In this document: one piece after another, positions 1 through 64,000 of the stretch
How positions within the stretch are numbered: position 1 is the stretch's first letter
Layout of the letters: the number at the start of each line of letters is the position of its first letter
Origin: Candidatus Moraniibacteriota bacterium
GTDB taxonomy: Bacteria; Patescibacteriota; Minisyncoccia; Moranbacterales; UBA1568
Length of the DNA stretch: 64,000 nucleotides
Direction: 5' to 3'
Assembly (NCBI GenBank): GCA_013334575.1
Contig: JAAXXG010000003.1
Coordinates: forward strand, 12,699-76,698
Program-made: the position numbers and the translations under genes
Notes under the pieces: model-generated
Database searches by the model: none
Seen by the model: only the letters and a program-made list of their open reading frames with translations
What the model was told of the DNA's origin: nothing

Positions 1-926
1 GGGATATCCCGTACGAGCGCGTCATCTTCTCGAACTTCGACTGCGATACCGTCGCGCACCCCGAGTATTTTTCGGCGCTCGCGTATCATTACGTGACCGA
101 TCCGGACCGGCTTCGCCGGGCGTACCAGCCGCTCCCCATGTATCACAACAATCTCTGGGATACCAACGCCTTCGTCCGGGTGACGGTCACCGGCTCGTCG
201 TTCTGGCACATGTATCAGGGGACGCGCAAGGAGATGGTCACGTTCTCGTCGCACTCCGAGCCGTTCGATACGCTCGTCCGGGTCGGCTATTGGCCGGTCA
301 ACATGATTTCCGAAGATTCCGTCATTTACTGGAAGGCGTTCTCGTACTTTCACGGCGATTACAAGGTGAAGCTCATCCCGCTCCCGGTCTCGCTCGATGC
401 GGTGCTCGCGGATACCTACGTGAAGACCCTCGGAAACGCGTATAAGCAGAACCGGCGCTGGGCGTACGGCGTAGAGAATTTCCCGGTCATGATGCGGGCG
501 TTCTGGCCGGACCGGAAGATGCCGCTTCGGAAGAAGCTTCGGGTCACGGAGGAGATTCTCGAGGGGCACCTGTCCTGGGCGACGGCTCCGCTCATCCTTT
601 CCTTCCTGGGATGGCTGCCGCTCTTTCTCGGCGGGACCGCGTTCAACGAGAGCGTGCTCGCACACAACCTTCCGGTCGTCACCCGCACCCTCATGACGCT
701 TTCCATGGGCGGACTCGTCACGCTCGTCTTCGTCTCGTTCCTCATGCTGCCGAAGCGGCCGGAACGCTACGGCCCGTGGCGGACGGTCTTCATGTTCGCA
801 CAGTGGTTTCTGGCCCCGTTCGTAGCCCTGCTCATGGCGACTCCCGCACTCGACGCGCAGACGCGTCTTTTGACCGCAAACTACTTCGGAGAGTTCTGGG
901 TGACCGAGAAGGTGCGGAAGAAATAG
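1..926 (+). CDS. Glycosyltransferase family 2, 5'-truncated at the window edge, with C-terminal TM helices
   Basis: The reading frame is open from position 3 with no upstream stop. It has a QNRRWAYG (QxxRW) motif typical of processive GT2 enzymes, followed by hydrophobic helices. The stop is at 924-926. Confidence 0.6.
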   Translation, partial: DIPYERVIFSNFDCDTVAHPEYFSALAYHYVTDPDRLRRAYQPLPMYHNNLWDTNAFVRVTVTGSSFWHMYQGTRKEMVTFSSHSEPFDTLVRVGYWPVNMISEDSVIYWKAFSYFHGDYKVKLIPLPVSLDAVLADTYVKTLGNAYKQNRRWAYGVENFPVMMRAFWPDRKMPLRKKLRVTEEILEGHLSWATAPLILSFLGWLPLFLGGTAFNESVLAHNLPVVTRTLMTLSMGGLVTLVFVSFLMLPKRPERYGPWRTVFMFAQWFLAPFVALLMATPALDAQTRLLTANYFGEFWVTEKVRKK

Positions 927-947
927 GGCGCGATCAGGACTCCGCCT

Positions 948-1976
948 ATGGATATTCTCTCGAGTCGGCCGTATCTGTTCCCGTTCCTGTCCGCATTTTT
1001 TCTGTCGGTCCTGTTTCTGTCGTTCGTTCCCGTGCTTGATCGGAGATTCTTGTCGAAGAGGAAAGAGAGCGGGCGTTCCCATAAGCCGCTGCCGCGACTC
1101 GGCGGTGTCGCACTCGTCCTTTCCTTTCTGGTCGCGCTTCTTTTTGAGCGGAGTATCGTCTCGTCAGGTCCGTTCCTCGGTCTCGTTTCGGGCTCCGTAC
1201 TCATCCTTTTCTTCGGTTTCCGGGACGATATCGTGCCGATTCCGTGGCCGGTACAGCTCCTGTTTCAGACGGGTCTCGCGATCCTTCTCTTCATATCCGG
1301 CATGCGAGCCTGGGTCATGACGAACCCGTTCGGAAACCCGGTCTTCCTTCATCCGGAGTCGGTCATCTGGCCGAGCCTGCTGATCGGAGCTTTCTTTACG
1401 CTTCTCATCATGAACGCGATCAACTGGGCCGACGGCGTAGACGGTCTTCTCGGCGGGATCTCGTTTCCGGCGTTCGCCGTTCTCTTTCTCGTGAGTCTTC
1501 GTCCCGAGGTCGGTCAGCCGACGGTCGCGATTCTCTCTGTCATGTTTGCCGGACTCTCGCTCGGGTTGCTCGTCTTCAATGTGCCGCCGGCCAGGCTCCT
1601 GGCCGGAACCGCAGGGTCGTATTTTCTGGGGTTCGGTATCGCCGCTTTAGCGCTCTTCTCGGGCGCCAAGATCGCGACGACCCTTCTGGTACTCTCCGTT
1701 CCGGTTCTCGATGTCTGTTTCGTCATCGCTTCGCGGATTCGCGCGCGGCATTCGCCGTTTCGGGGCGGGGACGAACGGCACCTGCACGACCGGCTTCGCA
1801 ATGCCGGATGGTCCGACGGGGCCATCATGATCTTTTTCACCTTCGTTTCAGCTATTTCGGGTATCGCCGCGCTCGTGTTGCCCGCCATGGGGAAGGCATT
1901 CTTTCTCCTCGCGCTCGGAGCGGGATTCGTATTCTTCGTGTCAAGCCTCGGAAACGTGACAAAAAAGGAAGTATGA
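948..1976 (+). CDS. UDP-HexNAc:polyprenyl-phosphate HexNAc-1-phosphate transferase (WecA/MraY/TagO family, GT4)
   Basis: The protein is multi-pass membrane. It carries the NAINWADGVDGL motif (NxxNxxDGxDGL) and the DERHLHDRL C-terminal motif of the MraY/WecA superfamily. Confidence 0.75.
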   Translation: MDILSSRPYLFPFLSAFFLSVLFLSFVPVLDRRFLSKRKESGRSHKPLPRLGGVALVLSFLVALLFERSIVSSGPFLGLVSGSVLILFFGFRDDIVPIPWPVQLLFQTGLAILLFISGMRAWVMTNPFGNPVFLHPESVIWPSLLIGAFFTLLIMNAINWADGVDGLLGGISFPAFAVLFLVSLRPEVGQPTVAILSVMFAGLSLGLLVFNVPPARLLAGTAGSYFLGFGIAALALFSGAKIATTLLVLSVPVLDVCFVIASRIRARHSPFRGGDERHLHDRLRNAGWSDGAIMIFFTFVSAISGIAALVLPAMGKAFFLLALGAGFVFFVSSLGNVTKKEV

Positions 1977-2452
1977 TCCACATTGATCGGAAAGCTCTCC
2001 GCCTTTATGCTCTTGCCATGCTGCCGGTCGTGATCGCTATGGCGTGGTTCGTGCTCCGCTCCGATCATGCGCCCGAAACGGGTGTCGTTCGTGTTTCGCC
2101 CAGAACGATACGCGTAGCGGTCGGCGGACGGGAGTTTTCGGCCGAGGTCGCGGACACGCCTTCGTCGCGGGAACTCGGTCTCGGGAACCGTGATTCGCTC
2201 TGTGATTCGTGCGCGATGCTGTTTCGGTTTGATATGCCCGGGGAATACGGTTTTTGGATGAAGGGTATGCGGTTCCCGCTCGACATCACCTGGATCCGGG
2301 ACGGAAGAATCGTCCATATCGAACGGGAAGTGTCACCGGAGAAGGAGAGGGTGATGCATCCCGGAACGACCGCGACCGAAGTGCTCGAGACGAATGCCGG
2401 CGCACTTTCGGAATCGAAGGAAGGCGATGCTATCGAAATTTCCGCTTCCTGA
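1973..2452 (+). CDS. DUF192 domain protein
   Basis: The ATG at 1973 overlaps the upstream stop as ATGA. It has an N-terminal TM segment and a GYGFWMKGMRFPLDITWI motif like DUF192. Confidence 0.55.
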   Translation: MIHIDRKALRLYALAMLPVVIAMAWFVLRSDHAPETGVVRVSPRTIRVAVGGREFSAEVADTPSSRELGLGNRDSLCDSCAMLFRFDMPGEYGFWMKGMRFPLDITWIRDGRIVHIEREVSPEKERVMHPGTTATEVLETNAGALSESKEGDAIEISAS

Positions 2453-2504
2453 AAAAAGATCGGATCGCATGGAAAAGCCTCGTTGTACTCTTCCGACAAC
2501 GAAC

Positions 2505-2526
2505 GAGACGGGGCATGCCCCGTCTC
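2505..2526. terminator. Perfect 22-bp palindrome GAGACGGGGCATGCCCCGTCTC between convergent genes; candidate bidirectional terminator
   Basis: This GC-rich perfect inverted repeat lies between the + gene ending at 2452 and the - gene ending at 2573. An identical copy sits at 5838-5865. Confidence 0.4.
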
Positions 2527-2572
2527 TACGGTAAGATAATCGAGTAAGTTTCGGGGTGTCCGGTTTTCCGGC

Positions 2573-4087
2573 TTACTTCTTCCCACTTTCACGCTCCGCG
2601 TCTTCCTCGCGCTGGGCACGGCGGATTTTGGCTTTGGCACTCGAGGTCTTCACGAACCGCAGCCAGTCGGCGTTCGGCTTCTTACGATCCTTGGCGACGA
2701 GAATCTCGACGACCTGGCCGTTTTTGATGACCGAGTCGAGCGGTGCCATCTTGCCGTCGATCTTGGCGCCGACGGCGTGTTCGCCGACCTCGGTATGGAT
2801 GGCATAGGCGAAGTCGACCGGAGTCGCCTCTTCGGGAAGCTCGATGATGTCTCCTTTCGGCGTGAAGGCGAAGATGTGGTTCTTGAAGAACTCGATCTTG
2901 AGACCGCGCAGGAATTCCTCGTCGTCACGACCGACCTCCTTTTGCCATTCGCGCAGCTGGGCGACCCAGGCGACCTCCTTCGGTTTGCCGGTCGTCGCGG
3001 CCTTGCGTCCGAAGACGAACTGTCGCCATCCGCCGCGTTCCTTCTCGGTGTAGATCCAGTGCGCCGCGATGCCGTATTCGGCCTCGTCGTGCATCTTCTG
3101 CGTCCGTATCTGAAGCTCGAAGATCCGGCCTTCCGGACCGAAGACGGTCGTATGGAGGGATTGATAGCCGTTCGGTTTCGGGAGCGAGATATAGTCCTTG
3201 ATGCGGCCGACGAGCGGGCGGTACCGTTTATGGACGGCTCCCAGGGTCTCGTAGCAGTCGACGATCTCGGGGACGATGATGCGGACCGCGATGAGGTCGT
3301 ACACGCGCGAGACTTCCATGTCGTGTTTCTCCAGCTTCCGGAAGAGCCGGTAGAGGTGTTTGGTTCGGCCGTCGATCGCGATGATTTTTATGCCGTCGCC
3401 CTCGAGTTCCTTCCGGAGCTGCTGCATGACGCGCTCAAGGTAGGACTTTCCCTCGCGGATATACGTCTCCTCGACCTTTCGCATCTCCTCGTAGTGTTCC
3501 GGGTCGAGATACCGGAAGGATAGGTCCTCGAGTTCTCCTTTTATCTCGCTGATACCGAGCCGGTTGGCGATCTGCGCGAAGATCTCCATCGTCTCCCGGG
3601 CGATGCGTTGCCGTTTCTCGGGCGGGAGCGCATCGAGCGTGCGCATATTGTGAAGCCGGTCGGCGAGCTTGATGATGACGACACGGATGTCCGACGCCAT
3701 CGCGAGGAACATCTTGCGGAGGTTCTCGAGGAAGTATTCCTCGTGCGAGCCGCGGAGCTTGATCTTGCCGAGCTTGGTGATGCCGTCGACGAGCGAGGCG
3801 ACCTCGGTCCCGAACCGCTTAGAGACCTCCTCGAGGGTGTGTTCGGTATCTTCGGGGACATCGTGAAGCAGGCCGGCCGCGAGGGTTTCCTTGTCCATGC
3901 CCATGTCCGCGAGGATCTTGGCGACGGCGATCGAATGCGTGACGTATGGTTCGCCGGATTTCCGTTCCTGTCCCTCATGGGCCTGCACCGCGAACGTAAA
4001 CGCCTCCTCGATGAAGCGGCGCTCTTCGGTCGAGAAGGGGCGGCGTGATGCCTTGAGGATATTGTCGAGTTCGTGCTTCGGGTTCAT
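2573..4087 (-). CDS. rel: Bifunctional (p)ppGpp synthetase/hydrolase Rel/SpoT, short form (504 aa) with HD, synthetase and TGS domains only
   Basis: It has the HD motif (LLHDVPEDT), the synthetase motif GYQSLHTTV and a TGS region. The true start is the ATG at 4085-4087. The listed 1092-aa ORF is an artefactual extension running antisense to pyk. Confidence 0.85.
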   Translation of the reverse strand: MNPKHELDNILKASRRPFSTEERRFIEEAFTFAVQAHEGQERKSGEPYVTHSIAVAKILADMGMDKETLAAGLLHDVPEDTEHTLEEVSKRFGTEVASLVDGITKLGKIKLRGSHEEYFLENLRKMFLAMASDIRVVIIKLADRLHNMRTLDALPPEKRQRIARETMEIFAQIANRLGISEIKGELEDLSFRYLDPEHYEEMRKVEETYIREGKSYLERVMQQLRKELEGDGIKIIAIDGRTKHLYRLFRKLEKHDMEVSRVYDLIAVRIIVPEIVDCYETLGAVHKRYRPLVGRIKDYISLPKPNGYQSLHTTVFGPEGRIFELQIRTQKMHDEAEYGIAAHWIYTEKERGGWRQFVFGRKAATTGKPKEVAWVAQLREWQKEVGRDDEEFLRGLKIEFFKNHIFAFTPKGDIIELPEEATPVDFAYAIHTEVGEHAVGAKIDGKMAPLDSVIKNGQVVEILVAKDRKKPNADWLRFVKTSSAKAKIRRAQREEDAERESGKK

Positions 4088-4225
4088 TGGGGTTCGTGTT
4101 CCGGATTCCGTCCATCTTACTATACGGAGGAAAGCCTTCCTTTCGCAAGTTTCCATTCGGAGGGACTTGATTTTTCCGGGGAATGCGGTATAATCCGTCA
4201 GTCCGTAACCATTCACCGAAGCGGT

Positions 4226-5644
4226 ATGCAGCAGGGAAAGAAGACGAAGATCGTCGCGACCATCGGTCCGGCGACGACCAGCGAAGCGGTCCTGACGAAA
4301 CTCGTGAAGTCCGGCCTCAACGTCATGCGACTCAACTTCTCGCACGGCGACTTTGCCGAACATCAGGAGAAAGTCGATAACCTCCGGAAGGTCACGGAAA
4401 AGCTCGGCACCCCGGTCGCGGTCCTGCAGGACCTTTCCGGTCCGAAGATCCGTATCGGCGATTTCTATAAGGAGCGCGTCATCCTCAAGGAGGGGGACGA
4501 GTTCGTTCTCACGACCGAGAAGTGCGTCGGCGACGAACATCGCGCGTACATCAACTATCCGAAGCTTCCGGCCGAGATCGAGGTCGGGCGTTTCATCATG
4601 GTCGACGACGGCAAGAAGAAGCTCCAGGTGCTTTCCGTGAAGGGGAACGAGATCCGGACGAAGATCATCGTCGGCGGCGAGACCAAGGGACGCCGCGGCG
4701 TGAACCTGCCCGGTACCGACCTCTCGATCAGCTCGCTTACCGCGAAAGACAAGAAGGACATCGAGTTCGGCGTGAAGAACAGGGTGGACTTCATGGCGCT
4801 CTCGTTCGTGCGTCGCGCGTCGGATGTTCACGAGCTCCGTCGCATCCTCGAGAAGAAGGGGCTTCCGGCGCAGATCGTCGTGAAGCTCGAGACGACGCAG
4901 GCGATGGACAACCTCGAGGAGATCATCCGTGCGACCGACGCGGTCATGGTGGCGCGCGGCGACCTCGCGGTCGAGGTGCCGGCCGAACAGGTGCCGCTCC
5001 TCCAGAAGCGGATCGTCCAGATGTCGCGCGAGCTCGGCAAGCCGGTCATCGTCGCGACGCAGATGCTCGAGTCGATGATCAACTCGCCGGTGCCGACGCG
5101 CGCCGAGGTGAGCGACGTGGCAAACGCCATCCTCGACGGTGCCGACGCGGTCATGCTCTCCGAGGAGACGACGCTCGGCAAGTATCCGGTCGAGGCGGTC
5201 TCGATGATGTCCAAGGTGGCCATGGAAGTCGAGGCGGCCCCGTATACCCGTCCGGTCATCAACGGCGATGAGCTTGACCTCGATTCCGTCGCCGAATCGG
5301 TCTCCGAGGCGGTCGAATTCGTGGCGTATTCCGTCGATGCCAAGGCGATTGTCGCCCTGTCGCAGTCCGGGTTCACGATGCGTGCCATCTCGCGCTACCG
5401 ACCGGATCAGCCGATCGTCGTGCTGACGCCCGACGAGCGGACGGTCCGTCGCGCCTGTCTCTCTTACGGCTGCTACGGCTATCATGTCGATTCCTTCAAG
5501 GAGATTTCGGAAGCGGTCGCCGAGGCATCGGCGATCCTGAAGAAGGAGAAGTACGCCAAGAAGGGCGACCGGTTCGTCGTTTCCGGCGGAGCACCGCTCG
5601 GCAAGGGCGGCGAGACGAACTTCGTCATGGTCCGGACGGCATAG
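4226..5644 (+). CDS. pyk: Pyruvate kinase
   Basis: The N-terminus reads KTKIVATIGPATTSEAVL and the protein contains MVARGDLAVEVP. It is 472 aa and starts at the ATG at 4226. Confidence 0.9.
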   Translation: MQQGKKTKIVATIGPATTSEAVLTKLVKSGLNVMRLNFSHGDFAEHQEKVDNLRKVTEKLGTPVAVLQDLSGPKIRIGDFYKERVILKEGDEFVLTTEKCVGDEHRAYINYPKLPAEIEVGRFIMVDDGKKKLQVLSVKGNEIRTKIIVGGETKGRRGVNLPGTDLSISSLTAKDKKDIEFGVKNRVDFMALSFVRRASDVHELRRILEKKGLPAQIVVKLETTQAMDNLEEIIRATDAVMVARGDLAVEVPAEQVPLLQKRIVQMSRELGKPVIVATQMLESMINSPVPTRAEVSDVANAILDGADAVMLSEETTLGKYPVEAVSMMSKVAMEVEAAPYTRPVINGDELDLDSVAESVSEAVEFVAYSVDAKAIVALSQSGFTMRAISRYRPDQPIVVLTPDERTVRRACLSYGCYGYHVDSFKEISEAVAEASAILKKEKYAKKGDRFVVSGGAPLGKGGETNFVMVRTA

Positions 5645-5780
5645 TCGAATCTCCAATTTCGAATTTTGAATCTCGAAACGGGGAAATCGCAGTCGATTGG
5701 GCTTAGCGAAGTAATCTTGTCGAGAGAGTCGGAGTACGTTCCACGGTTTCGGTTTTGTGGTGATATGTGATGAACGTAGA

Positions 5781-5804
5781 GACGCCCCACCGGGGCGTCT
5801 TTTG
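5781..5804 (+). terminator. Rho-independent terminator hairpin (AGACGCCCC-a-CCGGGGCGTCT followed by TTTT)
   Basis: A GC stem followed by a T-run lies about 137 nt downstream of pyk. Confidence 0.5.
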
Positions 5805-5837
5805 TACTTATCGGAATAGAAGAAAATCGCCTTCTTG

Positions 5838-5865
5838 TAGAGACGGGGCATGCCCCGTCTCTACC
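5838..5865. repeat. Second copy of the palindrome GTAGAGACGGGGCATGCCCCGTCTCTAC
   Basis: It matches the element at 2505-2526 and again lies between convergent genes (pyk and topA). Confidence 0.5.
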
Positions 5866-6052
5866 GGAAACATGAACAGCGTGTAGTCCAAAAACCGCAC
5901 TTATGGTCGAAATCGATTTTCAAAAATCGAAATCAATAATAGTCATTTTTTACGGCTTATATAAGCTGTAATTTTCAGACGAAATTAGATTTAGAAATTT
6001 GAAATCGAAAAAACAGACCCTGATTCGTTTTAGGGCCTGTTTTTTCGCGTTC

Positions 6053-8212
6053 CTATTTCTTCTCCATCTTGTGCGGGTTGTGGTTTGGGCACGATTTATC
6101 TGAACATCGTTCCGGGATGGTTTTCGTGCCTTCCATCATGAGCGCGCCGCAGAGGGGACAGAGCGCGCCGGTCGGCTTGGCCTTGATGGCGTTCTTGCAG
6201 TCGGGGTAGTTGGAGCAGGAATAGAACGTGCCGAATCGGCCGCGTTTCTCGACCATCTCTCCCTTGCCACACTTCGGGCATTTCACCCCGGTCGTCGGCT
6301 GTGATGAAGCATCCTTCTTGATGTACTTGCACTTGGGGTAGTTTCCGCAGGAAACGAACGTTCCGTAGCGGCCCTGCCGTTCGACGAGGTCGCCGCCGCA
6401 GTCGGGGCACTTCTCGCCGGTCGGCTTCGGTCCTTCGATCTCCTTACCTTCCATCGTGAGGGCTCCGTCGCAGTCCGGATACTTCGAGCAGGAAAGGAAC
6501 TTCCCGGACTTGCCGAGTTTGATGACCATCGAGGATCCGCACTTCGGGCACTTGTGCTTCTCGTCGGCTTCGCCGAGATGGGTCGCCTTGCCGGTTTCCT
6601 TGTCCTTCCGCTTCACGGCCTTCGCGAAGGGGCCGTAGAAGTCGCCGAGCGTCTTGGCATAGTCACGTTTCCCGTCTGCGATCTCGTCGAGTTCGTCCTC
6701 CATCTCCGCGGTCAGCGTGTCCGAGACGACGTCCGGAAAATGATCGGACAGGAATCCGTCCACGACCTCGCCGGTCTCGGTCGCCCGAAGCGCGCGGCCT
6801 TCCTTTTCGACATACTGCCGATCGATCAGCGTCTTGAGGATCGAGGCATAGGTCGACGGCCGTCCGAGGCCGCGTTTCTCGAGTTCCTTCACGAGTCCCG
6901 CTTCGGAATAGCGTTTCGGAGGCTCCGTCTGCTTCTCCTCGTCGCGGATATCGGTGAGCGAGAGCGGTTCGCCGGCATGTAATTTCGGCAGTTCGACGTC
7001 GTCGCGGCGCGCGTCCGGGTCGGCGGCGAGCCATCCTGGCGTGACGAGGCGCGAACCGGTCACCGCGAAATCGGGGAGCGCGCGGTCCGTCGTGTTGGCG
7101 ACGACCTTGGTGCGGAGGAGCTCGGCCGGCTTCATCTGCGAGGCGAGCGTGCGCGTGCGGATGAGTCGGTAGAGTTTCAGCTGGTCGGCCGGGAGCGCGG
7201 GGAGTTTTCCGAACGAGGTCGGCCGGATCGCTTCGTGTGCCTCCTGCGCGTTCTTTGATTTCGTCTTGTAACGCCGGATTGAGAGCGCATCCTCGCCGAA
7301 GGCGGATTTCACTGCCGCGGCGATATGGCCGATCGCCTCCTCGGAGAGCGAAACGCTGTCGGTACGCATGTAGGTGATGTGTCCCGCCTCGTAGAGTCGC
7401 TGGGCGAGTCGCATGGTGTTGCTTGGCGAGAAGCCGAGTCGCGAGCTCGCAGCCTGCTGCAGGGTCGAGGTCGTGAACGGAGCCGACGGGTTGCGTAGGA
7501 CTTCCGTCTCGTTCACCGAGACGACCTCCCAGTCTTTCGACTTCGCGAGCGAGAGGATCCGGTCGACCTCCTTCCGGTCGCGCGGCTCTTCGGAGCAGAG
7601 GAGTTCGAGTGCTTCCTTCTTTCCGGTTCTGCAGGACGCGGCGATCTTCCAGAACGTCTCGGGTACGAAGGCGCGGATCTCGCGCTCGCGCTGCGCGACG
7701 ATGTGGAGTGCCGGCGATTGTACCCGGCCGGCCGAGAGGCCGTATCGGACCTTTTTCCAGATAAGGCCGGAAAGGTCGTAGCCGACGAGCCGGTCGAGGA
7801 CGCGGCGGGCCTCCTGTGCCTTGCGGAGGTTCTCGTCGAGCGCGCGCGGTTCCTTGAGGGCTGCCCGGATGCCGCTCTCGGTGATCTCGTGGAAGAGGAC
7901 CCGTTTCGGAGACTTCAGTCCGCAGGCTTCGACGAGGTGCCAGGCGATCGCCTCACCTTCTCGGTCGGGGTCGGTCGCGAGCAGGATTTCCGCATTCTTC
8001 TTCGCGAGGCTGCGGATCTCGCTGACCACCTTCTCTTTGCCGGGGATCGTCTCGTAGCGGGGCACGAAACCCGCCTCGACGTCGATGGCGTTCCTGTTGG
8101 ATTTCGGCAGGTCCCGGACGTGACCGACCGAGGCGACCACGGCATAGTCCTTACCGAGGTATTTTCCTATAGTTTTGGCCTTGGAGGGAGACTCGACGAT
8201 AAGGAGTGGCAT
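6053..8212 (-). CDS. topA: DNA topoisomerase I with four C-terminal C4 zinc-ribbon repeats
   Basis: The N-terminus LLIVESPSKAKTIGKYLG begins a TOPRIM domain. The catalytic-Tyr region reads ITYMRTDS. It has four CPxCG...CxxC zinc-finger repeats. The start is the ATG at 8210-8212. Confidence 0.9.
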   Translation of the reverse strand: MPLLIVESPSKAKTIGKYLGKDYAVVASVGHVRDLPKSNRNAIDVEAGFVPRYETIPGKEKVVSEIRSLAKKNAEILLATDPDREGEAIAWHLVEACGLKSPKRVLFHEITESGIRAALKEPRALDENLRKAQEARRVLDRLVGYDLSGLIWKKVRYGLSAGRVQSPALHIVAQREREIRAFVPETFWKIAASCRTGKKEALELLCSEEPRDRKEVDRILSLAKSKDWEVVSVNETEVLRNPSAPFTTSTLQQAASSRLGFSPSNTMRLAQRLYEAGHITYMRTDSVSLSEEAIGHIAAAVKSAFGEDALSIRRYKTKSKNAQEAHEAIRPTSFGKLPALPADQLKLYRLIRTRTLASQMKPAELLRTKVVANTTDRALPDFAVTGSRLVTPGWLAADPDARRDDVELPKLHAGEPLSLTDIRDEEKQTEPPKRYSEAGLVKELEKRGLGRPSTYASILKTLIDRQYVEKEGRALRATETGEVVDGFLSDHFPDVVSDTLTAEMEDELDEIADGKRDYAKTLGDFYGPFAKAVKRKDKETGKATHLGEADEKHKCPKCGSSMVIKLGKSGKFLSCSKYPDCDGALTMEGKEIEGPKPTGEKCPDCGGDLVERQGRYGTFVSCGNYPKCKYIKKDASSQPTTGVKCPKCGKGEMVEKRGRFGTFYSCSNYPDCKNAIKAKPTGALCPLCGALMMEGTKTIPERCSDKSCPNHNPHKMEKK

Positions 8213-8237
8213 AGGCGTTCGGGATGGATGTTTTCCA

Positions 8238-9032
8238 CTATACAAGTTTGCGGAGTTCCGGCAAAGCCGCCGTCGCGGCGCGCTCACCTTCTTCGATCAG
8301 CTCGTGCGCCCTGGTGAACCGGTGCCATCGGGCGCCGGCGACCCGGGGCGCGATCATGACGTCCGCGGTCCGGGCGTCCATCGAGGCGAGGTGGTGTCGG
8401 AGGATGTTGAGCGACCGGTCGGCGATATCGGGGAGGCGGAAGTCCTCCTCCTCTCCCGGATGGTGGTGGTTGAGATTGACCGCGATGACCGTGTCGGATC
8501 CCATCCTCCGTACGGTTTCGACCGGTACCGGCGACGAGAGACCGCCGTCGGCGAGCAGTCGTCCTCCGATCCGGACCGGACGGAAGACGAGCGGGACGGA
8601 GATGCTCGCGCGGATGGCGGCTGCCATAGGGCCGCGATCGAGCACGACGGCCTCTCCGGTCCGCAGGTCGGTCGCTACGGCAGCGAATGGGAGGCGGCAT
8701 TCCTCTATCAGTCCGCCTCCGATGCGTTCGTCGAGGAATCGTTTTACCTTGTCGCCGCGGATGAGACCCTGCCGGATATGCGGGTCGAGGAGCGAGAAGA
8801 GAAGTTTCCAGTCCGCAGCGGTGGCGAGCGTCTCAATCTCATCGACCCGCATGCCGGTCGCGTAGAGACCGCCGATGACCGCGCCGATGCTCGATCCGGC
8901 GATCGCATCTATCGGAATACGTTCGCGTTCGAGGATCTTGAGCACCCCGATGATGGAGAGTCCCTTCGCACTGCCGCTTCCGAGCGCGAGTCCGACCGTG
9001 CGTTTCGATGAATGGACCGTTCCGTTGCTCAT
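8238..9032 (-). CDS. Patatin-like phospholipase
   Basis: It has an oxyanion GxGxxG motif (GSGSAKG), the GxSxG nucleophile (GSSIG) and a DGG motif (ADGGL). Its start overlaps the dprA stop as ATGA. Confidence 0.75.
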   Translation of the reverse strand: MSNGTVHSSKRTVGLALGSGSAKGLSIIGVLKILERERIPIDAIAGSSIGAVIGGLYATGMRVDEIETLATAADWKLLFSLLDPHIRQGLIRGDKVKRFLDERIGGGLIEECRLPFAAVATDLRTGEAVVLDRGPMAAAIRASISVPLVFRPVRIGGRLLADGGLSSPVPVETVRRMGSDTVIAVNLNHHHPGEEEDFRLPDIADRSLNILRHHLASMDARTADVMIAPRVAGARWHRFTRAHELIEEGERAATAALPELRKLV

Positions 9033-10123
9033 GTCCGTATATAGTTCATGCCGCCCAGGTTCCTGGCGAGTCCGCGGATCTCGAGCATCGTGAGCGCGGA
9101 TCCCGCCTCGGCTGTCACAAGATGCGACAACTTTATGATCCCGTCAACCTGGACGGGCTCGTGCGAGAGGAGCGAGAGGACCTTCCGTTCCGCTTCAGAA
9201 AGGTCGTCCGGAGCCGGGGTCGGCGCCGTTTCCGAGGCTCGCGAAACGTCACGGAGGGGGAGTTCCTCGAGGATGTCGGATACGCCGCGGACGAGCTTGG
9301 CGCCCTGTCGGATGAGGCCATTGGTGCCCGTCGAGGCGGGGGAGAAGATGGAGCCCGGAACCGCGAAGACGTCGCGACCGCATTCGAGTGCGTGGTCCGC
9401 GGTGATGAGCGAGCCGCTCTTCTCGGCGGCCTCGACGACGACTACGCCCTGCGAGAGCGCGGCAATGATCCGGTTCCGTGCCGGGAATGTTCCCCTGCCG
9501 GCCGGGGTGCCGGGCGGATATTCCGACAGAATCGCGCCCTGTTCCATGATGCGCCGGGCGAGCGGGAGATGTTCCTTCGGATGAATCGACGCGTCGTCAA
9601 GCCCGTTACCGAGGACCGCGACCGTCGTGCCGCCTTCGCGGAGCGTGGCGCCGTGCGCGACCGAATCGATGCCGTAGGCGAGGCCTGACACGACGACGAT
9701 ACCTGCGCGGGCGAGGTCTCCGGCGATACGTTCCGCGGCCTGGCGACCATAGGCGGTGTGTCGTCGCGAGCCGACGATCGCGACCATGGGCCGGTTCCAT
9801 CCGTCGAAATTGCCGCGCGCATAGAGGAGTGAGACGGGGAACGGCGCTTCACGTAAAAGAGAGGGGAATCCCGGGTCGGCCGGGATCAGGATGCGGATGT
9901 TTGATTTCTCGAGCTCCCGTTCCTCGTGCCGCGGGTCGATATCCCGGCGTCCCGAAACGATGGCCTCGAGCGTGTCGCGGCTCATGCCGGTTCCGGCAAG
10001 CGCCCGTTCGTCCGAATCCCACGCCTCCTTGCCGGACGGGAAGGCGGCCATGAGCGATCGGAGCCGGGTCTGTCCGATGCCGGGAATCTTCCGGAAACAG
10101 TGCCAGTAGATGGAGTCGTCCAT
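9029..10123 (-). CDS. dprA: DNA processing protein DprA (Smf)
   Basis: It has a Rossmann-like DprA core (VAIVGSR...GIDSVAH...GTTVAVLGNGLD) and an N-terminal SAM-like domain. dprA upstream of topA is classic synteny. Confidence 0.85.
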   Translation of the reverse strand: MDDSIYWHCFRKIPGIGQTRLRSLMAAFPSGKEAWDSDERALAGTGMSRDTLEAIVSGRRDIDPRHEERELEKSNIRILIPADPGFPSLLREAPFPVSLLYARGNFDGWNRPMVAIVGSRRHTAYGRQAAERIAGDLARAGIVVVSGLAYGIDSVAHGATLREGGTTVAVLGNGLDDASIHPKEHLPLARRIMEQGAILSEYPPGTPAGRGTFPARNRIIAALSQGVVVVEAAEKSGSLITADHALECGRDVFAVPGSIFSPASTGTNGLIRQGAKLVRGVSDILEELPLRDVSRASETAPTPAPDDLSEAERKVLSLLSHEPVQVDGIIKLSHLVTAEAGSALTMLEIRGLARNLGGMNYIRT

Positions 10124-10483
10124 AGTCAGTCAGCAGATAACAGTCAACGGGAAACGACGAACAAGAGCCGGGAAGCATGAGCCGGGAAGTACGGAATAGG
10201 GAACAGTGAATGCGATACGTAGGAGGATGATCCCTCCTGTTTATTGTTCATTGAGACCTGTTCACTGACATCATAGACAAATCCCTTCCGTTGGGCTAGG
10301 ATACGGGAGAAATATGGGGGTGTCATTCCGGGCTTGACCCGGAATCCATGGACGTTTCAGTGCTGAATCCCGGATCGATTGGCATGCGCCGGTCAAGAGC
10401 CCGGGACGACGGCGAAAGGGAATTTCGTCTTTTGGGAAAAGACTAGTTGCAAGTTGTCGGTTGTGAGTTGTCAGTTAATACTT

Positions 10484-10557
10484 GGGCCGTTAGCTCAGTT
10501 GGTTAGAGCGCCGCATTTGCAATGCGGAGGTCGCCGGTTCGAATCCGGCACGGTCCA
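10484..10557 (+). tRNA. tRNA-Ala (anticodon TGC)
   Basis: It folds as a cloverleaf with anticodon loop TTTGCAA, a G3:U70 acceptor pair and T-loop GGTTCGAATCC. Confidence 0.85.
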
Positions 10558-10582
10558 CTCTGATTTTCCGGGACGATGTCTT

Positions 10583-10618
10583 CCGGAGGTCACCGGTTCG
10601 AATCCGGTAGGGTCCACC
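10583..10618 (+). pseudogene. Orphan duplicate of the tRNA-Ala 3' half (T-arm plus acceptor), not a complete tRNA
   Basis: CCGGAGGTCACCGGTTCGAATCCGGTAGGGTCCA is nearly identical to the 3' 36 nt of the upstream tRNA-Ala. No matching 5' half is present. Confidence 0.5.
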
Positions 10619-10666
10619 ATGATTTTTCCAGACAACGTGGAACTTCTTCGTACCCCATCGCCGAAT

Positions 10667-11425
10667 ATGGGAAAGACAAAACGCATCTTCTTCGACTGCT
10701 ATCAGACTTTGCTCGATACGGATATTGATCCAACGCGTCGCGACGCGAATGCTCGAAACGGTTGGGAGGCGTTCGTTTCTTCGCTTTCGGAGCGGCATGA
10801 CGTTCGTATTTCGGCGGACCGTTTCGAGGAGTCGGTCGAACGAGGAAAGGAAGCATTCTATTCGGCGCACGACAAGATGACTCGCCATCACGACCTGGTC
10901 GGAATCGTAGCGGAAGCGCTTCGGAAGGAGTGCGGAGCCGAGATTCCCGAAGGGGAGATTCGGCGGTTTCTCTATGAATACCGGAAGGCGAGTCGGGGAT
11001 TCGTCCGTCCGTATCCGGGCGTTCTCGAAACTCTTGAGCGACTCTCGAAACGATACCTCCTATCGGTCGCGAGTTACACGCAATCCGCGTTCACGCTCCC
11101 GGAACTGAAGGAGGTAGGCCTCAGCGGGTTCTTCTCTGATCATATTTTTTCTTCGGATATCGGATTCCGGAAGACGTCGTCTGATTTCTATCGGGAATGC
11201 CTTCGTATCATCGGAGCCGAACCGGCGGAATGCGTCATGATCGGGGACAACTATCAGGAGGATGTCGCTGTTCCGGAGGGGATCGGCATGAAAACGATCT
11301 GGATACGGAATCCGGTCACTGCTCAGGAAGGGCTCGTACCCGACCGAGCGGATGCGGTCGTCGATCTCGCGGATATTAGGCGGTTGTCGGAGGTGCTCGA
11401 TAGGATGTTTCCGGCTGATTCGTGA
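10667..11425 (+). CDS. HAD-superfamily hydrolase, subfamily IA
   Basis: Motif I is FFDCYQTLLD (FDxYGTL type) and motif IV is IGDNYQEDV. An in-frame ATG at 10619 is an alternative start. Confidence 0.65.
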   Translation: MGKTKRIFFDCYQTLLDTDIDPTRRDANARNGWEAFVSSLSERHDVRISADRFEESVERGKEAFYSAHDKMTRHHDLVGIVAEALRKECGAEIPEGEIRRFLYEYRKASRGFVRPYPGVLETLERLSKRYLLSVASYTQSAFTLPELKEVGLSGFFSDHIFSSDIGFRKTSSDFYRECLRIIGAEPAECVMIGDNYQEDVAVPEGIGMKTIWIRNPVTAQEGLVPDRADAVVDLADIRRLSEVLDRMFPADS

Positions 11426-11773
11426 GAAGCTGAGATGCAGTGGTAGTTCCGATCCGTTTTCATGCCATTCAGTTGGTGCTTGTGGAAGAAGGTTGAGCCC
11501 GGAGTCGCTTATCTGTGGATTTTATTTCAAGTTTGGGATAATAGAGGAACGCAATTCTTTGGTCTTGGTCGCGATCATTGTAAAGCTTTGTTTATGCATG
11601 ATAAGGGTTCATTGGGCAAGCAAGATAATGAGGGTGTTTCATCGGAGCCCGTCTCTGATGGTATGGAGGACGTAGTCAATATATCCATTGACGATGGAAT
11701 GCGCGTAATCGAAGAACGTCCGGATTGGGGTGAGTTCCATGGAAGCGAGACGGATGAATTCGGGGGATATAGG

Positions 11774-12718
11774 ATGCCGACGCCAGAAGAGTCGGAGTCG
11801 TTCAAAAAAAGGATTGAGCGGATGGCGGAAATATTTGAAGGAGCCGATTTTCAGTGGTTTCTTGACGGAGCGATGAATATCTCTTTGTATAGGGGCGAGC
11901 AGATACGCGCACATAAGGACATAGATATGAGCGTGTTCGAGGAAGATTTGTCCCGATTGGATGAATTCTTGTCGAAACGAGGATTCGGGATATTCGCGAA
12001 CGCCGCCGATCGAAGGACGATGAGACGTCTGACGGGAACGGAGCTCGTCTCTTCTTGTGAGCCGGACCTGTCTATCTGCAAGATAGGTCAGGATGGCAGA
12101 ATCGAGAGTGACAGGACGGAGCCTTTCAACTTCGTCGATTTGCATGTGAATGAACGCGATTCCGAAGGGAACGTGTCTGTTCCGGGCGGTATCGGCATAT
12201 CTTTACCGAAAGAATATTTTATTCCCATTCGGAAACCGTTTGAGAACGGGAAGGAGATTTTCTTATCCCATCCAGCGGTTGTAGCATATCATAAGCTGTG
12301 TCAGGGGCGTCCACACGACTTCACTGATTTGAAAAGACTTCGGAAGTATTTAGACGAAAAGGACCTCGGGATGCTGCGCGAGATTTTCAAGAAAGAGGCC
12401 GAAGTGACGGACAAGGCTGTTGACATAATACTCGTTCGGATATGGGACTCCCTTTCGAAGTCAAAGGCGCTGTTCCTTTCTCGTGACCCGAAGGTTGTCA
12501 GTGAAATCCTTTGGGAAGATCCTGATATAAATGGCATGAGTCATGATGAGAGAGTCACTGGTTATGCCGATTCGATTTCCTCGTATGTTTCAGAGCATCC
12601 GAAAATCAGCTACGATGATTTTCGTCGACAGTCCGTCCTAATACTTGGAAATCATGATCGTTTTGATATGATTATGAGGCGGTTGAACGAGTTAGAGGGG
12701 GACGGAGTATCTGAATGA
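11774..12718 (+). CDS. Lnu(A)/LinA-like nucleotidyltransferase-domain protein with a ~200-aa C-terminal extension
   Basis: FQWFLDGAMNISLYRGEQIRAHKDIDM matches the WLDGGWGVD...Q.R.HRDIDI core of lincosamide nucleotidyltransferases. The gene has lower GC than its neighbours. In-frame upstream ATGs at 11594 and 11663 are alternative starts. Confidence 0.45.
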   Translation: MPTPEESESFKKRIERMAEIFEGADFQWFLDGAMNISLYRGEQIRAHKDIDMSVFEEDLSRLDEFLSKRGFGIFANAADRRTMRRLTGTELVSSCEPDLSICKIGQDGRIESDRTEPFNFVDLHVNERDSEGNVSVPGGIGISLPKEYFIPIRKPFENGKEIFLSHPAVVAYHKLCQGRPHDFTDLKRLRKYLDEKDLGMLREIFKKEAEVTDKAVDIILVRIWDSLSKSKALFLSRDPKVVSEILWEDPDINGMSHDERVTGYADSISSYVSEHPKISYDDFRRQSVLILGNHDRFDMIMRRLNELEGDGVSE

Positions 12719-12740
12719 TAGTCAGTGTCCTGATTTTCAT

Positions 12741-13388
12741 ATGACTCTCGAAGAGAAAAAGAAACGTGTGCGAGAGGCCTTGAAGAGACTTCGGAAGGCG
12801 TATCCGGTGACGGGGCCGTTCGTGGAGTGGTCGAACCCGCTCGAATTGGTCGTGGGGACGGCGCTCTCCGCGCAGTGCACCGACGAGCGGGTGAACATAG
12901 TCACGCGGGAGCTGTTCAAGAAGTACCGGTCGGCGAAGGATTACGCGGATGCCGATCAGGGCGTGCTCGAGAAGGAAATCTACTCGACCGGGTTCTATCG
13001 GAACAAGGCGAAGAATCTCCGCGGAATGGGCAGGGTCCTCGTGGAGGAGTTCGGAGGAAAGGTACCGGAGACGCTTGATGGACTTCTGAAGCTTCCTGGT
13101 ATCTCGAATAAGACGGCGTACATCGTGCTTGCCAAGGCGTTCGGAAAGATGGAAGGACTTGCCGTGGATACGCATGTGTTCCGCCTGGCGCCGCGCCTTG
13201 GCTGGTCGACGGCGAAGACGCCGGAGAGAATGTCTCGTGAGTTGGGTGAACTTTTTCCGAAGGGGGACTATCTCGACGTGAACGAATATCTCATCACGCA
13301 CGGTCGGGCGGTCTGCAGCCCGCGGAGCCCCAAGTGTGGCGAGTGTGTGCTTGCGGATATCTGCCCGAGTGCGGGGAAGATTCTCTGA
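12741..13388 (+). CDS. nth: Endonuclease III (HhH-GPD DNA glycosylase with 4Fe-4S cluster)
   Basis: It has the HhH motif LPGISNKTA, a catalytic-Lys/Asp region and a C-x6-C-x2-C-x5-C cluster (CSPRSPKCGECVLADIC). Confidence 0.9.
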   Translation: MTLEEKKKRVREALKRLRKAYPVTGPFVEWSNPLELVVGTALSAQCTDERVNIVTRELFKKYRSAKDYADADQGVLEKEIYSTGFYRNKAKNLRGMGRVLVEEFGGKVPETLDGLLKLPGISNKTAYIVLAKAFGKMEGLAVDTHVFRLAPRLGWSTAKTPERMSRELGELFPKGDYLDVNEYLITHGRAVCSPRSPKCGECVLADICPSAGKIL

Positions 13389-13547
13389 TTTCTCCGTTAA
13401 CGGGTTATGATGTTCCCGTTTTGGTGCTTGACTCATTATTCCTTATCCCTGACCCGTCATAGACACTTGCTTCTTTTCGCAAGGCATGGTATCCTCCGAA
13501 TGACCTCGTTTTCGGGGTGTGCTCTTCGTAGTTCGAGCCGATTCATC

Positions 13548-13621
13548 GGGCGATTAGCTCAGTTGGTTAGAGCGCGTCACTGATAATGACGAGGTCCCAA
13601 GTTCGAATCTTGGATCGCCCA
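13548..13621 (+). tRNA. tRNA-Ile (anticodon GAT)
   Basis: It folds as a cloverleaf with anticodon loop CTGATAA. Confidence 0.85.
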
Positions 13622-13651
13622 CATTCCGTCTTCGAGAGGCGGGAAACATAT

Positions 13652-13724
13652 AGCGGGGTAGAGCAGCTGGCAGCTCGTCTGGCTCATAACCAGGAGGTCG
13701 TGGGTTCGAATCCCACCCCCGCAA
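13652..13724 (+). tRNA. tRNA-Met (anticodon CAT; could be elongator Met or Ile2)
   Basis: It folds as a cloverleaf with anticodon loop CTCATAA. There is an A1/A72 mismatch at the acceptor end. It lacks the three consecutive G:C pairs of an initiator anticodon stem. Confidence 0.7.
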
Positions 13725-13912
13725 CAAGGAACGAAGTGACGCAGTGGAGGGGAGAACGCCGACGATTCGGCGTTCGGTGGGATGAGAAGGGATTTCGAAA
13801 GAAATCCCCGGCTCGAAGAGGAAGAAATTCCCTGGGAGGGAATTTTTTCTACTCGCAACAAGCGACAGAAGGAGCCGCGCGAGCGGCTTTCTTCGTCGGA
13901 ACATGAGGATTT

Positions 13913-15769
13913 ATGATCGATGCATCAAAAAAGAATACCGAACCGAAACGTCTCCCGGCAAGGCGGATTTTCGCTTGGTATTGGAAGGTGCTGCGTAAAT
14001 ATCGTCGCCCCTTCCTTTTCGCGGTCGTGAGTTACGGGTTGGCGGCCGTTTCTGGGAGCGTCATCCCGCCGATCATCTACAAGGGGTTGACGGATACGTT
14101 GTCCGGCGCCGGCTCGCCGGAAATTTTCGGGCGCACCGGCGCGTGGGTCTGGGTTTCGGCGCTCGGCTTCAACTATCTCTCGACATACGTCTTTTTCCGG
14201 CTCGGCGATATCTCCTACTTCCGCCCGTACAGCAGGGCCGCAAAGGACCTGGTCGACTCCACCTTCGATCGGATCGAGTCGCGGTCGCACGGATTCTTCG
14301 CCGACCATTTCTCGGGGAGTCTCGTGTCGCAGGCAAGGCGGTATGTCGATTCGTTCGGTTCCCTGTCGGACACGATCATCTACAATATCTGGATGCCGAC
14401 CGTCAACCTGATCGGAAGCCTGATCGGGCTCTTCGTCTTCTCTCCGCCTTTGGCGGCGCTCTTCCTGACCGGTATGGCGATCATGTTGCTTCTTCCACTG
14501 CCGCTCCTCCGCAAGAGGATGTCGTTCGACGCGCTTGAGAGCGAGGAGGATTCCAGGGTGACCGGTCGTCTCGCGGACGTGATCACGAATATCCTGACGG
14601 TGAAGATGTTCGCTTCCGGTTCCGCTGAGCGGAAGTCGTTCCGGGAATTCACCGACCGGCAGGAGCGTGCCCGGGGCATGGCCTATCGGGCGCTCCTGCA
14701 TATGATCATGCTGCAGAACGGACTCGTGCTCGTCTTCCAGTTCGTCGGCATGGCCGCGTCGGTCTGGCTCTGGTCGCGCGGGACGATCACGGTCGGTACG
14801 GTCATCCTCATGCAGGCGTACCTGATGGGTGTCTTCAGTATCGCGAACCAGTTCAACCGTTCCGTTTCCGAGATCCTCCGCTCGCTTGCCCGCGCGTCCG
14901 AGATGGTTGAAATCTTCGAACTGCCACAGGACCTGACCGATCCGGAGCGGCCGGAGGAATGTCGGATCTCGAAGGGACGGATCGCGTTCCGGGACGTCTC
15001 GTTCCGATATCCAGGCGGTGATACCGTCTTCGAGAAGTTTTCCTTCTCCGTCCGTGCCGGGGAGAAGGTCGGACTCGTCGGTCCATCAGGCGGCGGGAAG
15101 TCGACCGTGACCAAACTGCTGCTTCGGTTCGTCGATCCGCAGGAGGGGGCGATCGAGATCGACGGACAGGATATCCGTCGCATCCGGCAGGACGATTTGC
15201 GGGCGCGTATCGCCTACGTGCCGCAGGACCCGCTGCTGTTCCATCGGTCGCTGCGCGAGAACATCGGATACGGCCGAGCGGGCGCTTCCGAAGAGGAGAT
15301 GCTTTCGGCATCGCGACGCGCACATGCGGATGAGTTCGTCGCGCGCCTGCCGGAGGGGTATGACACGCTCGTCGGCGAGCGCGGCGTGAAACTTTCGGGC
15401 GGTCAGCGGCAGCGCGTCGCGATCGCACGGGCGATCCTCAAGAATGCGCCGATTCTCGTACTCGACGAGGCGACGAGCGCGCTTGATTCGGAAAGCGAAC
15501 ATGCGATCCAGGAGGCGCTTGCCGAACTTATGACGGGGAAGACCGCGATCGTCATCGCTCACCGGCTCTCGACCATACGGCGGATGGATAGGATCGTCGT
15601 CCTCGGGAAAGACGGTCGCGTAGAGGAAGAGGGGACGCACGATGAACTTCTGTCCCGGAACGGACACTATGCCTCGTTGTGGGAGCGTCAGACCGGCGGG
15701 TTCATCGATAGCGACGATGTCGAAAACGCAGCCGATTCCGAGTCGGAAGCGTACCCATTGGAAGCCTGA
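13913..15769 (+). CDS. ABC exporter, fused permease/ATPase (MsbA/lipid A exporter-like)
   Basis: It has six N-terminal TM helices, a Walker A (GPSGGGKST), the signature LSGGQRQRVAIARA and a Walker B (ILVLDEATSALD). Confidence 0.9.
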   Translation: MIDASKKNTEPKRLPARRIFAWYWKVLRKYRRPFLFAVVSYGLAAVSGSVIPPIIYKGLTDTLSGAGSPEIFGRTGAWVWVSALGFNYLSTYVFFRLGDISYFRPYSRAAKDLVDSTFDRIESRSHGFFADHFSGSLVSQARRYVDSFGSLSDTIIYNIWMPTVNLIGSLIGLFVFSPPLAALFLTGMAIMLLLPLPLLRKRMSFDALESEEDSRVTGRLADVITNILTVKMFASGSAERKSFREFTDRQERARGMAYRALLHMIMLQNGLVLVFQFVGMAASVWLWSRGTITVGTVILMQAYLMGVFSIANQFNRSVSEILRSLARASEMVEIFELPQDLTDPERPEECRISKGRIAFRDVSFRYPGGDTVFEKFSFSVRAGEKVGLVGPSGGGKSTVTKLLLRFVDPQEGAIEIDGQDIRRIRQDDLRARIAYVPQDPLLFHRSLRENIGYGRAGASEEEMLSASRRAHADEFVARLPEGYDTLVGERGVKLSGGQRQRVAIARAILKNAPILVLDEATSALDSESEHAIQEALAELMTGKTAIVIAHRLSTIRRMDRIVVLGKDGRVEEEGTHDELLSRNGHYASLWERQTGGFIDSDDVENAADSESEAYPLEA

Positions 15770-15786
15770 CGAAGAACAATCTGTAA

Positions 15787-15811
15787 GGCCGCCCGCTTCT
15801 CGGGCGGTTTT
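15787..15811 (+). terminator. Rho-independent terminator (GGCCGCCCG-cttct-CGGGCGG followed by TTTT)
   Basis: A GC stem with a T-run lies 18 nt after the ABC exporter stop. Confidence 0.6.
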
Positions 15812-15837
15812 GCTTTTCTTAAGCCATTATAATACTA

Positions 15838-15866
15838 TTGACATTTTATTAAAAAAAGAGTATAAT
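15838..15866 (+). promoter_or_regulatory. Near-consensus sigma70-type promoter TTGACA-N17-TATAAT
   Basis: A perfect -35 and -10 pair with a 17-nt spacer lies about 75 nt upstream of the LPXTG gene. A GAGAGGAAG ribosome-binding site follows. Confidence 0.6.
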
Positions 15867-15942
15867 GGATAGTTTTATCGGGTGAACGGCCGTCAGGTCG
15901 TGTCTTCCGGAAAACGGATAACCAGTGAGAGGAAGAAGACGT

Positions 15943-16434
15943 ATGAAACGGGTGAATTCGGTGATGGCCGCCTTGGTCGCCATCGGGATGCTTGCGAATC
16001 CGGCCGTTTCCGCATTCGCGTGCGGGACGTGTCAGGATACGCCGACCCCTCCGTGTCAGGAGAATCCGGTCTGTGGTAATGGCGAGGTCGAAGCAGGCGA
16101 AGCCTGCGACGACGGGAACCGCGACGACAACGATACCTGCTCGAACGACTGCGTGAAGCAGATCGTGAAGGAGGTGCCATTCGAGGTCGTGAAGGAAGTC
16201 CCGGTCGAGGTGGAAAAGGTCGTGACCAAGGAGGTTCCGGTCATCCAGACGGTGACGAACACCGTGGAGAAGGTCGTATACAAGTACAAGCATCATCACG
16301 ACAAGCACAAGAAGAAGTCGTCCAAGAAGCAGGAAGTGCTTCCGGCGACCGGACTTCCGCTTGCCGGTTTCGCGGGAATCGGTCTTGCGGCCGCGGGCGT
16401 GACGGCGGCGGTACGGAAATCGCGGAAGCGGTAA
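15943..16434 (+). CDS. Secreted cysteine-rich surface protein with C-terminal LPXTG sortase anchor
   Basis: It has a signal peptide and a Cys-rich CGNGEVEAGEACDDGN...C..DC domain like the Myxococcus Cys-rich repeat. VKEVP repeats follow. It ends LPATG, then a hydrophobic stretch, then RKSRKR. Confidence 0.75.
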   Translation: MKRVNSVMAALVAIGMLANPAVSAFACGTCQDTPTPPCQENPVCGNGEVEAGEACDDGNRDDNDTCSNDCVKQIVKEVPFEVVKEVPVEVEKVVTKEVPVIQTVTNTVEKVVYKYKHHHDKHKKKSSKKQEVLPATGLPLAGFAGIGLAAAGVTAAVRKSRKR

Positions 16435-16525
16435 TCCGTGCGGAGAGTTCGAGGGACATGCGATGAGCATGTCCTTCCTCCTTCGATCCGTTGCTTCGGC
16501 AAGGGGACGGAGGAGGAAAAAACGT

Positions 16526-17626
16526 ATGAGGGGACGTATCGTATTCATGGAGAGACATTTCGGCAAGTCGGAGCGCGCCCGCGCGGCCGCTTCCGGGCTC
16601 TGGTATCGGATGAAACCGTTTCTCGGTCCGCTGGCCGGGTTTCTTGTCGTCGCTGCCGGCTTCTTTCTCGCGGCGAGCGTCGATTTTTCCGTGATCCGTG
16701 ATGCCGTCGACGGCCTTGCCGGAAAGACGGTCCGGGCGGAATCGTTGTCGCCGGAATGGATCACCAGATATTCGATCGTGATGAACGGGCGTATCCGGCC
16801 GGACGACGATGCCGACCACGACGGACTCGGATTCGTCGCGGAACAGTCGGCCGGGACGAATCCGTACGACGCCGATACCGACGACGACGGTGCGGGTGAT
16901 GCCGAGGAACTTTCCCGCGGTACCGACCCGCTCGGCTCCGGCGAACTCGATACGGACGCGGACGGAATGCCTGATCCGTGGGAGATGGCCAGGGAGCTCG
17001 ACCCGAAGGCGGCCGACGCCGACGTCGATCCGGACGGTGACGGATTGCCGAATATCGGCGAGTACGCGTACGGCACCGATCCGCATCTCTCCGATACCGA
17101 CGGCGACGGGTTCGGCGACGCCGCGGAGATCGGGAACGGGTACGATCCCGACGCTCCCGGCGACACCAAGCCGTCGGTGACCGTCCTTATCGAGAAGGTC
17201 GGCGTCGCGGCACCGATGATCTGGTCCTCGTCCGACGACGACACGAAGATGCTTTCCGATCTCAAGAACGGCGTCATCCGGTATCCGGATTCCGGCGTGC
17301 CGGGTCAGCCGGGAAACGTGATCATCGCCGGTCACAGCAGCAACTACGCGTGGGCGCAGGGGGACTACAATTCCGTTTTCCGCCGGCTTGGCGAACTTGC
17401 GGCCGGAGACATCGTGATCCTGCGTGCCAAGCAGGCCAACGGTCGGACCTTCGATTACCGGTACCGCCTGACCGAGAAGCGCGTTACGACTCCGGACGAT
17501 CCTTGGATCTTCGAGGATGACGGTGCCGACGAGGTGACCCTGAGTACCTGTTGGCCGCTCGGAACCGCCTTCCGCAGGCTTGTCCTGCGCGGCGAGATGG
17601 AGGAGGGCGAGGATTCCGCATCCTGA
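16526..17626 (+). CDS. Sortase (transpeptidase) with N-terminal TM anchor and thrombospondin-type-3-like Asp-rich Ca-binding repeats
   Basis: The catalytic triad context is IAGHSS (His), TLSTC (Cys) and RRLVLRG (Arg). The middle region carries DTDGDG and DxDxDG repeats. GGAGG lies 8 nt upstream of the ATG at 16526. Confidence 0.75.
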   Translation: MRGRIVFMERHFGKSERARAAASGLWYRMKPFLGPLAGFLVVAAGFFLAASVDFSVIRDAVDGLAGKTVRAESLSPEWITRYSIVMNGRIRPDDDADHDGLGFVAEQSAGTNPYDADTDDDGAGDAEELSRGTDPLGSGELDTDADGMPDPWEMARELDPKAADADVDPDGDGLPNIGEYAYGTDPHLSDTDGDGFGDAAEIGNGYDPDAPGDTKPSVTVLIEKVGVAAPMIWSSSDDDTKMLSDLKNGVIRYPDSGVPGQPGNVIIAGHSSNYAWAQGDYNSVFRRLGELAAGDIVILRAKQANGRTFDYRYRLTEKRVTTPDDPWIFEDDGADEVTLSTCWPLGTAFRRLVLRGEMEEGEDSAS

Positions 17627-17740
17627 AAATATTCCGGTCCTCCGTGTGTGTTGACTCGTCTCGGAATATCGGGTATCGTTCTAAGGAATCCGGTTCCGAG
17701 AGGATCGGCGGGTTCGTGTTCCGCCCCGCACCGCCTGTCT

Positions 17741-17814
17741 GCCAGGGTAGCTCAGTTGGTTAGAGCACGGGACTCATAAGCCCGGGGTCGAGAGTTCGAA
17801 TCTCTCCCCTGGTA
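17741..17814 (+). tRNA. tRNA-Met (anticodon CAT)
   Basis: It folds as a cloverleaf with anticodon loop CTCATAA and a G1-U72 pair. Confidence 0.75.
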
Positions 17815-17844
17815 CATGGTCGGAGCGGGACGGAAAAGCATGTT

Positions 17845-17918
17845 GGACCGGTAGCTCAGTTGGTTAGAGCGCCGCCCTGTCACGGCGGAGGTCGCGAGTT
17901 CGAGTCTCGTCCGGTCCG
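17845..17918 (+). tRNA. tRNA-Asp (anticodon GTC)
   Basis: It folds as a cloverleaf with anticodon loop CTGTCAC. Confidence 0.85.
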
Positions 17919-18186
17919 CCTTCGCTGCGCTGAAGCGCAGCTACGGCGGGACACAGTCCGCTTAGGTTCCGCCAACGTGGAACTACGGCGGGACACAGTC
18001 CGCAGTAGATGAGAGAAAGTGAGAGAGAACGAAGTGAACGCAAGTCCGGAAGCGAGCTGATGATTCGGCTTTCGTCGGGACGAGAAAGGCGCAGCGCGCT
18101 TCGCCAGTAGGCGAAGCCGCAAGCCGGGGTCGAGAAGGTCCGTCGCGACGGCGACGGATCATTCGTGACCGAGTCTCGTCCGGTCC
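17919..18186 (+). repeat. Non-coding stretch with two 21-bp direct repeats (CTACGGCGGGACACAGTCCGC) ending in an orphan copy of the tRNA-Asp 3' end (CGAGTCTCGTCCGGTCCGC)
   Basis: The tRNA-Asp 3' end recurs at about 18163-18183 without the rest of the tRNA. This looks like an attL/attR-type footprint. Confidence 0.45.
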
Positions 18187-18262
18187 GCAGGGAACGGCCC
18201 ACATCGGGTCGTTTTTCGTTTCGTGATATGATTTTCCGGTATGAGGATGAGTAATCAATTTC

Positions 18263-18796
18263 ATGCCGAATCTCTGTTGCTCCACCATTTTCGCTGAGCG
18301 GGTGACGCTCAAGCCGGTCTCGTCCGCGTACGAGGATGCCATTTTCCGCGAGTTCACCGAAGCGGTGGCGAGATACACGTTTCCGAAACCCGCCGATGAT
18401 ATCGAGGGAGTACGCGCGTTCATCGGGGAGTCGCGTGCGAAGATGGAGCGCGGGACGGATCTTGTCGTCGCGGTTATCGACCGGATGAGCGGCGCGTTCC
18501 TGGGGTGTGCCGGACTTCACGGGCTCGATGGGGACGAACCGGAATTCGGGATCTGGCTCGCCGTGTCCGCGCAGGGGAAGGGTATCGGAAAGGAAGTCGT
18601 CTTGGCGCTTCATACGTGGGCGGTAGCCAACCTGCCGCAGCCGTTTCTCCGGTACGTGTCGGACCGAACGAATATTCCGAGCCGAAGGCTTGCCGAAGTG
18701 CTCGGCGGCGTGCCGGTCGGAGAGTCGGTCCTTCCGAACGCTCGCGGCGAATATCTGCCTGTCGTGACCTATCGCGTTCCCAACCGCGTGTCGTGA
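18263..18796 (+). CDS. GNAT family N-acetyltransferase (RimJ/RimL-like)
   Basis: It has the acetyl-CoA binding motif GIWLAVSAQGKGIGKEVVLAL (Q/RxxGxG/A). Confidence 0.7.
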   Translation: MPNLCCSTIFAERVTLKPVSSAYEDAIFREFTEAVARYTFPKPADDIEGVRAFIGESRAKMERGTDLVVAVIDRMSGAFLGCAGLHGLDGDEPEFGIWLAVSAQGKGIGKEVVLALHTWAVANLPQPFLRYVSDRTNIPSRRLAEVLGGVPVGESVLPNARGEYLPVVTYRVPNRVS

Positions 18797-18837
18797 GGGA
18801 TGCCGTATCCGATTGACTCCCTATCAGGCTCCGTATA

Positions 18838-18852
18838 TACTGGGGGGGAGTA
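18838..18852. promoter_or_regulatory. RcnR-type operator TACT-G7-AGTA overlapping the repressor start codon
   Basis: TACTGGGGGGGAGTA matches the TACT-G6-N-AGTA site described for RcnR. It overlaps the ATG at 18852. Confidence 0.55.
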
Positions 18853-19157
18853 TGAATGACGTCTGTCGAAAGGAAGGACGGATCGGTGCCGGAGGCCGTG
18901 GCGCGAATGCGGATCGCGGCTCTTCTTCGTGCGTGCTGCGCCGTCTTTCGCGTATCGAGGGGCAGGTCCGCGGTATCCGGAAGATGATCGAGGAAGGGCG
19001 GGACTGCGAGGCGGTCGTCCAGCAGGTGAGCGCGGTCCGCGAGGCGGTCTCCACGCTCGGACTCGAGCTGCTCCGGGACGATTTCGCCTGCCGGCGTCGC
19101 AAGGGTCGCGAGATCGACGAGCGGTTCCTCCGGTCCCTCTTCCGCATGAAACACTGA
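18852..19157 (+). CDS. CsoR/RcnR/FrmR-family (DUF156) metal-sensing transcriptional repressor
   Basis: LRRLSRIEGQVRGIRKMIEEGRDCEAVVQQVSAVREA is the family helical signature, with a conserved Cys. The protein is about 100 aa. Confidence 0.75.
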   Translation: MNDVCRKEGRIGAGGRGANADRGSSSCVLRRLSRIEGQVRGIRKMIEEGRDCEAVVQQVSAVREAVSTLGLELLRDDFACRRRKGREIDERFLRSLFRMKH

Positions 19158-19166
19158 ACGTTCCCT

Positions 19167-20246
19167 ATGCGATTCCTCGAACGGATTCTCGATGTGATCC
19201 AGTCGCATCTTATGATATGGATCGTCGCGTCGGTCGCGGCGGGACTTCTCGTCTCGTATCTCACGCCGGGGTTCGGATTTTCCGCCCTTATCTGCCTTCT
19301 GGCCGCCCTGGTCATGATCTATCCGTCGCTCGTGCCGCTCTCCTTCGACCGGTTGACGGAGATCGTCGGGCACGGCCGACCGGTCCTTTTTTCTCTCGGG
19401 CTCAACTTCATCGTCTCGCCGGCGATCGCCTACGCGATAGGGTCGGTGTTCCTGTCCGGATTTCCCGAATACCGGCTCGGGCTGACGCTTTTATCGCTTC
19501 TTCCCGGCGGCGGAATGGTGACGACCTGGGCCACGCGCTCCAAGGCCGACATGCCGGCGACCGTCGGTATCATTCTTGCGAACCTTGCCGTTGCGGTCCT
19601 CATCGTTCCGCTTTCGTTCCCGATTCTCGTCCGGGACTCCTTTTTGCCCGGCTCCGACGCGCTTCCTTCGGTATCCGAATCGTCAGCCTGTCCGCTCGGT
19701 CAGGCGACTGCCGGTGTCGTCACCTGCGGCGCAGCCGTTTCCGCAGGTATCAGTCCTTGGAAGATCGCGGTTCCCATCCTCTTCATCGTCGTCGTTCCGG
19801 CCGTACTCGCCTGGCTTACGCAGAGAGTTTTACTCCGTCGCGGCGGTATCGCCCTGCTCGATCGGGCGAAGGTCCTCTTCGGGAAGGCGGGGAACGCGGG
19901 TCTCGTTATCGTGCTGTTCGTACTCATGGGGCTTCATGCGAACCGTGAGATCCTGACCCGTCCTTCCGATATCCTGCCGGCTATCGTTCCGGTCGTCCTG
20001 TTCTACACGGCGTTGTTCCTGGTTGCCGGGTTCGCTGCCGGACGGATCGCCGACACCGCGGTTCGGAGGGCGTTCTTCTGGGGATCGTCGCTCCGGTATC
20101 TGACGCTCGCTCTCGGACTCTCCATCTCATTCGCGTTCCAGAATCCGGACATGCTCCGGATGTCGGTCGTGGTCGTCCTTTCGTATCTGGTGCAGATTCC
20201 GGCGTCGTTTCGGGTCGCGCAGCGGATGCGGCGCGCGGAATCCTGA
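19167..20246 (+). CDS. ACR3/BASS-family (bile acid:sodium symporter fold) metal(loid) efflux permease
   Basis: It is a ten-TM protein with an SLLPGGGMVTTWATRS motif. It lies directly downstream of the RcnR-like repressor. Confidence 0.5.
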   Translation: MRFLERILDVIQSHLMIWIVASVAAGLLVSYLTPGFGFSALICLLAALVMIYPSLVPLSFDRLTEIVGHGRPVLFSLGLNFIVSPAIAYAIGSVFLSGFPEYRLGLTLLSLLPGGGMVTTWATRSKADMPATVGIILANLAVAVLIVPLSFPILVRDSFLPGSDALPSVSESSACPLGQATAGVVTCGAAVSAGISPWKIAVPILFIVVVPAVLAWLTQRVLLRRGGIALLDRAKVLFGKAGNAGLVIVLFVLMGLHANREILTRPSDILPAIVPVVLFYTALFLVAGFAAGRIADTAVRRAFFWGSSLRYLTLALGLSISFAFQNPDMLRMSVVVVLSYLVQIPASFRVAQRMRRAES

Positions 20247-20403
20247 ACGGCATCCCGGCGGAACGGACGGAAGGGTACGTCCGTCGCGCCGGGGAGGCGT
20301 TCCCCATCGTTCCGGCCGACGAGCCGGTACGTGGTATAATCTCACGCGTAATCAGATCGGGATCCGCGACTCGGGCACGAGGCGCGTCGTTCCGGAAAAC
20401 GAT

Positions 20404-20736
20404 ATGAGCAAGGTAGTGGTCCTGACGGACAAGACGTTCGAGGAGGAGGTTCTCAAGTCGGAGATGCCGGTCCTCGTCGATTTCTGGGCACCGTGGTGCG
20501 GGCCTTGCCGGATGATGGCTCCGGTGCTCGACGAGCTTTCCGAGTCGCTCGACGGCAAGCTGAAGGTGGCGAAGCTCGACGTGGACGATGCGGCGCACCA
20601 GGCGCTCGCGATGCAGTACCGCATCCAGAGCATCCCGGCGCTCAAGCTCTTCAAGGGCGGGCAGGTCGTGAAGGACTTCGTCGGGTTCCGCCCGAAGGAC
20701 GTGTTCGAGGTCGAGCTTGGCAAGGAGCTCCAGTAA
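20404..20736 (+). CDS. trxA: Thioredoxin
   Basis: It has the WCGPC active site and is 110 aa. An extended -10 TGgTATAAT lies upstream at about 20331. Confidence 0.9.
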   Translation: MSKVVVLTDKTFEEEVLKSEMPVLVDFWAPWCGPCRMMAPVLDELSESLDGKLKVAKLDVDDAAHQALAMQYRIQSIPALKLFKGGQVVKDFVGFRPKDVFEVELGKELQ

Positions 20737-20757
20737 GTCGGACGGAGATTTACGGAC

Positions 20758-21687
20758 ATGGAACGGAAAGAGGAATACCCGCTCGCCATCATCGGGGCCG
20801 GTCCGGCGGGTCTGTCGGCTTCCATCTACGCTTCCCGCTACGGAGTCGATCATATCGTGATCGGTCATCTTCCCGGCGGCCAGATCTCCGAGACGCATGA
20901 GATCGACAACTATCCCGGCGTGGACGCGGCCGGCGGGTTCGAGTTCGCCGAGTCGCTGATGGCGCACGCGCGCAAGTTCGGCGCGCCGATCGAGAGTCGG
21001 ATGGTCGTCGGTGTACGGAAGGAAGACGGCGCGTTCGTGCTCTTACTCGACGGCGGTTCGACCGTCCGCTGCCGGGCGCTTCTTTTGGCGACGGGTACGA
21101 AGCGGCGCGCGCTCGGTATCCCGCGCGAGGACGAGTTCGTCGGTCGCGGCGTGTCGTACTGCGCGACCTGCGACGGGTTCTTCTACCGCGGGAAGACGGT
21201 CGCGGTCATCGGCGGGAGCAACAGCGCCGCCGGCGCCGCCCTCTACCTGTCCGATATCGCGGCGAAGGTCTATCTCGTCTATCGCGGTGACGAGCTCCGC
21301 GCGGAGGCGCATACCGTGAACCGGCTGCGGGAGAAGGGAAACGTCTCGATCATCCTCGGAACGAACGTCGTATCCCTTTCCGGAACGGAGACGCTGACCT
21401 CGGTCACGCTCGACCGGCCCCATGACGGATCGGAGGCGCTTCCGGTCGACGGACTCTTCATTGAGATCGGATCGGACCCGAGCGCCGACTTCGCTCGCGA
21501 CCTCGGGGTCGAGACCGACGAGTCCGGATTCGTGAAGGTCTCGGCCGACATGACGACGAACGTTCCCGGAGTCTTCGCGGCCGGGGACCTGACCGACGGA
21601 TCGGCCAAGTTCCGGCAGGTGGTGACGGCCGCCGCGGAAGGGGCGATCGCCGCGCGGAGCATTCACGCGTACCTGTCACGATCCTGA
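20758..21687 (+). CDS. trxB: Thioredoxin reductase
   Basis: It has FAD/NAD(P) Rossmann motifs (GAGPAG, GGGNSA) and the redox CATC motif. Confidence 0.9.
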   Translation: MERKEEYPLAIIGAGPAGLSASIYASRYGVDHIVIGHLPGGQISETHEIDNYPGVDAAGGFEFAESLMAHARKFGAPIESRMVVGVRKEDGAFVLLLDGGSTVRCRALLLATGTKRRALGIPREDEFVGRGVSYCATCDGFFYRGKTVAVIGGSNSAAGAALYLSDIAAKVYLVYRGDELRAEAHTVNRLREKGNVSIILGTNVVSLSGTETLTSVTLDRPHDGSEALPVDGLFIEIGSDPSADFARDLGVETDESGFVKVSADMTTNVPGVFAAGDLTDGSAKFRQVVTAAAEGAIAARSIHAYLSRS

Positions 21688-21771
21688 TTCCCTCGCGGTC
21701 CGAAATACGCCCCCGAACGGGGCGTTTTCGTTTTCGGGAGCCGCTTTGAGGCGGACTGACGATGGGATAGA

Positions 21772-22683
21772 ATGAGGGAAAGCATTACGGAATCATCGGA
21801 TATGAAGAGAAACGACAAGACATGGAACGGGCGATCCGATGGTCGCCGATCGCGGATCGCACTCGCGCTCTCGGGCGGCTCCGCCGTCGGTATCGCGCAT
21901 ATCGGCGCGGTCCGTGCCATCCGGGAGGCAGACATGGACATCGTGGCGGTCTCCGGGACGAGTGCCGGGTCCGTCGTCGCGGCCTGTGTCGCGTTCGGCG
22001 TTCCGGAAGAGCGGATGATCGAGGTGTCGCGACGGCTCAGCTGGTCGAACATCTCCGACTTCGGGTATTCGAAGCTGGGCTTCAATTCGAACCGTCCCGT
22101 CGGAGCGCTCGTGGAGGAACTGATCGGCGACGTCCGCATCGAGGATGCCCGGATCCCGCTTTCGGTCGTCGCGACCGACATCGACACCGGAGAGAAGATC
22201 GTCTTCCGGAAAGGGAGCCTTGCCGAGGCGATACGGGCGAGTACCTGTATCCCGGGGTTCTTCGTGCCGGTCGAGATCGGCGGACGTCGCCTGGTCGACG
22301 GCGGTATCGTCGAGAACCTGCCCATCCCGTCGTTGCCGCGCTCCAAGGCGGATCTGCGCGTCGGTATCGATCTCGGCTATTGGCGGACGATCCATCCCGC
22401 GAAGAACGTACTCGACGTCGTTACGAACTCGTATGCCATCCTCGTGCGCGGGCAGGCGGATCCGACACGGGCCGGATCCGACCGGAGTCTCGTCATCAGG
22501 CCGCATCTCGAGGGGTTCACGATCTCCGATTTCAAACGGATGGACGAGTTGATCGACGCCGGATACCGCGCGACGCGGGATCGTATCCCGTCCATGCGGC
22601 GGCGCGCCGAGGCGGCGCGGCTCAATCCGATGCGGATCATCCGTTCGGCCATCTCGTTCCTGCGGAAACGGACCGGACTATGA
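21772..22683 (+). CDS. Patatin-like phospholipase (second paralog)
   Basis: It has the oxyanion motif LSGGSAVG, the nucleophile GTSAG and a VDGG motif. Confidence 0.75.
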   Translation: MRESITESSDMKRNDKTWNGRSDGRRSRIALALSGGSAVGIAHIGAVRAIREADMDIVAVSGTSAGSVVAACVAFGVPEERMIEVSRRLSWSNISDFGYSKLGFNSNRPVGALVEELIGDVRIEDARIPLSVVATDIDTGEKIVFRKGSLAEAIRASTCIPGFFVPVEIGGRRLVDGGIVENLPIPSLPRSKADLRVGIDLGYWRTIHPAKNVLDVVTNSYAILVRGQADPTRAGSDRSLVIRPHLEGFTISDFKRMDELIDAGYRATRDRIPSMRRRAEAARLNPMRIIRSAISFLRKRTGL

Positions 22684-23645
22684 GTCCGCTTATTCCGGTT
22701 GCGGAAATCGTTGCCGGCTACGGGGTCCGGTTCGAACGGCTCCGGGAGGATATCCCGCTGTTCGGAAGTCCCGAGCGGACGGAGTATCGCGTCGCCTTCG
22801 AGGACGACGGGGGAAAGGCATTCGTGTTCGAGGAGGTGGCCGTCTCGCGCCTTGCGAAGAAGCGGGCGATCGCGCGGACCCTTGCCCGACTGTCCGAAAT
22901 GGACCCGTCGCTTCCCGTGGCGCCCTATCTCCGGAATCGCGACGGCGAGCATATCACGGAACTTTCCGGGAAGTTCTTCCAGCTCGTGCCGTATATCGAT
23001 GGCGTCTTGCTCGATCGGGAGCGCTATCTTTCCGATGACTGGCGCGGGATTGCGGCGGCCCGCTTCCTGACCGCGCTCCGGAGCACGTCGGCATCGCTCC
23101 GGTCCGATGAACTCGGTCCGATTCCCGCGCCTTTCCTCCTGCGGGACTATGTCGACGAACTGGTCGGGAAGATACGACGAAACGACCCTGATGTGCTCGA
23201 AGGGATCACGCCGGTCCTCTCGCATCTTGAGAACGATTTTTTTCCGCGGGAGGATTCGGTTCCGACGGCGTTCTGTCACGGCGACTACCATCCGGTGAAC
23301 GTCATCTGGGCAACGCGCGGTGTCGCGGGCGTCATCGACTGGGAGTTCGCCGGCGTGAAGCACGGGCTCTATGACGCGGCGAACATGGTCGGCTGCCTCG
23401 GGATGGAGGATCCGGACGCGCTCAAGGGCGGTATGGCACTCTCGTTCCTGAAGACGCTCCGGGAATCGGACGCGTTTTCAGCGGACGACTGGACTGGTTT
23501 TCCCGATCTTCTGCTCGCGACGCGATTCGCGTGGCTTTCGGAGTGGCTCCGTTTCCGCGAGGAAGGACTCGTCGCGCTCGAGACCGAATATATGAACCTG
23601 CTTCTCGAACATCGGGAGTTCCTCGTCCGGATCTGGGAACTCTAG
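22680..23645 (+). CDS. Aminoglycoside-phosphotransferase-fold (protein-kinase-like) phosphotransferase
   Basis: FCHGDYHPVNVIW is the catalytic HGD motif and GVIDWEFAG is the DWE motif. Its start overlaps the patatin stop as ATGA. Confidence 0.7.
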   Translation: MSPLIPVAEIVAGYGVRFERLREDIPLFGSPERTEYRVAFEDDGGKAFVFEEVAVSRLAKKRAIARTLARLSEMDPSLPVAPYLRNRDGEHITELSGKFFQLVPYIDGVLLDRERYLSDDWRGIAAARFLTALRSTSASLRSDELGPIPAPFLLRDYVDELVGKIRRNDPDVLEGITPVLSHLENDFFPREDSVPTAFCHGDYHPVNVIWATRGVAGVIDWEFAGVKHGLYDAANMVGCLGMEDPDALKGGMALSFLKTLRESDAFSADDWTGFPDLLLATRFAWLSEWLRFREEGLVALETEYMNLLLEHREFLVRIWEL

Positions 23646-23708
23646 CGGGACGGTTTACATCGCCGGTCCGAAACGGTACCATGGCCCCGTACGAACGAAC
23701 CTACGCCT

Positions 23709-24065
23709 ATGCCTAAGAAAATCATGCAGAAAGTCGCCGACACGCACATCCGCGGATTCGCCCAGTTCATACGGGAGCAGGGGGTCATCGGTCTCGCGAC
23801 CGGTTTCATCCTCGGCGGCGCGGTCTCCAAGGTCGTGTCCGCGTTCGTGACCGATATCATCAATCCGATCCTGTCCATCGCGCTCGGCGCCGCGGACGAG
23901 TTCCGGCAGTCGGCGGTCTCGGTCGGGGGCGCGCAGATCCTGTGGGGAGACTTCCTCTCCGTGCTTATCGATTTCGTCATCGTGGCGGCGGTCGTGTATT
24001 TCGGATTCAAGGTCCTCGGGCTCGAGAAGCTCGACAAGAAGAAGGAGAAGGCCGAGACGAAATGA
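23709..24065 (+). CDS. mscL: Large-conductance mechanosensitive channel
   Basis: It is 118 aa with two TM helices and the characteristic GVIGLATGFILGGAV sequence. Confidence 0.85.
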   Translation: MPKKIMQKVADTHIRGFAQFIREQGVIGLATGFILGGAVSKVVSAFVTDIINPILSIALGAADEFRQSAVSVGGAQILWGDFLSVLIDFVIVAAVVYFGFKVLGLEKLDKKKEKAETK

Positions 24066-24096
24066 TGACCGGGATCGGTGGAAGGGATATATAAAA

Positions 24097-24120
24097 AAGA
24101 CCCTTGGGATCAAGGGTCTT
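24097..24120. terminator. Bidirectional terminator hairpin AAGACCCTTG-ggat-CAAGGGTCTT
   Basis: A perfect 10-bp stem flanked by A-run and T-run lies between the convergent mscL and isochorismatase genes. Confidence 0.6.
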
Positions 24121-24628
24121 CATGCGGATTTTCTTGCAGGAACCTATGTGCAGCGCCGACATGTTCGACGTAGCTCGCGCCGATCGAACGCCATAGGTCA
24201 CTGCGGTTTGGGCCGCTGTAGCGCTTCCCATATCCGGCGGTCAGGGCGCCACATGCCGTAACCTGATACCCTCTCGCGATGGCATCGATAGCCGTCTCGT
24301 AGAGGCAGACGCCGGCCTCGACGCCTCCCAGAAGGAAGGAACCGATTCCGAGAGTGTCGAACGTCTCGTCGAGTGAGGTGCCGTTGAAGGCGTTCCAGTC
24401 TTTCTTCTCGATGAGATGGACGTTCTCGTATCCCGAAACGGCATCAATCAGTTTCCGGTTGGTAGTTCCTCGTCCGACAAACTCCACGATGATGACCGGA
24501 ATATGGAGGTGTCTGCATGTTCTCAGGACCGCGACCTGATGCGGGATGATTTCCCGTTTGTCAGTTGCCGATCCGTTCCGCATCTGCATGTCCATGAGGA
24601 CGAAGGCTAATCCCTTTTTCGGTTTCAT
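24110..24628 (-). CDS. Isochorismatase-family cysteine hydrolase
   Basis: FVLMDMQ marks the N-terminal Asp. The catalytic-Cys region reads GGVEAGVCLYETAIDA. Confidence 0.7.
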   Translation of the reverse strand: MKPKKGLAFVLMDMQMRNGSATDKREIIPHQVAVLRTCRHLHIPVIIVEFVGRGTTNRKLIDAVSGYENVHLIEKKDWNAFNGTSLDETFDTLGIGSFLLGGVEAGVCLYETAIDAIARGYQVTACGALTAGYGKRYSGPNRSDLWRSIGASYVEHVGAAHRFLQENPHEDP

Positions 24629-24811
24629 TGGAAAAAAGTTTGTCCGGACGATGTGCCGGTTGTTGTTGAATATGGGCGTTATTAATGTAACGTCCTATTA
24701 TACATCATTTAGAAGGAAAAATCAAGTGTCTACAGAAATCGCTTGATAGAGGGAGGAAATGGTGATATTGTAGGCGTATTCGGCGATTTATACGATTGAG
24801 AATCGTCGAGT

Positions 24812-24903
24812 GGAGAGATGGCCGAGCGGCTGAAGTCCCTTCATACCGCTTGAGCGGAATGAAGTGCTAACGCGGCATGGGGTAACACCCATCGAGGGTT
24901 CGT
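24812..24903 (+). pseudogene. Degenerate partial copy of tRNA-Ser carrying a 30-nt hairpin insertion and lacking the 3' acceptor
   Basis: It shares GGAGAGATGGCCGAGCGGCTGAAG and GCTAACG.GGCATGGGGTAACACCCATCGAGGGTTCG with the true tRNA-Ser. The insert CCTTCATACCGCTTGAGCGGAATGAAG replaces the anticodon stem. Confidence 0.5.
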
Positions 24904-24981
24904 CCGGCACATGCCGGACGCCCGGCGAATGTCCGGGCGAATCTGTCGGTTATTCTGGTTCAGGGGAATTTTGAAAATAAT

Positions 24982-25068
24982 GGAGAGATGGCCGAGCGGC
25001 TGAAGGCACCACACTGCTAACGTGGCATGGGGTAACACCCATCGAGGGTTCGAATCCCTCTCTCTCCG
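24982..25068 (+). tRNA. tRNA-Ser (anticodon GCT)
   Basis: It is a long-variable-arm class II tRNA with anticodon loop CTGCTAA. Confidence 0.85.
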
Positions 25069-25079
25069 CACAGCGGGAC

Positions 25080-25110
25080 AAGCGACTCATGAAGGGTCGC
25101 TTTTCCTTTT
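25080..25110 (+). terminator. Terminator hairpin AAGCGAC-tcatgaagg-GTCGCTT followed by a T-rich tract
   Basis: It lies immediately 3' of tRNA-Ser. A near-copy of the tRNA 3' flank plus this hairpin recurs at about 30250-30330. Confidence 0.5.
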
Positions 25111-25160
25111 TCTTACAGCGCTTTCGATGGTTCGAAGCCGCTATTTCCTGTCCGCTGTTC

Positions 25161-25223
25161 CTTGCTTTTCCGGCCCGGAGGGGTATGGTGGAGGTGTTGG
25201 TGTCTATAAAAAGGTACCTGACC
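25161..25223 (+). repeat. M1 promoter/leader repeat, copy 1
   Basis: CTTGC(C)TTTTCGGCCCGGAGGGGTATGGTGGAGGTGTTGGTGTCTATAAAAAGGTACCTGACC reads as TTGCCT-N17-TATGGT plus a conserved leader. It is upstream of the 25302 gene. Confidence 0.6.
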
Positions 25224-25301
25224 ACTTTTCTGCTATGACTGGAAGGCCTCGGTTATCGTGGTGTTTTCCGCAAAGTCGTCCTGTTTGCCGAGCAGTCGTT
25301 T

Positions 25302-27068
25302 TTGAAAGGTGTTATAGTATGGATGTCGAATGAGGAGGGGAATAACCCGACGCATATGAAAGAAAATCCGATGTCGGTTCCTAGTGACGCCGAAAGTCAG
25401 GCGAAGAATGTCCCTCTGTTCATCCGGGAATTTTCGCGCTCCGATTCGAAAGAGGAACGCGATGTCCTTGCGGCATCGATCCGCGAAAGTCGACGGAAGC
25501 GCGATGAGTGGCAGGCGGAACACGACGGGCGTTCCGTGGAGCGGGAGCGGCTCGCGGCTGAGCTGGACGGTCTTCGCAACGAGATAGCGGCGTACGAGAA
25601 CGGGGGACTCGTGACGAAGGTGAAAGATTTTCTCGCGTATCGTTCCGTGAAAGCGGAGCTGAAGGAGAAGCTGGGCGTACTCGATAAAAGCGACGATGCG
25701 ATTGCCGATGCGGAAGAGATAAAGCCTGATTTCGAGGAAACTCGGCGGCTTTTGGATGCGTTTTATACGGACGAGAAGGAGAAATGGGAGAAGGCCGGAT
25801 ATACGCCGGAGGATATCGCAAAACAGTTCACCGAGGAGCGTCTTTCCTCGTTGTCCGTCGAGGACTATGCGCTTCTGATGAGACGCTTCCCGGGCGAGAT
25901 GCTCACGCACGTGACGCGGCAGGGGATTCGCGATCATGCAGGGACTATCTGGCATACGGCTGGAGAAGGAAAATACCATAAAGGTTTCGAGTCCATGCTT
26001 GAAGATGGAAGGCTCCGTTCGAGTCTCGGAATCGCGCTCAAGGAACGTTCCAAGGAAGAAGCCGTATCGAGATTTCTTCGACTCGATAAGGTCAATTCAC
26101 GGGAGGATGCGCTTACTATGTTGGCGAAGAAATTCGAATCCAACGTGATTACGGACAACGGATTCGCCGATACCTCGGCCGTCCATTTCGCCGCGGAGAC
26201 GGTCATGGACGAGATGTACGGCTCCGAGAAAGGAAACGAGATTTTCGTGGCGTTTCCGGCGGCGTATGTCGCTTCGCAGTTGCGATTCGGCGGTCACGGG
26301 AGGTTGACCGAAGGCCATGGCGGTGTGTGGAACGACAAGTGGGTCTATACGAAGGATCATGAAGGTATGCCGCTTGATGCTGGAATAGTATTCATTCCGG
26401 AAGACGCGATGGTCAGTCCGAAAACGGGGTCCCGTTACGAGATCGGGGATGAGGGAGAGCCTTCCGTCCGGACACGTCACATCGACGAGATTCTCGATGC
26501 CCGATTCGGGAAAAACGGATTCATTCAGAAATTCGTACAGGATCTTTCACCCCGGCTTGCGAAGCTTCCGCTTCAGGAACGGCTGTCGCTCGCGCAGGGC
26601 GCGTTCAAGGAGTTCGGCATCACCGATGCGGATGCGCAAAAGGCGTTGGTGGATCTCGATGTGCTCGAAAAGTTCGCCGATGCCTGGGGAAGCGATGGGG
26701 AGCGGGACGAATACGGGAAGATCTTGGGAAAATACTACGGGAAATGCGGAGCGGATCGGTACGAGGTGGCGAAGGAGCCGATTTCTTCCAAGGAATATTG
26801 GGAGCAGTATTTCCAGCAGCATCCCGAGCGACGGCTGTCGAAGGTGGTCTACTATCGCGGAGGCGACCCCTCACACGCACTGAACCGTTGGCGGGAAGGG
26901 GCGGGAATACGGAAAGATTCGGACGATTGGAATCTTGGGTTTTCGGATCATTATGTCGGGGAAAATGCACCCGAGGCAAATGAAGGGAAAGAGCGCCTGC
27001 TGTCCCTCGCGCATAAACTCATAGACGAGCGATTTCCGGCAACGGAGATGGCTACTGAAGAAGCCTAG
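25302..27068 (+). CDS. Hypothetical protein (588 aa, soluble, no recognised domain)
   Basis: This long ORF has coding-like codon usage and sits downstream of an M1 element. Confidence 0.5.
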   Translation: MKGVIVWMSNEEGNNPTHMKENPMSVPSDAESQAKNVPLFIREFSRSDSKEERDVLAASIRESRRKRDEWQAEHDGRSVERERLAAELDGLRNEIAAYENGGLVTKVKDFLAYRSVKAELKEKLGVLDKSDDAIADAEEIKPDFEETRRLLDAFYTDEKEKWEKAGYTPEDIAKQFTEERLSSLSVEDYALLMRRFPGEMLTHVTRQGIRDHAGTIWHTAGEGKYHKGFESMLEDGRLRSSLGIALKERSKEEAVSRFLRLDKVNSREDALTMLAKKFESNVITDNGFADTSAVHFAAETVMDEMYGSEKGNEIFVAFPAAYVASQLRFGGHGRLTEGHGGVWNDKWVYTKDHEGMPLDAGIVFIPEDAMVSPKTGSRYEIGDEGEPSVRTRHIDEILDARFGKNGFIQKFVQDLSPRLAKLPLQERLSLAQGAFKEFGITDADAQKALVDLDVLEKFADAWGSDGERDEYGKILGKYYGKCGADRYEVAKEPISSKEYWEQYFQQHPERRLSKVVYYRGGDPSHALNRWREGAGIRKDSDDWNLGFSDHYVGENAPEANEGKERLLSLAHKLIDERFPATEMATEEA

Positions 27069-27110
27069 CGAGCGTTTTCGGAAGTCTGGAATGGGGTGTA
27101 GGATTTCGAC

Positions 27111-27250
27111 GTGCCTTTTCTCTTTTCATGCCAAATCACTTATAAACAGAGAGAAAGGCTTTTGAGAGTCTTTCTTTTTTCGACAAAGTCGTATTTTCAC
27201 GGTTACGGAAGGGAATTTCTTCCGGTTTACGGGAGGAATTCTCTATCCTG
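27111..27250 (+). repeat. M0 repeat (~140 bp), copy 1, immediately upstream of an M1 element
   Basis: It is about 85% identical to 31787-31941. Confidence 0.6.
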
Positions 27251-27320
27251 CCCGATTCTTGCCTTTTCAGCCCGGAGGGGTATGGTGGATATGTCAGTGT
27301 CCCATAAAAAAGGAACCTGA
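27251..27320 (+). repeat. M1 promoter/leader repeat, copy 2 (leader variant B: GGATATGTCAGTGTCCCATAAAAAAGGAACCTGA)
   Basis: It shares sequence with the other M1 copies. Confidence 0.6.
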
Positions 27321-27322
27321 TT

Positions 27323-27476
27323 TGCTCTGTAGAAATCATCTCTGCATCTCAGGCTTTCCGAGCTGTCATCCCGGGCTCGACCCGGGATCCAAGACATAGA
27401 TTCCGGCTCTTGCCCGGCGTATGCCCGGGTGGAGGCCGGAATGACCATCCTAGGACGGCTCTTTTCTGCAGCGCAT
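27323..27476 (-). repeat. M2 MITE-like structured element, inverted orientation
   Basis: It is the reverse complement of the 32012-32165 core (GTCATCCCGGGCTCGACCCGGGATCC...CCGGAATGAC). It is bounded by CTGTAGAAA/TTTCTGCAG-type termini. Confidence 0.6.
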
Positions 27477-27683
27477 GTCTGATTCCTTTTCGTTTATGCC
27501 GTTTCCGTTTCGACGGAAACGGATTAAAATCGCACGTATTTCCAGCGCTTCATTGAGATTGTTCGAAGCGGAGTATGCGACATGGCCTGAGAATGCGTGG
27601 AGGTAGGACATGATAACTGCTAAAATGAAATCAAAGGAAAACAAGAGCATTCGGAATACGTTATAGTACCTGAAAGGCAACAT

Positions 27684-28397
27684 ATGAAAACGATCATGCA
27701 AAACCGATCCTTTTTGTCCGGAATCCGTTTCGCGGCTTTCGCGTCCGCCGTTTTGACGTTCACGCCGACGCCGTTTTCCAGTCACGCATCCGCAGCAACC
27801 ACATGCTCTCCAACGGTTACGGTCACGGATACCGGGAAAACGTCCGTCAAACTCAAGGTCGCCTGTAGCAATCTCGTCAGTACGAAAGTAAGCGTGCGGT
27901 TATTGGCTACCAATGAGGAAACCGGCAAGGATTCGAAAAAAACGGTTACGGCGAAGCTTGGAAAAAAAGGGACGGTGACCATTAAACTCTCGGGACTCGA
28001 TTCGGCCACGGGCTATTCCTTCAAGGCGAAAGTGAAAAAGAACGGAGGTGCGTACGGGGCCTATTCCGATGTGGTCGAGGCGACGACCGAAGGGGCTGAT
28101 TACGATGTATCGATCGAAAAGATTAGCAGCATTACCGAGAGCTCCGCGAAACTCCGCATCACCTGCGAAGATCTCGAAGATGAGGATGTGACGCTGATGG
28201 TCGCGTACAAGAAAAAGACGTCCTGGTCGACGAAGACGTATACGCTGACTTTGGACGGCGACGGCGAAGGGGTGGTCACGGTCGACGGACTCAAGTCGGA
28301 TACGGCATACAGTTTCAAGACGAGGATCAAGAAGGACGATGATTCGATTTATTCCCGGTATTCGGAAGAGAAGTCGGCGACGACCGACGAAGATTGA
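27684..28397 (+). CDS. Secreted protein with two fibronectin-type-III-like repeats
   Basis: It has a signal peptide. Two ~90-aa repeats end GLDSATGYSFKAKVKK and GLKSDTAYSFKTRIKK. Confidence 0.55.
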   Translation: MKTIMQNRSFLSGIRFAAFASAVLTFTPTPFSSHASAATTCSPTVTVTDTGKTSVKLKVACSNLVSTKVSVRLLATNEETGKDSKKTVTAKLGKKGTVTIKLSGLDSATGYSFKAKVKKNGGAYGAYSDVVEATTEGADYDVSIEKISSITESSAKLRITCEDLEDEDVTLMVAYKKKTSWSTKTYTLTLDGDGEGVVTVDGLKSDTAYSFKTRIKKDDDSIYSRYSEEKSATTDED

Positions 28398-28419
28398 GGT
28401 ACTCATTGAACGAACACAT

Positions 28420-28770
28420 ATGACCGCTTCGCCTAGAGGGCTCTCGTTCGCCGCCGCAGGCATCGTCATGACGGCACTCATTATCGGCGGATGGTATGTC
28501 GTATTCAGAGATACCGATACGGTGAAAACCGGCTCGGTCGGCAAGGAGCGGGTTTCGGAAACGACTTCGCAGACGACTCCCTCAGCCGCTGTTTCCTCCG
28601 GGTCGGAACCGCAGGAGAAGGAGCTTCCGGCGAAAAGTACCGGCGTGCTCGTCGGTGCGTCGGCAATCCGGGATGAGTCCGACGATTCCGCCGCCCGAAA
28701 AACACAGGAGGATGATGAGGCCGATACCGATGACGGTATCTCCGTCGATGTGGAGACCGAGGAGGAATAA
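28420..28770 (+). CDS. Single-pass membrane protein with Ser/Thr-rich and acidic C-terminal tail (hypothetical)
   Basis: It starts MTASPRGLSFAAAGIVMTALIIGGWYVVF. An upstream GTG/ATG at 28339 is an alternative start. Confidence 0.4.
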   Translation: MTASPRGLSFAAAGIVMTALIIGGWYVVFRDTDTVKTGSVGKERVSETTSQTTPSAAVSSGSEPQEKELPAKSTGVLVGASAIRDESDDSAARKTQEDDEADTDDGISVDVETEEE

Positions 28771-28972
28771 CGGATTAGAATATTTCGTGGTTCCTACCGA
28801 TGATACCGAGCCTCTTTTTCTCGGGATAAGAAGGGGTCGGTATCGTTTATGAATGGCGGGTCCGGAGAGGGTGTCAGAAGCTTTTTTCTTGTCGCCGAGA
28901 GGCGATAGCACCGACGCGCCTGCCTGGCAACGGGTCAGGCGTTTTTCGATAAAACCCCTAAATTCCCGAAAA

Positions 28973-29038
28973 TCCTTGCCTTTTCGCCCAGGAAGGGTAT
29001 GGTGGAGGTGTTGGTGTCTAAAAAAGGTACCTGTCCAC
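28973..29038 (+). repeat. M1 promoter/leader repeat, copy 3
   Basis: It reads TCCTTGCCTTTTCGCCCAGGAAGGGTATGGTGGAGGTGTTGGTGTCTAAAAAAGGTACCTGTCC. Confidence 0.6.
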
Positions 29039-29167
29039 TTTTCTGTTTTGACCCCTTTTCTGTTTCGCAGGGGAATCCCTCTTTCTGCGAAAAACTCATA
29101 AGGGAGAGACTCGTGGTCTTCATGGAATGAGCAATCTAAATTGCCCGATTTGCATTTGGCATAAAGT

Positions 29168-30190
29168 ATGGAAAAATTCACCCGATTAACTCCGGAAAAT
29201 AAAACCTCAGGTATTGATAGGATACTGGGATTAGATCCTGAAGACGAGGTCGATATAAAAAAATATTTTTCGGAACTTTGTAAAAGAGAAAGCTTGGAAG
29301 TGTTTGCAAAAGAACCAAGTTTGGAGTTTAAAGAAATTTTTCCTAGCATAAATTCTTGTTTGCGAGAATTCCTTGAAGGATATGGAATAAGGCCTTTGGA
29401 TGTTTCATTATCTCAAATAGTATTTTTGGACAAGGAAAAACTTTCAGAAGGGCAGAGGTTATATTTTGAAAAAAGAAAAACAAACGCCTTTTATCATTCA
29501 AGATCGCAGAAAATCGTTCTTTTTAAGGATTGGAACGGGAATTCCAAACTAGCCGTTCTTCATGCGCTGGTGCATGAAATGGTTCATATGCAAGCTTTTG
29601 AAGCTTGGCAAAAAATTCCCAGGGAGCAAGAAGATGAAAGGGATTTCATTGTAAGTAAAGGTGATAGAAGTATACGTCTCGATCTCAGGAGATTAGGATT
29701 CAGGATGGTAGATAAAGATAGAGAAATTACGTATTTTCATGATTTAGATGAGGCGATTACCACGGAATTAACGATGCGTTTTGACTGGCAATATCTCGAA
29801 AGATTCCCCGAATTATCGGAGGAAATCAAAGAAAGAAGAGGTGTCATATTGGCGTACGCAAAAAGAAATAACTCTTCATTTGAACAAGAGAGAAGACATG
29901 TCGCGGAAATCGAGCATGAGCAATTGGAAAATGGAATAAAAAAAGTTAAGATAAATGGATATTCTTACGATCAAGAGCGAGAAAAATTCTTGATGCTGCT
30001 TGATGGGATATATAAAAATAGCTCGGAACGATTCGCCTCACCTGAAAATGTTTTCAAAGAATTTGCAACAGCGGCATTGACTGGAAATGTTTTGACAATC
30101 GCTCGCGTTATTGAGGGCGTGTATGGAAAGGGGTCTTTTCGCTATCTAGGCGAGAAAACGGCCGATAAAAGAAGCTCCGATACTGAATAG
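29168..30190 (+). CDS. Putative zinc metallopeptidase (HExxH), low-GC gene
   Basis: It has the motif AVLHALVHEMVHM (HEMVH). The gene is markedly AT-rich compared with its flanks. Confidence 0.4.
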   Translation: MEKFTRLTPENKTSGIDRILGLDPEDEVDIKKYFSELCKRESLEVFAKEPSLEFKEIFPSINSCLREFLEGYGIRPLDVSLSQIVFLDKEKLSEGQRLYFEKRKTNAFYHSRSQKIVLFKDWNGNSKLAVLHALVHEMVHMQAFEAWQKIPREQEDERDFIVSKGDRSIRLDLRRLGFRMVDKDREITYFHDLDEAITTELTMRFDWQYLERFPELSEEIKERRGVILAYAKRNNSSFEQERRHVAEIEHEQLENGIKKVKINGYSYDQEREKFLMLLDGIYKNSSERFASPENVFKEFATAALTGNVLTIARVIEGVYGKGSFRYLGEKTADKRSSDTE

Positions 30191-30567
30191 GTGGCCTATT
30201 CTCTTGAAATCATAAGATTGGATAGGCTCTTGAAAAAACTTTACAATGCGCAATATATTCGGGTTCCAGACCGAGGTAGTCCGCGCAGCGGGACAAGCGA
30301 CTCCGAGAGGGCCGCTTTTCCTCGCGGCGTTTCCGGCGGTTCGAAGGTGTCATTTCCGGCACAGAGGGACGAGCGATTCGCAGAGGGCTGTTTTTTCTTG
30401 CCGTTACGACATCGGCAGGCATCGTCGCCTGGAACCGGTTTTCCGGTTCCGGGAACGGGGTCTACAGTTGATATTTTCTCCGGGACGTGTTTTGCTGGAT
30501 CCGAGTCCTTTTTCGACAGTCCTTTCCAACTGTTTCCTGAAAACGGGAGACGCAGACAGAACGAATC

Positions 30568-30726
30568 ATGAATCAGAAGAAAACCGTATTCGCTTCCCTG
30601 GCGATCGTCGCCGTCGGGGTTTCCGGGTATTTCGCCGTCCGGGCGATCAGGCAGGCGATCGATATGGCGGGCGAGATGATCGCCTCGATTCCGTTCGCCT
30701 ATTCCTATGGCAGAAAGGAGGGGTAA
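30568..30726 (+). CDS. Small membrane protein (52 aa)
   Basis: MNQKKTVFASLAIVAVGVSGYFAV is a TM helix. A strong terminator follows at 30746-30780. Confidence 0.4.
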   Translation: MNQKKTVFASLAIVAVGVSGYFAVRAIRQAIDMAGEMIASIPFAYSYGRKEG

Positions 30727-30745
30727 GCTTCGGTCCCATGAAAAA

Positions 30746-30780
30746 ACGAGTGCACCCTCCGGCACTCGTTTTCTTTTTTT
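30746..30780 (+). terminator. Rho-independent terminator ACGAGTGC-accctccg-GCACTCGT followed by T9
   Basis: An 8-bp stem followed by a long T-run. Confidence 0.65.
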
Positions 30781-30854
30781 TGACGGAGGATCGGAAAAGG
30801 GCGTCGTATCCGAACAAGAGGGGACTGAACGGGACAAGTGTCTCCGGGATTCCT

Positions 30855-30926
30855 CCCGATTCTTGCTTTTCCGGCCCGGAGGGGTATGGTGGATATGTCA
30901 GTGTCCCATAAAAAAGGAACCTGACC
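30855..30926 (+). repeat. M1 promoter/leader repeat, copy 4 (variant B)
   Basis: It reads CCCGATTCTTGCTTTTCCGGCCCGGAGGGGTATGGTGGATATGTCAGTGTCCCATAAAAAAGGAACCTGACC. Confidence 0.6.
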
Positions 30927-31000
30927 TTTTTCTGCTCGTTCTTTTGTAAACCGACAGTCTTCGTAAGTGCGGAGATGGTGATCAATCCAAGGGAGGGAAG

Positions 31001-31765
31001 ATGAAAAACTGGGTTCTTGCGCCGCGACCATTCAACGGTTTCATGGTGTCTGTTACGGTCCTGCTCGGTTTTCATCTGACAGGACGGGATTGGAAGGAAG
31101 GATTTCCCTATTCAATAGTGGCGGCCATCCTGTATTCGGCTATCATCGTGTGGAACGATTACTGCGACCGCGAGATGGATCCTGCGAAGGGCAAACGATT
31201 CGCGAATGAACAGGGTGTCAGGTATCTTTCGTATGCCATTGTCTGGTGGGCGGTCTCACTCGCTTCCGTCGCGTGGCTCTGGATCGTACTCGGGTCGGGC
31301 CCCGGAATGCTCGCACTTGGTCTCGGGGTGTCCGGGTTTGGCTATACGTGGGCTCAGCGAAACGCGTTCGCGAAAAACGGACTGGTCGCGGTATGGACGG
31401 GGGCGGTAATGTTGTTTCCTGTGGTTTCCGGTGCGGACGTGATGCCGAAATCCCTGTGGCTGGTGGCTGTCCTGACACTTGCGAACTATGGCCGCGAAAT
31501 ACTGAAGGACGCTGAGGATGTTCATTGCGACACGGACAAGGACACCTTGGCGACGCGGTACGGTTCGTCGGTTTCTGCAATCGTCGCCTTGTTCCCGCTC
31601 GTGCTTGCGGCTGTCACGGCCGCAGTTGGCTTCGGGACAGCTGGTATCGTATATATCGTCTCATTTCTTGTCGCCGGGCTTCTCGGAGTGTGTGGACGGT
31701 ATCGTGAGTCCGTGACGTTTCTGAAGTACGGGTTGGCAATATCCGTTCCTGTCCTGTTCTTGTAA
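31001..31765 (+). CDS. UbiA-family aromatic/polyprenyl prenyltransferase
   Basis: It is eight-TM and carries the Asp-rich NDYCDREMD (NDxxDxxxD) motif. Confidence 0.65.
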   Translation: MKNWVLAPRPFNGFMVSVTVLLGFHLTGRDWKEGFPYSIVAAILYSAIIVWNDYCDREMDPAKGKRFANEQGVRYLSYAIVWWAVSLASVAWLWIVLGSGPGMLALGLGVSGFGYTWAQRNAFAKNGLVAVWTGAVMLFPVVSGADVMPKSLWLVAVLTLANYGREILKDAEDVHCDTDKDTLATRYGSSVSAIVALFPLVLAAVTAAVGFGTAGIVYIVSFLVAGLLGVCGRYRESVTFLKYGLAISVPVLFL

Positions 31766-31786
31766 TCATGAGGAGTCAGAAGAGGC

Positions 31787-31941
31787 ATGTCGAAAATCCG
31801 GCGTGCCTTTTCTCTTTTCATACCAAATCACTTTTTAGACGGAAAGAAAGACTTTCAAGAGCCTTTCTTTTTCGACGAGATCAGATTTTCGCGGTTACGG
31901 AAGGGAATTTTTCCGGTTTACGGGAGGAATCCTCTATCCTG
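31787..31941 (+). repeat. M0 repeat, copy 2
   Basis: It is a paralog of 27111-27250. Confidence 0.6.
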
Positions 31942-32011
31942 CCCGATTCTTGCCTTTTCGGCCCGGAGGGGTATGGTGGGGGTGTTGGTGTCTATAAAAA
32001 GGTACCTGACC
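31942..32011 (+). repeat. M1 promoter/leader repeat, copy 5
   Basis: It shares sequence with the other M1 copies. Confidence 0.6.
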
Positions 32012-32165
32012 TGCTCTGTAGAAAAGATCTTTGTAGGATTGTCATTCCGGCCTCCACCCGGGCATTCGCCGGGCAAGAGCCGGAATCTATGCCTTGGATC
32101 CCGGGTTTGACCCGGGATGACAGTACGGAAAATCTGAAACGCGGAGATGATTTCTACAGAGCATA
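32012..32165 (+). repeat. M2 MITE-like structured element, direct orientation
   Basis: Its termini are the inverted repeats CTGTAGAAA...TTTCTACAG. Internally it has two strong hairpins (ATTCCGGC...GCCGGAAT and ATCCCGGGtttgaCCCGGGAT). It is flanked by ACCTGACC on both sides. Confidence 0.6.
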
Positions 32166-32276
32166 CCTGACCCCTTTTCTGTTTTTGCGAGTCTTTCTTT
32201 TTCGACGAAACAGATTTTCGATATACAATGGAGGTATGAAGGAGGAGGATAAGCGAAATGGAAAGGATATTTCGAT

Positions 32277-33290
32277 ATGAGAGAAATTCCACGGTCTACG
32301 GAAAATAGGGAAGACCCGGTTTCTCCCTCGGAATCGTTCCTGAGGGAGTTCGTGTACGGAAACAGCGGCCTAAGCGAGTCCTCGAAAGCGTTTCTCGCGG
32401 AAAGGGTTGCCGTCGAAAAGCGTGGTCCATGGTCGGAAGCGGATTTTGTCCGGCGGGTCTACGAAAGCGGTGATCGGATAGTCGTCGAATTTCGGGATGG
32501 AGAAGCATATCTGTATCCTCCCTTGGGTATCAAGGCGGATGCTGACGATAATGCCGTAAGGGAAAAACGTTCCATGGAGCGGGACCTGAGGCCGATAGCC
32601 ACCACCGATTTTCAAAGGAAAATGACGGAAGTCGGTTTTGACGCTTCGGTTGTTGGGGAACTACTGAAACTCGTGCCGAGCTTGGGTCTGCGTGAAAACT
32701 CGGAAGCTCTGTTTCTTGGGCCTTCGAAGATGCCCCTTCAGTTTCTGGTCGCGAACGCGTGCGGTTCCGTAGAGGTTCTTGAGAAAAACGGCGAGCGTCG
32801 GGATTGGATTCGTGGTATGGCTGAATCGCTCGGAATTTCCGAAAAAATGAGGATCCGCGAACATGGAGAGGCAGAAATAGGCGCTGCTCGATTCGTGGAG
32901 GATTCGTATGATCTTATCGTCGCACTCAGCATACTCGATCTGGTCGGCGAGAGTCCCGAAGTCTACCGCCGTATGCTCAGGGCGGTGAGAGATGGAGGAA
33001 AGATAATAATCGGGCATCACGAGATGCTGTTCGGGGATCGGGAAAAATTGCTTCTCGAGCGGTATGCGGCAGACCTCAGGTACTCGGTTTTGGATCTCGG
33101 TATTTCGATCGATGACGGTCATGAACCGGGTGACCCATACTATAACCGGGAATCGTACCTGCTTCAGGTACTAAAACGAAAAGAGCGGAATGATACACCT
33201 TCGGGCGGGCGCCCCCGTGACCTTGTCGAGACATTACGTTTGTTTGCGGCGTTGGAAAGTCTGGGAGATGCCCGATCGCGGAAGGAATGA
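32277..33290 (+). CDS. Hypothetical protein (337 aa); weak class-I methyltransferase-like segment
   Basis: This long ORF has coding-like codon usage. YDLIVALSILDLVGESPEVYRRMLRAVRDGGKIIIG resembles the MTase motif III/IV region. Confidence 0.35.
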   Translation: MREIPRSTENREDPVSPSESFLREFVYGNSGLSESSKAFLAERVAVEKRGPWSEADFVRRVYESGDRIVVEFRDGEAYLYPPLGIKADADDNAVREKRSMERDLRPIATTDFQRKMTEVGFDASVVGELLKLVPSLGLRENSEALFLGPSKMPLQFLVANACGSVEVLEKNGERRDWIRGMAESLGISEKMRIREHGEAEIGAARFVEDSYDLIVALSILDLVGESPEVYRRMLRAVRDGGKIIIGHHEMLFGDREKLLLERYAADLRYSVLDLGISIDDGHEPGDPYYNRESYLLQVLKRKERNDTPSGGRPRDLVETLRLFAALESLGDARSRKE

Positions 33291-33349
33291 CATATTTTCG
33301 GAAAACGGCGGTATTCTTCGGAGAAAACGGACGGCGTATCGTTCCCTAG

Positions 33350-34228
33350 TCAATACCTTTGCATCACTTCTTCGGGTGTCTGGTACCCGATTCCCATATG
33401 AATCCGTTCCCCGTTGTAATACGGGAGGTATTTTGAAATTGCGTTTCTGAGCTTTGAAACGGAGCGTGGAACAAAGTCCAGGCACTCCTCCTGTATCGTA
33501 CGGTTGAACCGTTCCACATGCGCCTGATCGTTCGAGCGACGTTCCCTCGAGTGCCGGTGCGATATCCCGATTCGTTTCATCGCGTGCGTGAACCCGGTCG
33601 TGAACTCGGGTCCGTTGTCTGACTGGACCAACCGTATCTCAAACGGGGCCGATTCCCGGACCCGCCTCATGAACTCGACACTCTTTTTCGCCCCGATACG
33701 ATCCGTCGCCCAGGCAAAGCTCCACCTCGAGCAGAGATCAATCGCCGTATACACATAGACCCGTTCTCCCCTGGAAGACTGGAGGTGTATCGTATCGATT
33801 TCCACGAATGCTCCCGGATATGCGGCTTCCGGACGTCTCGTGTGGTCATGGGGTCGTTTCCAGGGAGAACGCTTCTTTGTCAGATGGCACCGGTCCAAGG
33901 TCCGCTGTACGGATGAGAGGGAAACCTTCATTCCGGCAGTCGTCAATTCATGATGGACCACCTGTCCGCACCGGTCATGTTCCAATCGTTTGTCGATGAT
34001 CGCCGAGACGATGTCTCGTGACAACGCTTTCGGATGATAGTGCGGCTTCGAAGACAGGGTCGGTATCGGTCCGACGTTCCGATGTTCCGCCTGCTTGGCC
34101 CACCGGATGATGGTGGACTGGTCATATCCGAAATATCTCGCCACTTCCCGGGAACTCTTTCCCGATCTGAGCATCTTCACCGCATCCCAGCGTACCTTCG
34201 GGATATTCGGGTTCGAGGAATATGCCAT
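33350..34228 (-). CDS. IS481-family DDE transposase (HTH plus rve integrase core)
   Basis: It has an N-terminal HTH (SSREVARYFGYDQSTIIRW) and an rve core with the D, D, E triad context (VEIDTIHL, YTAIDLCSRW, DNGPEF...HAMKRIGISHR). Confidence 0.75.
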   Translation of the reverse strand: MAYSSNPNIPKVRWDAVKMLRSGKSSREVARYFGYDQSTIIRWAKQAEHRNVGPIPTLSSKPHYHPKALSRDIVSAIIDKRLEHDRCGQVVHHELTTAGMKVSLSSVQRTLDRCHLTKKRSPWKRPHDHTRRPEAAYPGAFVEIDTIHLQSSRGERVYVYTAIDLCSRWSFAWATDRIGAKKSVEFMRRVRESAPFEIRLVQSDNGPEFTTGFTHAMKRIGISHRHSRERRSNDQAHVERFNRTIQEECLDFVPRSVSKLRNAISKYLPYYNGERIHMGIGYQTPEEVMQRY

Positions 34229-34277
34229 ATCTTTGCATGAGACGGGTCAGTCTAGCAGGTGATGCAAAGGTATTGAA
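33350..34277 (-). mobile_element. IS481-family insertion sequence (~0.93 kb) with 17-18-bp terminal inverted repeats (T)CAATACCTTTGCATCAC
   Basis: The left IR at 33350-33367 is the reverse complement of the right IR at 34259-34276. It encodes a single DDE transposase. Confidence 0.7.
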
Positions 34278-34282
34278 ACATT

Positions 34283-34311
34283 ACGAGGTCTTGACAAAAA
34301 AGACTATTTAA
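34283..34311 (+). promoter_or_regulatory. Sigma70-like promoter TTGACA-N17-TAATGT directly outside the IS right end
   Basis: A consensus -35 and a good -10 face the downstream 34460 gene. A structured leader follows. Confidence 0.5.
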
Positions 34312-34459
34312 GGTAATGTCTGTAACAGAATCTTTACATGGCTTTTCATCGATGGCCCATCCTATGCGAGTATTCGTCTCCGATGGGCCATCGACGAAAA
34401 CAATACTTCTGTCGCCCATGATGGCTGGTCGACGAAATTAGCTGAGAAAGGAGCTAATC

Positions 34460-35170
34460 ATGTATACGGAAAACTGTAATTTTAAGGTGGAGCTGCTCGT
34501 TCACGGGCGGCCTATAACGGAATACCTCCTCGGTGGTGACACGTTCGTCGAGGGACGGATGGGGTCGGAGTATGAGATCCGTATCACGAACTACAGCAGC
34601 AGAAATGCGGTCGCGGTCGTCAGCGTCGACGGTCTTTCCGTCATGAACGGCAAGCCCGCTTCCAGGGACGCTTCGGGGTACGTCCTCGAGCCGTTCGGGA
34701 ATGTCATCATTCCCGGCTGGCGTCTCAATAACGAAGGCGTCGCTCATTTCAAGTTCGGCGCGCTGCCGGAATCCTATGCCGAAAAGCAGGGAATGCCGGA
34801 GAATGTCGGGGCCATCGGCGTCGTCTTCTTCTTCGAGCGCAAGGCTCCGGAATTTCTGCCGAACTTCGATCTGCGGACAAAGGGGATTCGACCGCCGGTC
34901 ATGTACTCGGCGGCTCCGGGGTCGTACAGCGCGTCCATCGGTACCGAATTCGGCAGGCGGACCGAACACCGTGTCACGAATGTCAATTTCGACCGTGAGC
35001 CGTCTCCGGCGGCGGAGCTTGTGCTCCGCTACGACGAGGCGAGCAATCTCGAGTCGCGTGGCATCAGGCTGATCGGTTCGCATGTCGGCAGGGATGCGGT
35101 CCGTGAGGCGAGTCCGTTTCCCGCCGATATCGGCTGCGTCCCTCCCAGGGGATGGCACAGGAGAAAGTAA
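34460..35170 (+). CDS. Hypothetical protein (236 aa)
   Basis: A GGAG ribosome-binding site precedes the ATG. No recognised domain. Confidence 0.45.
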   Translation: MYTENCNFKVELLVHGRPITEYLLGGDTFVEGRMGSEYEIRITNYSSRNAVAVVSVDGLSVMNGKPASRDASGYVLEPFGNVIIPGWRLNNEGVAHFKFGALPESYAEKQGMPENVGAIGVVFFFERKAPEFLPNFDLRTKGIRPPVMYSAAPGSYSASIGTEFGRRTEHRVTNVNFDREPSPAAELVLRYDEASNLESRGIRLIGSHVGRDAVREASPFPADIGCVPPRGWHRRK

Positions 35171-35245
35171 GGCGATCGAATATTGAAATATCGAAGAGCT
35201 CGCAATGCGGGCTCTTTAATTTTACCCGGTACGAAAAAAGCCGGA

Positions 35246-35304
35246 TACCTTTTCAGCTCGGAAGGGTATTATGGGGGTGTAGGCGTCTAAAAAAATACCT
35301 GACC
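35246..35304 (+). repeat. M1-like degenerate repeat, copy 6a
   Basis: It reads ATACCTTTTCAGCTCGGAAGGGTATTATGGGGGTGTAGGCGTCTAAAAAAATACCTGACC. Confidence 0.45.
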
Positions 35305-35322
35305 TCTTTTCCGCTCCCCGAC

Positions 35323-35386
35323 TCCTTGCCTTTTCGGCCCGGAGGGGTATGGTGGAGGTGACGGTCTTTGCAAAAGGAATCCAGCC
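35323..35386 (+). repeat. M1 promoter/leader repeat, copy 6b
   Basis: It reads CTCCTTGCCTTTTCGGCCCGGAGGGGTATGGTGGAGGTGACGG... Confidence 0.55.
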
Positions 35387-35461
35387 TCTCTTTTTTGGTT
35401 GCGGGTGCTGAGTATGCCGCGTCGATATTTTGACGGAGTCGCACTTCCTGGAAATATCCGT

Positions 35462-36112
35462 ATGAAACTATATCTTTCATCATACAAACTTGGGAACGAT
35501 ATCGAGGCCCTGAAAGGGCTTGTCCCCGCCGGGAACAGGAAGACGGCATTCATCCCGAACGCTCTCGATTTTTCCACTGATTCCGAACGGCGGGAGAAGA
35601 GCGAACGATCCGATGTCGAGGATTTGTCCGCGTTGGGTCTCGAGGTGGAACGATTGGATCTGAGGGACTATTTCGGCCTGCAGTCGGAACTGGAAACGAA
35701 GCTCGGTGATTTCGGCGTCATCTGGGTACGCGGCGGAAACGCGTTCGTACTTCGGAAGGCGATGAAGAAAAGCGGTTTCGATGAAATACTCCGGCGTTTC
35801 GTGGGGAAGAAGGAATTATTGTACGGGGGATATAGCGCGGGAATCTGCGTGTTGTCACCAACGTTGGAAGGGATAGACCTTGTCGACGATCCTTATGTAG
35901 ACCCGTACGGAGACCCTTCCGCGGCGTCGTTCGAAGGCCTCGGAATCGTTGACTATTCCATAGTCCCTCATTATCGGTCCGATCATCCGGAATCGGCGAG
36001 TATCGAAAAGGTCGTCGAATATCTTGAAGAAAAAGGGATCCGATATAGGACGCTCCGGGACGGGGACGTGATAATCTCGGAGGTTTCGGAGGAGTCCGCT
36101 GTGCGGGTCTGA
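35462..36112 (+). CDS. Peptidase S51 (dipeptidase E/cyanophycinase-like), paralog 1
   Basis: It has the VRGGNAFVL motif and the nucleophile context YGGYSAGICV. An upstream in-frame ATG at 35399 is an alternative start. Confidence 0.65.
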   Translation: MKLYLSSYKLGNDIEALKGLVPAGNRKTAFIPNALDFSTDSERREKSERSDVEDLSALGLEVERLDLRDYFGLQSELETKLGDFGVIWVRGGNAFVLRKAMKKSGFDEILRRFVGKKELLYGGYSAGICVLSPTLEGIDLVDDPYVDPYGDPSAASFEGLGIVDYSIVPHYRSDHPESASIEKVVEYLEEKGIRYRTLRDGDVIISEVSEESAVRV

Positions 36113-36191
36113 ATGATGGTCGGGTGCGTCTGAGCGAGGAATCCGATTTAGGAGGTGGGGAATCGTGGAGAAGCATGCCGAGAGCTGAACT

Positions 36192-37058
36192 ATGGAATAT
36201 TCGGACCTGGTACGCGACGTATTTTCGGATGGGGAGAAAAAGCGGTTCATAACCGACAGTCTTCGCGACTCGATGACCCGTCTCGGGTTCTCTGGCGCTC
36301 TGCGCGACGAATTCCTGCGAAACATCGATACGCTTACCGTTGCCGATTTTATCGGGCGACATAAAAACGAGCTCCAGCGGGTTCAGAACGAACATTTTTT
36401 CGGGGAGTTGGTGCCGGTATATTTCAAAGAGAACGTGGTTCCCGAAATACCGGCCGGGGGCAAGGTGCTTGATCTGGGATGCGGTCCCGCCATCCTGATC
36501 CGCTGTCTCATCGAACGGGGAACGAACCCGGAAATCGTCGGTTCGGATATCGCGGCCGACCCGCGCTGGAGCGGCATCGTTCCCGAAGATGCGCGGCTCG
36601 AAGTGGTACGGGAGTCCGAATTTCTTCCATATCTGAAACGGGAGCAGCCGGACCATGTCGCGGCGACGTGGGTATTCCATCACATGGAATACGCGGAGCA
36701 GGAACGATACCTGTCCGCGCTTCACAACGCCCTCAAGCCGGGGGCGACGCTTGTCGTGTTGGAAGACTCGTATTCGGAGGTCCTCCTGCCCGAGTCCGGC
36801 AGAGAGCGAGCCCTGGCGTTCATGCGGTGGAGCCCCGAGGACCGGCACAAAATCATGGGAGCGCTCGACTGGATTGCCAACCGGATTTTCAGCATGCGGA
36901 CCTCGATGCCGGTGCCGTTCGCGTATAGGACCCTGGAAGGCTGGGCAAAAGTTTTCGAGGAAGCCGGATTTTCGGTGAAAAAGACCAGATTCCTGGGATT
37001 TCCAGACAACAGGGATATACATACTCCCCAGAGCCTGATCGTCGCCGAGAAGCGATAG
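36192..37058 (+). CDS. Class I SAM-dependent methyltransferase
   Basis: Motif I is VLDLGCGPA. Post-I is VGSDIA. Motif II/III is LVVLED. Confidence 0.65.
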   Translation: MEYSDLVRDVFSDGEKKRFITDSLRDSMTRLGFSGALRDEFLRNIDTLTVADFIGRHKNELQRVQNEHFFGELVPVYFKENVVPEIPAGGKVLDLGCGPAILIRCLIERGTNPEIVGSDIAADPRWSGIVPEDARLEVVRESEFLPYLKREQPDHVAATWVFHHMEYAEQERYLSALHNALKPGATLVVLEDSYSEVLLPESGRERALAFMRWSPEDRHKIMGALDWIANRIFSMRTSMPVPFAYRTLEGWAKVFEEAGFSVKKTRFLGFPDNRDIHTPQSLIVAEKR

Positions 37059-37258
37059 CACGACGCGCCTGCCCGGCAACGGACCGGGCGTTGTATTTTT
37101 AGTATCCTTGTTATTTTTTCCTAGAGGGGATATCGTAAAAAGGAAGTAACATTAGGTGGTAATACAGCTGCAAGAAACCGTTTCGGGCCGAAAAATCAAA
37201 AGAAAATTGATCTGCTTGTCATGTACGAGCATTTGTTTGTAGTCCAATAAATATAGAA

Positions 37259-38317
37259 TTGCAAAAATATATGGCAAAAAAAAATAAAAAAATAGAAGTC
37301 GTCGATCTTTTTAGTGGAGTAGGTGGTTTAACATACGGCTTAAGAAAGTCAGGATTGTCAGTTTTGGCTGGCATTGATAACGACCAATCATGTGCATATG
37401 CATATGAGAAAAATAATAAGGCAAGGTTTTTATCTGTTGATATATCGAAGTTTGATTTTAAAGAATTGAATAAAATTTATTCGAGGAACAGTGTTCGAGT
37501 ACTTGTTGGGTGCGCTCCGTGTCAACCCTTTTCTTCTCATGCTTATAAATTACGTAAAGACGAAAGTGACGTGCGCTGGAACTTGCTCAGTCATTTTATT
37601 AGAGGAATAAAAGTCGTCAAACCGGATATTGTTTCAATGGAGAATGTTCGAGGAGTTACGAAAACTGATGTATTTAAGAACTTCGTGAGTGAACTTGAAA
37701 AACTTGGTTATAAAGTTGATTGGAAAGTTGTATATGCACCAAATTATGGTGTGCCACAAAATCGAAGCCGCCTTATTTTGCTTGCTTCAAGACTTGGTGA
37801 AATTTCTATACCAAAAGAAACTCATACAAAAGACAATTATGTTACTGTTGGCGATGTCATTCGTGAGTTGCCAAGGATTGAAGCAGGGGAAGCATCAAAG
37901 CAGGATAAATTACATCAAGCAAAGAAGCTGGAACTTATAAATGAAAGGCGTATTTTGCAATCGAAGCCTGGTGGCACTTGGCGCGATTGGGATAAGAGTT
38001 TATTGCCGAATTGCTATAAAAAAGATAGTGGACAAACGTACACATCGGTATATGGACGTATGAAGTGGGAGGACGTATCGCCGACGATTACCACGCAATT
38101 CACAAGTTACGGATCCGGGCGATTTGGACATCCTGAACAGAATCGAGCGCTTTCAATTCGTGAGGGTGCGCTTTTGCAAACATTTCCCATTGATTATGAC
38201 TTTGGAGATTTTCCGGCTGCAAAATTGAGTCGACATATTGGTAATGCAGTGCCTCCTCAGTTGGGTGTTGTAATTGGAAGGCAAATAAAGAAACACATTG
38301 AAATCTATGGAAAGTGA
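37259..38317 (+). CDS. DNA (cytosine-5)-methyltransferase (Dcm type), AT-rich gene
   Basis: Motif I is VVDLFSGVGG. Motif IV is GCAPCQPFS. Motif VI is ENV. Motif VIII is QNRSRLIL. Motif X is GNAVPP. Confidence 0.9.
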   Translation: MQKYMAKKNKKIEVVDLFSGVGGLTYGLRKSGLSVLAGIDNDQSCAYAYEKNNKARFLSVDISKFDFKELNKIYSRNSVRVLVGCAPCQPFSSHAYKLRKDESDVRWNLLSHFIRGIKVVKPDIVSMENVRGVTKTDVFKNFVSELEKLGYKVDWKVVYAPNYGVPQNRSRLILLASRLGEISIPKETHTKDNYVTVGDVIRELPRIEAGEASKQDKLHQAKKLELINERRILQSKPGGTWRDWDKSLLPNCYKKDSGQTYTSVYGRMKWEDVSPTITTQFTSYGSGRFGHPEQNRALSIREGALLQTFPIDYDFGDFPAAKLSRHIGNAVPPQLGVVIGRQIKKHIEIYGK

Positions 38318-39953
38318 AAAGTATACATTTAATATATCCCTGAGCGTTTTAAATCATCTTGGCAGAAATTTATATCGCAGCTTTGTTACGATACTTGGTG
38401 AGGGTATTTCTAATGCTTGGGACGCTGACGCGGACAGCGTTTATATTTACTACGATTCCGAAAATCAAACCTTATGCATCATGGACGATGGTGCTGGTAT
38501 GAGTTCTGAGGATTTTCAGGGTAAATTTCTACGTGTAGGCTATACAAAACGAAAAGGTTGTGGCCTAACAAGCCCTGGAGGGCGTCATTTTATTGGGCGT
38601 AAAGGGATTGGAAAGCTAGCACTTCTGTCTGCCGCTCAAACTGTAACAGTCATAACTAAGACCAAAGATGGCGAGTTTGTTTGTGGTGTTATTGATAACG
38701 GCGGATTGGACGAGGCTATTGATGAGGACACACAACAGGCTGATTATCCACTAGGTACGGTTGATCCTATCGCTTTTCTAGAGGAAAAGAATATAAGGAT
38801 TAACAAATCAGGTACCGTCGTTTGGTTTGATGGGTTGAAAGAAAAAGCAAGCCATAGTTTTGATTTTATAAAAAAATCTCTTGCTCTTTACTTTAGATTT
38901 TCATTGCAGGACTCAAATTTCAAAATATATTTTAATAATGAATTGGTCACGGTGAAAGAATTGCAAGGACTTTGTGATAGAACTCAGTTTTTATGGCAAC
39001 TCAACGATTCATTCTCTGATGATTTTATAAATCAAATGAGTCCAAAAAGAACTGATGTAATACTTGATGATCAAAAAATAACGGGGTTTATTGCATCTGT
39101 TAATGAGCCTAGAGACAGAAACATATTTGGCTCAGGAGAACGTGTTGGTATTGATGTGTTTGTGAACGGACGCATTAGAGAAGTTGATATACTAAAACAC
39201 TTTCCTCGATCACGTATCCCCGAGCAATATTTATATGGACAAGTTCATCTAAACGATTTCGACAATGACGAAGTTGACCGGTTTACAAGCAGTCGTGAAG
39301 GAATACATGTTGATGATCCTGATTTTAAAATAATTCGTGAAAAACTTGGCGAAGTAGTTAATTCCATTATTAAACAATGGGATGTTTGGCGGCTTGAATT
39401 GAGAGAAGAGGGAGATAGCGATAACGAGGAAAATCTTAAAAAAGAGCAACGATATTCAAGAAATTTATATAACCAAGTGGCCTCAAAATATGTGCCAGCG
39501 TCTGAACAAGCCGATACGGTCAGACAATGGGAACATGAGCTGGAGAAAGACGCCGAATTAAATCTTCGTTCGTATGCAGAATGCTTCATCTCTGAAAATT
39601 TGGTTAGAAGGTATTGGCAAGAGAAAGAAATTAATCCAGACCAAAACTCATCGCAAGAAGTAAGTCATTGGAGAAACTGTGAGACAAGAGACAAAAATCA
39701 GGCAAATATATCAATAGATATACGTCTTGATAACGATGACAAATACTACATTGGAATGGAGAACTTAGCGCGACAAGCAGAGGCTCCGGGAGCTGCTGGT
39801 TCTGGTAACGCTAGTTTGCCACATGATGCAAAGGCTTTTGCGCCGTTGAGAAATGCAGTTATGCACACTTCTTTACTCACAGATCAAGCAAAAAGTAGAT
39901 TAACTACAGTCCTGGATAATATAAGAGGGCGGATTAAAACTTTGCTTCAATAA
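38298..39953 (+). CDS. MORC/HATPase_c_3-type GHKL ATPase (551 aa) with C-terminal Rx4H HEPN-like motif
   Basis: The N-box reads EGISNAWDADA, G1 reads IMDDGAGMS and G2 reads GRKGIGKLA. The C-terminus has LRNAVMH (Rx4H). Its start overlaps the dcm 3' end by 20 nt. The gene is AT-rich. Confidence 0.6.
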   Translation: MKSMESEKYTFNISLSVLNHLGRNLYRSFVTILGEGISNAWDADADSVYIYYDSENQTLCIMDDGAGMSSEDFQGKFLRVGYTKRKGCGLTSPGGRHFIGRKGIGKLALLSAAQTVTVITKTKDGEFVCGVIDNGGLDEAIDEDTQQADYPLGTVDPIAFLEEKNIRINKSGTVVWFDGLKEKASHSFDFIKKSLALYFRFSLQDSNFKIYFNNELVTVKELQGLCDRTQFLWQLNDSFSDDFINQMSPKRTDVILDDQKITGFIASVNEPRDRNIFGSGERVGIDVFVNGRIREVDILKHFPRSRIPEQYLYGQVHLNDFDNDEVDRFTSSREGIHVDDPDFKIIREKLGEVVNSIIKQWDVWRLELREEGDSDNEENLKKEQRYSRNLYNQVASKYVPASEQADTVRQWEHELEKDAELNLRSYAECFISENLVRRYWQEKEINPDQNSSQEVSHWRNCETRDKNQANISIDIRLDNDDKYYIGMENLARQAEAPGAAGSGNASLPHDAKAFAPLRNAVMHTSLLTDQAKSRLTTVLDNIRGRIKTLLQ

Positions 39954-40128
39954 AGAAACTCACTCGCGTTATCAGGTCTTTGAGCGCGTGCTGTTAGGTG
40001 TTAGGGTAGGTCAGGCACAAGTAAATTAACTTGTGCGTTAGTGTAAACCGCTTTGAATGTCGGCAAGAAAATGGGTCAGTTACTCTTTCGAAGAGGATTT
40101 TTGAACCCATTGGCGGCTCGTGACCCGG

Positions 40129-40385
40129 AACGTGTTTCCTGATAGAGTGGTGAAAATACGTAGCGGGAAATAGTGATGAAGCGTATCCGGACCATCGTCC
40201 TTACCGGCGGGCCGTGCGGCGGCAAGAGCACGGTCCTGCGGGCCTTGCGCGAGGAATTCGGCGACCGGCTGGTGCCGGTGCCGGAGGCGGCGACCGTCCT
40301 CTTCGAGGGTGGTTTTCCGGTTCCCGGCCGCGATATCGAATGGAGCGAGGAGTGGCGGGAGGCCTTCCAACCGGCCGTGTTACAT
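40129..40385 (+). repeat. Copy 1 (~257 bp) of the promoter plus 5' end of the 43917 P-loop kinase gene
   Basis: It is about 95% identical to 43862-44120 and then diverges. Confidence 0.8.
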
Positions 40386-40415
40386 CTTTTCGGGGAGGAT
40401 GTTACATGTCTCTAG
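40176..40415 (+). pseudogene. Truncated N-terminal fragment (~70 codons) of the AAA_28-type P-loop kinase
   Basis: MKRIRTIVLTGGPCGGKSTVLRALREEFGDRLVPVPEAATVLFEGGFPVPGRDIEWSEEW is identical to the 43917 gene product. Unrelated sequence and a stop follow. Confidence 0.7.
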
Positions 40416-40518
40416 GGGGATATGTTACATCTTTTTTAGGCTTATATCGGTTTCTTTTGCTTTAATAAGGCATTTGTGCTACGATCTCGTTACATGATTT
40501 CAATCCTCTAGCACATCT

Positions 40519-41661
40519 ATGCGTGATAACCTGCATATCCCGAAACCCGATTTCGGGTCCAATCTCACTCGGCTGGTCGTCAAATTGGACCATCTGCGGT
40601 CACAGAACCTGTCCGGGAGCACTCCGGCGCATATCTTCTTCCAACTCAAGGAGATCTTTCACCTGCTCGAAAGCCTCGGCTCGACGCGCATAGAGGGAAA
40701 TCATACGACCTTAGCGGAGTACATCGAGACGAAGATCACCCCGGACGAACATCCGACGGAAGGGATCCGGGAGATACAGAACAACGAGGAAGTCATGGAT
40801 TTCGTCGAGAAGACCGACACGACCGGTCCGATTACGCACGCCTTCATCCGTGAAATCCAAAGCATGATCGTCCGCGACCTCTCGACAAACAGGGAGGGCG
40901 ATCATACTCCGGGACAATATCGGAACAAGAACGTCGCAATCAGTCATTCCGAGCATACGCCGCCGGACTTTGTCCGGGTCCGGGAATACATGGACGAGCT
41001 GGTCGACTTCATAAATGCTGAGAATGAACCGCAGTTCGATTTGCTGAAGACTGCGATCATGCATCATCGGTTCGCCTGGATACACCCGTTCGGAAACGGG
41101 AACGGTCGGACCGTGAGAGCGTTGACGTACGCGATGCTTATACGCCAGGGATTCAATCTGGAGAAGGGACGTCTGGTAAATCCGACCGCAGTCTTTTGTG
41201 TCGACAGGAACCGGTACTACGAGATGCTCGAGAAGGCTGATTCGGGGAATGATGCTGACGTGCTCGCATGGTGCGAATATGTCTTGGACGGACTCGATCG
41301 TGAAATCACGAAAGTGAACCGGCTTACCGATTATGCCTATCTGAAGGACGTCATCCTGAAACCCGCCATCGGGATATCTTTCGAAAGGAATTTCATCGCG
41401 GAAAAAGAGCGGAAAATTCTTCTGATAGCGGTCGATAAGCCGCTTTTTCAGGCGGGAGATATCGCTCATCTGTTCCCGGGCGTCGCGCATACCGAGGTAT
41501 CCCGATTCCTCCGCGGGATGCGGGAGAAGAAACTTATCCGGCCAATCGCGCCGAATGCCAGGAAATATTCGATGGAAATCGCAAACGGGTATCTGTTGCG
41601 AGGCATCATGAAGGCACTCGATGAGAACGACTTTCTGCCCCTGAAGGGCGAGGCGGAGTAG
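40519..41661 (+). CDS. Fic-family protein (AMPylase/Fido domain)
   Basis: It has the Fic motif HPFGNGNGRTVRAL (HxFx[DE]GNGRxxR) and a C-terminal wHTH-like region. Confidence 0.85.
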   Translation: MRDNLHIPKPDFGSNLTRLVVKLDHLRSQNLSGSTPAHIFFQLKEIFHLLESLGSTRIEGNHTTLAEYIETKITPDEHPTEGIREIQNNEEVMDFVEKTDTTGPITHAFIREIQSMIVRDLSTNREGDHTPGQYRNKNVAISHSEHTPPDFVRVREYMDELVDFINAENEPQFDLLKTAIMHHRFAWIHPFGNGNGRTVRALTYAMLIRQGFNLEKGRLVNPTAVFCVDRNRYYEMLEKADSGNDADVLAWCEYVLDGLDREITKVNRLTDYAYLKDVILKPAIGISFERNFIAEKERKILLIAVDKPLFQAGDIAHLFPGVAHTEVSRFLRGMREKKLIRPIAPNARKYSMEIANGYLLRGIMKALDENDFLPLKGEAE

Positions 41662-41741
41662 AAACCCGTAAAAGAACGACCTGGTCCGGAAAAGGTGTCA
41701 GGTGCTTTTGACTGATGTCAGATGGCCGAGGGGCGTAAACG

Positions 41742-41846
41742 CCGTGACCCGGACCGCGTTTCCTGATAGAGTGGGGAAAATACGTAGCGGGAATCGATGA
41801 AGCGTATCCGGACTATCGTCCTTACCGGCGGGCCGTGTAGAGCCCT
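41742..41846 (+). repeat. Copy 2 (~105 bp) of the kinase promoter plus first ~30 codons
   Basis: It reads CCGTGACCCGGACCGCGTTTCCTGATAGAGTGGGGAAAATACGTAGCGGGAATCGATGAAGCGTATCCGGACTATCGTCCTTACCGGCGGGCCGTG. A TAG follows. Confidence 0.8.
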
Positions 41847-41891
41847 TTATGAATAGGTGGGGGTTGATTGAGTACTTAGTAAGGTATCTTT

Positions 41892-42464
41892 ATGATGAAG
41901 TTTGATGAGCCTCCGCGCGGCGGATCTTTAGAGGAGTGCTCTAAAGAGTCGTATATGAATCCTCGTTCGGATAGGCCGAAGTACAAGGGGCGTGATAGGG
42001 AAATCGGAGAGCGAGAAGCTAAACGACGACTCGCCATTCTTCCCAAGTTGGAAAAGATTTCTCGCGACTTCTGTGCGAAGCATTCCATAGAAAATTGTCC
42101 GATTTTGATTCCAAAGGGTTCTGCCGATGTCGGCATGAGTACTCCAGAGAGTGATTTTGATGTGGCGGTTGTTGTTAGCTCGCCTCATATTTTCCTGCAG
42201 GATCCGAACGTATGGAGGCAATATGTATCTATGCTTGAGGTGGCTGCTGATGAGGACTTCCGAGTGGAGCTACATCTTATTTCTCGATCGGAATCTGGTC
42301 TCCGTTTCGGAACGGAATTTTCCAATCATATTTCAAATGCTGAGTCGGATTCCGGATTCGGGGATTTATTTAAGAAGTTTGCTGAGTTTAAGATAGGAAA
42401 GGCGGATTGTATAAAGGATAAAAATCATGGCCAAGATACGTCCGACACGAATTCGATGGGGTAG
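41892..42464 (+). CDS. Minimal nucleotidyltransferase (MNT, Pol-beta superfamily)
   Basis: It has the motif KGSADVGMSTPESDFDVAVVV (GS...[DE]xD). It is a low-GC gene. The true start may be the internal ATG at 41955. Confidence 0.65.
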   Translation: MMKFDEPPRGGSLEECSKESYMNPRSDRPKYKGRDREIGEREAKRRLAILPKLEKISRDFCAKHSIENCPILIPKGSADVGMSTPESDFDVAVVVSSPHIFLQDPNVWRQYVSMLEVAADEDFRVELHLISRSESGLRFGTEFSNHISNAESDSGFGDLFKKFAEFKIGKADCIKDKNHGQDTSDTNSMG

Positions 42465-42505
42465 TTTTGAGTCTGTGTATTTTAGGATAAACCTGTCGCG
42501 GAACC

Positions 42506-42604
42506 CGTGACCCGGACCGCGTTTCCTGATAGAGTGGGGAAAATACGTAGCGGGAATCAATGAAGCGTATCCGGACTATCGTCCTTACCGGCGGGCCGTG
42601 CGGC
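42506..42604 (+). repeat. Copy 3 (~100 bp) of the kinase promoter plus first ~30 codons
   Basis: It is a near-identical paralog of 41742-41846. Confidence 0.8.
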
Positions 42605-42691
42605 AAAAAAGGGCCGGTCACCTCTTTTGCCCGGAGTGGGATCGCGATAGTGTCGGTATCGATAAAAGTTGCATGACACTTTTCTGCAGGA

Positions 42692-43795
42692 ATGTTTTTG
42701 GAACTTATTCGATCAATTTTTATGGAAAAATTTTTTACACAAGAAGTCAATGCGACCGGAAAGAGTATTGAGAAAGGGAGCGATTTTTTTGGGAGAATCG
42801 AAGAGCACTCTCGCGCCTTTGATCGTGAGACTGCTGATACGCGCAAGCGTTCTCGGGATGAAATACGAGAGCACTGGCGTGAGACGGAATGGAAAATCGG
42901 GGATACGACAGTGCATGCCATTGGCGTGATGCATGTGCCGGAGACGTTTTTGGAGTATCGCAAAGAAATCGAGAACGCAATCAAAGAAAGCGATATTGTT
43001 GTGAATGAATTCGCTCCCGAAGCGTTGGGTTTGTATGACAAGGAATCCGTACCGCACCTGCAACGGACGGCATCCCTGTTCAATGAGCATTATAATTTGG
43101 AACAATTACGGCAGATATATTTGAAGAACGAACGAGAATGGAATACGGGCATGTTTCATCATGAGATAGAGCTTCTTACGGCGAAATATGATAAAGATAT
43201 GGCGCTTATGGATCTCAATATGACCAAGGATTGTGAAGATTTGCTTCAGGGGAGCTCTTTGTATGCTCATGCTGCGGAACAGTCTGATGAGAATGCCGCA
43301 ACGCTCAAAAAACTCGGTTTGTACGCCGGGGCGGCCGCTTCAGTTGCCGGCGCCGTGGCGCAGAAACCCATGTCACGGAGGAAATTTTTGCGGCTTGCCC
43401 TTCTCGGTACCGGAGCGACGATAGCCGGAATAACACCAAAGCTGACTGAAACCCCGCCTCAAACAGCCATTAAGAAAGAGATGTCGATGGAGGACAAGCG
43501 GGTCGGCATGGTATTGCGTGATTTGCAAATCGCCGATTCTTTGCAGCGTCTTGCGGGGCTCGGGTATAAAAATATCACGTTTATTTACGGAGTCGGTCAT
43601 CTGTCCGGAGTCGGGAAACATCTGCATAATCCGGAAGAGTTTAGAAACATGTTGGATGAAAAAAAGGAACAACTTCATGCGTGCAATTCCGACGCCTTTC
43701 GCATATACCGTCTTGCGGACGGAGAAAATACGTCGGAAAAATTCGTCGCTTCGGACAAAAAGGTTTGGAAGCGCATCTCACCTGCAAGGGTTTAA
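42692..43795 (+). CDS. TraB/GumN-family protein
   Basis: The N-terminal motif reads TTVHAIGVMHVPETF (hxhVGxxHV). The C-terminal motif reads IYGVGHLSGV. It is a low-GC gene. Confidence 0.45.
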   Translation: MFLELIRSIFMEKFFTQEVNATGKSIEKGSDFFGRIEEHSRAFDRETADTRKRSRDEIREHWRETEWKIGDTTVHAIGVMHVPETFLEYRKEIENAIKESDIVVNEFAPEALGLYDKESVPHLQRTASLFNEHYNLEQLRQIYLKNEREWNTGMFHHEIELLTAKYDKDMALMDLNMTKDCEDLLQGSSLYAHAAEQSDENAATLKKLGLYAGAAASVAGAVAQKPMSRRKFLRLALLGTGATIAGITPKLTETPPQTAIKKEMSMEDKRVGMVLRDLQIADSLQRLAGLGYKNITFIYGVGHLSGVGKHLHNPEEFRNMLDEKKEQLHACNSDAFRIYRLADGENTSEKFVASDKKVWKRISPARV

Positions 43796-43916
43796 TTTCA
43801 GAAAACGTACCTTGTACTTCTCGAATGAAGTATCAGGGTCGAATTTTCGGGAGGCAAGGAACCGTGACCCGGACCGCGTTTCCTGATAGAGTGGGGAAAA
43901 TACGTAGCGGGAATCG

Positions 43917-44549
43917 ATGAAACGTATCCGGACCATCGTCCTTACCGGCGGGCCGTGCGGCGGCAAGAGCACGGTCCTGCGGGCCTTGCGCGAGGAATTC
44001 GGCGATCGGCTGGTGCCGGTGCCGGAGGCGGCGACCGTCCTCTTCGAGGGCGGTTTTCCGGTTCCCGGCCGGGACATCGAGTGGAGCGAGGAGTGGCAGG
44101 AGGCGTTCCAACCGGCCGTGCTGGCGCTGCAGGCCGCGCTCGAACAAAGTCACGCGCTCTTGGCCGCGGACCGGGACGTGGTGCTCGTGTGCGACCGGGG
44201 CCGGCTCGACGGGGCGGCGTATACCGAGGGCGGCGTCGGGGCGTTCTGCCGGATCCACGGGCTCGACGAGACCGAGACGCACGGACGGTACGACCTGGTG
44301 ATCCATCTGGAGTCGCTTGCGACGAGCCATCCCGAACGCTACGGGACCGAGGGGAACGCCGCGCGCTACGAGTCGCTCGAACAGGCGCAGGCGCTTGAGC
44401 GCGCGACGCGGGAGGCGTGGGGGAATCATCCACGGCGGAAAATGATCGGCGGGGAGCGGGGGATGGAGGGAAAGATCGAGGATGTGGTCGCGGTCGTGCG
44501 CGAACTGCTCGGCGAGGGCTCGGAATATTCCGATAAGGGACAACGATAA
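43917..44549 (+). CDS. AAA_28/NadR-like P-loop NTPase (predicted nucleoside/nucleotide kinase), full length
   Basis: The Walker A is LTGGPCGGKST. It is 210 aa. Its promoter and 5' end exist in three further upstream copies. Confidence 0.65.
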   Translation: MKRIRTIVLTGGPCGGKSTVLRALREEFGDRLVPVPEAATVLFEGGFPVPGRDIEWSEEWQEAFQPAVLALQAALEQSHALLAADRDVVLVCDRGRLDGAAYTEGGVGAFCRIHGLDETETHGRYDLVIHLESLATSHPERYGTEGNAARYESLEQAQALERATREAWGNHPRRKMIGGERGMEGKIEDVVAVVRELLGEGSEYSDKGQR

Positions 44550-45442
44550 TGAACTGGATCGTCCTTTCGCTCATCGCACCGCTGTTCTGGGCACTGACGA
44601 GCTTTGTCGACAAATACGTCCTCGGGAAGTATTCCCGCGGGCTGGCGGATTTCGTGTTCTTCTCGTCGCTCGGAAGCTGGCTGCTCTTTTTCGCGCTGAT
44701 GCCGTTTTCCGGGATGCCGGTTCTTAGTCTTCGGCTCCTTATTCCGGTCGCGACCGGAATGATGCTCATGTATTCCTACTGGCTCTACGGCAAAGCGCTC
44801 GGGGAGGGGGATGTCTCCACGACCATCATCCTGCTGTACAAGCTGATTCCGGTGGTCACGGCGGCGCTTGCGTTCGCGTTTCTCGGGGAGAGCCTCGCTC
44901 CGAAGGAACTTCTGGGATTCGTCATCGTCCTCGCCGGGGCGACCGCCGTTTCGTTCGAGCGGGGCGGCAAACTGCTCGTCCCGGGCCTTCCCGCCATCTT
45001 CGGGGTCGTGGTCCTCTGGTCGGTCATGACGCTTCTCATCGACTACGGATTGGAGGAAATCCCGTTCTGGCAGTACCTCATGCTCGACAGTCTCGGTTCC
45101 GCGGTCGCGGGACTTTCCCTGTTTCTTGTCCCGTCGCTACGGCGGGAGATGGTGGCGGGCATCCGGAGCGCCGGCGGCGGGAAGTATGCCTGGTACGTCG
45201 GGAACAATCTCCTCGACTTCGTCGGGCAGATGAGCGTCAAGAAGGCGGTCATGCTTGCTCCGGCCGTGAGCCTGGTGACGCTCGTCATCCAGGTCCAGTC
45301 GTTCTACGGGATCGTCATCGGGGCGCTGCTGACGGTCGTGGTTCCGCAGGTGATCCGGGAGGATATCTCGCCCCGTTCCCTGGTGCGGAAGGTCATCGGC
45401 GCCGCTGTCATGTTCTCCGGCATCGTCCTTCTGGTCGGGTGA
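44549..45442 (+). CDS. EamA/DMT-superfamily transporter
   Basis: It is ten-TM with duplicated EamA-like halves. Its start overlaps the upstream stop. Confidence 0.65.
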   Translation: MNWIVLSLIAPLFWALTSFVDKYVLGKYSRGLADFVFFSSLGSWLLFFALMPFSGMPVLSLRLLIPVATGMMLMYSYWLYGKALGEGDVSTTIILLYKLIPVVTAALAFAFLGESLAPKELLGFVIVLAGATAVSFERGGKLLVPGLPAIFGVVVLWSVMTLLIDYGLEEIPFWQYLMLDSLGSAVAGLSLFLVPSLRREMVAGIRSAGGGKYAWYVGNNLLDFVGQMSVKKAVMLAPAVSLVTLVIQVQSFYGIVIGALLTVVVPQVIREDISPRSLVRKVIGAAVMFSGIVLLVG

Positions 45443-45507
45443 CGGAACCCGCTTCCGCGAACGGTGGTCGTATAGTATTCTGAGGAGGCAGCCGATAGGC
45501 ATACCGT

Positions 45508-46896
45508 ATGAAGAACACCGCGACGAACCTGTCCTCCGCGGCTGGGAACGGAAACAGGAAGCGGCTTCCCAAGGCCGAGCGCATCGCGATCAGCCTGTAC
45601 AAGCGCACGTTGAACCGGAAGCGGTTCGGCCGGTTTCTCCGTATCCTGGGTCCGGGGCTCGTGACCGGGGCGGCAGACGACGACCCGTCGGGCATCGCGA
45701 CCTATTCGCAGGCGGGCGCCATGAACGGCTTCGGGCTCCTGTGGGCGTTCCCGCTCATGTACCCGCTTCTTCTCGGTGTACAGGAGAGCTGCTCGCGTAT
45801 CGGCGCGGTCACGGGCAAGGGGCTTGCGGCGGTCATCAAGGAATACTACGGTCGGCGCATCCTGCTGTTCGCGGTCCTGCTCGTGGTGTCGGCGAACGCG
45901 GTGAACATCGGTGCCGATCTCGGCGCGATGGCCGAGGCGACCCGGCTGTTCGTCGATCTGCCACAGATCTTCCTCGCGGTCCTGTATGCCGCGATCGTGG
46001 TGCTGCTGGTCGTTTTCGTGAACTATCGGACCTACGCCCGGATCCTCAAGTGGCTTGCGCTCTCGCTCCTGGCGTATCCGCTGACGGCATTCATGGCCGG
46101 GCTCGACTGGGCACAGGTTCTCCGGAGCACCTTCCTTTCGGTTCCGCGCCTCGACGCGGAGACCATGTACATCCTCGTCGGTATCATCGGGACCACCGTA
46201 TCGCCCTACCTGTTCTTCTGGGACACGTCCGAGGTGGTGGAAGAAGAGATCGCGAAACACAACCGGGCGTCGATCGGCCGCGATCCCAAGCCGACCGCGC
46301 GGTTTCTCCGCAATCTCCGTATCGACAACCTCGTCGGGATGACCGCCGCCAACCTGACGGCGTGGTTCATCGTCGTGGCCTGCGCCTCGACCCTTCATCT
46401 TGCCGGAGTGACCGAGATCGGCACTGCCGCCGAGGCGGCGCGCGCGCTCGAACCGATGGTCGACGGGTTCCCGCATGCGGGGCTCGTGGCCAAACTCGTC
46501 TTCTCGATCGGTATCGTCGGAACGGGGCTTCTCGCGGTTCCGGTGCTCGCGGGATCGTCGTCGTACGCGATCAGCGAGGCGTTCGGCTGGAAGGAAGGAC
46601 TGTCCCGAAAGTTCCGTAACGCCCGCGGGTTCTATGCCGTCATCGCGGTCGCGACCTTCGTCGGCCTCGCGCTCAATCTTTTCGGCGTCGACCCGATCAA
46701 GGCGCTCGTCTTCACGGCGGTCTTCAACGGTATCGCCGCGGTACCACTCCTTTTTCTTATCGTGCGGATCGGCAACGATGCCGCGATCATGGGTGACTAC
46801 CGCAACGGCCGGTGGTCCAACCTGTCCGTCCGGCTGGCGGCCGCGACCATGACCGTCGCGGTAATCGGGTTGTTCGTGTCGATGCTTGTCCGATAG
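45508..46896 (+). CDS. mntH: NRAMP-family divalent metal (Mn2+/Fe2+) transporter
   Basis: GPGLVTGAADDDPSGIATYSQAGA resembles the NRAMP TM1 metal-binding DPGN region. It is about eleven-TM. Confidence 0.7.
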   Translation: MKNTATNLSSAAGNGNRKRLPKAERIAISLYKRTLNRKRFGRFLRILGPGLVTGAADDDPSGIATYSQAGAMNGFGLLWAFPLMYPLLLGVQESCSRIGAVTGKGLAAVIKEYYGRRILLFAVLLVVSANAVNIGADLGAMAEATRLFVDLPQIFLAVLYAAIVVLLVVFVNYRTYARILKWLALSLLAYPLTAFMAGLDWAQVLRSTFLSVPRLDAETMYILVGIIGTTVSPYLFFWDTSEVVEEEIAKHNRASIGRDPKPTARFLRNLRIDNLVGMTAANLTAWFIVVACASTLHLAGVTEIGTAAEAARALEPMVDGFPHAGLVAKLVFSIGIVGTGLLAVPVLAGSSSYAISEAFGWKEGLSRKFRNARGFYAVIAVATFVGLALNLFGVDPIKALVFTAVFNGIAAVPLLFLIVRIGNDAAIMGDYRNGRWSNLSVRLAAATMTVAVIGLFVSMLVR

Positions 46897-46909
46897 CGTT
46901 CAGATATAT

Positions 46910-47446
46910 ATGAAGACCGAATTCGAAGGGCGGATACTCGGAGTCGATCCGGAAGCACTCGTGCGGATACTCGAGGAGCTCGGGGCCGAGAAGGTCGGCG
47001 AGTACCTGTATCGGCGCCATATCTACGACCTCGAACCGGGAAAAGACGAGGCGTGGATCCGACTCCGGACCGACGGCCAGACGACGACTCTGACCATCAA
47101 GGAACGCGAGCGGGACGCCGTGGACGGGATGAAGGAACTTGAATTTCCGGTCGGCGACTTCGACACAGCGCATCTTTTCGTCGAACGTCTCGGACGGCCG
47201 GCACGATGGAAACAGGAAAACCGGCGGATCCGTTACGTGCTCGATGGGATCGAGATCGATATCGACTCATGGCCGCTCATCCCGCCGTATCTCGAGGTGG
47301 AGGGGGATTCCGTGGAGGCTGTCGAACGGATGATCGAGCGGTTGGGATTTTCGCTTTCCGATATGGTCACGTTCGGGACCAAGGCTATCTATGAGAACTA
47401 CGGCATCGACCTGCATGCGATTCCGGATTTGCGGTTCGAGGAATGA
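46910..47446 (+). CDS. CYTH-domain protein (class IV adenylate cyclase/triphosphate tunnel metalloenzyme), paralog 1
   Basis: The N-terminal ExExK-type motif reads MKTEFEGRIL. IEIDIDSWP...YLEVEG is the C-terminal CyaB-like region. An upstream ATG at 46886 is an alternative start. Confidence 0.6.
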   Translation: MKTEFEGRILGVDPEALVRILEELGAEKVGEYLYRRHIYDLEPGKDEAWIRLRTDGQTTTLTIKERERDAVDGMKELEFPVGDFDTAHLFVERLGRPARWKQENRRIRYVLDGIEIDIDSWPLIPPYLEVEGDSVEAVERMIERLGFSLSDMVTFGTKAIYENYGIDLHAIPDLRFEE

Positions 47447-47521
47447 AAACTTTCCGCCGTCGGAACCGTTTTATGGCCAAGCGGCGGCTTTTGTCGCCCG
47501 GGTAACGTGTAAACGGAACGT

Positions 47522-48238
47522 ATGACGAAGCGGAAGATCGGTATCGGTGCGGCGATGATCGCGATACCCGCGGTCGCGTCGCTTCTGGTCGCGGGACAGG
47601 CGAGCGCGTTCGGTTTCGGTGACGGAGGAAGCAGGAGCGGTAATCGCGTCCAGTCGGAGGAAAGGGACGGTCGCGGTCCTGTTGGAGGATTCCGTTCGGA
47701 GGAAGCCGTTTCCGCCTGTTCGGGAAAGAGCTCGGGAGATGACTGCTCCTTCTCCATGACGCGTCCGGGGCAGAGCGAGACAACCTCGGTCTCCGGCACG
47801 TGCCGCAACGTTCCGGCAGGGAAGACGGATTCGTCCGAGTCGCTTTCCTGCATGCCGACTCCGAAGGATGGTGACGGCTCGATGGAACGCGTCCGTTCCG
47901 AGGATCGCGACGGGCGCGCCGAGAACCTGAAGGAGCGGAAGCAGGCCGAAATCAATCGGATCGAGACCCGGGTTCAGAAGATCATCGATTTCCTGAAGTC
48001 GAAGGATGTCGATACGGCGACGATAGAGGGATACTTCTCGACCTTCAAGGCGAAGGCGGATACGGTAATCGCGAAGGTCGAGGCGCTGCAGACGCTCCTT
48101 TCGACGGACAATCCGAGCGAGAGCGATCTTGCTTCGGCCCGGACGGCCGTCCGTGACGCGGGAAAAGACATGATCTCGTACTACAAGGACACGCTCCGGA
48201 CGGCTCTCAAGAGCGCTCTCGACGCCCTCAACGACTAA
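47522..48238 (+). CDS. Secreted hypothetical protein (signal peptide, Ser/Asp-rich, C-terminal coiled-coil)
   Basis: It has a signal peptide MTKRKIGIGAAMIAIPAVASLLVAGQASA. Confidence 0.5.
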   Translation: MTKRKIGIGAAMIAIPAVASLLVAGQASAFGFGDGGSRSGNRVQSEERDGRGPVGGFRSEEAVSACSGKSSGDDCSFSMTRPGQSETTSVSGTCRNVPAGKTDSSESLSCMPTPKDGDGSMERVRSEDRDGRAENLKERKQAEINRIETRVQKIIDFLKSKDVDTATIEGYFSTFKAKADTVIAKVEALQTLLSTDNPSESDLASARTAVRDAGKDMISYYKDTLRTALKSALDALND

Positions 48239-48242
48239 CGCT

Positions 48243-48545
48243 ATGAATCTCGACAGGAAGAAGATGACGGTGATCGCGGGATCGGTCGGAGGCGTGTTGC
48301 TGATCGCATTGCTTGGATGGATACTCGTCTCGCGGACGGTGCCCGGCAGCTCCGTCGACGGCGCCCGGCAGGCGGTTCAGGACCGATCGAAGGAAGTCGG
48401 TGCTCCCGAAACCGGAACCGCTTCGGACGACGCTGCTGCCGATGCGGCGGCACGGAAGTCCGTGTCGACCAGGACGGAGGCGAAGCAGGCCCTGTCGGAA
48501 CTCGATAGCGCGGTCGATTCCGTCGGGACAGGAACCGGGGAGTAG
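48243..48545 (+). CDS. Small membrane-anchored hypothetical protein
   Basis: It has one N-terminal TM helix. Confidence 0.4.
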   Translation: MNLDRKKMTVIAGSVGGVLLIALLGWILVSRTVPGSSVDGARQAVQDRSKEVGAPETGTASDDAAADAAARKSVSTRTEAKQALSELDSAVDSVGTGTGE

Positions 48546-48575
48546 GAAGGTGTCGCCACTGTCACCAGACAGAAA

Positions 48576-48607
48576 AAGAGGCCTCGGAATGCTCCGGGCC
48601 TCTTTTT
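48576..48607. terminator. Bidirectional terminator AGAGGCCTCGG-aatgct-CCGGGCCTCT flanked by A-run and T-run
   Basis: It lies between a + gene and a - gene that converge. Confidence 0.6.
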
Positions 48608-48616
48608 TGCGAGGAT

Positions 48617-48967
48617 TCAGGACGTAATCACCTTGCCAATCTTCGTGAGGAGCTGCTTTTTCCCCATGGCTCCAACAAGCGCTCTCTCCATCGGTATCGG
48701 AAGGCCATTTCTGAATACGACATATTGCGGAATGACCCTTATTCCGTATCGGCCGGTCAGTTCCGGCTCCTCATCGACGTCGACGGAACAGATATCGAAG
48801 TGCGGGTCGTTTTCTTCGATCATTTCTTTTATGACGGGAAGCATTTCCCAGCATGGTCCGCACCAGGCGGCCGCAAAAAAGACGACGACAGGCTTCTTGT
48901 TTTGAAGGACGGCCTCTTCGAAGGTTTCTCCGTTGACGGCATTGTACGGGTTCTCTTGCTGGTTCAT
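48617..48967 (-). CDS. Thioredoxin (second paralog)
   Basis: It has the WCGPC motif and is 116 aa. Confidence 0.85.
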   Translation of the reverse strand: MNQQENPYNAVNGETFEEAVLQNKKPVVVFFAAAWCGPCWEMLPVIKEMIEENDPHFDICSVDVDEEPELTGRYGIRVIPQYVVFRNGLPIPMERALVGAMGKKQLLTKIGKVITS

Positions 48968-49211
48968 GGCGGTATGGGCTTTTTGTTAACGGAATCTATG
49001 TCTGGTCGACAAGCGATTAAAGCATTTCTCTTTTATGCTGTAAAGCGGAATCCGGTTCGTGAATCCGAAACAGGAAATGAAGGACTTTCATGGCCTTTAA
49101 AAGCCTAAAAGAGTTCGCGAAATCGGATCTTTGGATCCGAAACGGGGATTCGAGGCTTTACACCAGTACGGCGGTAAGGGAAAATAGGGAGGTAATCATT
49201 CGAAGACGTAT

Positions 49212-49712
49212 ATGGCGACACAGGAGAATCTGATGGCGGCGTTCGCCGGCGAAAGTCAGGCGAATCGCAAGTACCTCGCGTTCGCGAAGAAGGCGGCGGC
49301 CGAGGGGTATCCGGCGGTAGCGAAACTTTTCCGCGCGGCAGCCGAAGCCGAGACGGTGCACGCGCACGCACATTTCGCCGCGGCCGGCGGCGTGCAGGAT
49401 ACCGTCGCGAATCTCGAGGCGGCGATCGCAGGGGAGCAGTACGAGTTTACGGATATGTATCCGGGCTTTATCGCCGAGGCCGAGAAGGAGGGTCATGCGG
49501 CTGCACTCAAGTCTTTCAGGAACGCCGACGCGGTCGAGCACGAGCACTACGAACTCTATCGGCTGGCGCTCGAGGCGATCAAAGCCGGGCATGATGTCGA
49601 GGACCTTGCGATCTATGTCTGTCCGGTCTGTGGGCACACCGAGGTCGGCGTCCGGTCGGAGAAGTGTCCGATCTGCGGCGTCCCGGGAAGCACGTTCATC
49701 GAGGTGAAATAA
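49212..49712 (+). CDS. rbr: Rubrerythrin
   Basis: It has a ferritin-like diiron domain with ExxH motifs and a C-terminal rubredoxin-like CPVCG...CPICG. Confidence 0.85.
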   Translation: MATQENLMAAFAGESQANRKYLAFAKKAAAEGYPAVAKLFRAAAEAETVHAHAHFAAAGGVQDTVANLEAAIAGEQYEFTDMYPGFIAEAEKEGHAAALKSFRNADAVEHEHYELYRLALEAIKAGHDVEDLAIYVCPVCGHTEVGVRSEKCPICGVPGSTFIEVK

Positions 49713-49727
49713 TTGAACGCTTGAAAC

Positions 49728-49752
49728 GGAAAGCGGCCCTCGGGCCGTTTTC
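49728..49752 (+). terminator. Terminator AAGCGGCCC-tc-GGGCCGTTTT
   Basis: A GC stem with a T-run. It is duplicated at about 52227-52251. Confidence 0.55.
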
Positions 49753-49833
49753 TTTCGATACGTCCTTGTTTTCGGCGCTTTACACCTTTCGGGCGATGCG
49801 GGAAAATGAACGTGAGTAATCGTGGTGAACGAT

Positions 49834-52158
49834 ATGGGCGAGAGTCATCAATTCATACCGATCCGGAACGAGGTCGTGCGACGGCGGGAAACGAAACTTC
49901 CGCGTCCTTTGACCGCGGATGAGCGGGGGGAAGACGATGGGAAACCGGAAGAGATGTCCCTTACGGACCACTGGAAGACCCTTCGGTTGTCCGTTCAGGA
50001 GAAGTCCTCAGAACGGACCGATGGTACGATACTGCCGGAAAACGTGAAATTATTGAACGAACTCATCACGCCGGAACTGATGGAGGGGTATCGGGCGATT
50101 CTTCGGGAATTCAATGTCAGGGCGAACAAGACGGAGGAGCATCCCGAGAGGGAATTTATCGACACCGAGGAAGATGGAATCGTCGGAAAGATTGATGCGT
50201 GGACGGATGCGCTTCTGCGGGAAGTCGGGGAAAAGTGCGAGGTCGGCCTTGATGAGTCGGATATCGAGGAACTTCGTGTCCAATGCCGGCTTCTGTTCGA
50301 TTCGTTCGGGAACGTGATGAATACGAATTCCCTCGAGCGGGACATTTCCGACTCTCTTGGCACGGCGGAAGGCGGCTCTGCCGGCGATGCGGAGGTGGCG
50401 AGACTGGTCGAGAAGCTCCGAAGGAAGTATCCGTTCGAGCCCGATGAGATGGAACTGCTTGTCGACCTCGTCAGGTCTGAGAAAGGCAGAGACAATGAGT
50501 ATTCCATGAGAATCCTCGCGGAGACAGTGTCCCGTCTTTGGACGGAATACGGTCTTGACCGGAAGCATGGGGATATGGCGAAGATATCGCTCGGGTACCT
50601 GGCAGCGAAGGGTGCCGAGAGCTTCGCGCCGTCCCTGTTTCAGGGGATAATGGCGAATGGCATGTTCGATGCGGCGGTTTTCATCGAATATCTCGGCCTG
50701 GAGAAGTTGTCCGAGGTCATCTCGACGAAAAACGATATCGAGCTCGCGAAGGTCATGGTCGATGTCAATCGGCAGATAAACCGACGGATAACCGATTCCC
50801 TTTTCTTTCAGGAATTCGAATTCATCCATGACAAATCGCTCGGCGAGGTATATGCCGCCTTGGAACGCGGGAAGGAATCCTCGGAGCAGATGCTTCGCGA
50901 GGTCGTATCACAGTTCGCTCCGAGCCTTTCGGGAATCGTGATGTCGCTCGCGTTCCTGACGAAGATCAATCCCATCCTCGGTGGGATCGGGGTCGGGAGT
51001 CTCCCGGTCATGTATGCGATTGCGAAGAAGCAGAACGATCAGATCTGGCCGATGTACGAGCGGGAACGTCGGGAAGGCGAGAAGATCGCGACCAGACTCG
51101 ATGCCGTGAAGCGCGGATTCGAGGAGGTGAAGACATTGGCGAATGTCGCAGGGATCGCTTCGAACGTCCGGGAACAGATGGACGCGATGGACTCTTTGGC
51201 GCTTCAGAGGTTCATAGAAGAGCGGAAGATGAGCATGATACGGCGTATCCCGTTCGATGTCTCGAGTGTCATAGCGGCCGGCGTCGGCGGAGCGCTTCAG
51301 CGGGCCGGGATGATTTCCGGCGGCGCGATCCTTTCGAATATCATGTATTCCGGGCAGCTGAATTGGCCTGTCAAGGAACTCGTGGAACTCTATTTCAACC
51401 GGTTCTCGCGATATGTTCAGGACATCCGACGCCTGGACGAGATCCTGGGGAAATACGAGACGTTGGATCTTCCGGACGGGGAGAGGGAAGGAGATCGCGT
51501 TCCGGTTTCCGATCTTCCGAACCTCGACATCTCCATCAAGGATCTCCGATATCGGGATATTCTTCGCGGCGTCGATCTTGACGTGAAACAGGGGGAATTC
51601 GTCGTTATCGCAGGAGCGTCCGGTGCCGGAAAATCAACGCTGCTGAGGAATCTGACCGGTCTCTATCGTCCGGACGGCGGCGAAGTAACGATCGGAGGTG
51701 TCCGGAACGACCGGGTGAAGCGATTTGGCAAGGAGTCCGTCTATTCGGTCATGTCGTACTGCAATCAGAGTCCGCAGTATTTCGAGGGGATGACGCTGAG
51801 GGAGAATCTGACACTCTGGTCCGGGAACGAGGCGGATGACGCGGCGGTGCGGCGGATACTTTCCGATCTCCGTCTCGATGCTCTGTCGGACCGTCTCGAC
51901 GAGGAAGTGAAACATCTGTCCGGCGGTGAGCGGGTCCGTATCGGTGTCGCCCGGACGCTTATCAAGGATGCGAAGATCCTCCTGTTCGATGAGCCGACCG
52001 CGAGTCTTGATTCGCAGGCGGCGGCCGAGGTCCGGCGGATACTCACGGAAATTCGAGAAAAGTACCCGGAGAAGACCGTTATCTGCGTGTCGCACGACGA
52101 GGAGTTGATACGGTCCAGCCCGAGAGCGGTGCGTCTCGAAGATCTGCAGCGCTCCTGA
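49834..52158 (+). CDS. ABC-type ATPase with atypical ~540-aa N-terminal domain (degenerate exporter TMD)
   Basis: The C-terminal NBD has Walker A GASGAGKST, the signature LSGGERVRIGVAR and Walker B ILLFDEPTASLD. The N-terminal region has few hydrophobic helices. A GTG at 49822 is an alternative start. Confidence 0.65.
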   Translation: MGESHQFIPIRNEVVRRRETKLPRPLTADERGEDDGKPEEMSLTDHWKTLRLSVQEKSSERTDGTILPENVKLLNELITPELMEGYRAILREFNVRANKTEEHPEREFIDTEEDGIVGKIDAWTDALLREVGEKCEVGLDESDIEELRVQCRLLFDSFGNVMNTNSLERDISDSLGTAEGGSAGDAEVARLVEKLRRKYPFEPDEMELLVDLVRSEKGRDNEYSMRILAETVSRLWTEYGLDRKHGDMAKISLGYLAAKGAESFAPSLFQGIMANGMFDAAVFIEYLGLEKLSEVISTKNDIELAKVMVDVNRQINRRITDSLFFQEFEFIHDKSLGEVYAALERGKESSEQMLREVVSQFAPSLSGIVMSLAFLTKINPILGGIGVGSLPVMYAIAKKQNDQIWPMYERERREGEKIATRLDAVKRGFEEVKTLANVAGIASNVREQMDAMDSLALQRFIEERKMSMIRRIPFDVSSVIAAGVGGALQRAGMISGGAILSNIMYSGQLNWPVKELVELYFNRFSRYVQDIRRLDEILGKYETLDLPDGEREGDRVPVSDLPNLDISIKDLRYRDILRGVDLDVKQGEFVVIAGASGAGKSTLLRNLTGLYRPDGGEVTIGGVRNDRVKRFGKESVYSVMSYCNQSPQYFEGMTLRENLTLWSGNEADDAAVRRILSDLRLDALSDRLDEEVKHLSGGERVRIGVARTLIKDAKILLFDEPTASLDSQAAAEVRRILTEIREKYPEKTVICVSHDEELIRSSPRAVRLEDLQRS

Positions 52159-52171
52159 CGGTCCGAAACCC

Positions 52172-52251
52172 CGGGGCGTCCCCGGCAACACGTTCATCGA
52201 GGTGAAATAATTGAACGCTTGAAACGGAAAGCGGCCCTCGGGCCGTTTTTC
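52172..52251 (+). repeat. Duplicate of the rubrerythrin 3' end plus terminator (~80 bp)
   Basis: CACGTTCATCGAGGTGAAATAATTGAACGCTTGAAACGGAAAGCGGCCCTCGGGCCGTTTT is identical to 49691-49752. Confidence 0.8.
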
Positions 52252-52416
52252 ATATCGTGAAACCGCCGGGTCGCCCGTATCCGGTCCCGGCCGGAGACGG
52301 TGAAGAACCGCCGGCGCCTTTACTTCCTCTTCGGAAGGGAGTAGAAATACGGTACACCGGCATATCCTGCCGACGGTCGTCGTGATCTCCTTTCCTGAAC
52401 GGATCACCCGAATCGT

Positions 52417-53418
52417 ATGTGGCCGAAATCGTTCCGGGTACTGGCCCGGGGAGGTGTCAGGATTTTCTGCGACGGGATGACCTGTCCGAGGCATATCGGT
52501 CGGGACGTGTTCGTGACGCTGGCGTTCGCGCTCGGCGCTGTCGGATTCCTGTATTCTGCGGGAAGTATCGGGATCGGAAAGCCCGGAGCTGCCGACGTGT
52601 CCGGCGACACTGCGGGCTCCGGAGCGACGGCCATGCTTCTTTCCGAAGAGGACGTCGTCGCCGAAGTGGAGCGGATCGTAGCGCCGGTCGATACCGGTTC
52701 GTGGAAGCCGTACCGCAACGACTACTACGGATTCGAACTCCGGTATCCGGCGGGGTGGCAGACGCCTTCCGGGCAGATCGCCCCGAGGGGGTCGAAGTGG
52801 GAATACCGATTCCGGTTCAGGAAGCCGGTTCCGGCAGGCGGGACCTATGTCGGGTTCGATGTCGTCGTCTACGATGTCGCCAAGGCGAAGGAACTGTCCG
52901 GGACGGACGAATATCCGGCGCTCCGGAACGAGGAGGCGAAGGGTACGGAGCGGTGCGCGACCATCGACCGATACGTCGTCGATGCCGGGGACTATCCCCT
53001 GAGCGAGATCTACGTTCCCCCGGGTGACGACTGCTATCGGCCGACGCTGTTCCTGTCCCTCGTCCGTGACCGGTATATCTACGATGTCGTCCCGATCACC
53101 GGGGAGAGTGCCGTTTCCGGTCCCGATCCGAGGGCGTCGATCAATATGGACCTTCCCGAACTGTATTCCGTCGGTTCCTCATTCCGGCTTATCGATATCG
53201 TGCGTCCGAAACCCGTACCTCCGAAGCCTCGGATCACCGCTCCGCACCCCGTGTCCTATAAGAAGGTGAACGGTCGGCTGGTCTGCGCGAAGAAACACGA
53301 TCATCCGTCGAAAAGCGGAAAAGGGAAGCATCTCGACATGGAGTGTTGCCTGGATCCCGACGAGTATCCGAATCCCTGGTGCTACTACCCGCCGGAGAAA
53401 TACGGGAAGTACCTCTGA
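52417..53418 (+). CDS. Hypothetical membrane-anchored exported protein with Cys/Pro-rich C-terminus
   Basis: The ORF is 333 aa. An internal start at 52477 gives an N-terminal TM helix. Confidence 0.45.
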   Translation: MWPKSFRVLARGGVRIFCDGMTCPRHIGRDVFVTLAFALGAVGFLYSAGSIGIGKPGAADVSGDTAGSGATAMLLSEEDVVAEVERIVAPVDTGSWKPYRNDYYGFELRYPAGWQTPSGQIAPRGSKWEYRFRFRKPVPAGGTYVGFDVVVYDVAKAKELSGTDEYPALRNEEAKGTERCATIDRYVVDAGDYPLSEIYVPPGDDCYRPTLFLSLVRDRYIYDVVPITGESAVSGPDPRASINMDLPELYSVGSSFRLIDIVRPKPVPPKPRITAPHPVSYKKVNGRLVCAKKHDHPSKSGKGKHLDMECCLDPDEYPNPWCYYPPEKYGKYL

Positions 53419-53462
53419 TCGCTTTACGGCCGAGGCGGAGGGGGGGTAGCGCTTGCAGAGGG

Positions 53463-53479
53463 CTAAAAAGTACCTGACC
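53463..53479 (+). repeat. Truncated M1 tail (CTAAAAAGTACCTGACC) preceding an M2 element
   Basis: It shares the M1 3' motif. Confidence 0.4.
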
Positions 53480-53632
53480 TGCCCTGTAGAAAAGACTTTT
53501 GTAGGATTGTCATTCCGGCCTCCGTCCGAGCATGCGCCGGCCAAGAGCCGGAATCTATGTCTTGGATTCTGGCTTTGACCCGGGATGACCGTACGGAAAA
53601 TCTGAAACGCGGAGATGATTTCTACGGAGCAT
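53480..53632 (+). repeat. M2 MITE-like structured element, direct orientation
   Basis: It is about 90% identical to 32012-32165, including the CTGTAGAAA / TTTCTACGG termini. Confidence 0.6.
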
Positions 53633-53792
53633 TCCCGACCTCTTTTCTGATTCAATTTCCGACACCTGTCACGGGAGGAACAGACCGAAAGAATCTTTCG
53701 ATTCCACGAATGATTTGGTGGCAGAAGTTATATATTACCAAAAAATAAGGCCTTCGCGAGGTGAAGGCCTTTAAGAATCGCGCTGATTCGGG

Positions 53793-54128
53793 TCAGAGTC
53801 CCTTATTCAGCAGTCCGCGTTCGACACTTTCAATCATGGATTGACCGGGGTCTATGAAATGGCTGTCCGTGAGCGACTTTCCGTCGGTTGTGCGGATCTT
53901 CATGTTCATGACGTACGTTCCCTTTTGTTCACCGGGACCGATGTCCGCAACGATTTCTGAAACGGATGGGTGCCGTTCAGTTAATTGTTGCAGGCCTATT
54001 TGGGACAGAGCCGCTTTTCCGCCGAACATGGAGATGTCGAGCTTAATCGGGTTCGGCGACTCGGCCTTGGCGGTTGTCGGTCCGAGCAGGACGGCGAACA
54101 GGAATGTCGCGGCAAGTGTTTTTTTCAT
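53793..54128 (-). CDS. Small secreted hypothetical protein (signal peptide)
   Basis: It starts MKKTLAATFLFAVLLGPTTAKA and is 111 aa. Confidence 0.5.
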   Translation of the reverse strand: MKKTLAATFLFAVLLGPTTAKAESPNPIKLDISMFGGKAALSQIGLQQLTERHPSVSEIVADIGPGEQKGTYVMNMKIRTTDGKSLTDSHFIDPGQSMIESVERGLLNKGL

Positions 54129-54264
54129 GGTCGATATCTTTTTGTTTTTTGAACGTACCCACCTTCATGTTGGGCGTATGTACTCTATAGCAGAAACAAG
54201 ATTTCTTGTCAATGATCACCGATGTGACCAGTGGTGCTTTACGACGGCCAAGGAGCGGAGGAAA

Positions 54265-55017
54265 ATGAGGGTGAAAGAGGAATATGTTTTGCGTATGCGT
54301 TTCGGGTACATGTCCGGTTGGCGCGGTGATCTGCTCTCGGAATTTGCCTTCGCGAAACGGCATTTCGATTTTACCGAAGTGACCATCGTGCCGGACGCGC
54401 TTGCGGCCGTTGAACGGACACTTCCTGAGCTTGTTGCCGCGCTCGACGGATTCCCGACGCTCGGGCATCTGCACTGGGACTTCGTGGGGTTCGACGATAT
54501 TGAAAGGAATATCCGCATACTGGAGCGGCTGGGTGTCGGCCTGATAACGATGCATCCGTTCGAAAATGTTGGAGTTCCGGAAAATATAGACATCATGGAG
54601 CGCGTTTCCGACTGTTGTCGTGGACGAGGAATCCGTCTTATGATCGAGAACGTCTCGAACGAACCCTATGCGACCATGGAGGGAATGGCTCCACTCCTGT
54701 CGGGTATTTCGAATGTCGGACTGACGTTCGATGTCGGTCATGCGAACAAGATCGGCGAGCTCGGGAATTTTCTTGACAGGTTCGGTGACCGTGTCGGACA
54801 TGTCCATCTCCACGACAATGTCGGGAAACGTGATCACTTATTTTTCTCCGATCGGAACCGGCTCAAAGCTAATCTCGAGAAACTCAGGGGAATCGGCTAT
54901 GACGGGACGGTCACGCTCGAGACCTTCGCTGCCATGAAGGACGGGCGGAGCGTCTCTCTCGGCTTCGACGAGATCAAGTCGTTTCATCCCGTCCAGGTCG
55001 AAATGCTCCGGAAATAA
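54265..55017 (+). CDS. Sugar phosphate isomerase/epimerase (xylose-isomerase-like TIM barrel)
   Basis: It has the metal-binding motifs IENV, FDVGHAN and HVHLHDN. An AGGAGCGGAGG ribosome-binding site lies upstream. Confidence 0.6.
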   Translation: MRVKEEYVLRMRFGYMSGWRGDLLSEFAFAKRHFDFTEVTIVPDALAAVERTLPELVAALDGFPTLGHLHWDFVGFDDIERNIRILERLGVGLITMHPFENVGVPENIDIMERVSDCCRGRGIRLMIENVSNEPYATMEGMAPLLSGISNVGLTFDVGHANKIGELGNFLDRFGDRVGHVHLHDNVGKRDHLFFSDRNRLKANLEKLRGIGYDGTVTLETFAAMKDGRSVSLGFDEIKSFHPVQVEMLRK

Positions 55018-55057
55018 TCCGCTTTACAACCGGGGCGGGGGGGACTTGAAAAATCAA

Positions 55058-55094
55058 AGCCGGGCAATAGTACGTCTATGCCCGGCTGGTTTTC
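55058..55094. terminator. Bidirectional terminator AGCCGGGCA-loop-TGCCCGGCT
   Basis: A 9-bp stem lies between the convergent genes ending at 55017 (+) and 55107 (-). Confidence 0.55.
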
Positions 55095-55106
55095 GAAAAT
55101 ACCGAT

Positions 55107-56120
55107 TCAGCTTATCTCGCGGTACAGGCAATGGCCGTCGCATGCCTCCGGAAGATGCTCCGGGAATCGCGCAGACAGCTCCTGAAGGACTTCGGAATAC
55201 GTCTGTCGCAGGAGATTCCCGATGACGGTGTCGTTGCCGGGGCACGGCGTCACGTCCCCGTTGCCGAGAATTTGAAGCCGTTCGATACATGCGGCTGTCC
55301 CGAAATTGTTGAGCACGGGGTGGACGAAGCCGAAACTTGCGTCGATATCGCGAATCTGCTGGCGCATCCAGGCTCGATCCTCAAGTGAGACGATGAGGCT
55401 CTGGTCGACTTCTCCTCGCCCACTTCTTCCCGTGGGAAGAAAGAACGAAAAGATGACCCAGACATTTTGTTCGCGGCACGTACGCAGCACGGCAGGGACC
55501 TCGCGGACATTGCGGCTCGTTACCACCATGTCGAAACCGAGTCGGGTCGTCCCATCATTGCGGACTGCATTGAACCCCTGCCTTTTGAGCAGCTCGAACG
55601 CCTGGTTTCGTTTCTCGAAATAACCCGGCTTTTCGTCTCCGACCATTTCGTCTTGGTAAGCCTGGTCCTGCAGGCTGTCGAGTTTCAGCACGACGCTTGC
55701 ATTGAGACCATACAGCCTGTGAACAAATTCCAGATCGGTCAAGTGCGCGGAACCCTCGCTGAAGACAACGGGAATGAGGCCGAGTGAGTGTGTAGTCCCC
55801 ACGATATCGAAGAAGTCCCGATCGAGTGTCGGCTCGCCCTCTCCGATGAAGTTGACGGTCTTCGGCCCCGACCAAGCGACCTCGTTAAGGATCAGCTTGA
55901 TCTGGTCGAGTGTGAGAGTCCGCTTTTTCTTGTCCGTAAAGCAGTGAGGGCAGTTGTGCGGACAGCCTTCCGTCATCGCGCAAAAATCGATCGTGTGCGT
56001 TCCGGCGCGAAACTTCGCGTCCGTGATGTTCCATCCGTTCAGAACGGCTCCGATCCCGATAGGGGTCCGGTTGCCGAGCTGAAAGTATCCTGGTCCATAT
56101 GACTGTGACATGGTCACCAT
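55107..56120 (-). CDS. Radical SAM protein with SPASM-like C-terminal Cys cluster
   Basis: The CPHNCPHC motif is of CxxxCxxC type. It has a GGEP-like GEGEPTL motif. The C-terminus carries CPGND...CDGHC. Confidence 0.65.
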   Translation of the reverse strand: MVTMSQSYGPGYFQLGNRTPIGIGAVLNGWNITDAKFRAGTHTIDFCAMTEGCPHNCPHCFTDKKKRTLTLDQIKLILNEVAWSGPKTVNFIGEGEPTLDRDFFDIVGTTHSLGLIPVVFSEGSAHLTDLEFVHRLYGLNASVVLKLDSLQDQAYQDEMVGDEKPGYFEKRNQAFELLKRQGFNAVRNDGTTRLGFDMVVTSRNVREVPAVLRTCREQNVWVIFSFFLPTGRSGRGEVDQSLIVSLEDRAWMRQQIRDIDASFGFVHPVLNNFGTAACIERLQILGNGDVTPCPGNDTVIGNLLRQTYSEVLQELSARFPEHLPEACDGHCLYREIS

Positions 56121-56214
56121 CCCTTTGTTTACTTGATGAAGTTGAAAAGAAACTGATGTCTAGTTATAGAAGATTTCCGACATCACGTCAAGTCCGCCGT
56201 AAGCCGGAGCCTGC

Positions 56215-56262
56215 ATGCTTTACAGTATATGCTTCGGGGAGTAGAAAGGGGGTGAAAGGGGC
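56215..56262 (+). repeat. Conserved leader repeat (GCTTTACA...GGGGAGTAGAAAGGGGGTGAAAGGG), copy 1
   Basis: It is about 85% identical to 58579-58626. Both copies precede a gene start by 20-40 nt. Confidence 0.55.
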
Positions 56263-56282
56263 AGTATACATTTGAATGGTCT

Positions 56283-57809
56283 ATGTTTTATAAGCATCAT
56301 CTGAAACATCTCGGCGTGAAGTATTCTTTTCCGAAACTTTTATCGGAAAAGGATTTTTCTGAGTGGGTGCGGGAAACGAAGGCTCCTGATGATGACGTCC
56401 TTGAGGCATTGCGCGCGGTCGATCTGGGAAAGAGGTATGGCGCGATGAATGCCCTCATGGAAGAACGGACAAAAAATATCAACGCGTTGTTTCTCGAGGA
56501 ATTGCCGGAATTTTTTGAGAATGAATCGGGAGGGAAGGAGGACGCGAAATACTTCAGTGATTTTTTGCAGGCCCATTTTTCCCGAGAGAAACATGTGCGG
56601 GTCCTGATCGTCCAGATGGTCGGGGAAATGTTGCTCGGAGCGCAGGGCACTCCCGATGGATTGAAGGATGATCTGAAAGTGAGGAAGATCATAAATGCCG
56701 AGCAAGCGGAGATCTGGCGAACCACGTTGGACTATCTCTCCCTTGCGGTCGAGGTCGTGGACGCCGCGAGCTATGTCGCCGACGACGCTTTCGACAAAAC
56801 ACTTTCACGATTCGGTGTCGATACCCCGTACAAGGTGCACGGTGATTTCGCAGGTCCGATAGGGGCCGATATCCTGTTGCACTCGCTTGGGAACTATATT
56901 TTCTATAAGACGATACGTGAGCACGAGCGCGGAGTCGAAGCCGGCTATCTGACGGAATCGGGTAGCGTGTCGACGAACGACAATCCGTATTCCTTGAAGT
57001 GGAAGGACGACACGACGGGCGTATATGTCTATATCAATCCGGAGCAGTACATGGACGTGTGGGAAGTCTGGTCGTGGGCGTGGTATCTGATCAATTCGGG
57101 ACAGATACGCGATCTGTATGAATTCGGACTCGAGGATATCGGGTCATTCGATGTCGACTCGTATATGTCGCGGGCCTATCGACTGTCCGGAGGGCTTATC
57201 GAGTGTGCCACGCATCTTTCGGCGGCCTTCATGGGATGCGGGTATTGGGAAGGTCGGCAGCATATCGGAAAATGGGCGGCGATATACGGCACGATGACGC
57301 AGATACGCAACGATTTTTACGATTACGTCCTGTATTCCGTCGAGGGTCCGAAGAAACACGATTTCGTGAAGGAGACGCACGAAGACGTCTCCTTGGGACG
57401 CGTCACACTGCCGCTCGGGTTCGCATATGCTCAGGCTGACGACGCGGACCGGAAGGCAATGCTTGAACTGGCGTCTTCCATGAAGGAAAAGAAGTCACAG
57501 GGCATGGAAATCCCCGAACAGGATAGGCTGAAGCTGAATGGTCTGATCGCGAAAAACGGTGGATTTCTCGCATCGAAAAAAATCATCTATAACATGGTGA
57601 CGTGGGCGGTGGATGAACTGATGCCGCTTCGGAAGGATTTTCAGGATAGCGGACGGTATTGGGATCTAGTCGCCTGGACCGTCGCGTCGCTGAATATCCT
57701 GAATATCGATCCGGAACGTACCGATCCTGGTGCCGGGTCGGTCGGCAATATGTTCGATTTGAAAGCGATTGCTGATTTTCTGAAACAGGCCTCGGTAAGC
57801 AATAAATGA
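56283..57809 (+). CDS. Isoprenoid-synthase-fold (trans-IPPS/terpene-synthase-like) domain protein, motifs degenerate
   Basis: It has a DDxxD motif (ADDAFD) and a second partial motif TQIRNDFYD. It is alpha-helical. Confidence 0.3.
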   Translation: MFYKHHLKHLGVKYSFPKLLSEKDFSEWVRETKAPDDDVLEALRAVDLGKRYGAMNALMEERTKNINALFLEELPEFFENESGGKEDAKYFSDFLQAHFSREKHVRVLIVQMVGEMLLGAQGTPDGLKDDLKVRKIINAEQAEIWRTTLDYLSLAVEVVDAASYVADDAFDKTLSRFGVDTPYKVHGDFAGPIGADILLHSLGNYIFYKTIREHERGVEAGYLTESGSVSTNDNPYSLKWKDDTTGVYVYINPEQYMDVWEVWSWAWYLINSGQIRDLYEFGLEDIGSFDVDSYMSRAYRLSGGLIECATHLSAAFMGCGYWEGRQHIGKWAAIYGTMTQIRNDFYDYVLYSVEGPKKHDFVKETHEDVSLGRVTLPLGFAYAQADDADRKAMLELASSMKEKKSQGMEIPEQDRLKLNGLIAKNGGFLASKKIIYNMVTWAVDELMPLRKDFQDSGRYWDLVAWTVASLNILNIDPERTDPGAGSVGNMFDLKAIADFLKQASVSNK

Positions 57810-57820
57810 AATCAACGGCG

Positions 57821-57920
57821 AAGCGGTTCAGGAAGACCTGAAAGCCTTCCTCCTGTCACTTGGCATCGGCACAGACGACATCGTCACCAAAGGCTACGAC
57901 ACGCTATTGTATGAGAAGGG
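57821..57920 (+). repeat. Orphan copy (~100 bp, ~92% identity) of the 3' end of the CYTH gene at 59101-59200
   Basis: It would encode ...AVQEDLKAFLLSLGIGTDDIVTKGYDTLLYEKG*. It sits between the 56283 gene and the S51 paralog. Confidence 0.8.
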
Positions 57921-57940
57921 GATCTGATTACACATCGACT

Positions 57941-58564
57941 ATGAAACTGATACTCGCTTCCGATTTGAGCTTTGTCCTGAAATACGGATATGGCCATACC
58001 GGTATCCCGAAGGCGGATATGCGGATCGGGTATGTGACGACCGCAACGAAGGGCGCTCGCTCGAAGGAATTTTTTGAAAACATGGAGCGGCAGATCGTGG
58101 AGTCCGGATATACTTTCGAGGAGTTCGACATCGAAGGAAAAAGCGCAGAAGAAATGAGATCGTTCTTCTCGGACAAGAATGTGATCCATATCGAGGGTGG
58201 CAATACCTTCTATCTTCTGAAAGCCATCCGAGAAACCGGCTTCGCCGAGGTACTCGATGAACTTCTCAAAGAGGGGAAAGTCTATATCGGTACGAGTACG
58301 GGATCCTATATAATGTGCCCGTCGATCGAAGTGGCGGATTGGGACGAAACCGGAAAAAGCCGGTTCGGAATGACCGACTTCACCGCCCTCAATTATGTCC
58401 CGTTCGTCCTCAAGGTACATTACAAGGATGAGATGCAGGAATCCGTGAGGGAAAAGATGAAGACTGCGCACCATCCGCTCCGATTACTGCGTGAAGGGCA
58501 AGGCATCCTCGTCGACAACGGCGTCGAAACCTTCGTCGGTGACGGAGAAGAAACGGTGTTATAG
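57941..58564 (+). CDS. Peptidase S51, paralog 2
   Basis: It has the IEGGNTFYLL motif and the nucleophile context IGTSTGSYIM. Confidence 0.65.
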   Translation: MKLILASDLSFVLKYGYGHTGIPKADMRIGYVTTATKGARSKEFFENMERQIVESGYTFEEFDIEGKSAEEMRSFFSDKNVIHIEGGNTFYLLKAIRETGFAEVLDELLKEGKVYIGTSTGSYIMCPSIEVADWDETGKSRFGMTDFTALNYVPFVLKVHYKDEMQESVREKMKTAHHPLRLLREGQGILVDNGVETFVGDGEETVL

Positions 58565-58578
58565 GTGAATTATATCCG

Positions 58579-58626
58579 CTTTACAACGGCGTGTTTGGGG
58601 AGTAGAAAGGGGGTGAAAGGGATGGA
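58579..58626 (+). repeat. Conserved leader repeat, copy 2
   Basis: It reads CCGCTTTACAACGGCGTGTTTGGGGAGTAGAAAGGGGGTGAAAGGG. Confidence 0.55.
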
Positions 58627-58665
58627 TATTCCGTTCCGATGGTGGGGTATGTCATTAGTACCGAC

Positions 58666-59229
58666 ATGAAGGAAATCGAGATCAAAGCTCGGATGCGCGA
58701 TATCGACACGCTGACCGGGGCGCTTGCCGCCAAGGGGTTCGTGTTCGGCGAACCCGCGGTCCAAAACGACGTGATATTCCTGCCGGCCGGGATCGAGTTC
58801 CCGGAAATCACCAAAGGGGTTCCGGTCGTGCGCGTGCGGAACGCGGACGGCGTTTCGACCCTGACGCTCAAGATGGGTGTCGTCGCCGGGAAGGAGCTCA
58901 TAAAGCTGGAGAAGGAGGTGAGGGTGGGCGACGACAAGACGGCTATCGAGATCGTCTCGCTTATGGGATTTCACGAGGTGATACGAGTCGGCAAGAAACG
59001 GATGGAATGCGAACACGACGGCGTGACCGTCTGTATCGACGACGTGACCGGACTCGGGGCGTTCATCGAGGTCGAGCAATTGTCGGACGCTGAAAACGAC
59101 GAAGCGGTCCAGGAAGAGCTGAAAGCCTTCCTTCTGTCGCTCGGCATCGGCACAGACGACATCGTCACCAAAGGCTACGACACGCTTTTGTATGAGAAGG
59201 ATAGCCGCTTTGCAAGGATTGGATTATAG
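58666..59229 (+). CDS. CYTH-domain protein (class IV adenylate cyclase-like), paralog 2
   Basis: The N-terminus reads MKEIEIKARM (ExExK). It has the CYTH beta-barrel motifs. Its 3' 100 bp are duplicated at 57821-57920. Confidence 0.65.
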   Translation: MKEIEIKARMRDIDTLTGALAAKGFVFGEPAVQNDVIFLPAGIEFPEITKGVPVVRVRNADGVSTLTLKMGVVAGKELIKLEKEVRVGDDKTAIEIVSLMGFHEVIRVGKKRMECEHDGVTVCIDDVTGLGAFIEVEQLSDAENDEAVQEELKAFLLSLGIGTDDIVTKGYDTLLYEKDSRFARIGL

Positions 59230-59308
59230 AGTAGAAATGAATGAGATTTATTTCAAGTGATAATTGTATATATTGTTACCTAGCAATAATTGATTTTGAC
59301 CTTTCAAT

Positions 59309-60568
59309 ATGAATCTAAAAACATTCGATGTGCATTCATATCGATCATGCCAGAGCGTTAAATTTCCTCTTAATAGAGATTTAACTGGTTTGATTGGGAT
59401 AAATGGATCGGGTAAAACCAACGTTTTGAATTCAATTTTTTTGCTGAGAAAAATATCAGAATTCAGATTCAAATACGCGAATAATCGAGACACAGAATAT
59501 AATACTTGCAAAATTGGAGCAGTCTTTGAACATAACGGGATATCCATTCAGTTGAAGGCGACGATCTATCTTGAAATGGATGAACGAAATAATGACGAGA
59601 TAATTTCTTCCGATTTTAAATGGAAGTTTTCGAATTATAATTCGAAAGAATGGCTGACAATTCCTATTGAATTCTTTTCGAATCAATTTAATAGCAGCTC
59701 ATTTCATCTTCCAGTAAGTATTCGTAGTAACATTCGTTTTTCAAAAGGATCAAGGGGCAGTTTTTTTGAAATATATAAATTATTCCATACAAAAGAATTT
59801 AAAAAAAATGTGCAACCATTACTTCATGAAGTATTTGAATTCATCAATGGAATAAATTATTATAGCGCGACACAATTTTCTGATCCCGGACGCTGTCCAG
59901 TCTCTATTGAACTGGAAGAAGACAGGTTTCGAAGGAGGACGCATTCTTCATCTGGTCATGAGCAGTTCATTTTCGATTTATATAATTCACACAAGCAAAA
60001 TGATAAGGAGTTTATAAGATATTTTAATACAATAGGCAAAGTTGGAATTGGTCTGATTGACGAATTGTCTTTTGAGACTTTACCAATTCCATCAAGTACC
60101 TATAAGGTGCGATCTGGTGGTCAAATTAAACAAAAAAATTTCGAGAGACAACTGATCGTACCAATTTTTACAATTAATGGTAAGAAATTGTCGCCTAACC
60201 AATTATCTGAAGGGACGTTCAAGACATTAGCATTGCTCTATTACCTCATTACGGATAAAAGCACACTACTTCTAATTGAGGAACCTGAGGTATGTATCCA
60301 TCATGGCTTGCTCGACAGTATAATTAAGTTATTGATTAGTCAGTCAAAGCATAAACAAATTATTATAAGTACACATTCGGATTTTGTACTAGATCACTTG
60401 TCACCAGAGAATATACTCCTTGTTAAATATCTGGAGACAAAAGGAACAACGGTTAAACAATTATCAAAGTCAATGAGTAGTGATGAGTATCGGGCTCTGA
60501 AGATGTATCTCAAAGAGTCGGGTAATTTAGGTGAATATGCACGAGAAGGCGGATTCGAGTATGAGTAA
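59309..60568 (+). CDS. OLD/ABC-type AAA ATPase (AAA_21-like), AT-rich gene
   Basis: The Walker A is GINGSGKTN. LSEGTFKTLALL is signature-like. The Walker B is LLLIEEPEVCIHH. The H-loop is IISTHS. Confidence 0.75.
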   Translation: MNLKTFDVHSYRSCQSVKFPLNRDLTGLIGINGSGKTNVLNSIFLLRKISEFRFKYANNRDTEYNTCKIGAVFEHNGISIQLKATIYLEMDERNNDEIISSDFKWKFSNYNSKEWLTIPIEFFSNQFNSSSFHLPVSIRSNIRFSKGSRGSFFEIYKLFHTKEFKKNVQPLLHEVFEFINGINYYSATQFSDPGRCPVSIELEEDRFRRRTHSSSGHEQFIFDLYNSHKQNDKEFIRYFNTIGKVGIGLIDELSFETLPIPSSTYKVRSGGQIKQKNFERQLIVPIFTINGKKLSPNQLSEGTFKTLALLYYLITDKSTLLLIEEPEVCIHHGLLDSIIKLLISQSKHKQIIISTHSDFVLDHLSPENILLVKYLETKGTTVKQLSKSMSSDEYRALKMYLKESGNLGEYAREGGFEYE

Positions 60569-61145
60569 ACGAAAGCCAAGAGTCGGAATAATTGCAGAAG
60601 ACAGGAGTGATATTGAGTGCGTACGAGCGCTGATTTTTCGAATAACAAATGATAATAAAATTGGTGTAGACGGGATGGCGAAAAATGGATGCACCATGCT
60701 GGTTCGGAAGTGCGGACATTGGGCTGTTAATTTACATGAAAAAGGATGTAATTTGCTAATTGTGATTCATGATTCGGATGGGAAAGATCCGCGTGCGATA
60801 CATAATAGGATTGAGCTTGCGCTTCATGCGTGTCCGATAGTAAAGAAAATAATCACAATACCTGTCGAAGAAATTGAAGCCTGGTTGCTTGCTGATCCTA
60901 ATGCAATAAAAAAAGGCATCAATTTAGATAAGATTCCAAAAATTAATAGAAACGTTGAACAAATATCTTCCCCAAAGGAATTTCTCGAAGACATTATTGA
61001 TAAAACATCTAATCGAGAAAAGATCTATATTAATAGTAAACATAATGCAATGATTGCTCGCAACATCGATATAGAAAAGATTAAGGAAAAGTGCCCATCC
61101 TTTTTGCCGTTTCTTAAATTTGTACAGGAAAACACTGTTTCGTAG
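60561..61145 (+). CDS. TOPRIM-like small protein (DUF4276/RloB-like), partner of the upstream ATPase
   Basis: It has a conserved Glu in GIIAEDRSD, a DxD in VIHDSDG and an EIEAWLLADP motif. Its start overlaps the ATPase stop as ATGAGTAA. It is AT-rich. Confidence 0.55.
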   Translation: MSKRKPRVGIIAEDRSDIECVRALIFRITNDNKIGVDGMAKNGCTMLVRKCGHWAVNLHEKGCNLLIVIHDSDGKDPRAIHNRIELALHACPIVKKIITIPVEEIEAWLLADPNAIKKGINLDKIPKINRNVEQISSPKEFLEDIIDKTSNREKIYINSKHNAMIARNIDIEKIKEKCPSFLPFLKFVQENTVS

Positions 61146-61253
61146 CGTAGCAAAGGGGCTCAGGTACTTTGAGCTATAATCGAGCACATGTTGAGCATCA
61201 GGCTGACGGGATTCGAATGCGGACGAAGGGAGGGAATGTGCGATACTGGCGAT

Positions 61254-61400
61254 ATGACAAAGGATGAGACATACGAACGGATACTGAAAGAAGCGAGGAA
61301 CGATTCCGAAGTCCTCGGCTTCGCTCTGACCGGGGGAGTAGGGAAGGGCTTCGTGACCGAACATTCGGAAAGATATGAACAGGCGGGCGGAAGATGGTAG
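61254..61400 (+). pseudogene. Possible truncated N-terminal fragment of an ANT(6)/AadK-like nucleotidyltransferase
   Basis: MTKDETYERILKEARNDSEVLGFALTGG resembles the AadK N-terminus M..E.EM.D.ILDFALNDERIRLVTLEGS. It stops after 48 codons. Confidence 0.25.
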
Positions 61401-61423
61401 TATTGAATCGTAGTTCTTAAGAT

Positions 61424-61864
61424 ATGCTTATGAAGGTAGGTGTTGATTATATCGGAGTCGGATGCGGGGCTATCGTCATAAACGAAAAGGACGAAGTACT
61501 GCTCCTGAGGCGATCGACAACGTCGCGGACCGATCCCGGAAAATGGTGTCGTCCGGGCGGGCAGGTCGAATTTGGTGAGTCTGTCGCGGCTGCGGTCGAG
61601 CGTGAAACGAAGGAAGAGGCGGGTATCGTCGTACGCGCAATCAGGCCGCTTGAATTCACGGATGATCGTTCCGAAGATATGTCGAAACACTGGATTGCAC
61701 TCGGGTATCTCGCCGAACACGTTTCCGGTGAACCGGTGAACGTTGAACCTGACAAGCACGACACAATCGGATGGTTTCCGCTTGACCAGCTTCCGGAAAA
61801 CCTGGCGACATATACAAAGAACTCGATTGACGTGTATCTTGATCAAAAGCGATACGGGCTGTAA
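61424..61864 (+). CDS. NUDIX hydrolase
   Basis: The Nudix box reads GGQVEFGESVAAAVERETKEEAGI (Gx5Ex7REUxEExGU). Confidence 0.8.
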   Translation: MLMKVGVDYIGVGCGAIVINEKDEVLLLRRSTTSRTDPGKWCRPGGQVEFGESVAAAVERETKEEAGIVVRAIRPLEFTDDRSEDMSKHWIALGYLAEHVSGEPVNVEPDKHDTIGWFPLDQLPENLATYTKNSIDVYLDQKRYGL

Positions 61865-61873
61865 GAAGTTTCT

Positions 61874-62488
61874 ATGCTCATCTTTCTCGCGTCGACTGCG
61901 GCAAAGACTATCGATAGGATCGTACCGCTGTTGCCGAAACCGGCCGCAGAGATGCGGGTGGCGTTTGTTCCGACGGCGGGTGATATTTACGATCCGCATC
62001 CGTGGGTTGAGGCGGACCGGGATGCGCTCGTCGGTCTCGGGTTCCAGGTCGCGGATATTGACTTGAAGACATGCCACGGAGAAGAGCTGAGGAAACGACT
62101 TTCCGGGGCGGATATCATCTTTGTCGCCGGAGGGAGCACTTCGTATCTTCTTGAGCAGGCACAACTGAGCGGCTTCGTTGTCATCGCGCGGGATCTTGTT
62201 CGGGCGGGGAAGATATACGTCGGCTCGAGCGCCGGGTCACTTCTTGCGGGCCCTGATATCGAGGTGGACAAGGTATATGACGAAGGGGATTTCGGAAAGA
62301 CGTTGGCCTCGTATGAGGGACTCGGACTTGTCGATTTCGTCGTCTTGCCGCATGCCGACCGTTTGGACTATCTTCCGTATCTGGAACGGGCGGAGTTGGA
62401 GTATGGTGAGGGCCGAAAGCTGGTTAGGCTCAATGAAATGCAGGCGATTGTCGTCACGGACGACGGGATGAAACGTATTGAGGCATGA
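61874..62488 (+). CDS. Peptidase S51, paralog 3
   Basis: It has the FVAGGSTSYLL motif and the nucleophile context YVGSSAGSLL. Confidence 0.65.
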   Translation: MLIFLASTAAKTIDRIVPLLPKPAAEMRVAFVPTAGDIYDPHPWVEADRDALVGLGFQVADIDLKTCHGEELRKRLSGADIIFVAGGSTSYLLEQAQLSGFVVIARDLVRAGKIYVGSSAGSLLAGPDIEVDKVYDEGDFGKTLASYEGLGLVDFVVLPHADRLDYLPYLERAELEYGEGRKLVRLNEMQAIVVTDDGMKRIEA

Positions 62489-62528
62489 ACGGAATCATTC
62501 AAAATACTAATCCGTTAGTCATAACCAT

Positions 62529-62693
62529 ATGGACAAGATAAAGGTCGAGCAGCATGGGTTCACGGCGTTCTCGTGGTTCGCCGGGTGGCTCTTCACGCTC
62601 GGGTTTCTCCAGCTGACGTTCTGGAAGGGGCTTCTTGCGATCGTGCTGTGGCCGTACTATATCGGCATGACAGTCGCCTCGTTCGTGCGGTAG
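62529..62693 (+). CDS. Small two-TM membrane protein (54 aa)
   Basis: It encodes MDKIKVEQHGFTAFSWFAGWLFTLGFLQLTFWKGLLAIVLWPYYIGMTVASFVR. A terminator follows. Confidence 0.3.
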   Translation: MDKIKVEQHGFTAFSWFAGWLFTLGFLQLTFWKGLLAIVLWPYYIGMTVASFVR

Positions 62694-62734
62694 GTCACGC
62701 CTTATTTCGGCTGAAATCCAGAAAGGGCGGAAAA

Positions 62735-62760
62735 GAAGGCCTGTATAAGCCTTCTTTTTT
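62735..62760 (+). terminator. Terminator GAAGGC-ctgtataa-GCCTTC followed by T6
   Basis: A paralogous terminator plus a downstream GAAATTCGG motif recurs at 63433-63470. Confidence 0.55.
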
Positions 62761-62875
62761 CGGTGAAATTCGGAAAAACGGTGGGAATTTCGCTTCGGTA
62801 TTGATTTCCGCACTGCGGTGCGATAGAGTGGCGCCAGTGTGAAATGGCTCTTTAACGCAAACAAAGGAGATAATC

Positions 62876-63379
62876 GTGAAAACGTCAGGAAAACATTCCG
62901 TGTTATCGACACGCGTGGAGGCGGGACGCATACGGCGGAACGTGGTCGCGTATCTGCGACTTGTCGTCGAACTTTGTTTTATCTTTTCCGCTGCCGTCCT
63001 TATCGTGTCACCGGTCATTGCGCTGCACATCGTCTTTACGAAGGGCTTTTCTCAATTCATGGCTCTCGTCGCGCACTGGAGTATGTTGATGCTCTATTTC
63101 GGCTTCTTCTCACTTGGTTGTGGTGTAGCTCTTTCAACCCTGTTAGCGGCCATCTCTATGACGATGTCGTCATCGACACTTGAGGAGGATGTCTACATGT
63201 TACCGTTCGTAAAGGATGGATTTATGACGTCCTGTCTTCTGGCGATCGGAAGAGGTATGTGGGCGGCGGTCACGTTCCCATTTCGTCTTTTGGCCGATAT
63301 CATTCCGTGGTGGAAGGGGGTATCGGTGATTTTCCCGAAGGAACATGTAGCGCGGAGATTTCCGCGGATTCCCAATTGA
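62876..63379 (+). CDS. Hypothetical four-TM membrane protein
   Basis: The ORF is 167 aa with hydrophobic helices. Confidence 0.5.
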   Translation: MKTSGKHSVLSTRVEAGRIRRNVVAYLRLVVELCFIFSAAVLIVSPVIALHIVFTKGFSQFMALVAHWSMLMLYFGFFSLGCGVALSTLLAAISMTMSSSTLEEDVYMLPFVKDGFMTSCLLAIGRGMWAAVTFPFRLLADIIPWWKGVSVIFPKEHVARRFPRIPN

Positions 63380-63432
63380 CGGCGACATGGTATATTTCAG
63401 TCGTTCAATCTGAAACCGAATTTCGAACGTAA

Positions 63433-63460
63433 AGAAGGCTTATCCGAGCCTTCTTTTTTT
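63433..63460 (+). terminator. Terminator AGAAGGCT-tatccg-AGCCTTCT followed by T7
   Basis: An 8-bp stem with a T-run. Confidence 0.6.
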
Positions 63461-63529
63461 GATGAAATTGGGAAGGCGGGTCGGGCGGGGTATACTGACG
63501 GCAGGCGGTATCCGATTCTTGATTTCCAT

Positions 63530-64000
63530 ATGTCGAGTGAGACCATGTCGCTGGGAGAAAGTATGCGGGAGCGGAACAACGAGAGGAGTCTGGTCGAGCG
63601 GTATCGGGAACGGCCGATCGAACTTCTGGAGGAATTTTCCGGGATCACCGTCGAGGAACTCGAGGCGCGGTTTCCGGGAGAGTTTCCGATTATCGCCTGT
63701 GATTTCGGCATATACGGTATCGGCGATGGGGAGGAGTTTCCCGGGGGATATCGTTCGGGTCGTGTCCTCTCGGTCGATCATCACGCGTCGACGTCGAGGA
63801 TGGCTCACAGGATCTCGAGTACGACGCTCGCTATCAAGCAGGCGCGAACCGAAGGATTTCCGGGAACCGGACGGGTCGTTATCCACCATACCGATTGTGA
63901 CAGCCTGCTTTCTTCACTCATCGTGAGCGGTTTCCTTCCTCCGGAAGAACGGTTCAATGCCGCGGCGATCGCAGCCGACCATACCGGGGAGCCGGACGAG
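63530..64000 (+). CDS. Hypothetical protein, 3'-truncated at the window end
   Basis: The frame is open from the ATG at 63530 to the window end, with GC3-rich codon usage. His-rich motifs SVDHH and VIHHTDCD are present. This frame is not in the supplied ORF track because it has no stop. Confidence 0.4.
   Translation, partial: MSSETMSLGESMRERNNERSLVERYRERPIELLEEFSGITVEELEARFPGEFPIIACDFGIYGIGDGEEFPGGYRSGRVLSVDHHASTSRMAHRISSTTLAIKQARTEGFPGTGRVVIHHTDCDSLLSSLIVSGFLPPEERFNAAAIAADHTGEPDE

Follow-up and report, generated by a model that had tools for sequence, protein, structure and literature searches.

The window, a 64-kb stretch of DNA from a member of the Moranbacteria within the candidate phyla radiation (CPR), contains a two-gene cassette that encodes a small secreted LPATG protein and a membrane-anchored sortase (Table 1). 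These are the only sorting-signal (CWSS) protein and the only sortase in the whole window. The cassette is delimited at its 5' end by the intrinsic terminator of the preceding ABC-exporter gene. Both cassette genes are preceded by a ribosome-binding site; the first reading of the sequence (hereafter the initial annotation) had noted strong ribosome-binding sites before the small secreted protein. The longest open reading frame of the sortase gene (16463-17626) comprises 387 aa, and the sortase starts within it, 63 nt (21 codons) downstream, because GGAGGAGGA lies 9 nt upstream of this ATG and because a database protein with 99% identity to the sortase, P0001, is 366 aa long. The later start by 21 codons also accounts for the failure of an exact database look-up with the 387-aa frame to return a match.

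Table 1. Features of the sortase cassette and its upstream flank (positions are those of the window)
Feature	Position	Strand	Remarks
Upstream ABC-exporter gene	ends 15769		ABC_membrane and ABC_tran (Pfam)
Intrinsic terminator of the ABC-exporter gene	15783..15813	+	13-bp stem, then T-run
Sigma-70 consensus promoter	15838..15866	+	TTGACA 15838-15843, 17-nt spacer, TATAAT 15861-15866; 12/12
Predicted 5'-terminal mRNA stem-loop	15872..15915	+	44 nt, closed by GUUUU...AAAAC, ~6 nt past the -10 box
Conserved leader box	15917..15927	+	GAUAACCAGUG in the window, UAAUCAGUG in relatives; a block in leader alignments
Substrate Shine-Dalgarno region	15927..15935	+	GAGAGGAAG; GAGG core ~10 nt before ATG 15943
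Substrate gene (ORF1)	15943..16434	+	163 aa, secreted, LPATG sorting signal
Signal peptide, residues 1-26	15943..16020	+	MKR, 15-residue hydrophobic core, AFA|C
Cys-rich acidic repeat, one 27-residue unit	16072..16152	+	CGNG...CDDGN...C...C
VKEVP / VEKVV repeat region	16156..16290	+	ends VVYKYK; best-conserved part of the substrate
His/Lys-rich stretch, sorting signal and tail	16291..16431	+	LPATG 16339-16353; RKSRKR end
C-terminal hydrophobic segment of the substrate, 20 residues	16354..16413	+	
Intercistronic hairpin 1	16452..16476	+	GGGACAUGC / GCAUGUCC; U/C-rich tract 3' of the hairpin
Intercistronic hairpin 2	16477..16517	+	UUCG loop; sortase Shine-Dalgarno GGAGGAGGA (16509-16517) forms the 3' arm
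Sortase gene (ORF2)	16526..17626	+	366 aa, type II membrane topology; start ATG 16526
Transmembrane anchor, residues 31-52	16616..16681	+	follows a basic cytoplasmic N-terminus (K/R at 7 of 29 residues)
Five TSP3_bac / EF-loop-like repeats, residues 93-208	16802..17149	+	between the TM helix and the catalytic domain
Catalytic beta-barrel	17174..17599	+	His270 17333-17335, Cys342 (TLSTC) 17549-17551, Arg351 17576-17578

What kind of protein does the first gene encode? Its N-terminus is that of a canonical signal peptide by rules applied to sequence features, as are the N-termini of all neighbouring substrates in related loci (61/61), in agreement with the secreted protein initially proposed. 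Three cysteines lie between the signal peptide and the single Cys-rich unit, for which a likeness to Myxococcus-type repeats had been suggested and which the NCBIfam model TIGR02232 ('cysteine-rich acidic repeat') recognizes at 30.7 bits, above its cut-off of 20.8. The Pfam model DUF4215 reaches 20.4 bits in the window substrate, under its cut-off of 27, and exceeds it in the homologues P0121 and P0124. A strain whose locus (L001) is 98% identical has two Cys-rich repeats and differs from the window by an exact 99-nt in-frame indel; the number of repeats is a one-repeat length polymorphism between strains, newly described here. The VKEVP repeats of the initial annotation are present in the region that follows, and the invariant columns of the substrate alignment are I74, K84-E85-V86, V108-E109-K110, K114 and K116. 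The homologues P0121-P0126 have their layout in common with the window substrate. AlphaFold2 (AF2), run on six sequences, yielded no usable fold for the substrate (pLDDT 41.5).

The C-terminus contains all three elements of an LPXTG signal, namely LPATG, 20 hydrophobic residues and the basic tail RKSRKR. Since the Pfam model Gram_pos_anchor stays under its cut-off (14.9 bits against 20), we base membership among the LPXTG proteins on these recognizable elements and on an alignment of 62 relatives. Across these 62 substrates, the family consensus of the sorting signal reads [K/R]-x-[L/T/A]-P-A-T-G-[S/A]-G, whereby the proline at motif position 2 is invariant (62/62) and a lysine or arginine occupies position -2 of the motif in 47.

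The other end of the protein admits a further reading. If the N-terminal cysteine of the lipobox-like sequence SAFA|C were lipidated while the C-terminus became linked to the wall, then the substrate would constitute a membrane-to-wall tether, a monoderm analogue of Braun's lipoprotein. A small protein under a very strong promoter would suit this role, as would the odd number of cysteines in the substrates of the window's clade (clade I), and a permissive PROSITE lipobox pattern matches the window substrate and those of L013, L014 and L015. However, these four are the only matches among 61 substrates, those of L016-L019 as well as P0123 and P0126 lack the lipobox or even the cysteine itself, and AFA|C makes an equally good signal peptidase I site. 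We regard a tether of this type as extremely improbable, and favor a secreted protein that is anchored by its sorting signal.

The second protein had been called a sortase, and profile searches bear this out: Pfam Sortase (PF04203, peptidase C60) scores 71.4 bits against a cut-off of 26.6, with TIGR01076 just under its own (34.3 against 39.35). The motifs GHSS, TLSTC and FRR are present, and the catalytic triad of H270, C342 and R351 is complete and invariant in an alignment of 56 homologues. AF2 predicted a helix over residues 15-51, which include most of the transmembrane anchor, and returned a model of high confidence (pLDDT 88.6) that extends to the repeat region. Searched against the PDB with Foldseek, this model retrieved sortases only (E ~1e-12), and the predicted structure of the catalytic domain is the eight-stranded beta-barrel of the sortase fold. 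Among proteins of solved structure, SrtD of C. perfringens is the closest in sequence (60 bits). None of the NCBIfam models for sortase classes A-F and GN reaches its cut-off with the window sortase: class D scores 48 bits (cut-off 165), SrtD 48 (140), class E 35 (160), class F 32 (166), class C 30 (160) and class GN 23 (158), and the models for classes A and B give no match. The same sub-cut-off pattern is seen over all 56 family members. By these profile scores, the sortase lies outside the curated classes, with class D as the nearest.

Conceivably, the enzyme might act as a fibre-building sortase akin to class C, which would join the LPATG threonine to a conserved lysine of VVYKYK in another copy of the substrate and thus generate a covalent polymer that reaches beyond wall-anchored monomers. 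Class C pilin sortases are the top Foldseek matches, K114 and K116 are invariant within VEKVVYKYK, and a strong promoter suits a structural subunit. The window sortase ends in an acidic tail without a hydrophobic segment and lacks a C-terminal membrane anchor of the class C type, and Pfam finds no pilin domain in the substrate. We consider polymerization highly unlikely, and anchoring of monomers to the wall is the activity that we pursue below.

The thrombospondin-type-3-like repeats that the initial annotation had placed between the membrane anchor and the catalytic domain are recovered by the Pfam model TSP3_bac (PF18884; 33.2 bits against a cut-off of 25) as five DxDxDGxxDxxE loops. This part of the sortase is highly acidic, with 38 acidic and 5 basic residues between positions 90 and 216. 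Residues 92-215 are 43-54% identical to TSP3 arrays of giant proteins, and the counts from an HMMER search of all representatives do not give the size of the family, as that search was swamped by such giant multi-TSP3 proteins. Similarity extends to CglD and MtsD, two TSP3 proteins of Myxococcus. When compared on their own with the PDB, the repeats retrieve weak EF-hand matches only, including lanmodulin (E 0.025), which fits the canonical 12-residue EF loop DxDxDGxxDxxE. AF2 predicted the region with a pLDDT above 90 and placed a short helix after every loop. In the 56-sequence alignment, the aspartates and glutamates of the two repeats that adjoin the barrel are conserved without exception in the family, while the number of repeats upstream of them varies from about five in the window's clade through about four in a second clade to zero to three strict motifs in a third.

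Judged from the loop sequences, the five repeats most likely bind Ca2+. What would such an array do for a transpeptidase? The need for a long stalk is not obvious, because both natural substrates of a sortase are found at the membrane. The array might be a metal-stiffened stalk, or it might be a regulatory module that positions or stabilizes the catalytic domain outside the membrane; whether the repeats have a specific role of this kind is a proposition that we find evenly balanced. Another idea was that the acidic stalk might serve as a dock for a polybasic segment in front of the LPxTG motif. As a general rule, this idea was rejected, given that the 40 residues preceding the motif vary in net charge from -15 to +12.

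How widespread is the cassette? With one genome scanned per species, relatives of the sortase turned up in 196 species-representative genomes, and almost all of the best 80 of these 196 are labelled Moranbacteria, Parcubacteria or Patescibacteria; a scan of metagenomes yielded three distant loci only. Among the matches listed, nearly all database homologues combine PF04203 with PF18884, and the names of the homologues point to Candidatus Moranbacteria / Patescibacteria. The architecture had initially been described as unusual. This description stands in comparison with characterized and solved sortases, from which the combination of TSP3 repeats and sortase domain is absent, but not within the Moranbacteria and Parcubacteria, where it is the rule.

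A small secreted xPxTG protein is encoded just upstream of the sortase in every one of the loci inspected first. Among the best 80 of the 196 species-level loci, 74 have enough flanking sequence, and in 61 of these the neighbor of the sortase gene encodes a protein with both a signal peptide and an xPxTG motif (58 identified by regular expression, another two upstream and one downstream by inspection); the remaining 13 of the 74 have no adjacent sorting-signal gene. Furthermore, three subclades of the sortase co-vary with three substrate types and with the residue that precedes the proline (L versus T/A/S). The partners in the window's clade are Cys-repeat/VEKVV proteins that carry LPxTG, those in the second clade SdrD_B-type proteins that carry [T/A/S]PxTG, and those in the third low-complexity proteins rich in Asp, His and Lys that carry LPATG. 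Finally, two MAGs contain two cassettes each (L019 and L080; L055 and L089). Together, adjacency, co-variation and the two-cassette MAGs support cognate pairing, and we consider it quite probable that the locus is a self-contained cassette in which the enzyme is dedicated to its neighbor, much as the initial annotation had it. The same three observations speak against a housekeeping sortase that serves every LPxTG protein of the cell, with the neighbor as one substrate of many, and so does the absence of any further sorting-signal protein from the 64-kb window; we hold such a general role to be unlikely.

The promoter, initially described as perfect, indeed matches the consensus at every position. 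A pattern search that allowed one mismatch found it to be unique in the 64-kb window, with 0.13 occurrences expected from shuffled sequence, and it is located directly after the ABC-exporter terminator in an AT-rich island (GC 0.445 compared to ~0.61). Promoters matching at 12/12 positions are also found in L001, L003, L013, L014, L015 and L016, and promoters matching at 10-11/12 in L018, L019 and L096-L098, in all of these always 75-109 nt upstream of the ATG. Over the wider set, 23 of 60 loci have a promoter with at least 10/12 matches, while 5.3 would be expected.

The predicted stem-loop at the start of the transcript has a folding energy of -18.1 kcal/mol (z -2.9). A leader hairpin of 44-47 nt, with differing inner stems, was predicted in 7/7 leaders folded, each as an independent single-sequence fold; when the leaders were aligned with MAFFT, the consensus energy from RNAalifold was near zero, because the stems are misaligned. 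Hairpins of this type at the 5' terminus usually stabilize mRNA, and we infer that the leader hairpin does so for the substrate message. No Rfam family is matched by the leader or by the intercistronic spacer.

The spacer between the two genes has a predicted fold (positions 16425-16540; minimum free energy -53.1 kcal/mol, z -5.56) whose stability none of 200 shuffled sequences equalled. In all clade I spacers that were folded, the prediction shows this layout of two hairpins, formed by other sequences. Hairpin 1 is followed by a U-run in AT-rich relatives and there resembles a terminator. In hairpin 2, a pyrimidine arm pairs with a purine arm in relatives as well, again with differing sequences. 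Sequestration of the sortase ribosome-binding site by a predicted hairpin is clear in the window, in L013/L003 and in L015, and less so elsewhere. In a second clade, the sortase gene has a true terminator upstream of it and a consensus promoter of its own. Co-transcription of substrate and sortase as an operon is plausible for the window, judging by its sequence, with the reservation that a terminator-like hairpin separates the genes and that some relatives possess a distinct sortase promoter. On the basis of the predicted folds, the structures in leader and spacer likely result in much substrate and little enzyme. Both the conserved leader hairpin and the tandem hairpins of the spacer are newly described here.

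How might the parts act together? We envision a scenario whereby the consensus promoter and the stabilizing 5'-terminal hairpin give rise to abundant substrate mRNA, whereas the terminator-like hairpin and the hairpin that pairs with the ribosome-binding site keep the output of enzyme well below that of substrate. The Sec system would export the substrate, the signal peptide would then be removed, and the C-terminal hydrophobic segment together with the RKSRKR tail would hold the protein in the membrane. There, Cys342 would cleave between Thr and Gly of LPATG (putative target peptide ...KKQEVLPATGLPLA), and the sortase would transfer the cleaved substrate to a peptidoglycan precursor. The outcome would be a small, disulfide-bonded acidic knob that is displayed on a Val/Lys/Glu/Pro-rich stalk and covalently fixed to the wall. 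Throughout, the putative Ca2+-binding repeats would serve the enzyme as a stiffened stalk or regulatory module, as outlined above. The strength of the promoter and the conservation of the cassette suggest that its product might be a major surface or adhesion structure, as had been supposed.

A bolder version of this scenario can be formulated. The Ca-loop array might represent a metal-gated ruler that holds the barrel off the membrane, such that the enzyme would be active only with Ca2+ or another hard cation; the latter is considered because the loops are lanmodulin-like. The enzyme would then attach its single, very abundant partner to the mature wall or an outer layer instead of lipid II, and Moranbacteria would owe their main surface coat or host-contact layer to the cassette, with a substrate-to-enzyme stoichiometry set by the conserved mRNA hairpins. 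Taken as a whole, we judge this chain of proposals to be improbable.

CPR/Patescibacteria are mostly uncultured epibionts whose surface chemistry is largely obscure, and the pair provides a candidate for a major wall-anchored component. It offers defined peptides and a soluble enzyme, and thus a means of in vitro study without culturing. Sortase enzymology gains a clade beyond classes A-F that features a built-in calcium-type loop array, which could reveal a new mode of sortase regulation or positioning and may serve the engineering of metal-switchable ligases. The RNA structures of leader and spacer may illustrate how stoichiometry is controlled in a minimal genome. A sortase family has been reported in more than half of CPR genomes, in a study that does not describe the TSP3 fusion (Méheust et al., 2019; PMC6744442). 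The literature that we searched mentions CPR sortases generically and contained nothing on a TSP3-sortase fusion or on sortases in Moranbacteria.

How does the cassette compare with known systems? Dedicated substrates are also encoded next to class D sortases, such as SrtD of C. perfringens (PDB 4d70) and the B. anthracis enzyme (2ln7). Apart from its low class D score, the window sortase differs from these by the 115-residue array of five TSP3/EF-loop repeats between anchor and barrel, by the motif [K/R]x-LPATG-[S/A/L]G instead of LPNTA or LPxTATN, and by its occurrence in Patescibacteria rather than Bacillota. The class E sortases of Actinobacteria (S. avermitilis SrtE, 5go6; S. coelicolor SrtE1, 5cuw; T. 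fusca, 9iok), from which the window sortase is again separated by score, recognize LAxTG, whereas position 2 is invariably proline here; we know of no Ca-loop stalk in that class. The class GN 'marine' sortase (TIGR03784) likewise resides beside a single target gene in a conserved pair, but the score, the target family and the lineage differ. In the Ca2+-stimulated sortase A of S. aureus, the ion is bound at loops of the catalytic barrel, while the putative sites described here form a separate array N-terminal to the barrel. The DxDxDGxxDxxE periodicity of this array is common to bacterial TSP3 proteins (Myxococcus CglD and MtsD) and, with weak similarity, to EF-hand loop proteins (lanmodulin), which are adhesins, linkers and metal-binding proteins and of which none, unlike the present enzyme, is fused to a transpeptidase. 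Patescibacteria thus possess a clade of sortases, labelled only 'sortase' in databases, that combines a built-in Ca-loop stalk with an adjacent cognate substrate.

In DNA that is ~98.5% identical between the window and the strain GCA_013336155.1 (locus L001), the substrate gene of the cassette shows an indel of exactly 99 nt that keeps the reading frame (window 16072-16152 versus L001 5319-5909). This indel corresponds to one 33-aa Cys-rich repeat of the substrate, with one copy being present in the window and two in L001, and the substrates of other relatives contain 0, 2 or 4 copies. Given that copy number varies between near-identical strains as well as among relatives, the exposed head of the substrate changes its length quickly. 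Most substrates of clade I, to which the window protein belongs, have an odd number of cysteines (7, 11, 11, 5 and 17 in the window, where they map to residues 27-70, and in relatives), i.e., one Cys over the four per repeat, often located exactly at the predicted mature N-terminus. Intermolecular disulfide formation and lipidation are both possible roles for this extra residue.

Upstream of the substrate gene, the leader RNA is predicted to fold into a 44-47-nt hairpin with GUUUU/AAAAC closing at the predicted transcript start, followed by a UAAUCAGUG-type box. Both elements are kept at the same position in eight relatives' loci (L003, L013, L015-L018, L096 and L098), and no Rfam family matched the conserved leader. 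In Moranbacteria, it may serve as a so far uncharacterised element that stabilises the mRNA or has a regulatory role. Among contigs with the Patescibacteria-type cassette, several (L016, L017, L029, L034, L036, L047 and others) bear the names 'Candidatus Fimivivens' (Oscillospiraceae), 'uncultured Bdellovibrionales' or 'Micavibrio'; wrong taxonomic labels or mis-binning probably account for this.

From a genomic perspective, the cassette region is flanked on both sides by tRNA gene pairs, and no terminator-like site was reported 3' of the sortase gene in the window. The genes for a CsoR-like repressor and thioredoxin are separated in the window by an inserted segment of ~1.2 kb that is missing from the otherwise collinear L001.

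Features of the cassette and its surroundings
Feature	Window position	Remark
tRNA-Ile + tRNA-Met	13548-13725	~2 kb upstream, past ABC-exporter gene
Leader	15872-15927	hairpin, then box
Cys-bearing substrate region	16020-16152	residues 27-70
Sortase repeat array	16802-17149	
Promoter-like site TTGACT-N17-TATCGT	17651-17679	after sortase stop
tRNA-Met + tRNA-Asp	17741-17920	directly 3' of sortase
Window-only segment	19148-20349	
SBF (bile acid:Na+ symporter family) gene	19167-20246	359 aa; within window-only segment

Two sortase subclades lack a neighbour with a sorting signal. In the first (L034, L039, L047, L052 and L056), which has no LPxTG neighbour, a secreted 480-525-aa protein is encoded downstream of the sortase, and its C-terminus, FSLFGWM(F/R)(R/N/K)K..., without LPxTG or a full-length TM segment, may constitute a different C-terminal signal. 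In the second (L026, L031 and L032), the sortase gene lies between those for a conserved 367-375-aa protein upstream (...VWKCGYSCQGHDP...) and a conserved 317-343-aa protein downstream (MNPLxRTxLATIxYYDAMDYPLT...). Two single MAGs each encode two TSP3-sortases of different subclades (L019 and L080 in JBAQNP01, L055 and L089 in JBAZUU01), every one adjoined by its own substrate of the type matching its subclade.

How do the sortase repeats compare with known calcium-loop proteins? The array is weakly similar to lanmodulin (PDB 6mi5, E 0.025), and the NCBIfam lanmodulin model is matched by two sortase family members in our alignment A1 (best E 4.7e-05). This similarity reflects EF-loop periodicity, and it brings up the metal selectivity of the sortase repeats as a question.

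Follow-up and report, generated by a model that had tools for sequence, protein, structure and literature searches.

What does the CsoR/RcnR-family repressor at this locus sense, and which genes does it serve? The locus lies in a 64,000-nucleotide stretch of Candidatus Moranbacteria DNA (the window), where the repressor gene begins inside a palindrome and its neighbors encode a GNAT acetyltransferase, a BASS-fold permease, a thioredoxin (trxA), a thioredoxin reductase (trxB), and a patatin-like protein. The sequence-only reading of this DNA proposed an RcnR-like sensor that controls itself and a metal(loid) efflux unit. The follow-up points elsewhere: the locus probably encodes an autoregulated dithiol-switch repressor, specific to CPR/Patescibacteria, that would sense persulfide or disulfide stress on behalf of the thioredoxin system. 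Because two cysteines and an acidic residue stand in for Ni/Co ligands and trx genes adjoin, a redox or sulfur-stress switch is the most likely reading, rather than a metal sensor. CPR bacteria, which are mostly uncultured and largely fermentative, account for much of bacterial diversity; to our knowledge, hardly anything is known of how they regulate their genes or cope with oxygen and sulfide. The features of the locus, all on the + strand, are as follows.

18813-18818, +: -35 hexamer TTGACT (promoter scan)
18836-18841, +: -10 hexamer TATACT, overlapped by the left arm of the operator (promoter scan)
18837-18853, +: predicted operator, 17-bp dyad ATACT-GGGGGGG-AGTAT, with the core TACT-G7-AGTA at 18838-18852; also of the form TAC-N9-GTA
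18852-19157, +: CsoR/RcnR-family repressor, 101 aa (Pfam match, PF02583)
19167-20246, +: BASS-fold permease (PF01758), 359 aa, starting 9 nt after the repressor stop codon
20245-20302, +: hairpin after the permease stop codon, a candidate terminator or insulator lacking a U-tract (RNA fold)
20332-20340, +: extended -10 promoter TGgTATAAT of trxA, operator-free, read from the sequence and kept in Moranbacteria-type loci
20404-20736, +: trxA, thioredoxin with a WCGPC motif (PF00085, E 4e-32; TIGR01068, 116 bits, cutoff 96.8)
20758-21687, +: trxB, low-molecular-weight thioredoxin reductase with a CATC motif (TIGR01292, 323.7 bits, just below the cutoff of 343.45)

Gene partners of the regulator

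The conserved partner of the regulator is the trxA-trxB pair, often joined by a glutamate dehydrogenase gene (gdh), and not the permease. Of 11 clade loci, 10 contain TrxB and 8 have TrxA downstream of the regulator; for each gene the corresponding count is 0 of 71 in control loci from the rest of the CsoR family. Gene orders include reg-trxA-trxB, reg-gdh-trxB, reg-SBF-trxA-(gdh)-trxB, and reg-SBF-gdh. A metagenome scan with the promoter-plus-operator DNA pattern, blind to protein sequence, returned 45 loci, most of which have a CsoR-family gene followed by trxA-trxB(-gdh). When the fetched CsoR-family loci are sorted by the residue at ligand position Y, thioredoxin linkage is found in 25/25 with Asp or Glu, 0/66 with His, and 0/5 with Tyr; an acidic residue at Y may thus be an added fingerprint for the CsoR/RcnR family (25/25 versus 0/71 for His or Tyr), in a contrast that is phylogenetically non-independent because the loci were gathered by similarity to the query or its operator. 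The thioredoxin-linked subclades share no more than 25-42% identity with the window repressor, so the linkage outlasts deep divergence and changes in gene order. Tight coupling of regulator and trx genes is confined to distant orthologues, with gaps of 14-28 nt (L006, L008, L011, L012, and L013).

A separate promoter, conserved and operator-free, precedes trxA in the window and its closest relatives, and a strong hairpin, computed in the window at -58.1 kcal/mol for 20244-20345 (z = -4.5; 0 of 200 shuffles were equally stable), parts the gene from the permease. Alignment of the regions upstream of trxA shows conservation of GTATAAT and of a leader hairpin, and no operator was found before trxA in any locus searched. 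Given this separate promoter and the hairpin, trxA-trxB in the window probably has basal expression plus, at most, induction by read-through.

The permease is a recurrent accessory of the regulator loci. It directly follows the regulator in the window, in three further loci (L010, L085, and L128), and on the P0147 contig, occurs in a minority of regulator loci, and is absent from most orthologous loci. It matches PF01758 (SBF) with 64.8 bits (E 1.1e-17). Its AlphaFold model (pLDDT 86) superimposes on the ASBT_NM structure 3zux with a target-normalised TM-score of 0.83, and a Foldseek search with the model retrieved structures of ASBT_NM and NTCP, the highest target-normalised TM-score again being 0.83. 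These comparisons of a predicted structure confirm a ten-helix BASS/ACR3-type fold, in which the model shares the BART/BASS architecture with discontinuous TM4 and TM9. Searching the PDB by sequence found no solved relative of the permease, and the BASS subfamily model TIGR00841 gave no match. The protein belongs to a CPR-specific subfamily marked by the motif LLPGGGMVTTWA and by invariant C43, C175, and C187, the last two bounding a C-x11-C loop. Among loci with relatives of the permease, one (L088) combines a YgaP-like transmembrane protein, SBF, and a rhodanese, and another (L090) has DUF302, DoxX, and a CoA-disulfide-reductase/rhodanese fusion; such sulfur-gene neighbors occur around permease relatives only, not among the annotated neighbors at regulator loci.

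An arsenite or antimonite unit would explain this gene content differently. As(III) would bridge the repressor cysteines, the permease would export As(III), and Trx and TrxR would serve a thioredoxin-coupled arsenate reductase. Some ars operons are known to include genes for thioredoxin and its reductase, ACR3 transporters are the nearest annotated relatives of the permease by sequence (24-29% identity), the ACR3 equivalog TIGR00832 is its only NCBIfam match, and the three cysteines of the closest regulator subgroup (C27, C52, and C80) would suit As(III). Nevertheless, this explanation is improbable. The permease scores 76.3 bits against a TIGR00832 cutoff of 282.8, while a bona fide ACR3 from Gordonia scores 440.9. 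ACR3 proteins depend on a Cys in TM4 (R-C-I-A-M-V) and a Glu in TM9; in an alignment with the bona fide ACR3, the former is replaced by Gly in PGGGMV and the latter by an invariant Thr313. The permease was rejected as an ACR3 on these residues and on its score; of the earlier description, a ten-TM ACR3/BASS-fold permease other than RcnA, the fold and the distinction from RcnA stand. Moreover, fewer than half of the regulator loci carry the permease, its presence is not matched by that of the third Cys (L010 and L085 have the permease and no C27 equivalent), and neither arsC nor arsR is found among the annotated neighbors. The broader idea of a metal(loid) efflux unit fares no better, given a permease that most orthologous loci lack and that is without the ACR3 catalytic Cys and Glu, and conserved partners that are trxA, trxB, and gdh.

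Ligand positions in the repressor

The repressor matches PF02583 (DUF156) with 72.9 bits (cutoff 22.8, E 2.8e-20). Its start was kept at ATG 18852, in agreement with a 98%-identical database protein (P0001). Three other starts were rejected: TTG 18813 coincides with the -35 box, initiation at GTG 18933 would cut helix 1 short, and ATG 18856 is out of frame.

Residues at the sensing positions were compared with reference sequences verified by exact look-up (RcnR, FrmR, Mycobacterium tuberculosis CsoR, and Staphylococcus aureus CstR). The repressor has R31-L-S-R34, Q58, C52 at position X, D76/D77 at Y, and C80 at Z, along with extra C5 and C27. C52, C80, and Q58 are invariant in a 20-member clade alignment. 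Aligned with Escherichia coli RcnR (P0187), the pattern reads x-C-D-C, in place of the RcnR fingerprint H-C-H-H (His3, Cys35, His60, and His64), which a protein lacking His throughout residues 1-100 cannot form. For DNA binding, the repressor has the RLSR motif of CsoR, where RcnR has RASK. In keeping with the superfamily at large, it has a conserved Cys at position X, where helix 2 starts, and a pseudopalindromic operator with a G/C tract that overlaps the promoter. The P-C-H-x pattern of FrmR (Pro2, Cys35, and His60) does not fit either, as the N terminus is MNDV, variable among orthologues, and Y is not His. The protein falls below every NCBIfam cutoff, including those of the RcnR equivalog NF011613 (40.8 bits, cutoff 138) and the FrmR model NF008464 (37.7 bits, cutoff 133).

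Spacing of the two cysteines provides a second distinction. X and Z are 28 residues apart in the window repressor and 27, 28, or 29 apart in the clade, compared with a fixed 29 in verified RcnR, CsoR, and CstR; the second Cys of the window repressor thus comes one residue earlier than in characterized family members. Such variability is easier to reconcile with two cysteines that crosslink than with chelation of a metal, although a site of two cysteines and a carboxylate could also accommodate As(III) or a thiophilic metal.

Another rival reading, in which the repressor is a CsoR variant that senses Cu(I) with its His ligand replaced, is quite improbable. Geobacillus CsoR is the best PDB sequence match of the repressor (E 1.2e-10), and alignment with its structure 4m1p places C52 and C80, two Cys able to bind Cu(I), on its Cys ligands. 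Like the Cu(I) sensors of Bacillus subtilis, Streptomyces, and Geobacillus, with type 2 operators ATATACCCCTNAGGGGTATAT, the repressor combines an RLXR motif and a conserved Gln, which are DNA-binding features of CsoR, with a TAC-N9-GTA operator that overlaps the promoter (PMC3902906), and Cu-type CsoRs of two loci (L098 and L133) share the operator form. On the other hand, Asp76 falls on the Cu ligand His75 of 4m1p, and across the clade Y is Asp, Asn, Gly, or Glu, never His. Neither copA nor copZ is among the annotated neighbors of the window gene or of the clade loci with returned gene tables, where thioredoxin genes are linked instead, and the fetched C-H-C proteins are thioredoxin-linked in 0/66 cases. 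Finally, x-C-x-C proteins of the CstR type, which can bind Cu(I) in vitro, are not regulated by it (PMC8643695).

Operator and promoter

The element TACTGGGGGGGAGTA occupies 18838-18852 of the + strand, and its final A is the first base of the ATG at 18852-18854. The sequence-only reading had noted this overlap correctly and missed that the same site overlaps the -10 hexamer. It is the sole match in 64 kb, even when up to 2 mismatches are allowed, and shuffles average 0.12. The extended 17-bp dyad ATAC[CT]N7[GA]GTAT is present in 13/13 orthologous loci, exactly once per locus and always at the regulator promoter, which makes the site more than chance. Judged by this conservation, the palindrome is a genuine operator of a CsoR/RcnR-family repressor, and its position at the promoter and start codon of the repressor's own gene implies autoregulation, as had been proposed.

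The promoter TTGACT-17 bp-TATACT matches 10/12 consensus positions in the promoter scan, and in 12/13 orthologous loci TTGAC is found 24-28 nt before the operator. Since 10 nt part the end of the -10 box from the ATG, the repressor transcript, with a predicted start near 18848-18852, would have little or no leader.

Further operators were sought in the window. A TACT-N5-9-AGTA search of the 64 kb yielded one further site, which is unrelated, and no second site was found near that of the repressor. Two candidates were rejected, one at 38391 (ATACTTGGTGAGGGTAT) as a chance match within an ORF with imperfect arms and a low matrix score, and one at 59820 (TACTTCATGAAGTA) that is without a G-tract. 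An inverted-repeat finder reported nothing in 18700-19000, because the operator arms are shorter than its seed length.

The symmetry of TACT...AGTA might instead be a by-product of the -10 box TATACT and a conserved start context, GGAGTATG, with no protein bound. The left arm is indeed the -10 hexamer, and the right arm holds GGAG and the ATG. This account is very unlikely. While ATAC, GTAT, and G12 are invariant across the 13 orthologous loci, positions 5 and 13 covary, with T..A in 5 loci and C..G in 7. The right arm does not follow the start codon: AGTATG is retained in L085 although the start codon is 20 nt further downstream, and, in L085 as in every distant orthologue, GTAT is kept at a distance of 19-40 nt before the start codon. 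In the window, GGAG lies 1 nt from the ATG, too close for Shine-Dalgarno function. The site also fits the experimentally defined CsoR/CstR operators (PMC3902906, PMC8643695).

The literal agreement with the published RcnR form was also seen correctly, but the form is not diagnostic: the promoter arrangement TATACT-N3-GGGGAGTAT precedes Cu-type (C-H-C) and other CsoR clades as well, and the effector cannot be predicted from an operator of the "RcnR type". More distant orthologues carry a CsoR/CstR-type operator, ATATACCCC-N3-AGGGTATAT. An RcnR-like Ni(II)/Co(II) sensor that regulates itself and a metal(loid) efflux permease is therefore hardly credible, for although the repressor shares the PF02583 superfamily with E. 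coli RcnR, has an operator core of TACT, G-tract, and AGTA with 7 bp between the arms that exactly fits TACT-G6-N-AGTA (PMC3902906), and is translationally adjacent to a membrane transporter gene, it has no counterpart of His3, His60, and His64, carries RLSR instead of RASK (PMC3902906), scores far below the NCBIfam RcnR cutoff, and faces a single site where E. coli RcnR uses tandem type 1 sites, clades with other fingerprints use the same operator, most orthologous loci lack the permease, and no rcnA, RcnA-type, or other metal efflux gene was found near the regulator.

A putative dithiol switch

CsoR-family proteins are established as tetramers. In the dithiol-switch reading, the reduced repressor, presumably also a tetramer, would bind the dyad ATACT-G7-AGTAT, which reaches from the -10 box across the predicted start site to the start codon; this overlap would block RNA polymerase at TTGACT-17-TATACT. 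The sensing site would be Cys52/Cys80' from two subunits, with acidic Asp76/77 where metal sensors carry His. Oxidation or persulfidation of this pair may generate inter-subunit disulfide or polysulfide links, by analogy with CstR, weakening DNA affinity and causing derepression. Across the family, the genes expected to respond are the repressor itself and a varying set of trxA, trxB, gdh (a likely source of NAD(P)H), and the BASS-fold permease; in the window, the gene directly coupled to the operator promoter would be the permease.

Candidate inducers are persulfide or other reactive sulfur species and general disulfide stress. Although the effector chemistry of the clade is deduced from residues and gene context, several lines of published work are consistent with it. 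The x-C-x-C pattern is the fingerprint of persulfide sensors (PMC8643695). Thioredoxin and thioredoxin reductase remove sulfane sulfur and are induced in E. coli by a regulator that senses it (PMC6831875). In the CsoR-like protein TTHA1953, disulfide formation lowers DNA binding (PMC10318464).

The nearest characterized system is CstR, the persulfide-sensing CsoR-family repressor of S. aureus, Enterococcus faecalis, and Streptococcus pneumoniae/Streptococcus mitis (PMC8643695). The window repressor resembles it in the PF02583 fold, the x-C-x-C dithiol pair, the lack of His at Y, and the promoter-overlapping operator, and the ATATACCCC-N3-AGGGTATAT site of distant orthologues is nearly the S. 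mitis cst operator ATATACCCTTATGGGGTATAT. It differs in forming its own clade, restricted to CPR/Patescibacteria and known here from sequence, with 28-29% identity to SaCstR, Asp or Glu at Y instead of Asn, and the second Cys at X+28 (27-29 in the clade) rather than X+29. The linked genes differ as well: trxA, trxB, gdh, and the BASS permease occur in place of the sqr, rhodanese, cstB, tauE, and coaP genes of CstR, and sqr, persulfide dioxygenase, rhodanese, and tauE, as typical CstR targets, are absent from the annotated neighbors of the regulator loci.

A wider proposal, which we hold more tentatively than the switch itself, is that CPR/Patescibacteria may dedicate an unrecognized class of CsoR/RcnR protein, marked by x-C-[D/E]-C, a variable distance between the cysteines, and a short helix 3, to the control of a cytoplasmic thiol-redox system comprising TrxA, TrxR, and an NAD(P)H-supplying glutamate dehydrogenase. 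The co-regulated permease, with its invariant C-x11-C loop, would then represent a new redox- or sulfur-linked transporter family, set apart from ACR3 by its residues and by redox/sulfur partners instead of ars genes; its substrate may be a sulfur-containing anion. The candidate regulon is compact, with an operator of 17-21 bp, a repressor of ~100 aa, two candidate sensing cysteines, and an output of Trx, TrxR, glutamate dehydrogenase, and permease. If the proposal is correct, this would be the first thioredoxin regulon for the CsoR/RcnR family and one of the earliest regulons described in CPR bacteria; the searchable literature yielded no paper that ties DUF156/CsoR-family proteins to thioredoxin control or to CPR.

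Functional analogues of such a circuit exist in other bacteria. SigR-RsrA controls trxBA in Streptomyces, and OxyR controls trxC and grxA in E. coli. In these systems a thiol sensor induces the thioredoxin system, which resets the sensor; by analogy, the thioredoxin system induced here may re-reduce Cys52/Cys80' and so close a negative feedback loop. A further likeness is the pairing of a stress-responsive with a basal promoter for trx genes. The sensors themselves belong to unrelated families, a zinc anti-sigma factor and a LysR activator as opposed to a CsoR-family repressor.

Operator and promoter of the regulator gene

The operator 15-mer TACTGGGGGGGAGTA overlaps the start codon of the regulator gene, its final A being the A of the ATG at 18852; its coordinates and the overlap are as the sequence-only reading had given them. 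The descriptive elements of that reading (operator site, PF02583 reading frame and SBF-fold permease) are all correct.

Features of the regulator locus
18813-18818, forward strand: -35 hexamer TTGACT (promoter consensus scan)
18836-18841, forward strand: -10 hexamer TATACT, 17-bp spacer from TTGACT, 10 of 12 consensus positions in the scan
18838-18852, forward strand: operator 15-mer
18852-19157, forward strand: repressor, 101 aa, PF02583 "metal-sensitive transcriptional repressor" (E 2.8e-20)
19167-20246, forward strand: permease, 359 aa, PF01758 (SBF; E 1.1e-17)
20245-20302: very stable hairpin directly 3' of the permease stop codon
20332-20340: extended -10 element TGgTATAAT before trxA, with a leader hairpin

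The 15-mer is the sole match in the 64-kb window at up to two mismatches (dinucleotide shuffles average 0.12), and the proposed search for further sites, run over the window as TACT-N5-9-AGTA, added only a G-less site at 59820. The -10 hexamer forms the left arm of the palindrome, the start codon lies within the right arm, and the expected start site falls under the G-tract. Because the -10 box ends only 10 nt 5' of the ATG, the repressor mRNA is predicted to be leaderless or nearly so; a GGAG 1 nt 5' of the ATG is too near to serve as a ribosome-binding site.

Conservation among orthologous loci, gathered by protein identity and a genome scan, supports the proposed operator. The 17-bp pattern ATAC[CT]N7[GA]GTAT occurs exactly once per locus in 13 of 13 loci, always at the regulator promoter, and a position weight matrix detected no second strong operator site in any of them. 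Close relatives have the form TATACT-N3-GGGGAGTATG and distant relatives ATATACCCC-N3-AGGGTATAT. No variation is seen at dyad positions 1-4, 12, and 14-17, covariation between positions 5 and 13 is perfect (T..A in five loci, C..G in seven), and a TTGAC box lies 24-28 nt 5' of the operator in 12 of the 13 loci. The orthologous locus L085 retains the motif TATACTCTAGGGGAGTATG, yet its true start codon is 20 nt farther downstream, indicating that the right arm is conserved as an operator and not as a start codon. Both the operator and autoregulation hold: in the promoter of the regulator itself, the -10 box and the expected start site lie within the conserved dyad or overlap it. The form in distant orthologues almost matches the Streptomyces CsoR consensus ATATACCCCTNAGGGGTATAT, sharing the TAC-N9-GTA dyad that anchors Streptomyces CsoR binding (PMC3902906), and is also similar to the cst operator of S. 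mitis, ATATACCCTTATGGGGTATAT (PMC8643695).

The same operator precedes other CsoR-type genes. In metagenome loci L098 and L133, two adjacent copies, ATACTCC(A/C)GGGGAGTAT-G-TATACTCT(T/A)GGGGAGTAT, stand before a classical C-H-C CsoR gene, and the downstream proteins of L133 look copper-efflux-related; the "RcnR-like" form TACT...GGGGAGTA thus also serves Cu-type CsoRs. In metagenome loci L096, L105, L106, and L115, the same promoter and operator are followed by a small zinc-ribbon gene (MPxYEYxCxxCG...) and then a CsoR-family gene whose product has Tyr at position Y (x-C-Y-C), a pair with no thioredoxin link in these loci. Since one operator is found before both C-H-C and x-C-Y-C genes, its sequence is no predictor of the effector.

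Elsewhere in the window, a perfect palindrome, AAATTCCC-TGGGA-GGGAATTT, lies at 13825-13845 between a tRNA cluster (13548-13724) and an ABC-transporter reading frame (13913-15769). It matches the operator matrix weakly (score 10.4), has different arms, and may be the site of another regulator or a terminator.

Ligand positions of the sensor

The repressor is 98% identical to an annotated protein of a Candidatus Moranbacteria metagenome-assembled genome (MAG) and belongs to a tight clade of 19 proteins (E <= 5e-17, then a gap to 1e-9), all named members of which come from Moranbacteria. C52 and C80 are invariant in the clade alignment. Of the nine orthologous loci in genomes, all bear another label from the candidate phyla radiation (CPR) except L005, titled "Candidatus Fimivivens", and L006 and L008, titled "Bdellovibrionales". 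Gene order and protein identities of 65-88% in L005 agree with the Moranbacteria window, and L006 and L008 have a CPR-clade regulator, the operator, and the order gdh-trxB; these are probably MAG contigs that were mis-binned or mislabelled.

Sensing of a metal or metalloid by an RcnR-like protein, as the sequence-only reading had proposed, is contradicted by the protein itself. Reference sequences of E. coli RcnR, E. coli FrmR, M. tuberculosis CsoR, and S. aureus CstR were verified by exact look-up. A HMMER alignment with Geobacillus CsoR (4m1p) places C52 at the first Cu ligand, Asp76 at the His ligand, and C80 at the second Cys, and a gapless MAFFT alignment places Asp77 at the His position, so that position Y is acidic either way. 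The W-X-Y-Z fingerprint is accordingly x-C-acidic-C, which is no metal-type ligand set. Residues 1-100 contain no His, making an RcnR-type H-C-H-H site impossible, and Pro2 of FrmR has no counterpart. The DNA-binding motif, R31-L-S-R34, is the RLXR of CsoR, whereas RcnR has RASK (PMC3902906); the conserved Gln is present as Q58. The three NCBIfam matches all miss their cutoffs by a wide margin (RicR 48.9 versus 175, RcnR 40.8 versus 138, and FrmR 37.7 versus 133).

The x-C-x-C fingerprint, which the repressor shares, has been assigned to persulfide sensors (PMC8643695). The spacing from X to Z is 28 residues in the repressor and 27-29 within the clade, compared with 29 in every verified reference; a second Cys whose position varies in this way would be easier to reconcile with a pair that crosslinks than with a fixed chelate of a metal. 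Regulators of metagenome loci L112, L119, and L134 have Phe, Tyr, or Leu in place of the X Cys and instead possess two N-terminal Cys, 29 and 23 residues upstream, besides the Z Cys, which suggests a shifted sensing pair. The L112 regulator is thioredoxin-linked; the downstream sequence of L119 and L134 is too short to judge.

Thioredoxin genes downstream of the regulator

The conserved partner of the regulator is thioredoxin, not the permease. TrxB is encoded in 10 of 11 clade loci and TrxA in 8 of 11, whereas none of 71 control loci encoding other CsoR-family proteins has TrxA, TrxB, glutamate dehydrogenase (GDH), or the permease within 4 kb.

Gene order after the regulator in orthologous loci
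trxA-trxB: L001, L003, L005, L012, L013
gdh-trxB: L006, L008, L009, L011
SBF-trxA-gdh-trxB: L010
SBF-trxA-trxB-gdh: L085
SBF-gdh: P0147 contig
trxA only: L007

A protein-blind scan of metagenome contigs for TTGAC-N18-19-TATACT-N3-GGGGAGTAT returned 45 loci. Nearly all with sufficient sequence have a CsoR-family gene just 3', most of these continue into trxA-trxB(-gdh), and the G7 operator of the window is the commonest version. Position Y (X+25) was tallied in every fetched locus whose sequence runs 700 nt or more past the regulator; among these phylogenetically non-independent loci, thioredoxin linkage accompanies Asp or Glu in 25 of 25, His in 0 of 66, Tyr in 0 of 5, and Gln or Arg in 2 of 2. 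Thioredoxin-linked subclades are just 25-42% identical to the window protein and differ in gene order, indicating that the linkage has been kept through deep divergence.

In the window, the permease starts 9 nt 3' of the repressor stop codon and is thus the most certain target of the operator. The 102-nt stretch containing the hairpin at 20245-20302 folds with -58.1 kcal/mol (z = -4.5), and no U-tract follows the hairpin. L010, the other permease-bearing Moranbacteria locus, also has a strong hairpin (4109-4169, z = -5.1) between permease and trxA. The trxA GTATAAT and 5'-leader hairpin (gcgaCTCGG...CCGAGgcgcgtcg...gaaaaa-ATG) are conserved in the Moranbacteria-type loci L001, L005, L109, L110, L113, and L128; the corresponding stretch of the window (20332-20403) matches no Rfam family. 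In this lineage, trxAB thus has its own promoter free of the operator, and the operator-controlled promoter would add to its expression only by read-through. Distant orthologues have intergenic gaps of 14-28 nt, a plain operon.

The window's thioredoxin reductase (20758-21687) scores 323.7 bits, slightly under the TIGR01292 equivalog cutoff of 343.45; with the frequently adjoining GDH gene in orthologous loci, this may make its cofactor preference of note.

Permease identity and a proposed thiol-switch model

The permease has the BASS fold but is not an ACR3. Its AlphaFold model (mean pLDDT 86, pTM 0.84) superposes on NTCP structures and, with a target-normalised TM-score of 0.83, on ASBT_NM (3zux), a bacterial homologue of bile-acid transporters. 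ACR3, its nearest annotated relative, is rejected as an identity: the permease reaches 76 bits where the cutoff is 283 and an authentic ACR3, encoded in an arsR-acr3-arsC cluster, reaches 441. In the alignment with that ACR3, its RCIAMV motif falls opposite PGGGMV and its TM9 Glu opposite an invariant Thr. The protein is 100% identical to one from a Candidatus Moranbacteria MAG and belongs to a CPR-specific subfamily of ∼65 database clusters, with the signature LLPGGGMVTTWA and three invariant Cys, two of which form a C-x11-C loop between the protein halves.

The permease directly follows the CsoR-like regulator in 5 of ten contexts examined (the window, L010, L085, L128, and the P0147 contig). 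Elsewhere it is flanked by a YgaP-like membrane protein on one side and a rhodanese on the other (L088), has a peroxiredoxin nearby (L091) or an RND pump together with another CsoR-like gene (L086), or lies among uninformative neighbours (L087, L092, L093). Its closest plasmid-borne relative (Halorubrum) adjoins DUF302, DoxX, and a CoA-disulfide-reductase/rhodanese fusion, sulfur-gene neighbours that hint at a sulfur-containing substrate.

In place of RcnR-like ligands, the regulator combines an invariant Cys pair and an acidic Y with a family-wide link to trxA, trxB, gdh, and the permease. It is moderately probable that it acts as a thiol-switch repressor that responds to persulfide or general disulfide stress. 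The reduced tetramer would occlude the regulator promoter, oxidants or persulfides would crosslink Cys52-Cys80' and release it, and induced thioredoxin and its reductase, with NAD(P)H from GDH, would repair damage and re-reduce the sensor. Precedents include the dithiol chemistry of CstR (PMC8643695), the disulfide-sensitive DNA binding of CsoR-like TTHA1953 (PMC10318464), and induction of thioredoxin and glutaredoxin by sulfane-sulfur-sensing OxyR (PMC6831875). Full-text literature searches turned up no paper linking CsoR/DUF156 proteins to thioredoxin regulation or CPR bacteria; a 2021 family-wide network analysis leaves several clusters uncharacterised, and its main text does not mention thioredoxin. 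The fold, operator logic, and dithiol site type are already known, and the fingerprint, regulon, and phylogenetic home are new.

Two observations concern the surrounding window. GC content is 0.40-0.48 at 28000-30000, 36000-44000, and 58000-62000, compared with 0.60-0.65 elsewhere, and these stretches may be horizontally acquired islands. A secreted protein (15925-16434) ends in LPATG, a hydrophobic stretch, and RKSRKR, a sortase sorting signal, directly 5' of a sortase gene (16463-17626) whose product also has bacterial TSP3 repeats.

Follow-up and report, generated by a model that had tools for sequence, protein, structure and literature searches.

Promoters that recur, largely unchanged, in front of unrelated genes have been described in prokaryotes as Putative Mobile Promoters (PMPs), a term applied to promoter propagation and reuse (Matus-Garcia, Nijveen & van Passel 2012; PMC3488235; PMC3575422). 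PMPs are homologous stretches of 50-100 nt with at least 80% identity that lie upstream of non-homologous genes, many of them hypothetical; their copy number varies between close strains, the larger families diverge towards the start codon, and homologous or illegitimate recombination has been proposed as their origin (PMC3488235; PMC3575422). Promoter motifs before different genes are also carried by the class I and class II intergenic repeats of halovirus HF2, for which promoter activity was tested by reporter fusions (PMC8707807). Integron arrays, defined by attC, IntI and Pc, likewise place unrelated accessory genes in one direction between repeats of ~60-90 nt, with strain-to-strain differences in cassette content.

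Here we describe M1, a repeat family in a 64-kb stretch of DNA (the window) from Candidatus Moraniibacteriota, an uncultured member of the Moranbacteria (CPR). We consider it probable, from its sequence features, that M1 is a family of sigma-70-type promoter modules that is restricted to one clade, arose by duplication and also provides recombination junctions. M1 shares with PMPs each of the properties listed above, including the origin proposed for it. Copies 5 and 1 are 95% identical over 63 nt and copies 2 and 4 are 92% identical over 66 nt, while for copies 6 and 7 the identity across all 63 nt is under 80%; the coding sequences downstream are non-homologous, and M1 is not an IS end. M1 differs from the surveyed PMPs in that it belongs to an uncultured CPR lineage absent from that survey, forms a tight cluster of seven copies in 10 kb, shows actual recombinant junctions between strains at its copies, and has a conserved part that can be narrowed to a block from -37 to +1, with a miniature inverted-repeat element (MITE) tied specifically to the leader behind it. 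Unlike the HF2 repeats, which form a genome-wide set of TATA/BRE-type promoters in an archaeal virus (PMC8707807), M1 occupies a variable region of a chromosome. It also differs from an integron, in which one Pc serves promoterless cassettes, in that each repeat lies 5' of a gene and supplies its own predicted promoter; its breakpoints are not fixed, and no integrase was found among ~40 ORFs scanned across the window.

A repeat search of the window returned one family (D1) of seven plus-strand copies of 63 nt each, and a covariance model built from them scored the seven at 70-95 bits (E 1e-16 to 3e-23), with no further strong match in the 64 kb. These are the near-identical repeats of a preliminary description, whose coordinates differ from ours by 0-7 nt. 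Copy 1 (25161..25238; 94.8 bits, E 3e-23), with leader variant v1, illustrates the architecture: a -35 hexamer TTGCTT at 25162-25167, a 16-nt spacer, a -10 hexamer TATGGT at 25184-25189 and a predicted transcription start near 25196, followed by the ATG, at 25356, of an unknown 570-aa protein (g1). Copy 2 (27258..27322; 70 bits) carries leader v2, which is split after CCTGATT by the MITE and restarts at ~27485, ahead of an FN3-domain gene at 27684. Copy 3 (28975..29062; 88.9 bits) has leader v1 with a tandemly duplicated 3' tail, CCACTTTTCTGTTT then CCCCTTTTCTGTTT; on its 5' side, at 28893-28946, is a 3'-end remnant of a methyltransferase gene like g8 together with its terminator, and downstream is a low-GC gene of 340 aa at 29168. 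Leader v2 recurs in copy 4 (30862..30941; 84.5 bits), upstream of a gene for a UbiA-like membrane protein at 31001. In copy 5 (31949..32011; 78.5 bits) the MITE splits leader v1 after TACCTGACC, and the tail restarts at 32164 ahead of a gene at 32277. Copy 6 (35244..35319; 73.2 bits) is degenerate, having lost its -35 (GATACC) and carrying TATTAT as its -10; it lies in tandem with, and 81 nt upstream of (start to start), copy 7 (35325..35401; 79.2 bits), which has a third leader variant and precedes an S51 peptidase gene with its ATG at 35462.

Three decayed copies, all on the plus strand, lie further along the window. A diverged, AT-enriched remnant at 37100..37150 (TTGTTA-17-TATCGT) occupies the orthologous position 3' of the terminator of the g8 methyltransferase gene. 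This remnant marks the left edge of a low-GC restriction-modification and defence island. The M1-like copy at 42617..42692 (15.6 bits, E 0.035) has lost its -10, retains an A-rich tract and the tail TGACACTTTTCTGC, and abuts the ATG of the gene at 42692. The third, at 53420..53655, comprises a decayed copy directly 3' of the stop codon of ORF 52417-53418 (~53420-53479), a MITE (53480-53631) and a leader tail (53632-53655), and accounts for the tail at 53463 in the preliminary description.

The conserved unit of M1 is a promoter block of ~36 bp, from -37 to +1 (CTTGCCTTTTCGGCCCGGAGGGGTATGGTGGAGGTG), consisting of the -35 TTGCCT, a fixed 16-nt spacer, the -10 TATGGT and a G-rich discriminator. 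The pattern TTGCYT-N16-TATGGT has six exact matches in the window, against 0.00 expected from shuffles. A spacing of 17 had been given previously; since TTGCCT-N17-TATGGT is not matched anywhere in the window, exactly or with one mismatch, the true spacing is 16 nt, a length shared by all 15 distinct copies, which come from four lineages. The -35 is TTGCCT or TTGCTT in 13 of the 15 (four of six consensus positions, with TTG kept), the exceptions being copy 6, where it is lost, and L006c, a copy in a relative, where it is weakened. Positions 1, 2, 3 and 6 of the -10 (TATnnT) are invariant in 15/15 copies, and positions 4 and 5 vary (e.g. TATTAT, TATTGT). T-12, A-11 and T-7 are the critical bases of sigma-70 promoters, so this substitution pattern is the one expected of a -10 element. 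The block thus has a -35 like TTGACA, a -10 like TATAAT and a spacer within 16-18 bp, and it is intergenic, upstream of a gene and co-oriented with it; its hexamers match 8 of 12 consensus positions and score below the threshold of a simple promoter scan. It agrees with other likely promoters of the same genome, namely TTGACT-17-TATCGT upstream of tRNA-Met/Asp, CTTGCT...GGTATCCT upstream of tRNA-Ile and TTGATT-17-TAGAGT at 62801-62829. The sigma70-like promoter proposed earlier therefore fits both the anatomy and the substitution pattern of the block. The spacer, TTTTCGGCCCGGAGGGG, is conserved as strongly as the hexamers, which is more than a plain promoter requires; a bound regulator, homogenisation by gene conversion or a hairpin (H1) within the block could each account for this.

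The leader, by contrast, had been called conserved over ~35 nt and proves to be the least conserved part of M1: mean pairwise identity among the 15 distinct copies is 45%, with many indels, vs 86% for the block. The two leader variants reported before do exist (v1 in copies 1, 3 and 5; v2 in copies 2 and 4), in addition to the third variant of copy 7 and the degenerate leader of copy 6, and relatives carry wholly different leaders. L001 and L006 have this block in front of unrelated sequence, homology stopping at or just after the -10.

Leaders are also where the MITE resides. Some insertion elements target repeated intergenic sequences, as when an IS or MITE inserts into REP-type repeats; in M1 it is the leader of a promoter, not a REP hairpin, that receives the insertion. 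The element is 152 nt long, occupies the same leader position in 4/4 known copies, occurs in both orientations with a 9-bp flanking duplication, and was found only within M1 leaders. In M1 copies 2, 5 and 8 it has both terminal inverted repeats and target-site duplications. The insertion in copy 2 (27323..27475, minus strand), which has the terminal inverted repeat TGCTCTGTAGAAA and the flanking duplication (A)CCTGATT / GTCTGATT, is inverted relative to that in copy 5 (32012..32163, plus strand), where a perfect 9-bp target duplication, TACCTGACC, lies on both sides. No parent transposase was identified for this MITE, and some of its copies may have been duplicated together with M1.

All M1 copies are co-oriented with the next gene, a weak test because nearly all genes of these regions lie on one strand. 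An intrinsic terminator precedes M1, as expected at the head of a transcription unit, by ~30-90 nt at 11/14 copy positions (scored by scan for window copies 1, 3 and 4, and read from the sequence for the rest); the three exceptions are copy 7, which follows copy 6, L006c, directly 3' of a stop codon, and L006a, which follows a divergent gene. The distance of 70-130 nt to a plus-strand gene given in the preliminary description holds, within 2 nt, for four copies (132, 130, 76 and 74 nt) and fails for copies 2 and 5 (363 and 265 nt) because of the inserted 152-nt MITE. That the downstream genes are unrelated is borne out by an all-against-all BLASTP of six proteins (best E = 0.31) and by differing Pfam and NCBIfam assignments. 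Their designation as orphans suits only half of them: of the six genes directly downstream, three lack a family in Pfam, NCBIfam and PADLOC alike, and the other three are assigned (an FN3-domain protein, a UbiA-like prenyltransferase by a weak match, and an S51 peptidase). The methyltransferase-like matches of the protein downstream of copy 5 (g5) are all sub-threshold. At some genes a second promoter-like site lies upstream of the start codon but nearer to it than M1: g1 has TGTTATAGT at 25310-25318 (read from the sequence), and g5 has TCGACG-16-TACAAT at 32202-32229. M1 may therefore not be the only or main promoter there.

Comparison with metagenome-assembled sequences, the source of all our comparison material, confines M1 to one narrow clade, of some four lineages; relatives in which the neighbouring methyltransferase reaches no more than 82% identity have no M1, and in species L005 no M1 copy precedes the homologue of g1. 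In strain L010 (99.6% identity), window positions 29046-30858 are missing, a 1.8-kb cassette between copies 3 and 4 with a GC content of 0.37 vs ~0.54 in its neighbours; the M1 left at the junction is chimeric, with its promoter from copy 3 and its leader from copy 4. Overall divergence between strain L003 and the window is 0.8% of sites, whereas within 58 nt of copy 2 L003 has 9 substitutions and 2 indels, which turn leader v2 into a v1-like one. M1 has thus been reshuffled relative to genes between strains and species, in line with the mobile promoter cassette offered earlier as one of two alternatives. An adjacent repeat family at 40119-43976, built on a quite different repeat, behaves like M1 with respect to cassettes.

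The promoter could also contain a built-in operator, formed by the invariant spacer, perhaps together with the A-rich GGTACC region, through which one regulator would control the M1 genes as a regulon, the common regulatory input that was the other alternative offered earlier; this is compatible with the promoter-module explanation, to which it adds one further claim, and we regard that claim as unlikely. It draws on the uniform spacer across four lineages, on a perfect 11-bp palindrome (TCCGGCCCGGA) in copies 1 and 4 and on an 8-bp palindrome (AGGTACCT) in leader v1, but neither palindrome is kept across copies (loops GCCCA, AGCTC and GGCGA; variants GGAACC and AGTACC), no functional theme unites the downstream genes, which range over FN3, HExxH protein, prenyltransferase, peptidase, inositol-phosphate synthase and defence genes, and gene conversion between copies alone can keep a spacer uniform. 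If transcription instead started upstream of the block, M1 might be a cis-acting structured RNA, an attenuator or protein-binding leader built from H1, a second stem-loop with an A-rich loop and the tract CUUUUCUG, a reading we hold to be very improbable. H1 (GCCUUUUC-loop-GGAGGGGUA) covers the -35 to -10 region, would matter only in RNA transcribed from upstream, and is pairable, G-U pairs included, in 99.3% of cells in the 15 distinct copies; what varies in it lies in the 5-nt loop or preserves wobble pairing, and copy 6 extends it despite its lost -35 hexamer. Several copies have a stem-loop from the predicted +1 followed by a U-rich tract, and in the L004 fold GGAGGGG can pair alternatively with the downstream CCCCUUUUC. 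However, no H1 pair has changed on both sides in these 15 copies, and shuffled columns keep 90.6% of pairing against 92.1% observed, so that the pairing is an effect of base composition, a G-only arm lying opposite a C/U arm. Folding energies are ordinary (z -2.0 to +0.7), the leader folds no better than shuffled sequence, Rfam gives no match to M1 at the gathering threshold or even at E <= 1, and the leader half is weakly conserved and replaced outright in relatives. Between M1 and the preceding terminator there are only 30-80 nt, hardly enough for a further promoter, and none that is conserved was seen in this gap.

In two further accounts, mobility is the primary property of M1. An att-like site at which a dedicated recombinase integrates circular cassettes, integron-like and with the promoter incidental, would explain why cassette presence or absence ends inside M1, with the crossover in a 12-nt identical core (GGGTATGGTGGA), why homology with L001 and L005 breaks at the two edges of the module, why the 3' tail of copy 3 is duplicated and why all units share one orientation. 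We nevertheless think this very improbable: the ~40 main ORFs scanned include no tyrosine or serine recombinase, the sole recombinase being the DDE transposase (rve) of an unrelated IS; neither the attC inverse core RYYYAAC nor the core GTTRRRY occurs in any of the seven copies; breakpoints vary, falling at the -10, after the leader, or at whole-module replacement by conversion; and the cassette behaviour shared with the 40119-43976 family, despite its different repeat, points to general recombination. Least probable of all, in our judgement, is that M1 is a small non-autonomous MITE or REP-type element with an outward promoter and a transposase encoded elsewhere. M1 is indeed multi-copy, ~80 nt long and intergenic, the region contains an IS and a MITE, and such a route has been suggested as a possibility for large families of mobile promoters (PMC3488235). 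Yet M1 has no terminal inverted repeats (its ends are CTTGCC... and ...CTTTTCTG), no target-site duplications and ragged edges. Its copies share differing upstream terminator modules (T_A, T_B and T_C), as fits segmental recombination, and lie within 10 kb rather than dispersed, with only decayed remnants in the other 54 kb of the window and a single copy in 13 kb of a sister species.

Altogether, from these features we infer that M1 is a family of promoter modules, with a predicted transcription start ~7 nt past the -10 hexamer and a variable 5' UTR of 100-160 nt leading into whichever gene follows. M1 would have spread through this variable accessory region as copies were duplicated and recombined with one another, gene conversion included. 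Because the copies are direct repeats, they would double as junctions where strains lose, gain or exchange gene cassettes, and we propose that a gene newly placed by such an exchange therefore inherits a working promoter. M1 would then not be a new kind of element but would add a clear new case to the mobile promoters described before.

On sequence grounds, the best account of M1, a repeated promoter-like block followed by a variable leader, is that it is a sigma-70-type promoter module that has been propagated, as described for 'putative mobile promoters' by Matus-Garcia et al. 2012 (PMC3488235), and that it doubles as a junction where accessory-gene cassettes recombine in one Moranbacteria clade. 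A repeat search of the window recovered seven 63-nt units, all on the + strand and forming the single family that the preliminary description had proposed, at 25161, 27258, 28975, 30862, 31949, 35244 and 35325 (copies 1-7). Six sites match TTGCYT-N16-TATGGT exactly, whereas shuffled sequence would yield 0.00. The 17-nt hexamer spacing first read from these repeats did not hold: the N17 pattern has no match and N16 has six exact ones, which fixes the spacer at 16 nt. When a covariance model trained on eight M1 copies was run over the 64 kb, copies 1-7 scored 70-95 bits (E 1e-16 to 3e-23) and nothing comparable emerged elsewhere. The tail suspected near 53463 is indeed a decayed relative of M1 (copy 8, ~53420-53479), another decayed remnant occupies 37100-37150, immediately 3' of the terminator of the methyltransferase gene g8, and a weak copy at 42617-42692 scores 15.6 bits. 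A 150-nt terminator and spacer module precedes copy 2 (27107-27257) and copy 5 (31799-31948), with counterparts before two copies on L006, a contig from a related species (3241-3333 and 5307-5437). Its 3' part holds T-rich/G-rich hairpins resembling that predicted in M1 and scores weakly against the M1 model (11.7 bits); the module may be an ancient decayed tandem M1 copy.

Sixteen matches, 15 of them distinct, were aligned to the M1 model, and their promoter-like architecture and pattern of conservation are directly visible; promoter activity and the position of the transcription start are what we infer from them. The block from CTTGCC to GGAGGTG (~-37 to +1) is almost invariant, with a mean pairwise identity of 86%. 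The leader, taken at first to be conserved, is in fact the variable half of M1 (45% identity, indel-rich), with three or more variants among the window copies and further ones in relatives. Within the -10 hexamer, T1, A2, T3 and T6 are constant and positions 4 and 5 differ (TATTAT, TATTGT), and this combination is the signature of a sigma-70 -10 element. In relatives (L001, L006b) the block is fused to unrelated downstream sequence and homology stops at or just past the -10 hexamer, which argues that the promoter half is the conserved unit. The leader does have recurring features, namely an A-rich tract at ~+12 to +22, often GTACC followed by CTGACC, and the pyrimidine tract CTTTTCTG. The spacer is 16 nt in every aligned copy, and its strict conservation may stem from gene conversion, a bound regulator or the hairpin predicted across the -35 to -10 interval.

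M1 is placed as a promoter would be. Every copy is oriented toward the next gene, and an intrinsic terminator of the preceding gene lies 30-90 nt upstream at 11 of 14 copy positions (those before window copies 1, 3 and 4 were scored by a scan, the others read from the sequence). At the remaining positions, copy 7 stands in tandem after copy 6, one L006 copy directly follows the upstream stop codon and another follows a divergent gene. The predicted 5' UTRs would span 102-183 nt, or 293-391 nt where a miniature inverted-repeat element (MITE) is inserted. Other likely promoters of the same style are found in the window upstream of tRNA-Met/Asp (TTGACT-17-TATCGT), upstream of tRNA-Ile (CTTGCT...GGTATCCT) and at 62801-62829 (TTGATT-17-TAGAGT). 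The idea that the genes behind the repeats are unrelated was borne out, their proteins being mutually non-homologous: a 570-aa protein of unassigned function, an FN3-domain protein, a 340-aa protein with an HExxH motif and a low GC of 0.37, a UbiA-like prenyltransferase, a methyltransferase-like protein and an S51 peptidase. In relatives, M1 precedes HD-domain, inositol-1-phosphate synthase and DHH-like genes, g8 itself and a helicase-PLD defence gene.

The window comes from a bacterial chromosome; it encodes topoisomerase I, RelA/SpoT, ABC transporters and six tRNAs, and the exact-core scans place the organism in Candidatus Moraniibacteriota, a member of the CPR. Copies 1-7 are confined to 25-35.4 kb, inside a broader variable region (25-44 kb) of lower and patchy GC that has a tRNA-Ser just upstream and also holds an insertion sequence (rve), the MITE, a type II restriction-modification pair and a SoFic-like gene. 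Among GTDB representative genomes the exact M1 core occurs on only four contigs: two from Moraniibacteriota, one 'Fimivivens'-labelled contig homologous to the locus studied here, and one chance match in Akkermansiaceae. A JGI metagenome scan for the core returned one contig, of the same species as L004. L003 is from a strain near-identical to the window, L004 and L005 are from a sister species, with one copy each, and the 'Fimivivens'-binned L001, homologous to window 30108-30356, has two. Further relatives were retrieved through homologues of g8, among them L010, a second strain of the window species, and L006, whose species has a g8 that is 89% identical and four M1 copies within 16 kb. The covariance model found no match on five contigs of more distant relatives (g8 at most 82% identical), and M1 is therefore a young family limited to one clade.

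Comparison of strains reveals recombinant junctions at M1; the mechanism of its spread is inferred. L010 is 98-99.6% identical to the window, and its positions 1-1011 align with window 28037-29045 and 936-11914 with 30859-41837; from these two blocks it follows that L010 is missing the 1.8-kb unit that separates copy 3 from copy 4. At the junction stands one M1 that joins the promoter of copy 3 to the leader of copy 4, a chimera whose crossover falls in GGGTATGGTGGA, and since the identical stretch is just 12 nt, an assembly collapse does not account for it. L003 differs from the window at 24 of ~2,850 sites, and nine of these substitutions plus two indels are concentrated within the 58 nt of copy 2, where the leader variant shared by window copies 2 and 4 has changed to a sequence like that of copies 1, 3 and 5, matching no window copy exactly; we read this as gene conversion, not an assembly chimera. 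Copy 3 has upstream of it a g8-like 3' gene end with its terminator, and the same terminator-M1 module follows an intact g8 on L004 and L006; at the orthologous position the window has the diverged 37100 remnant and the border of a defence island. On L005, the M1 leader leads into a truncated 3' remnant of an S51 peptidase gene, and the homologue there of the 570-aa gene that follows copy 1 has no M1 upstream.

Several alternative readings of M1 were weighed. All copies are predicted to form an RNA hairpin across the -35 to -10 region that is 99% pairable; because the variation in this hairpin is one-sided throughout, a G-only arm facing a C/U arm, and because column shuffles retain 90.6% pairing versus 92.1% observed, its support is compositional, not covariational. 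A structured leader is similarly disfavoured, as neither the fold starting at the predicted +1 nor that of the full 100 nt improves on shuffles, and RNAalifold and pair counts show no covariation beyond composition. Rfam searches with the gathering threshold or with E <= 1 recognized tRNA-Ser alone. A leader peptide was rejected: an ATG or GTG in M1 does open short ORFs, but indels shift the frames of the two leader variants and copy 3 relative to each other, and the stops differ. As for a promoter or terminator on the minus strand, the minus fold of copy 1 is weaker, and there are no minus genes to serve and no convincing hexamers. No integrase among the ~40 window ORFs scanned, and no attC core in the seven copies, was found that would make M1 an integron or att site, M1 lacks terminal inverted repeats and is not flanked by target duplications, and the sequence upstream of L003 copy 1, a suspected tmRNA or tRNA end, gave nothing by ARAGORN or Rfam.

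The leader also carries an inserted element. A 152-nt MITE with the terminal inverted repeat TGCTCTGTAGAAA is present at 27323-27475 (-), 32012-32163 (+) and 53480-53631 (+), and another copy occupies L006 6537-6667. The four copies are distinct and all sit at one identical position of the M1 leader, one of them inverted, with a 9-bp target duplication, TACCTGACC. Either the MITE targets the leader sequence or it was co-duplicated with M1; its parent transposase was not identified. An invertible 5'-UTR switch was considered as an explanation for the element inside copies 2, 5 and 8, against which stand the perfect 9-bp direct duplication, the identical same-locus orientation between strains (L003, L010) and the lack of a terminator in either orientation, making a MITE the better reading. 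Separately, an insertion sequence at 33350-34278 (-), between two M1-headed units, encodes a single 292-aa DDE (rve) transposase and has 18-bp terminal inverted repeats, TCAATACCTTTGCATCAC, unrelated to the MITE ends.

A second repeat family consists of the promoter and first 40-210 nt of an AAA_28 ATPase gene and occurs four times (40119-40379, 41743-41837, 42506-42604 and 43863-44120), the intact gene lying at 43917-44549. Behind every truncated copy lies its own inserted cassette, with a SoFic-like gene, a 190-aa gene or a 367-aa gene; two of the three junctions fall immediately after GGCCGTG and the third 4 nt beyond, and three TGTTACAT repeats (40380-40432) open the Fic cassette. L010 lacks window 41838-43862, that is, two of these cassettes. 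Between g8 and the AAA_28 gene lies a defence island (37259-41661) of low GC (0.40-0.48), comprising a type II C5-cytosine methylase, a BbrUII/HgiDII-family restriction enzyme and the SoFic-like protein. The equivalent slot in L006 encodes a 1073-aa helicase-PLD protein and a 919-aa AAA_15/AAA_21 protein, and given this difference in content the slot is a variable hotspot.

Further repeats and gene fragments border tRNA genes. A 43-nt repeat that opens with the last 5 nt of tRNA-Ser and contains an intrinsic terminator (GCGAC...GTCGC TTTT) is found at 25065-25107, recurs twice 5.2 kb downstream (30280-30322 and 30356-30398) and is present in relatives (L001; L006 13941-14007); it looks like the att-type direct repeats that bracket an integrated segment, though no integrase is present. 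About 80 nt upstream of the genuine tRNA-Ser, a tRNA-Ser-like fragment (24822-24905) shares the D-arm and variable/T-arm, has a 28-nt insertion, lacks both ends and is not called by ARAGORN. The 3' half of tRNA-Ala with ~20 nt downstream is duplicated right after the intact gene (10584-10638; 82% identity over 55 nt), and may be the scar of an element integrated there. Beyond the M1 array, ~535 nt (46900-47435), including a 186-aa CYTH-domain ORF (46886-47446), are missing in L010, another strain-specific indel.

A broader proposal, which we regard as unlikely, is that M1 and the AAA_28 promoter/5'-end repeat (40119-43976) are landing pads for integrase-free cassette exchange between strains by recombination, so that the resident promoter would immediately drive the swapped accessory and defence genes, with a dedicated MITE homing to the M1 leader. 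If true, the system would be functionally analogous to an integron, with promoters in place of attC sites. The reading of M1 as a propagated promoter extends known biology and adds no new category, since promoter propagation was described as a general phenomenon in 2012 (PMC3488235).

Altogether, M1 offers a strain-resolved case in which reused promoters would double as junctions for the gain and loss of accessory genes, in the setting of a reduced genome with few classical mobile elements. To our knowledge, experimental data on CPR/Patescibacteria promoters are almost non-existent, and M1 provides a well-delimited, directly testable 36-bp candidate whose 15 natural variants form a mutational series. 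Its main value lies in this testable CPR promoter and in a clean, strain-resolved example of promoter reuse.
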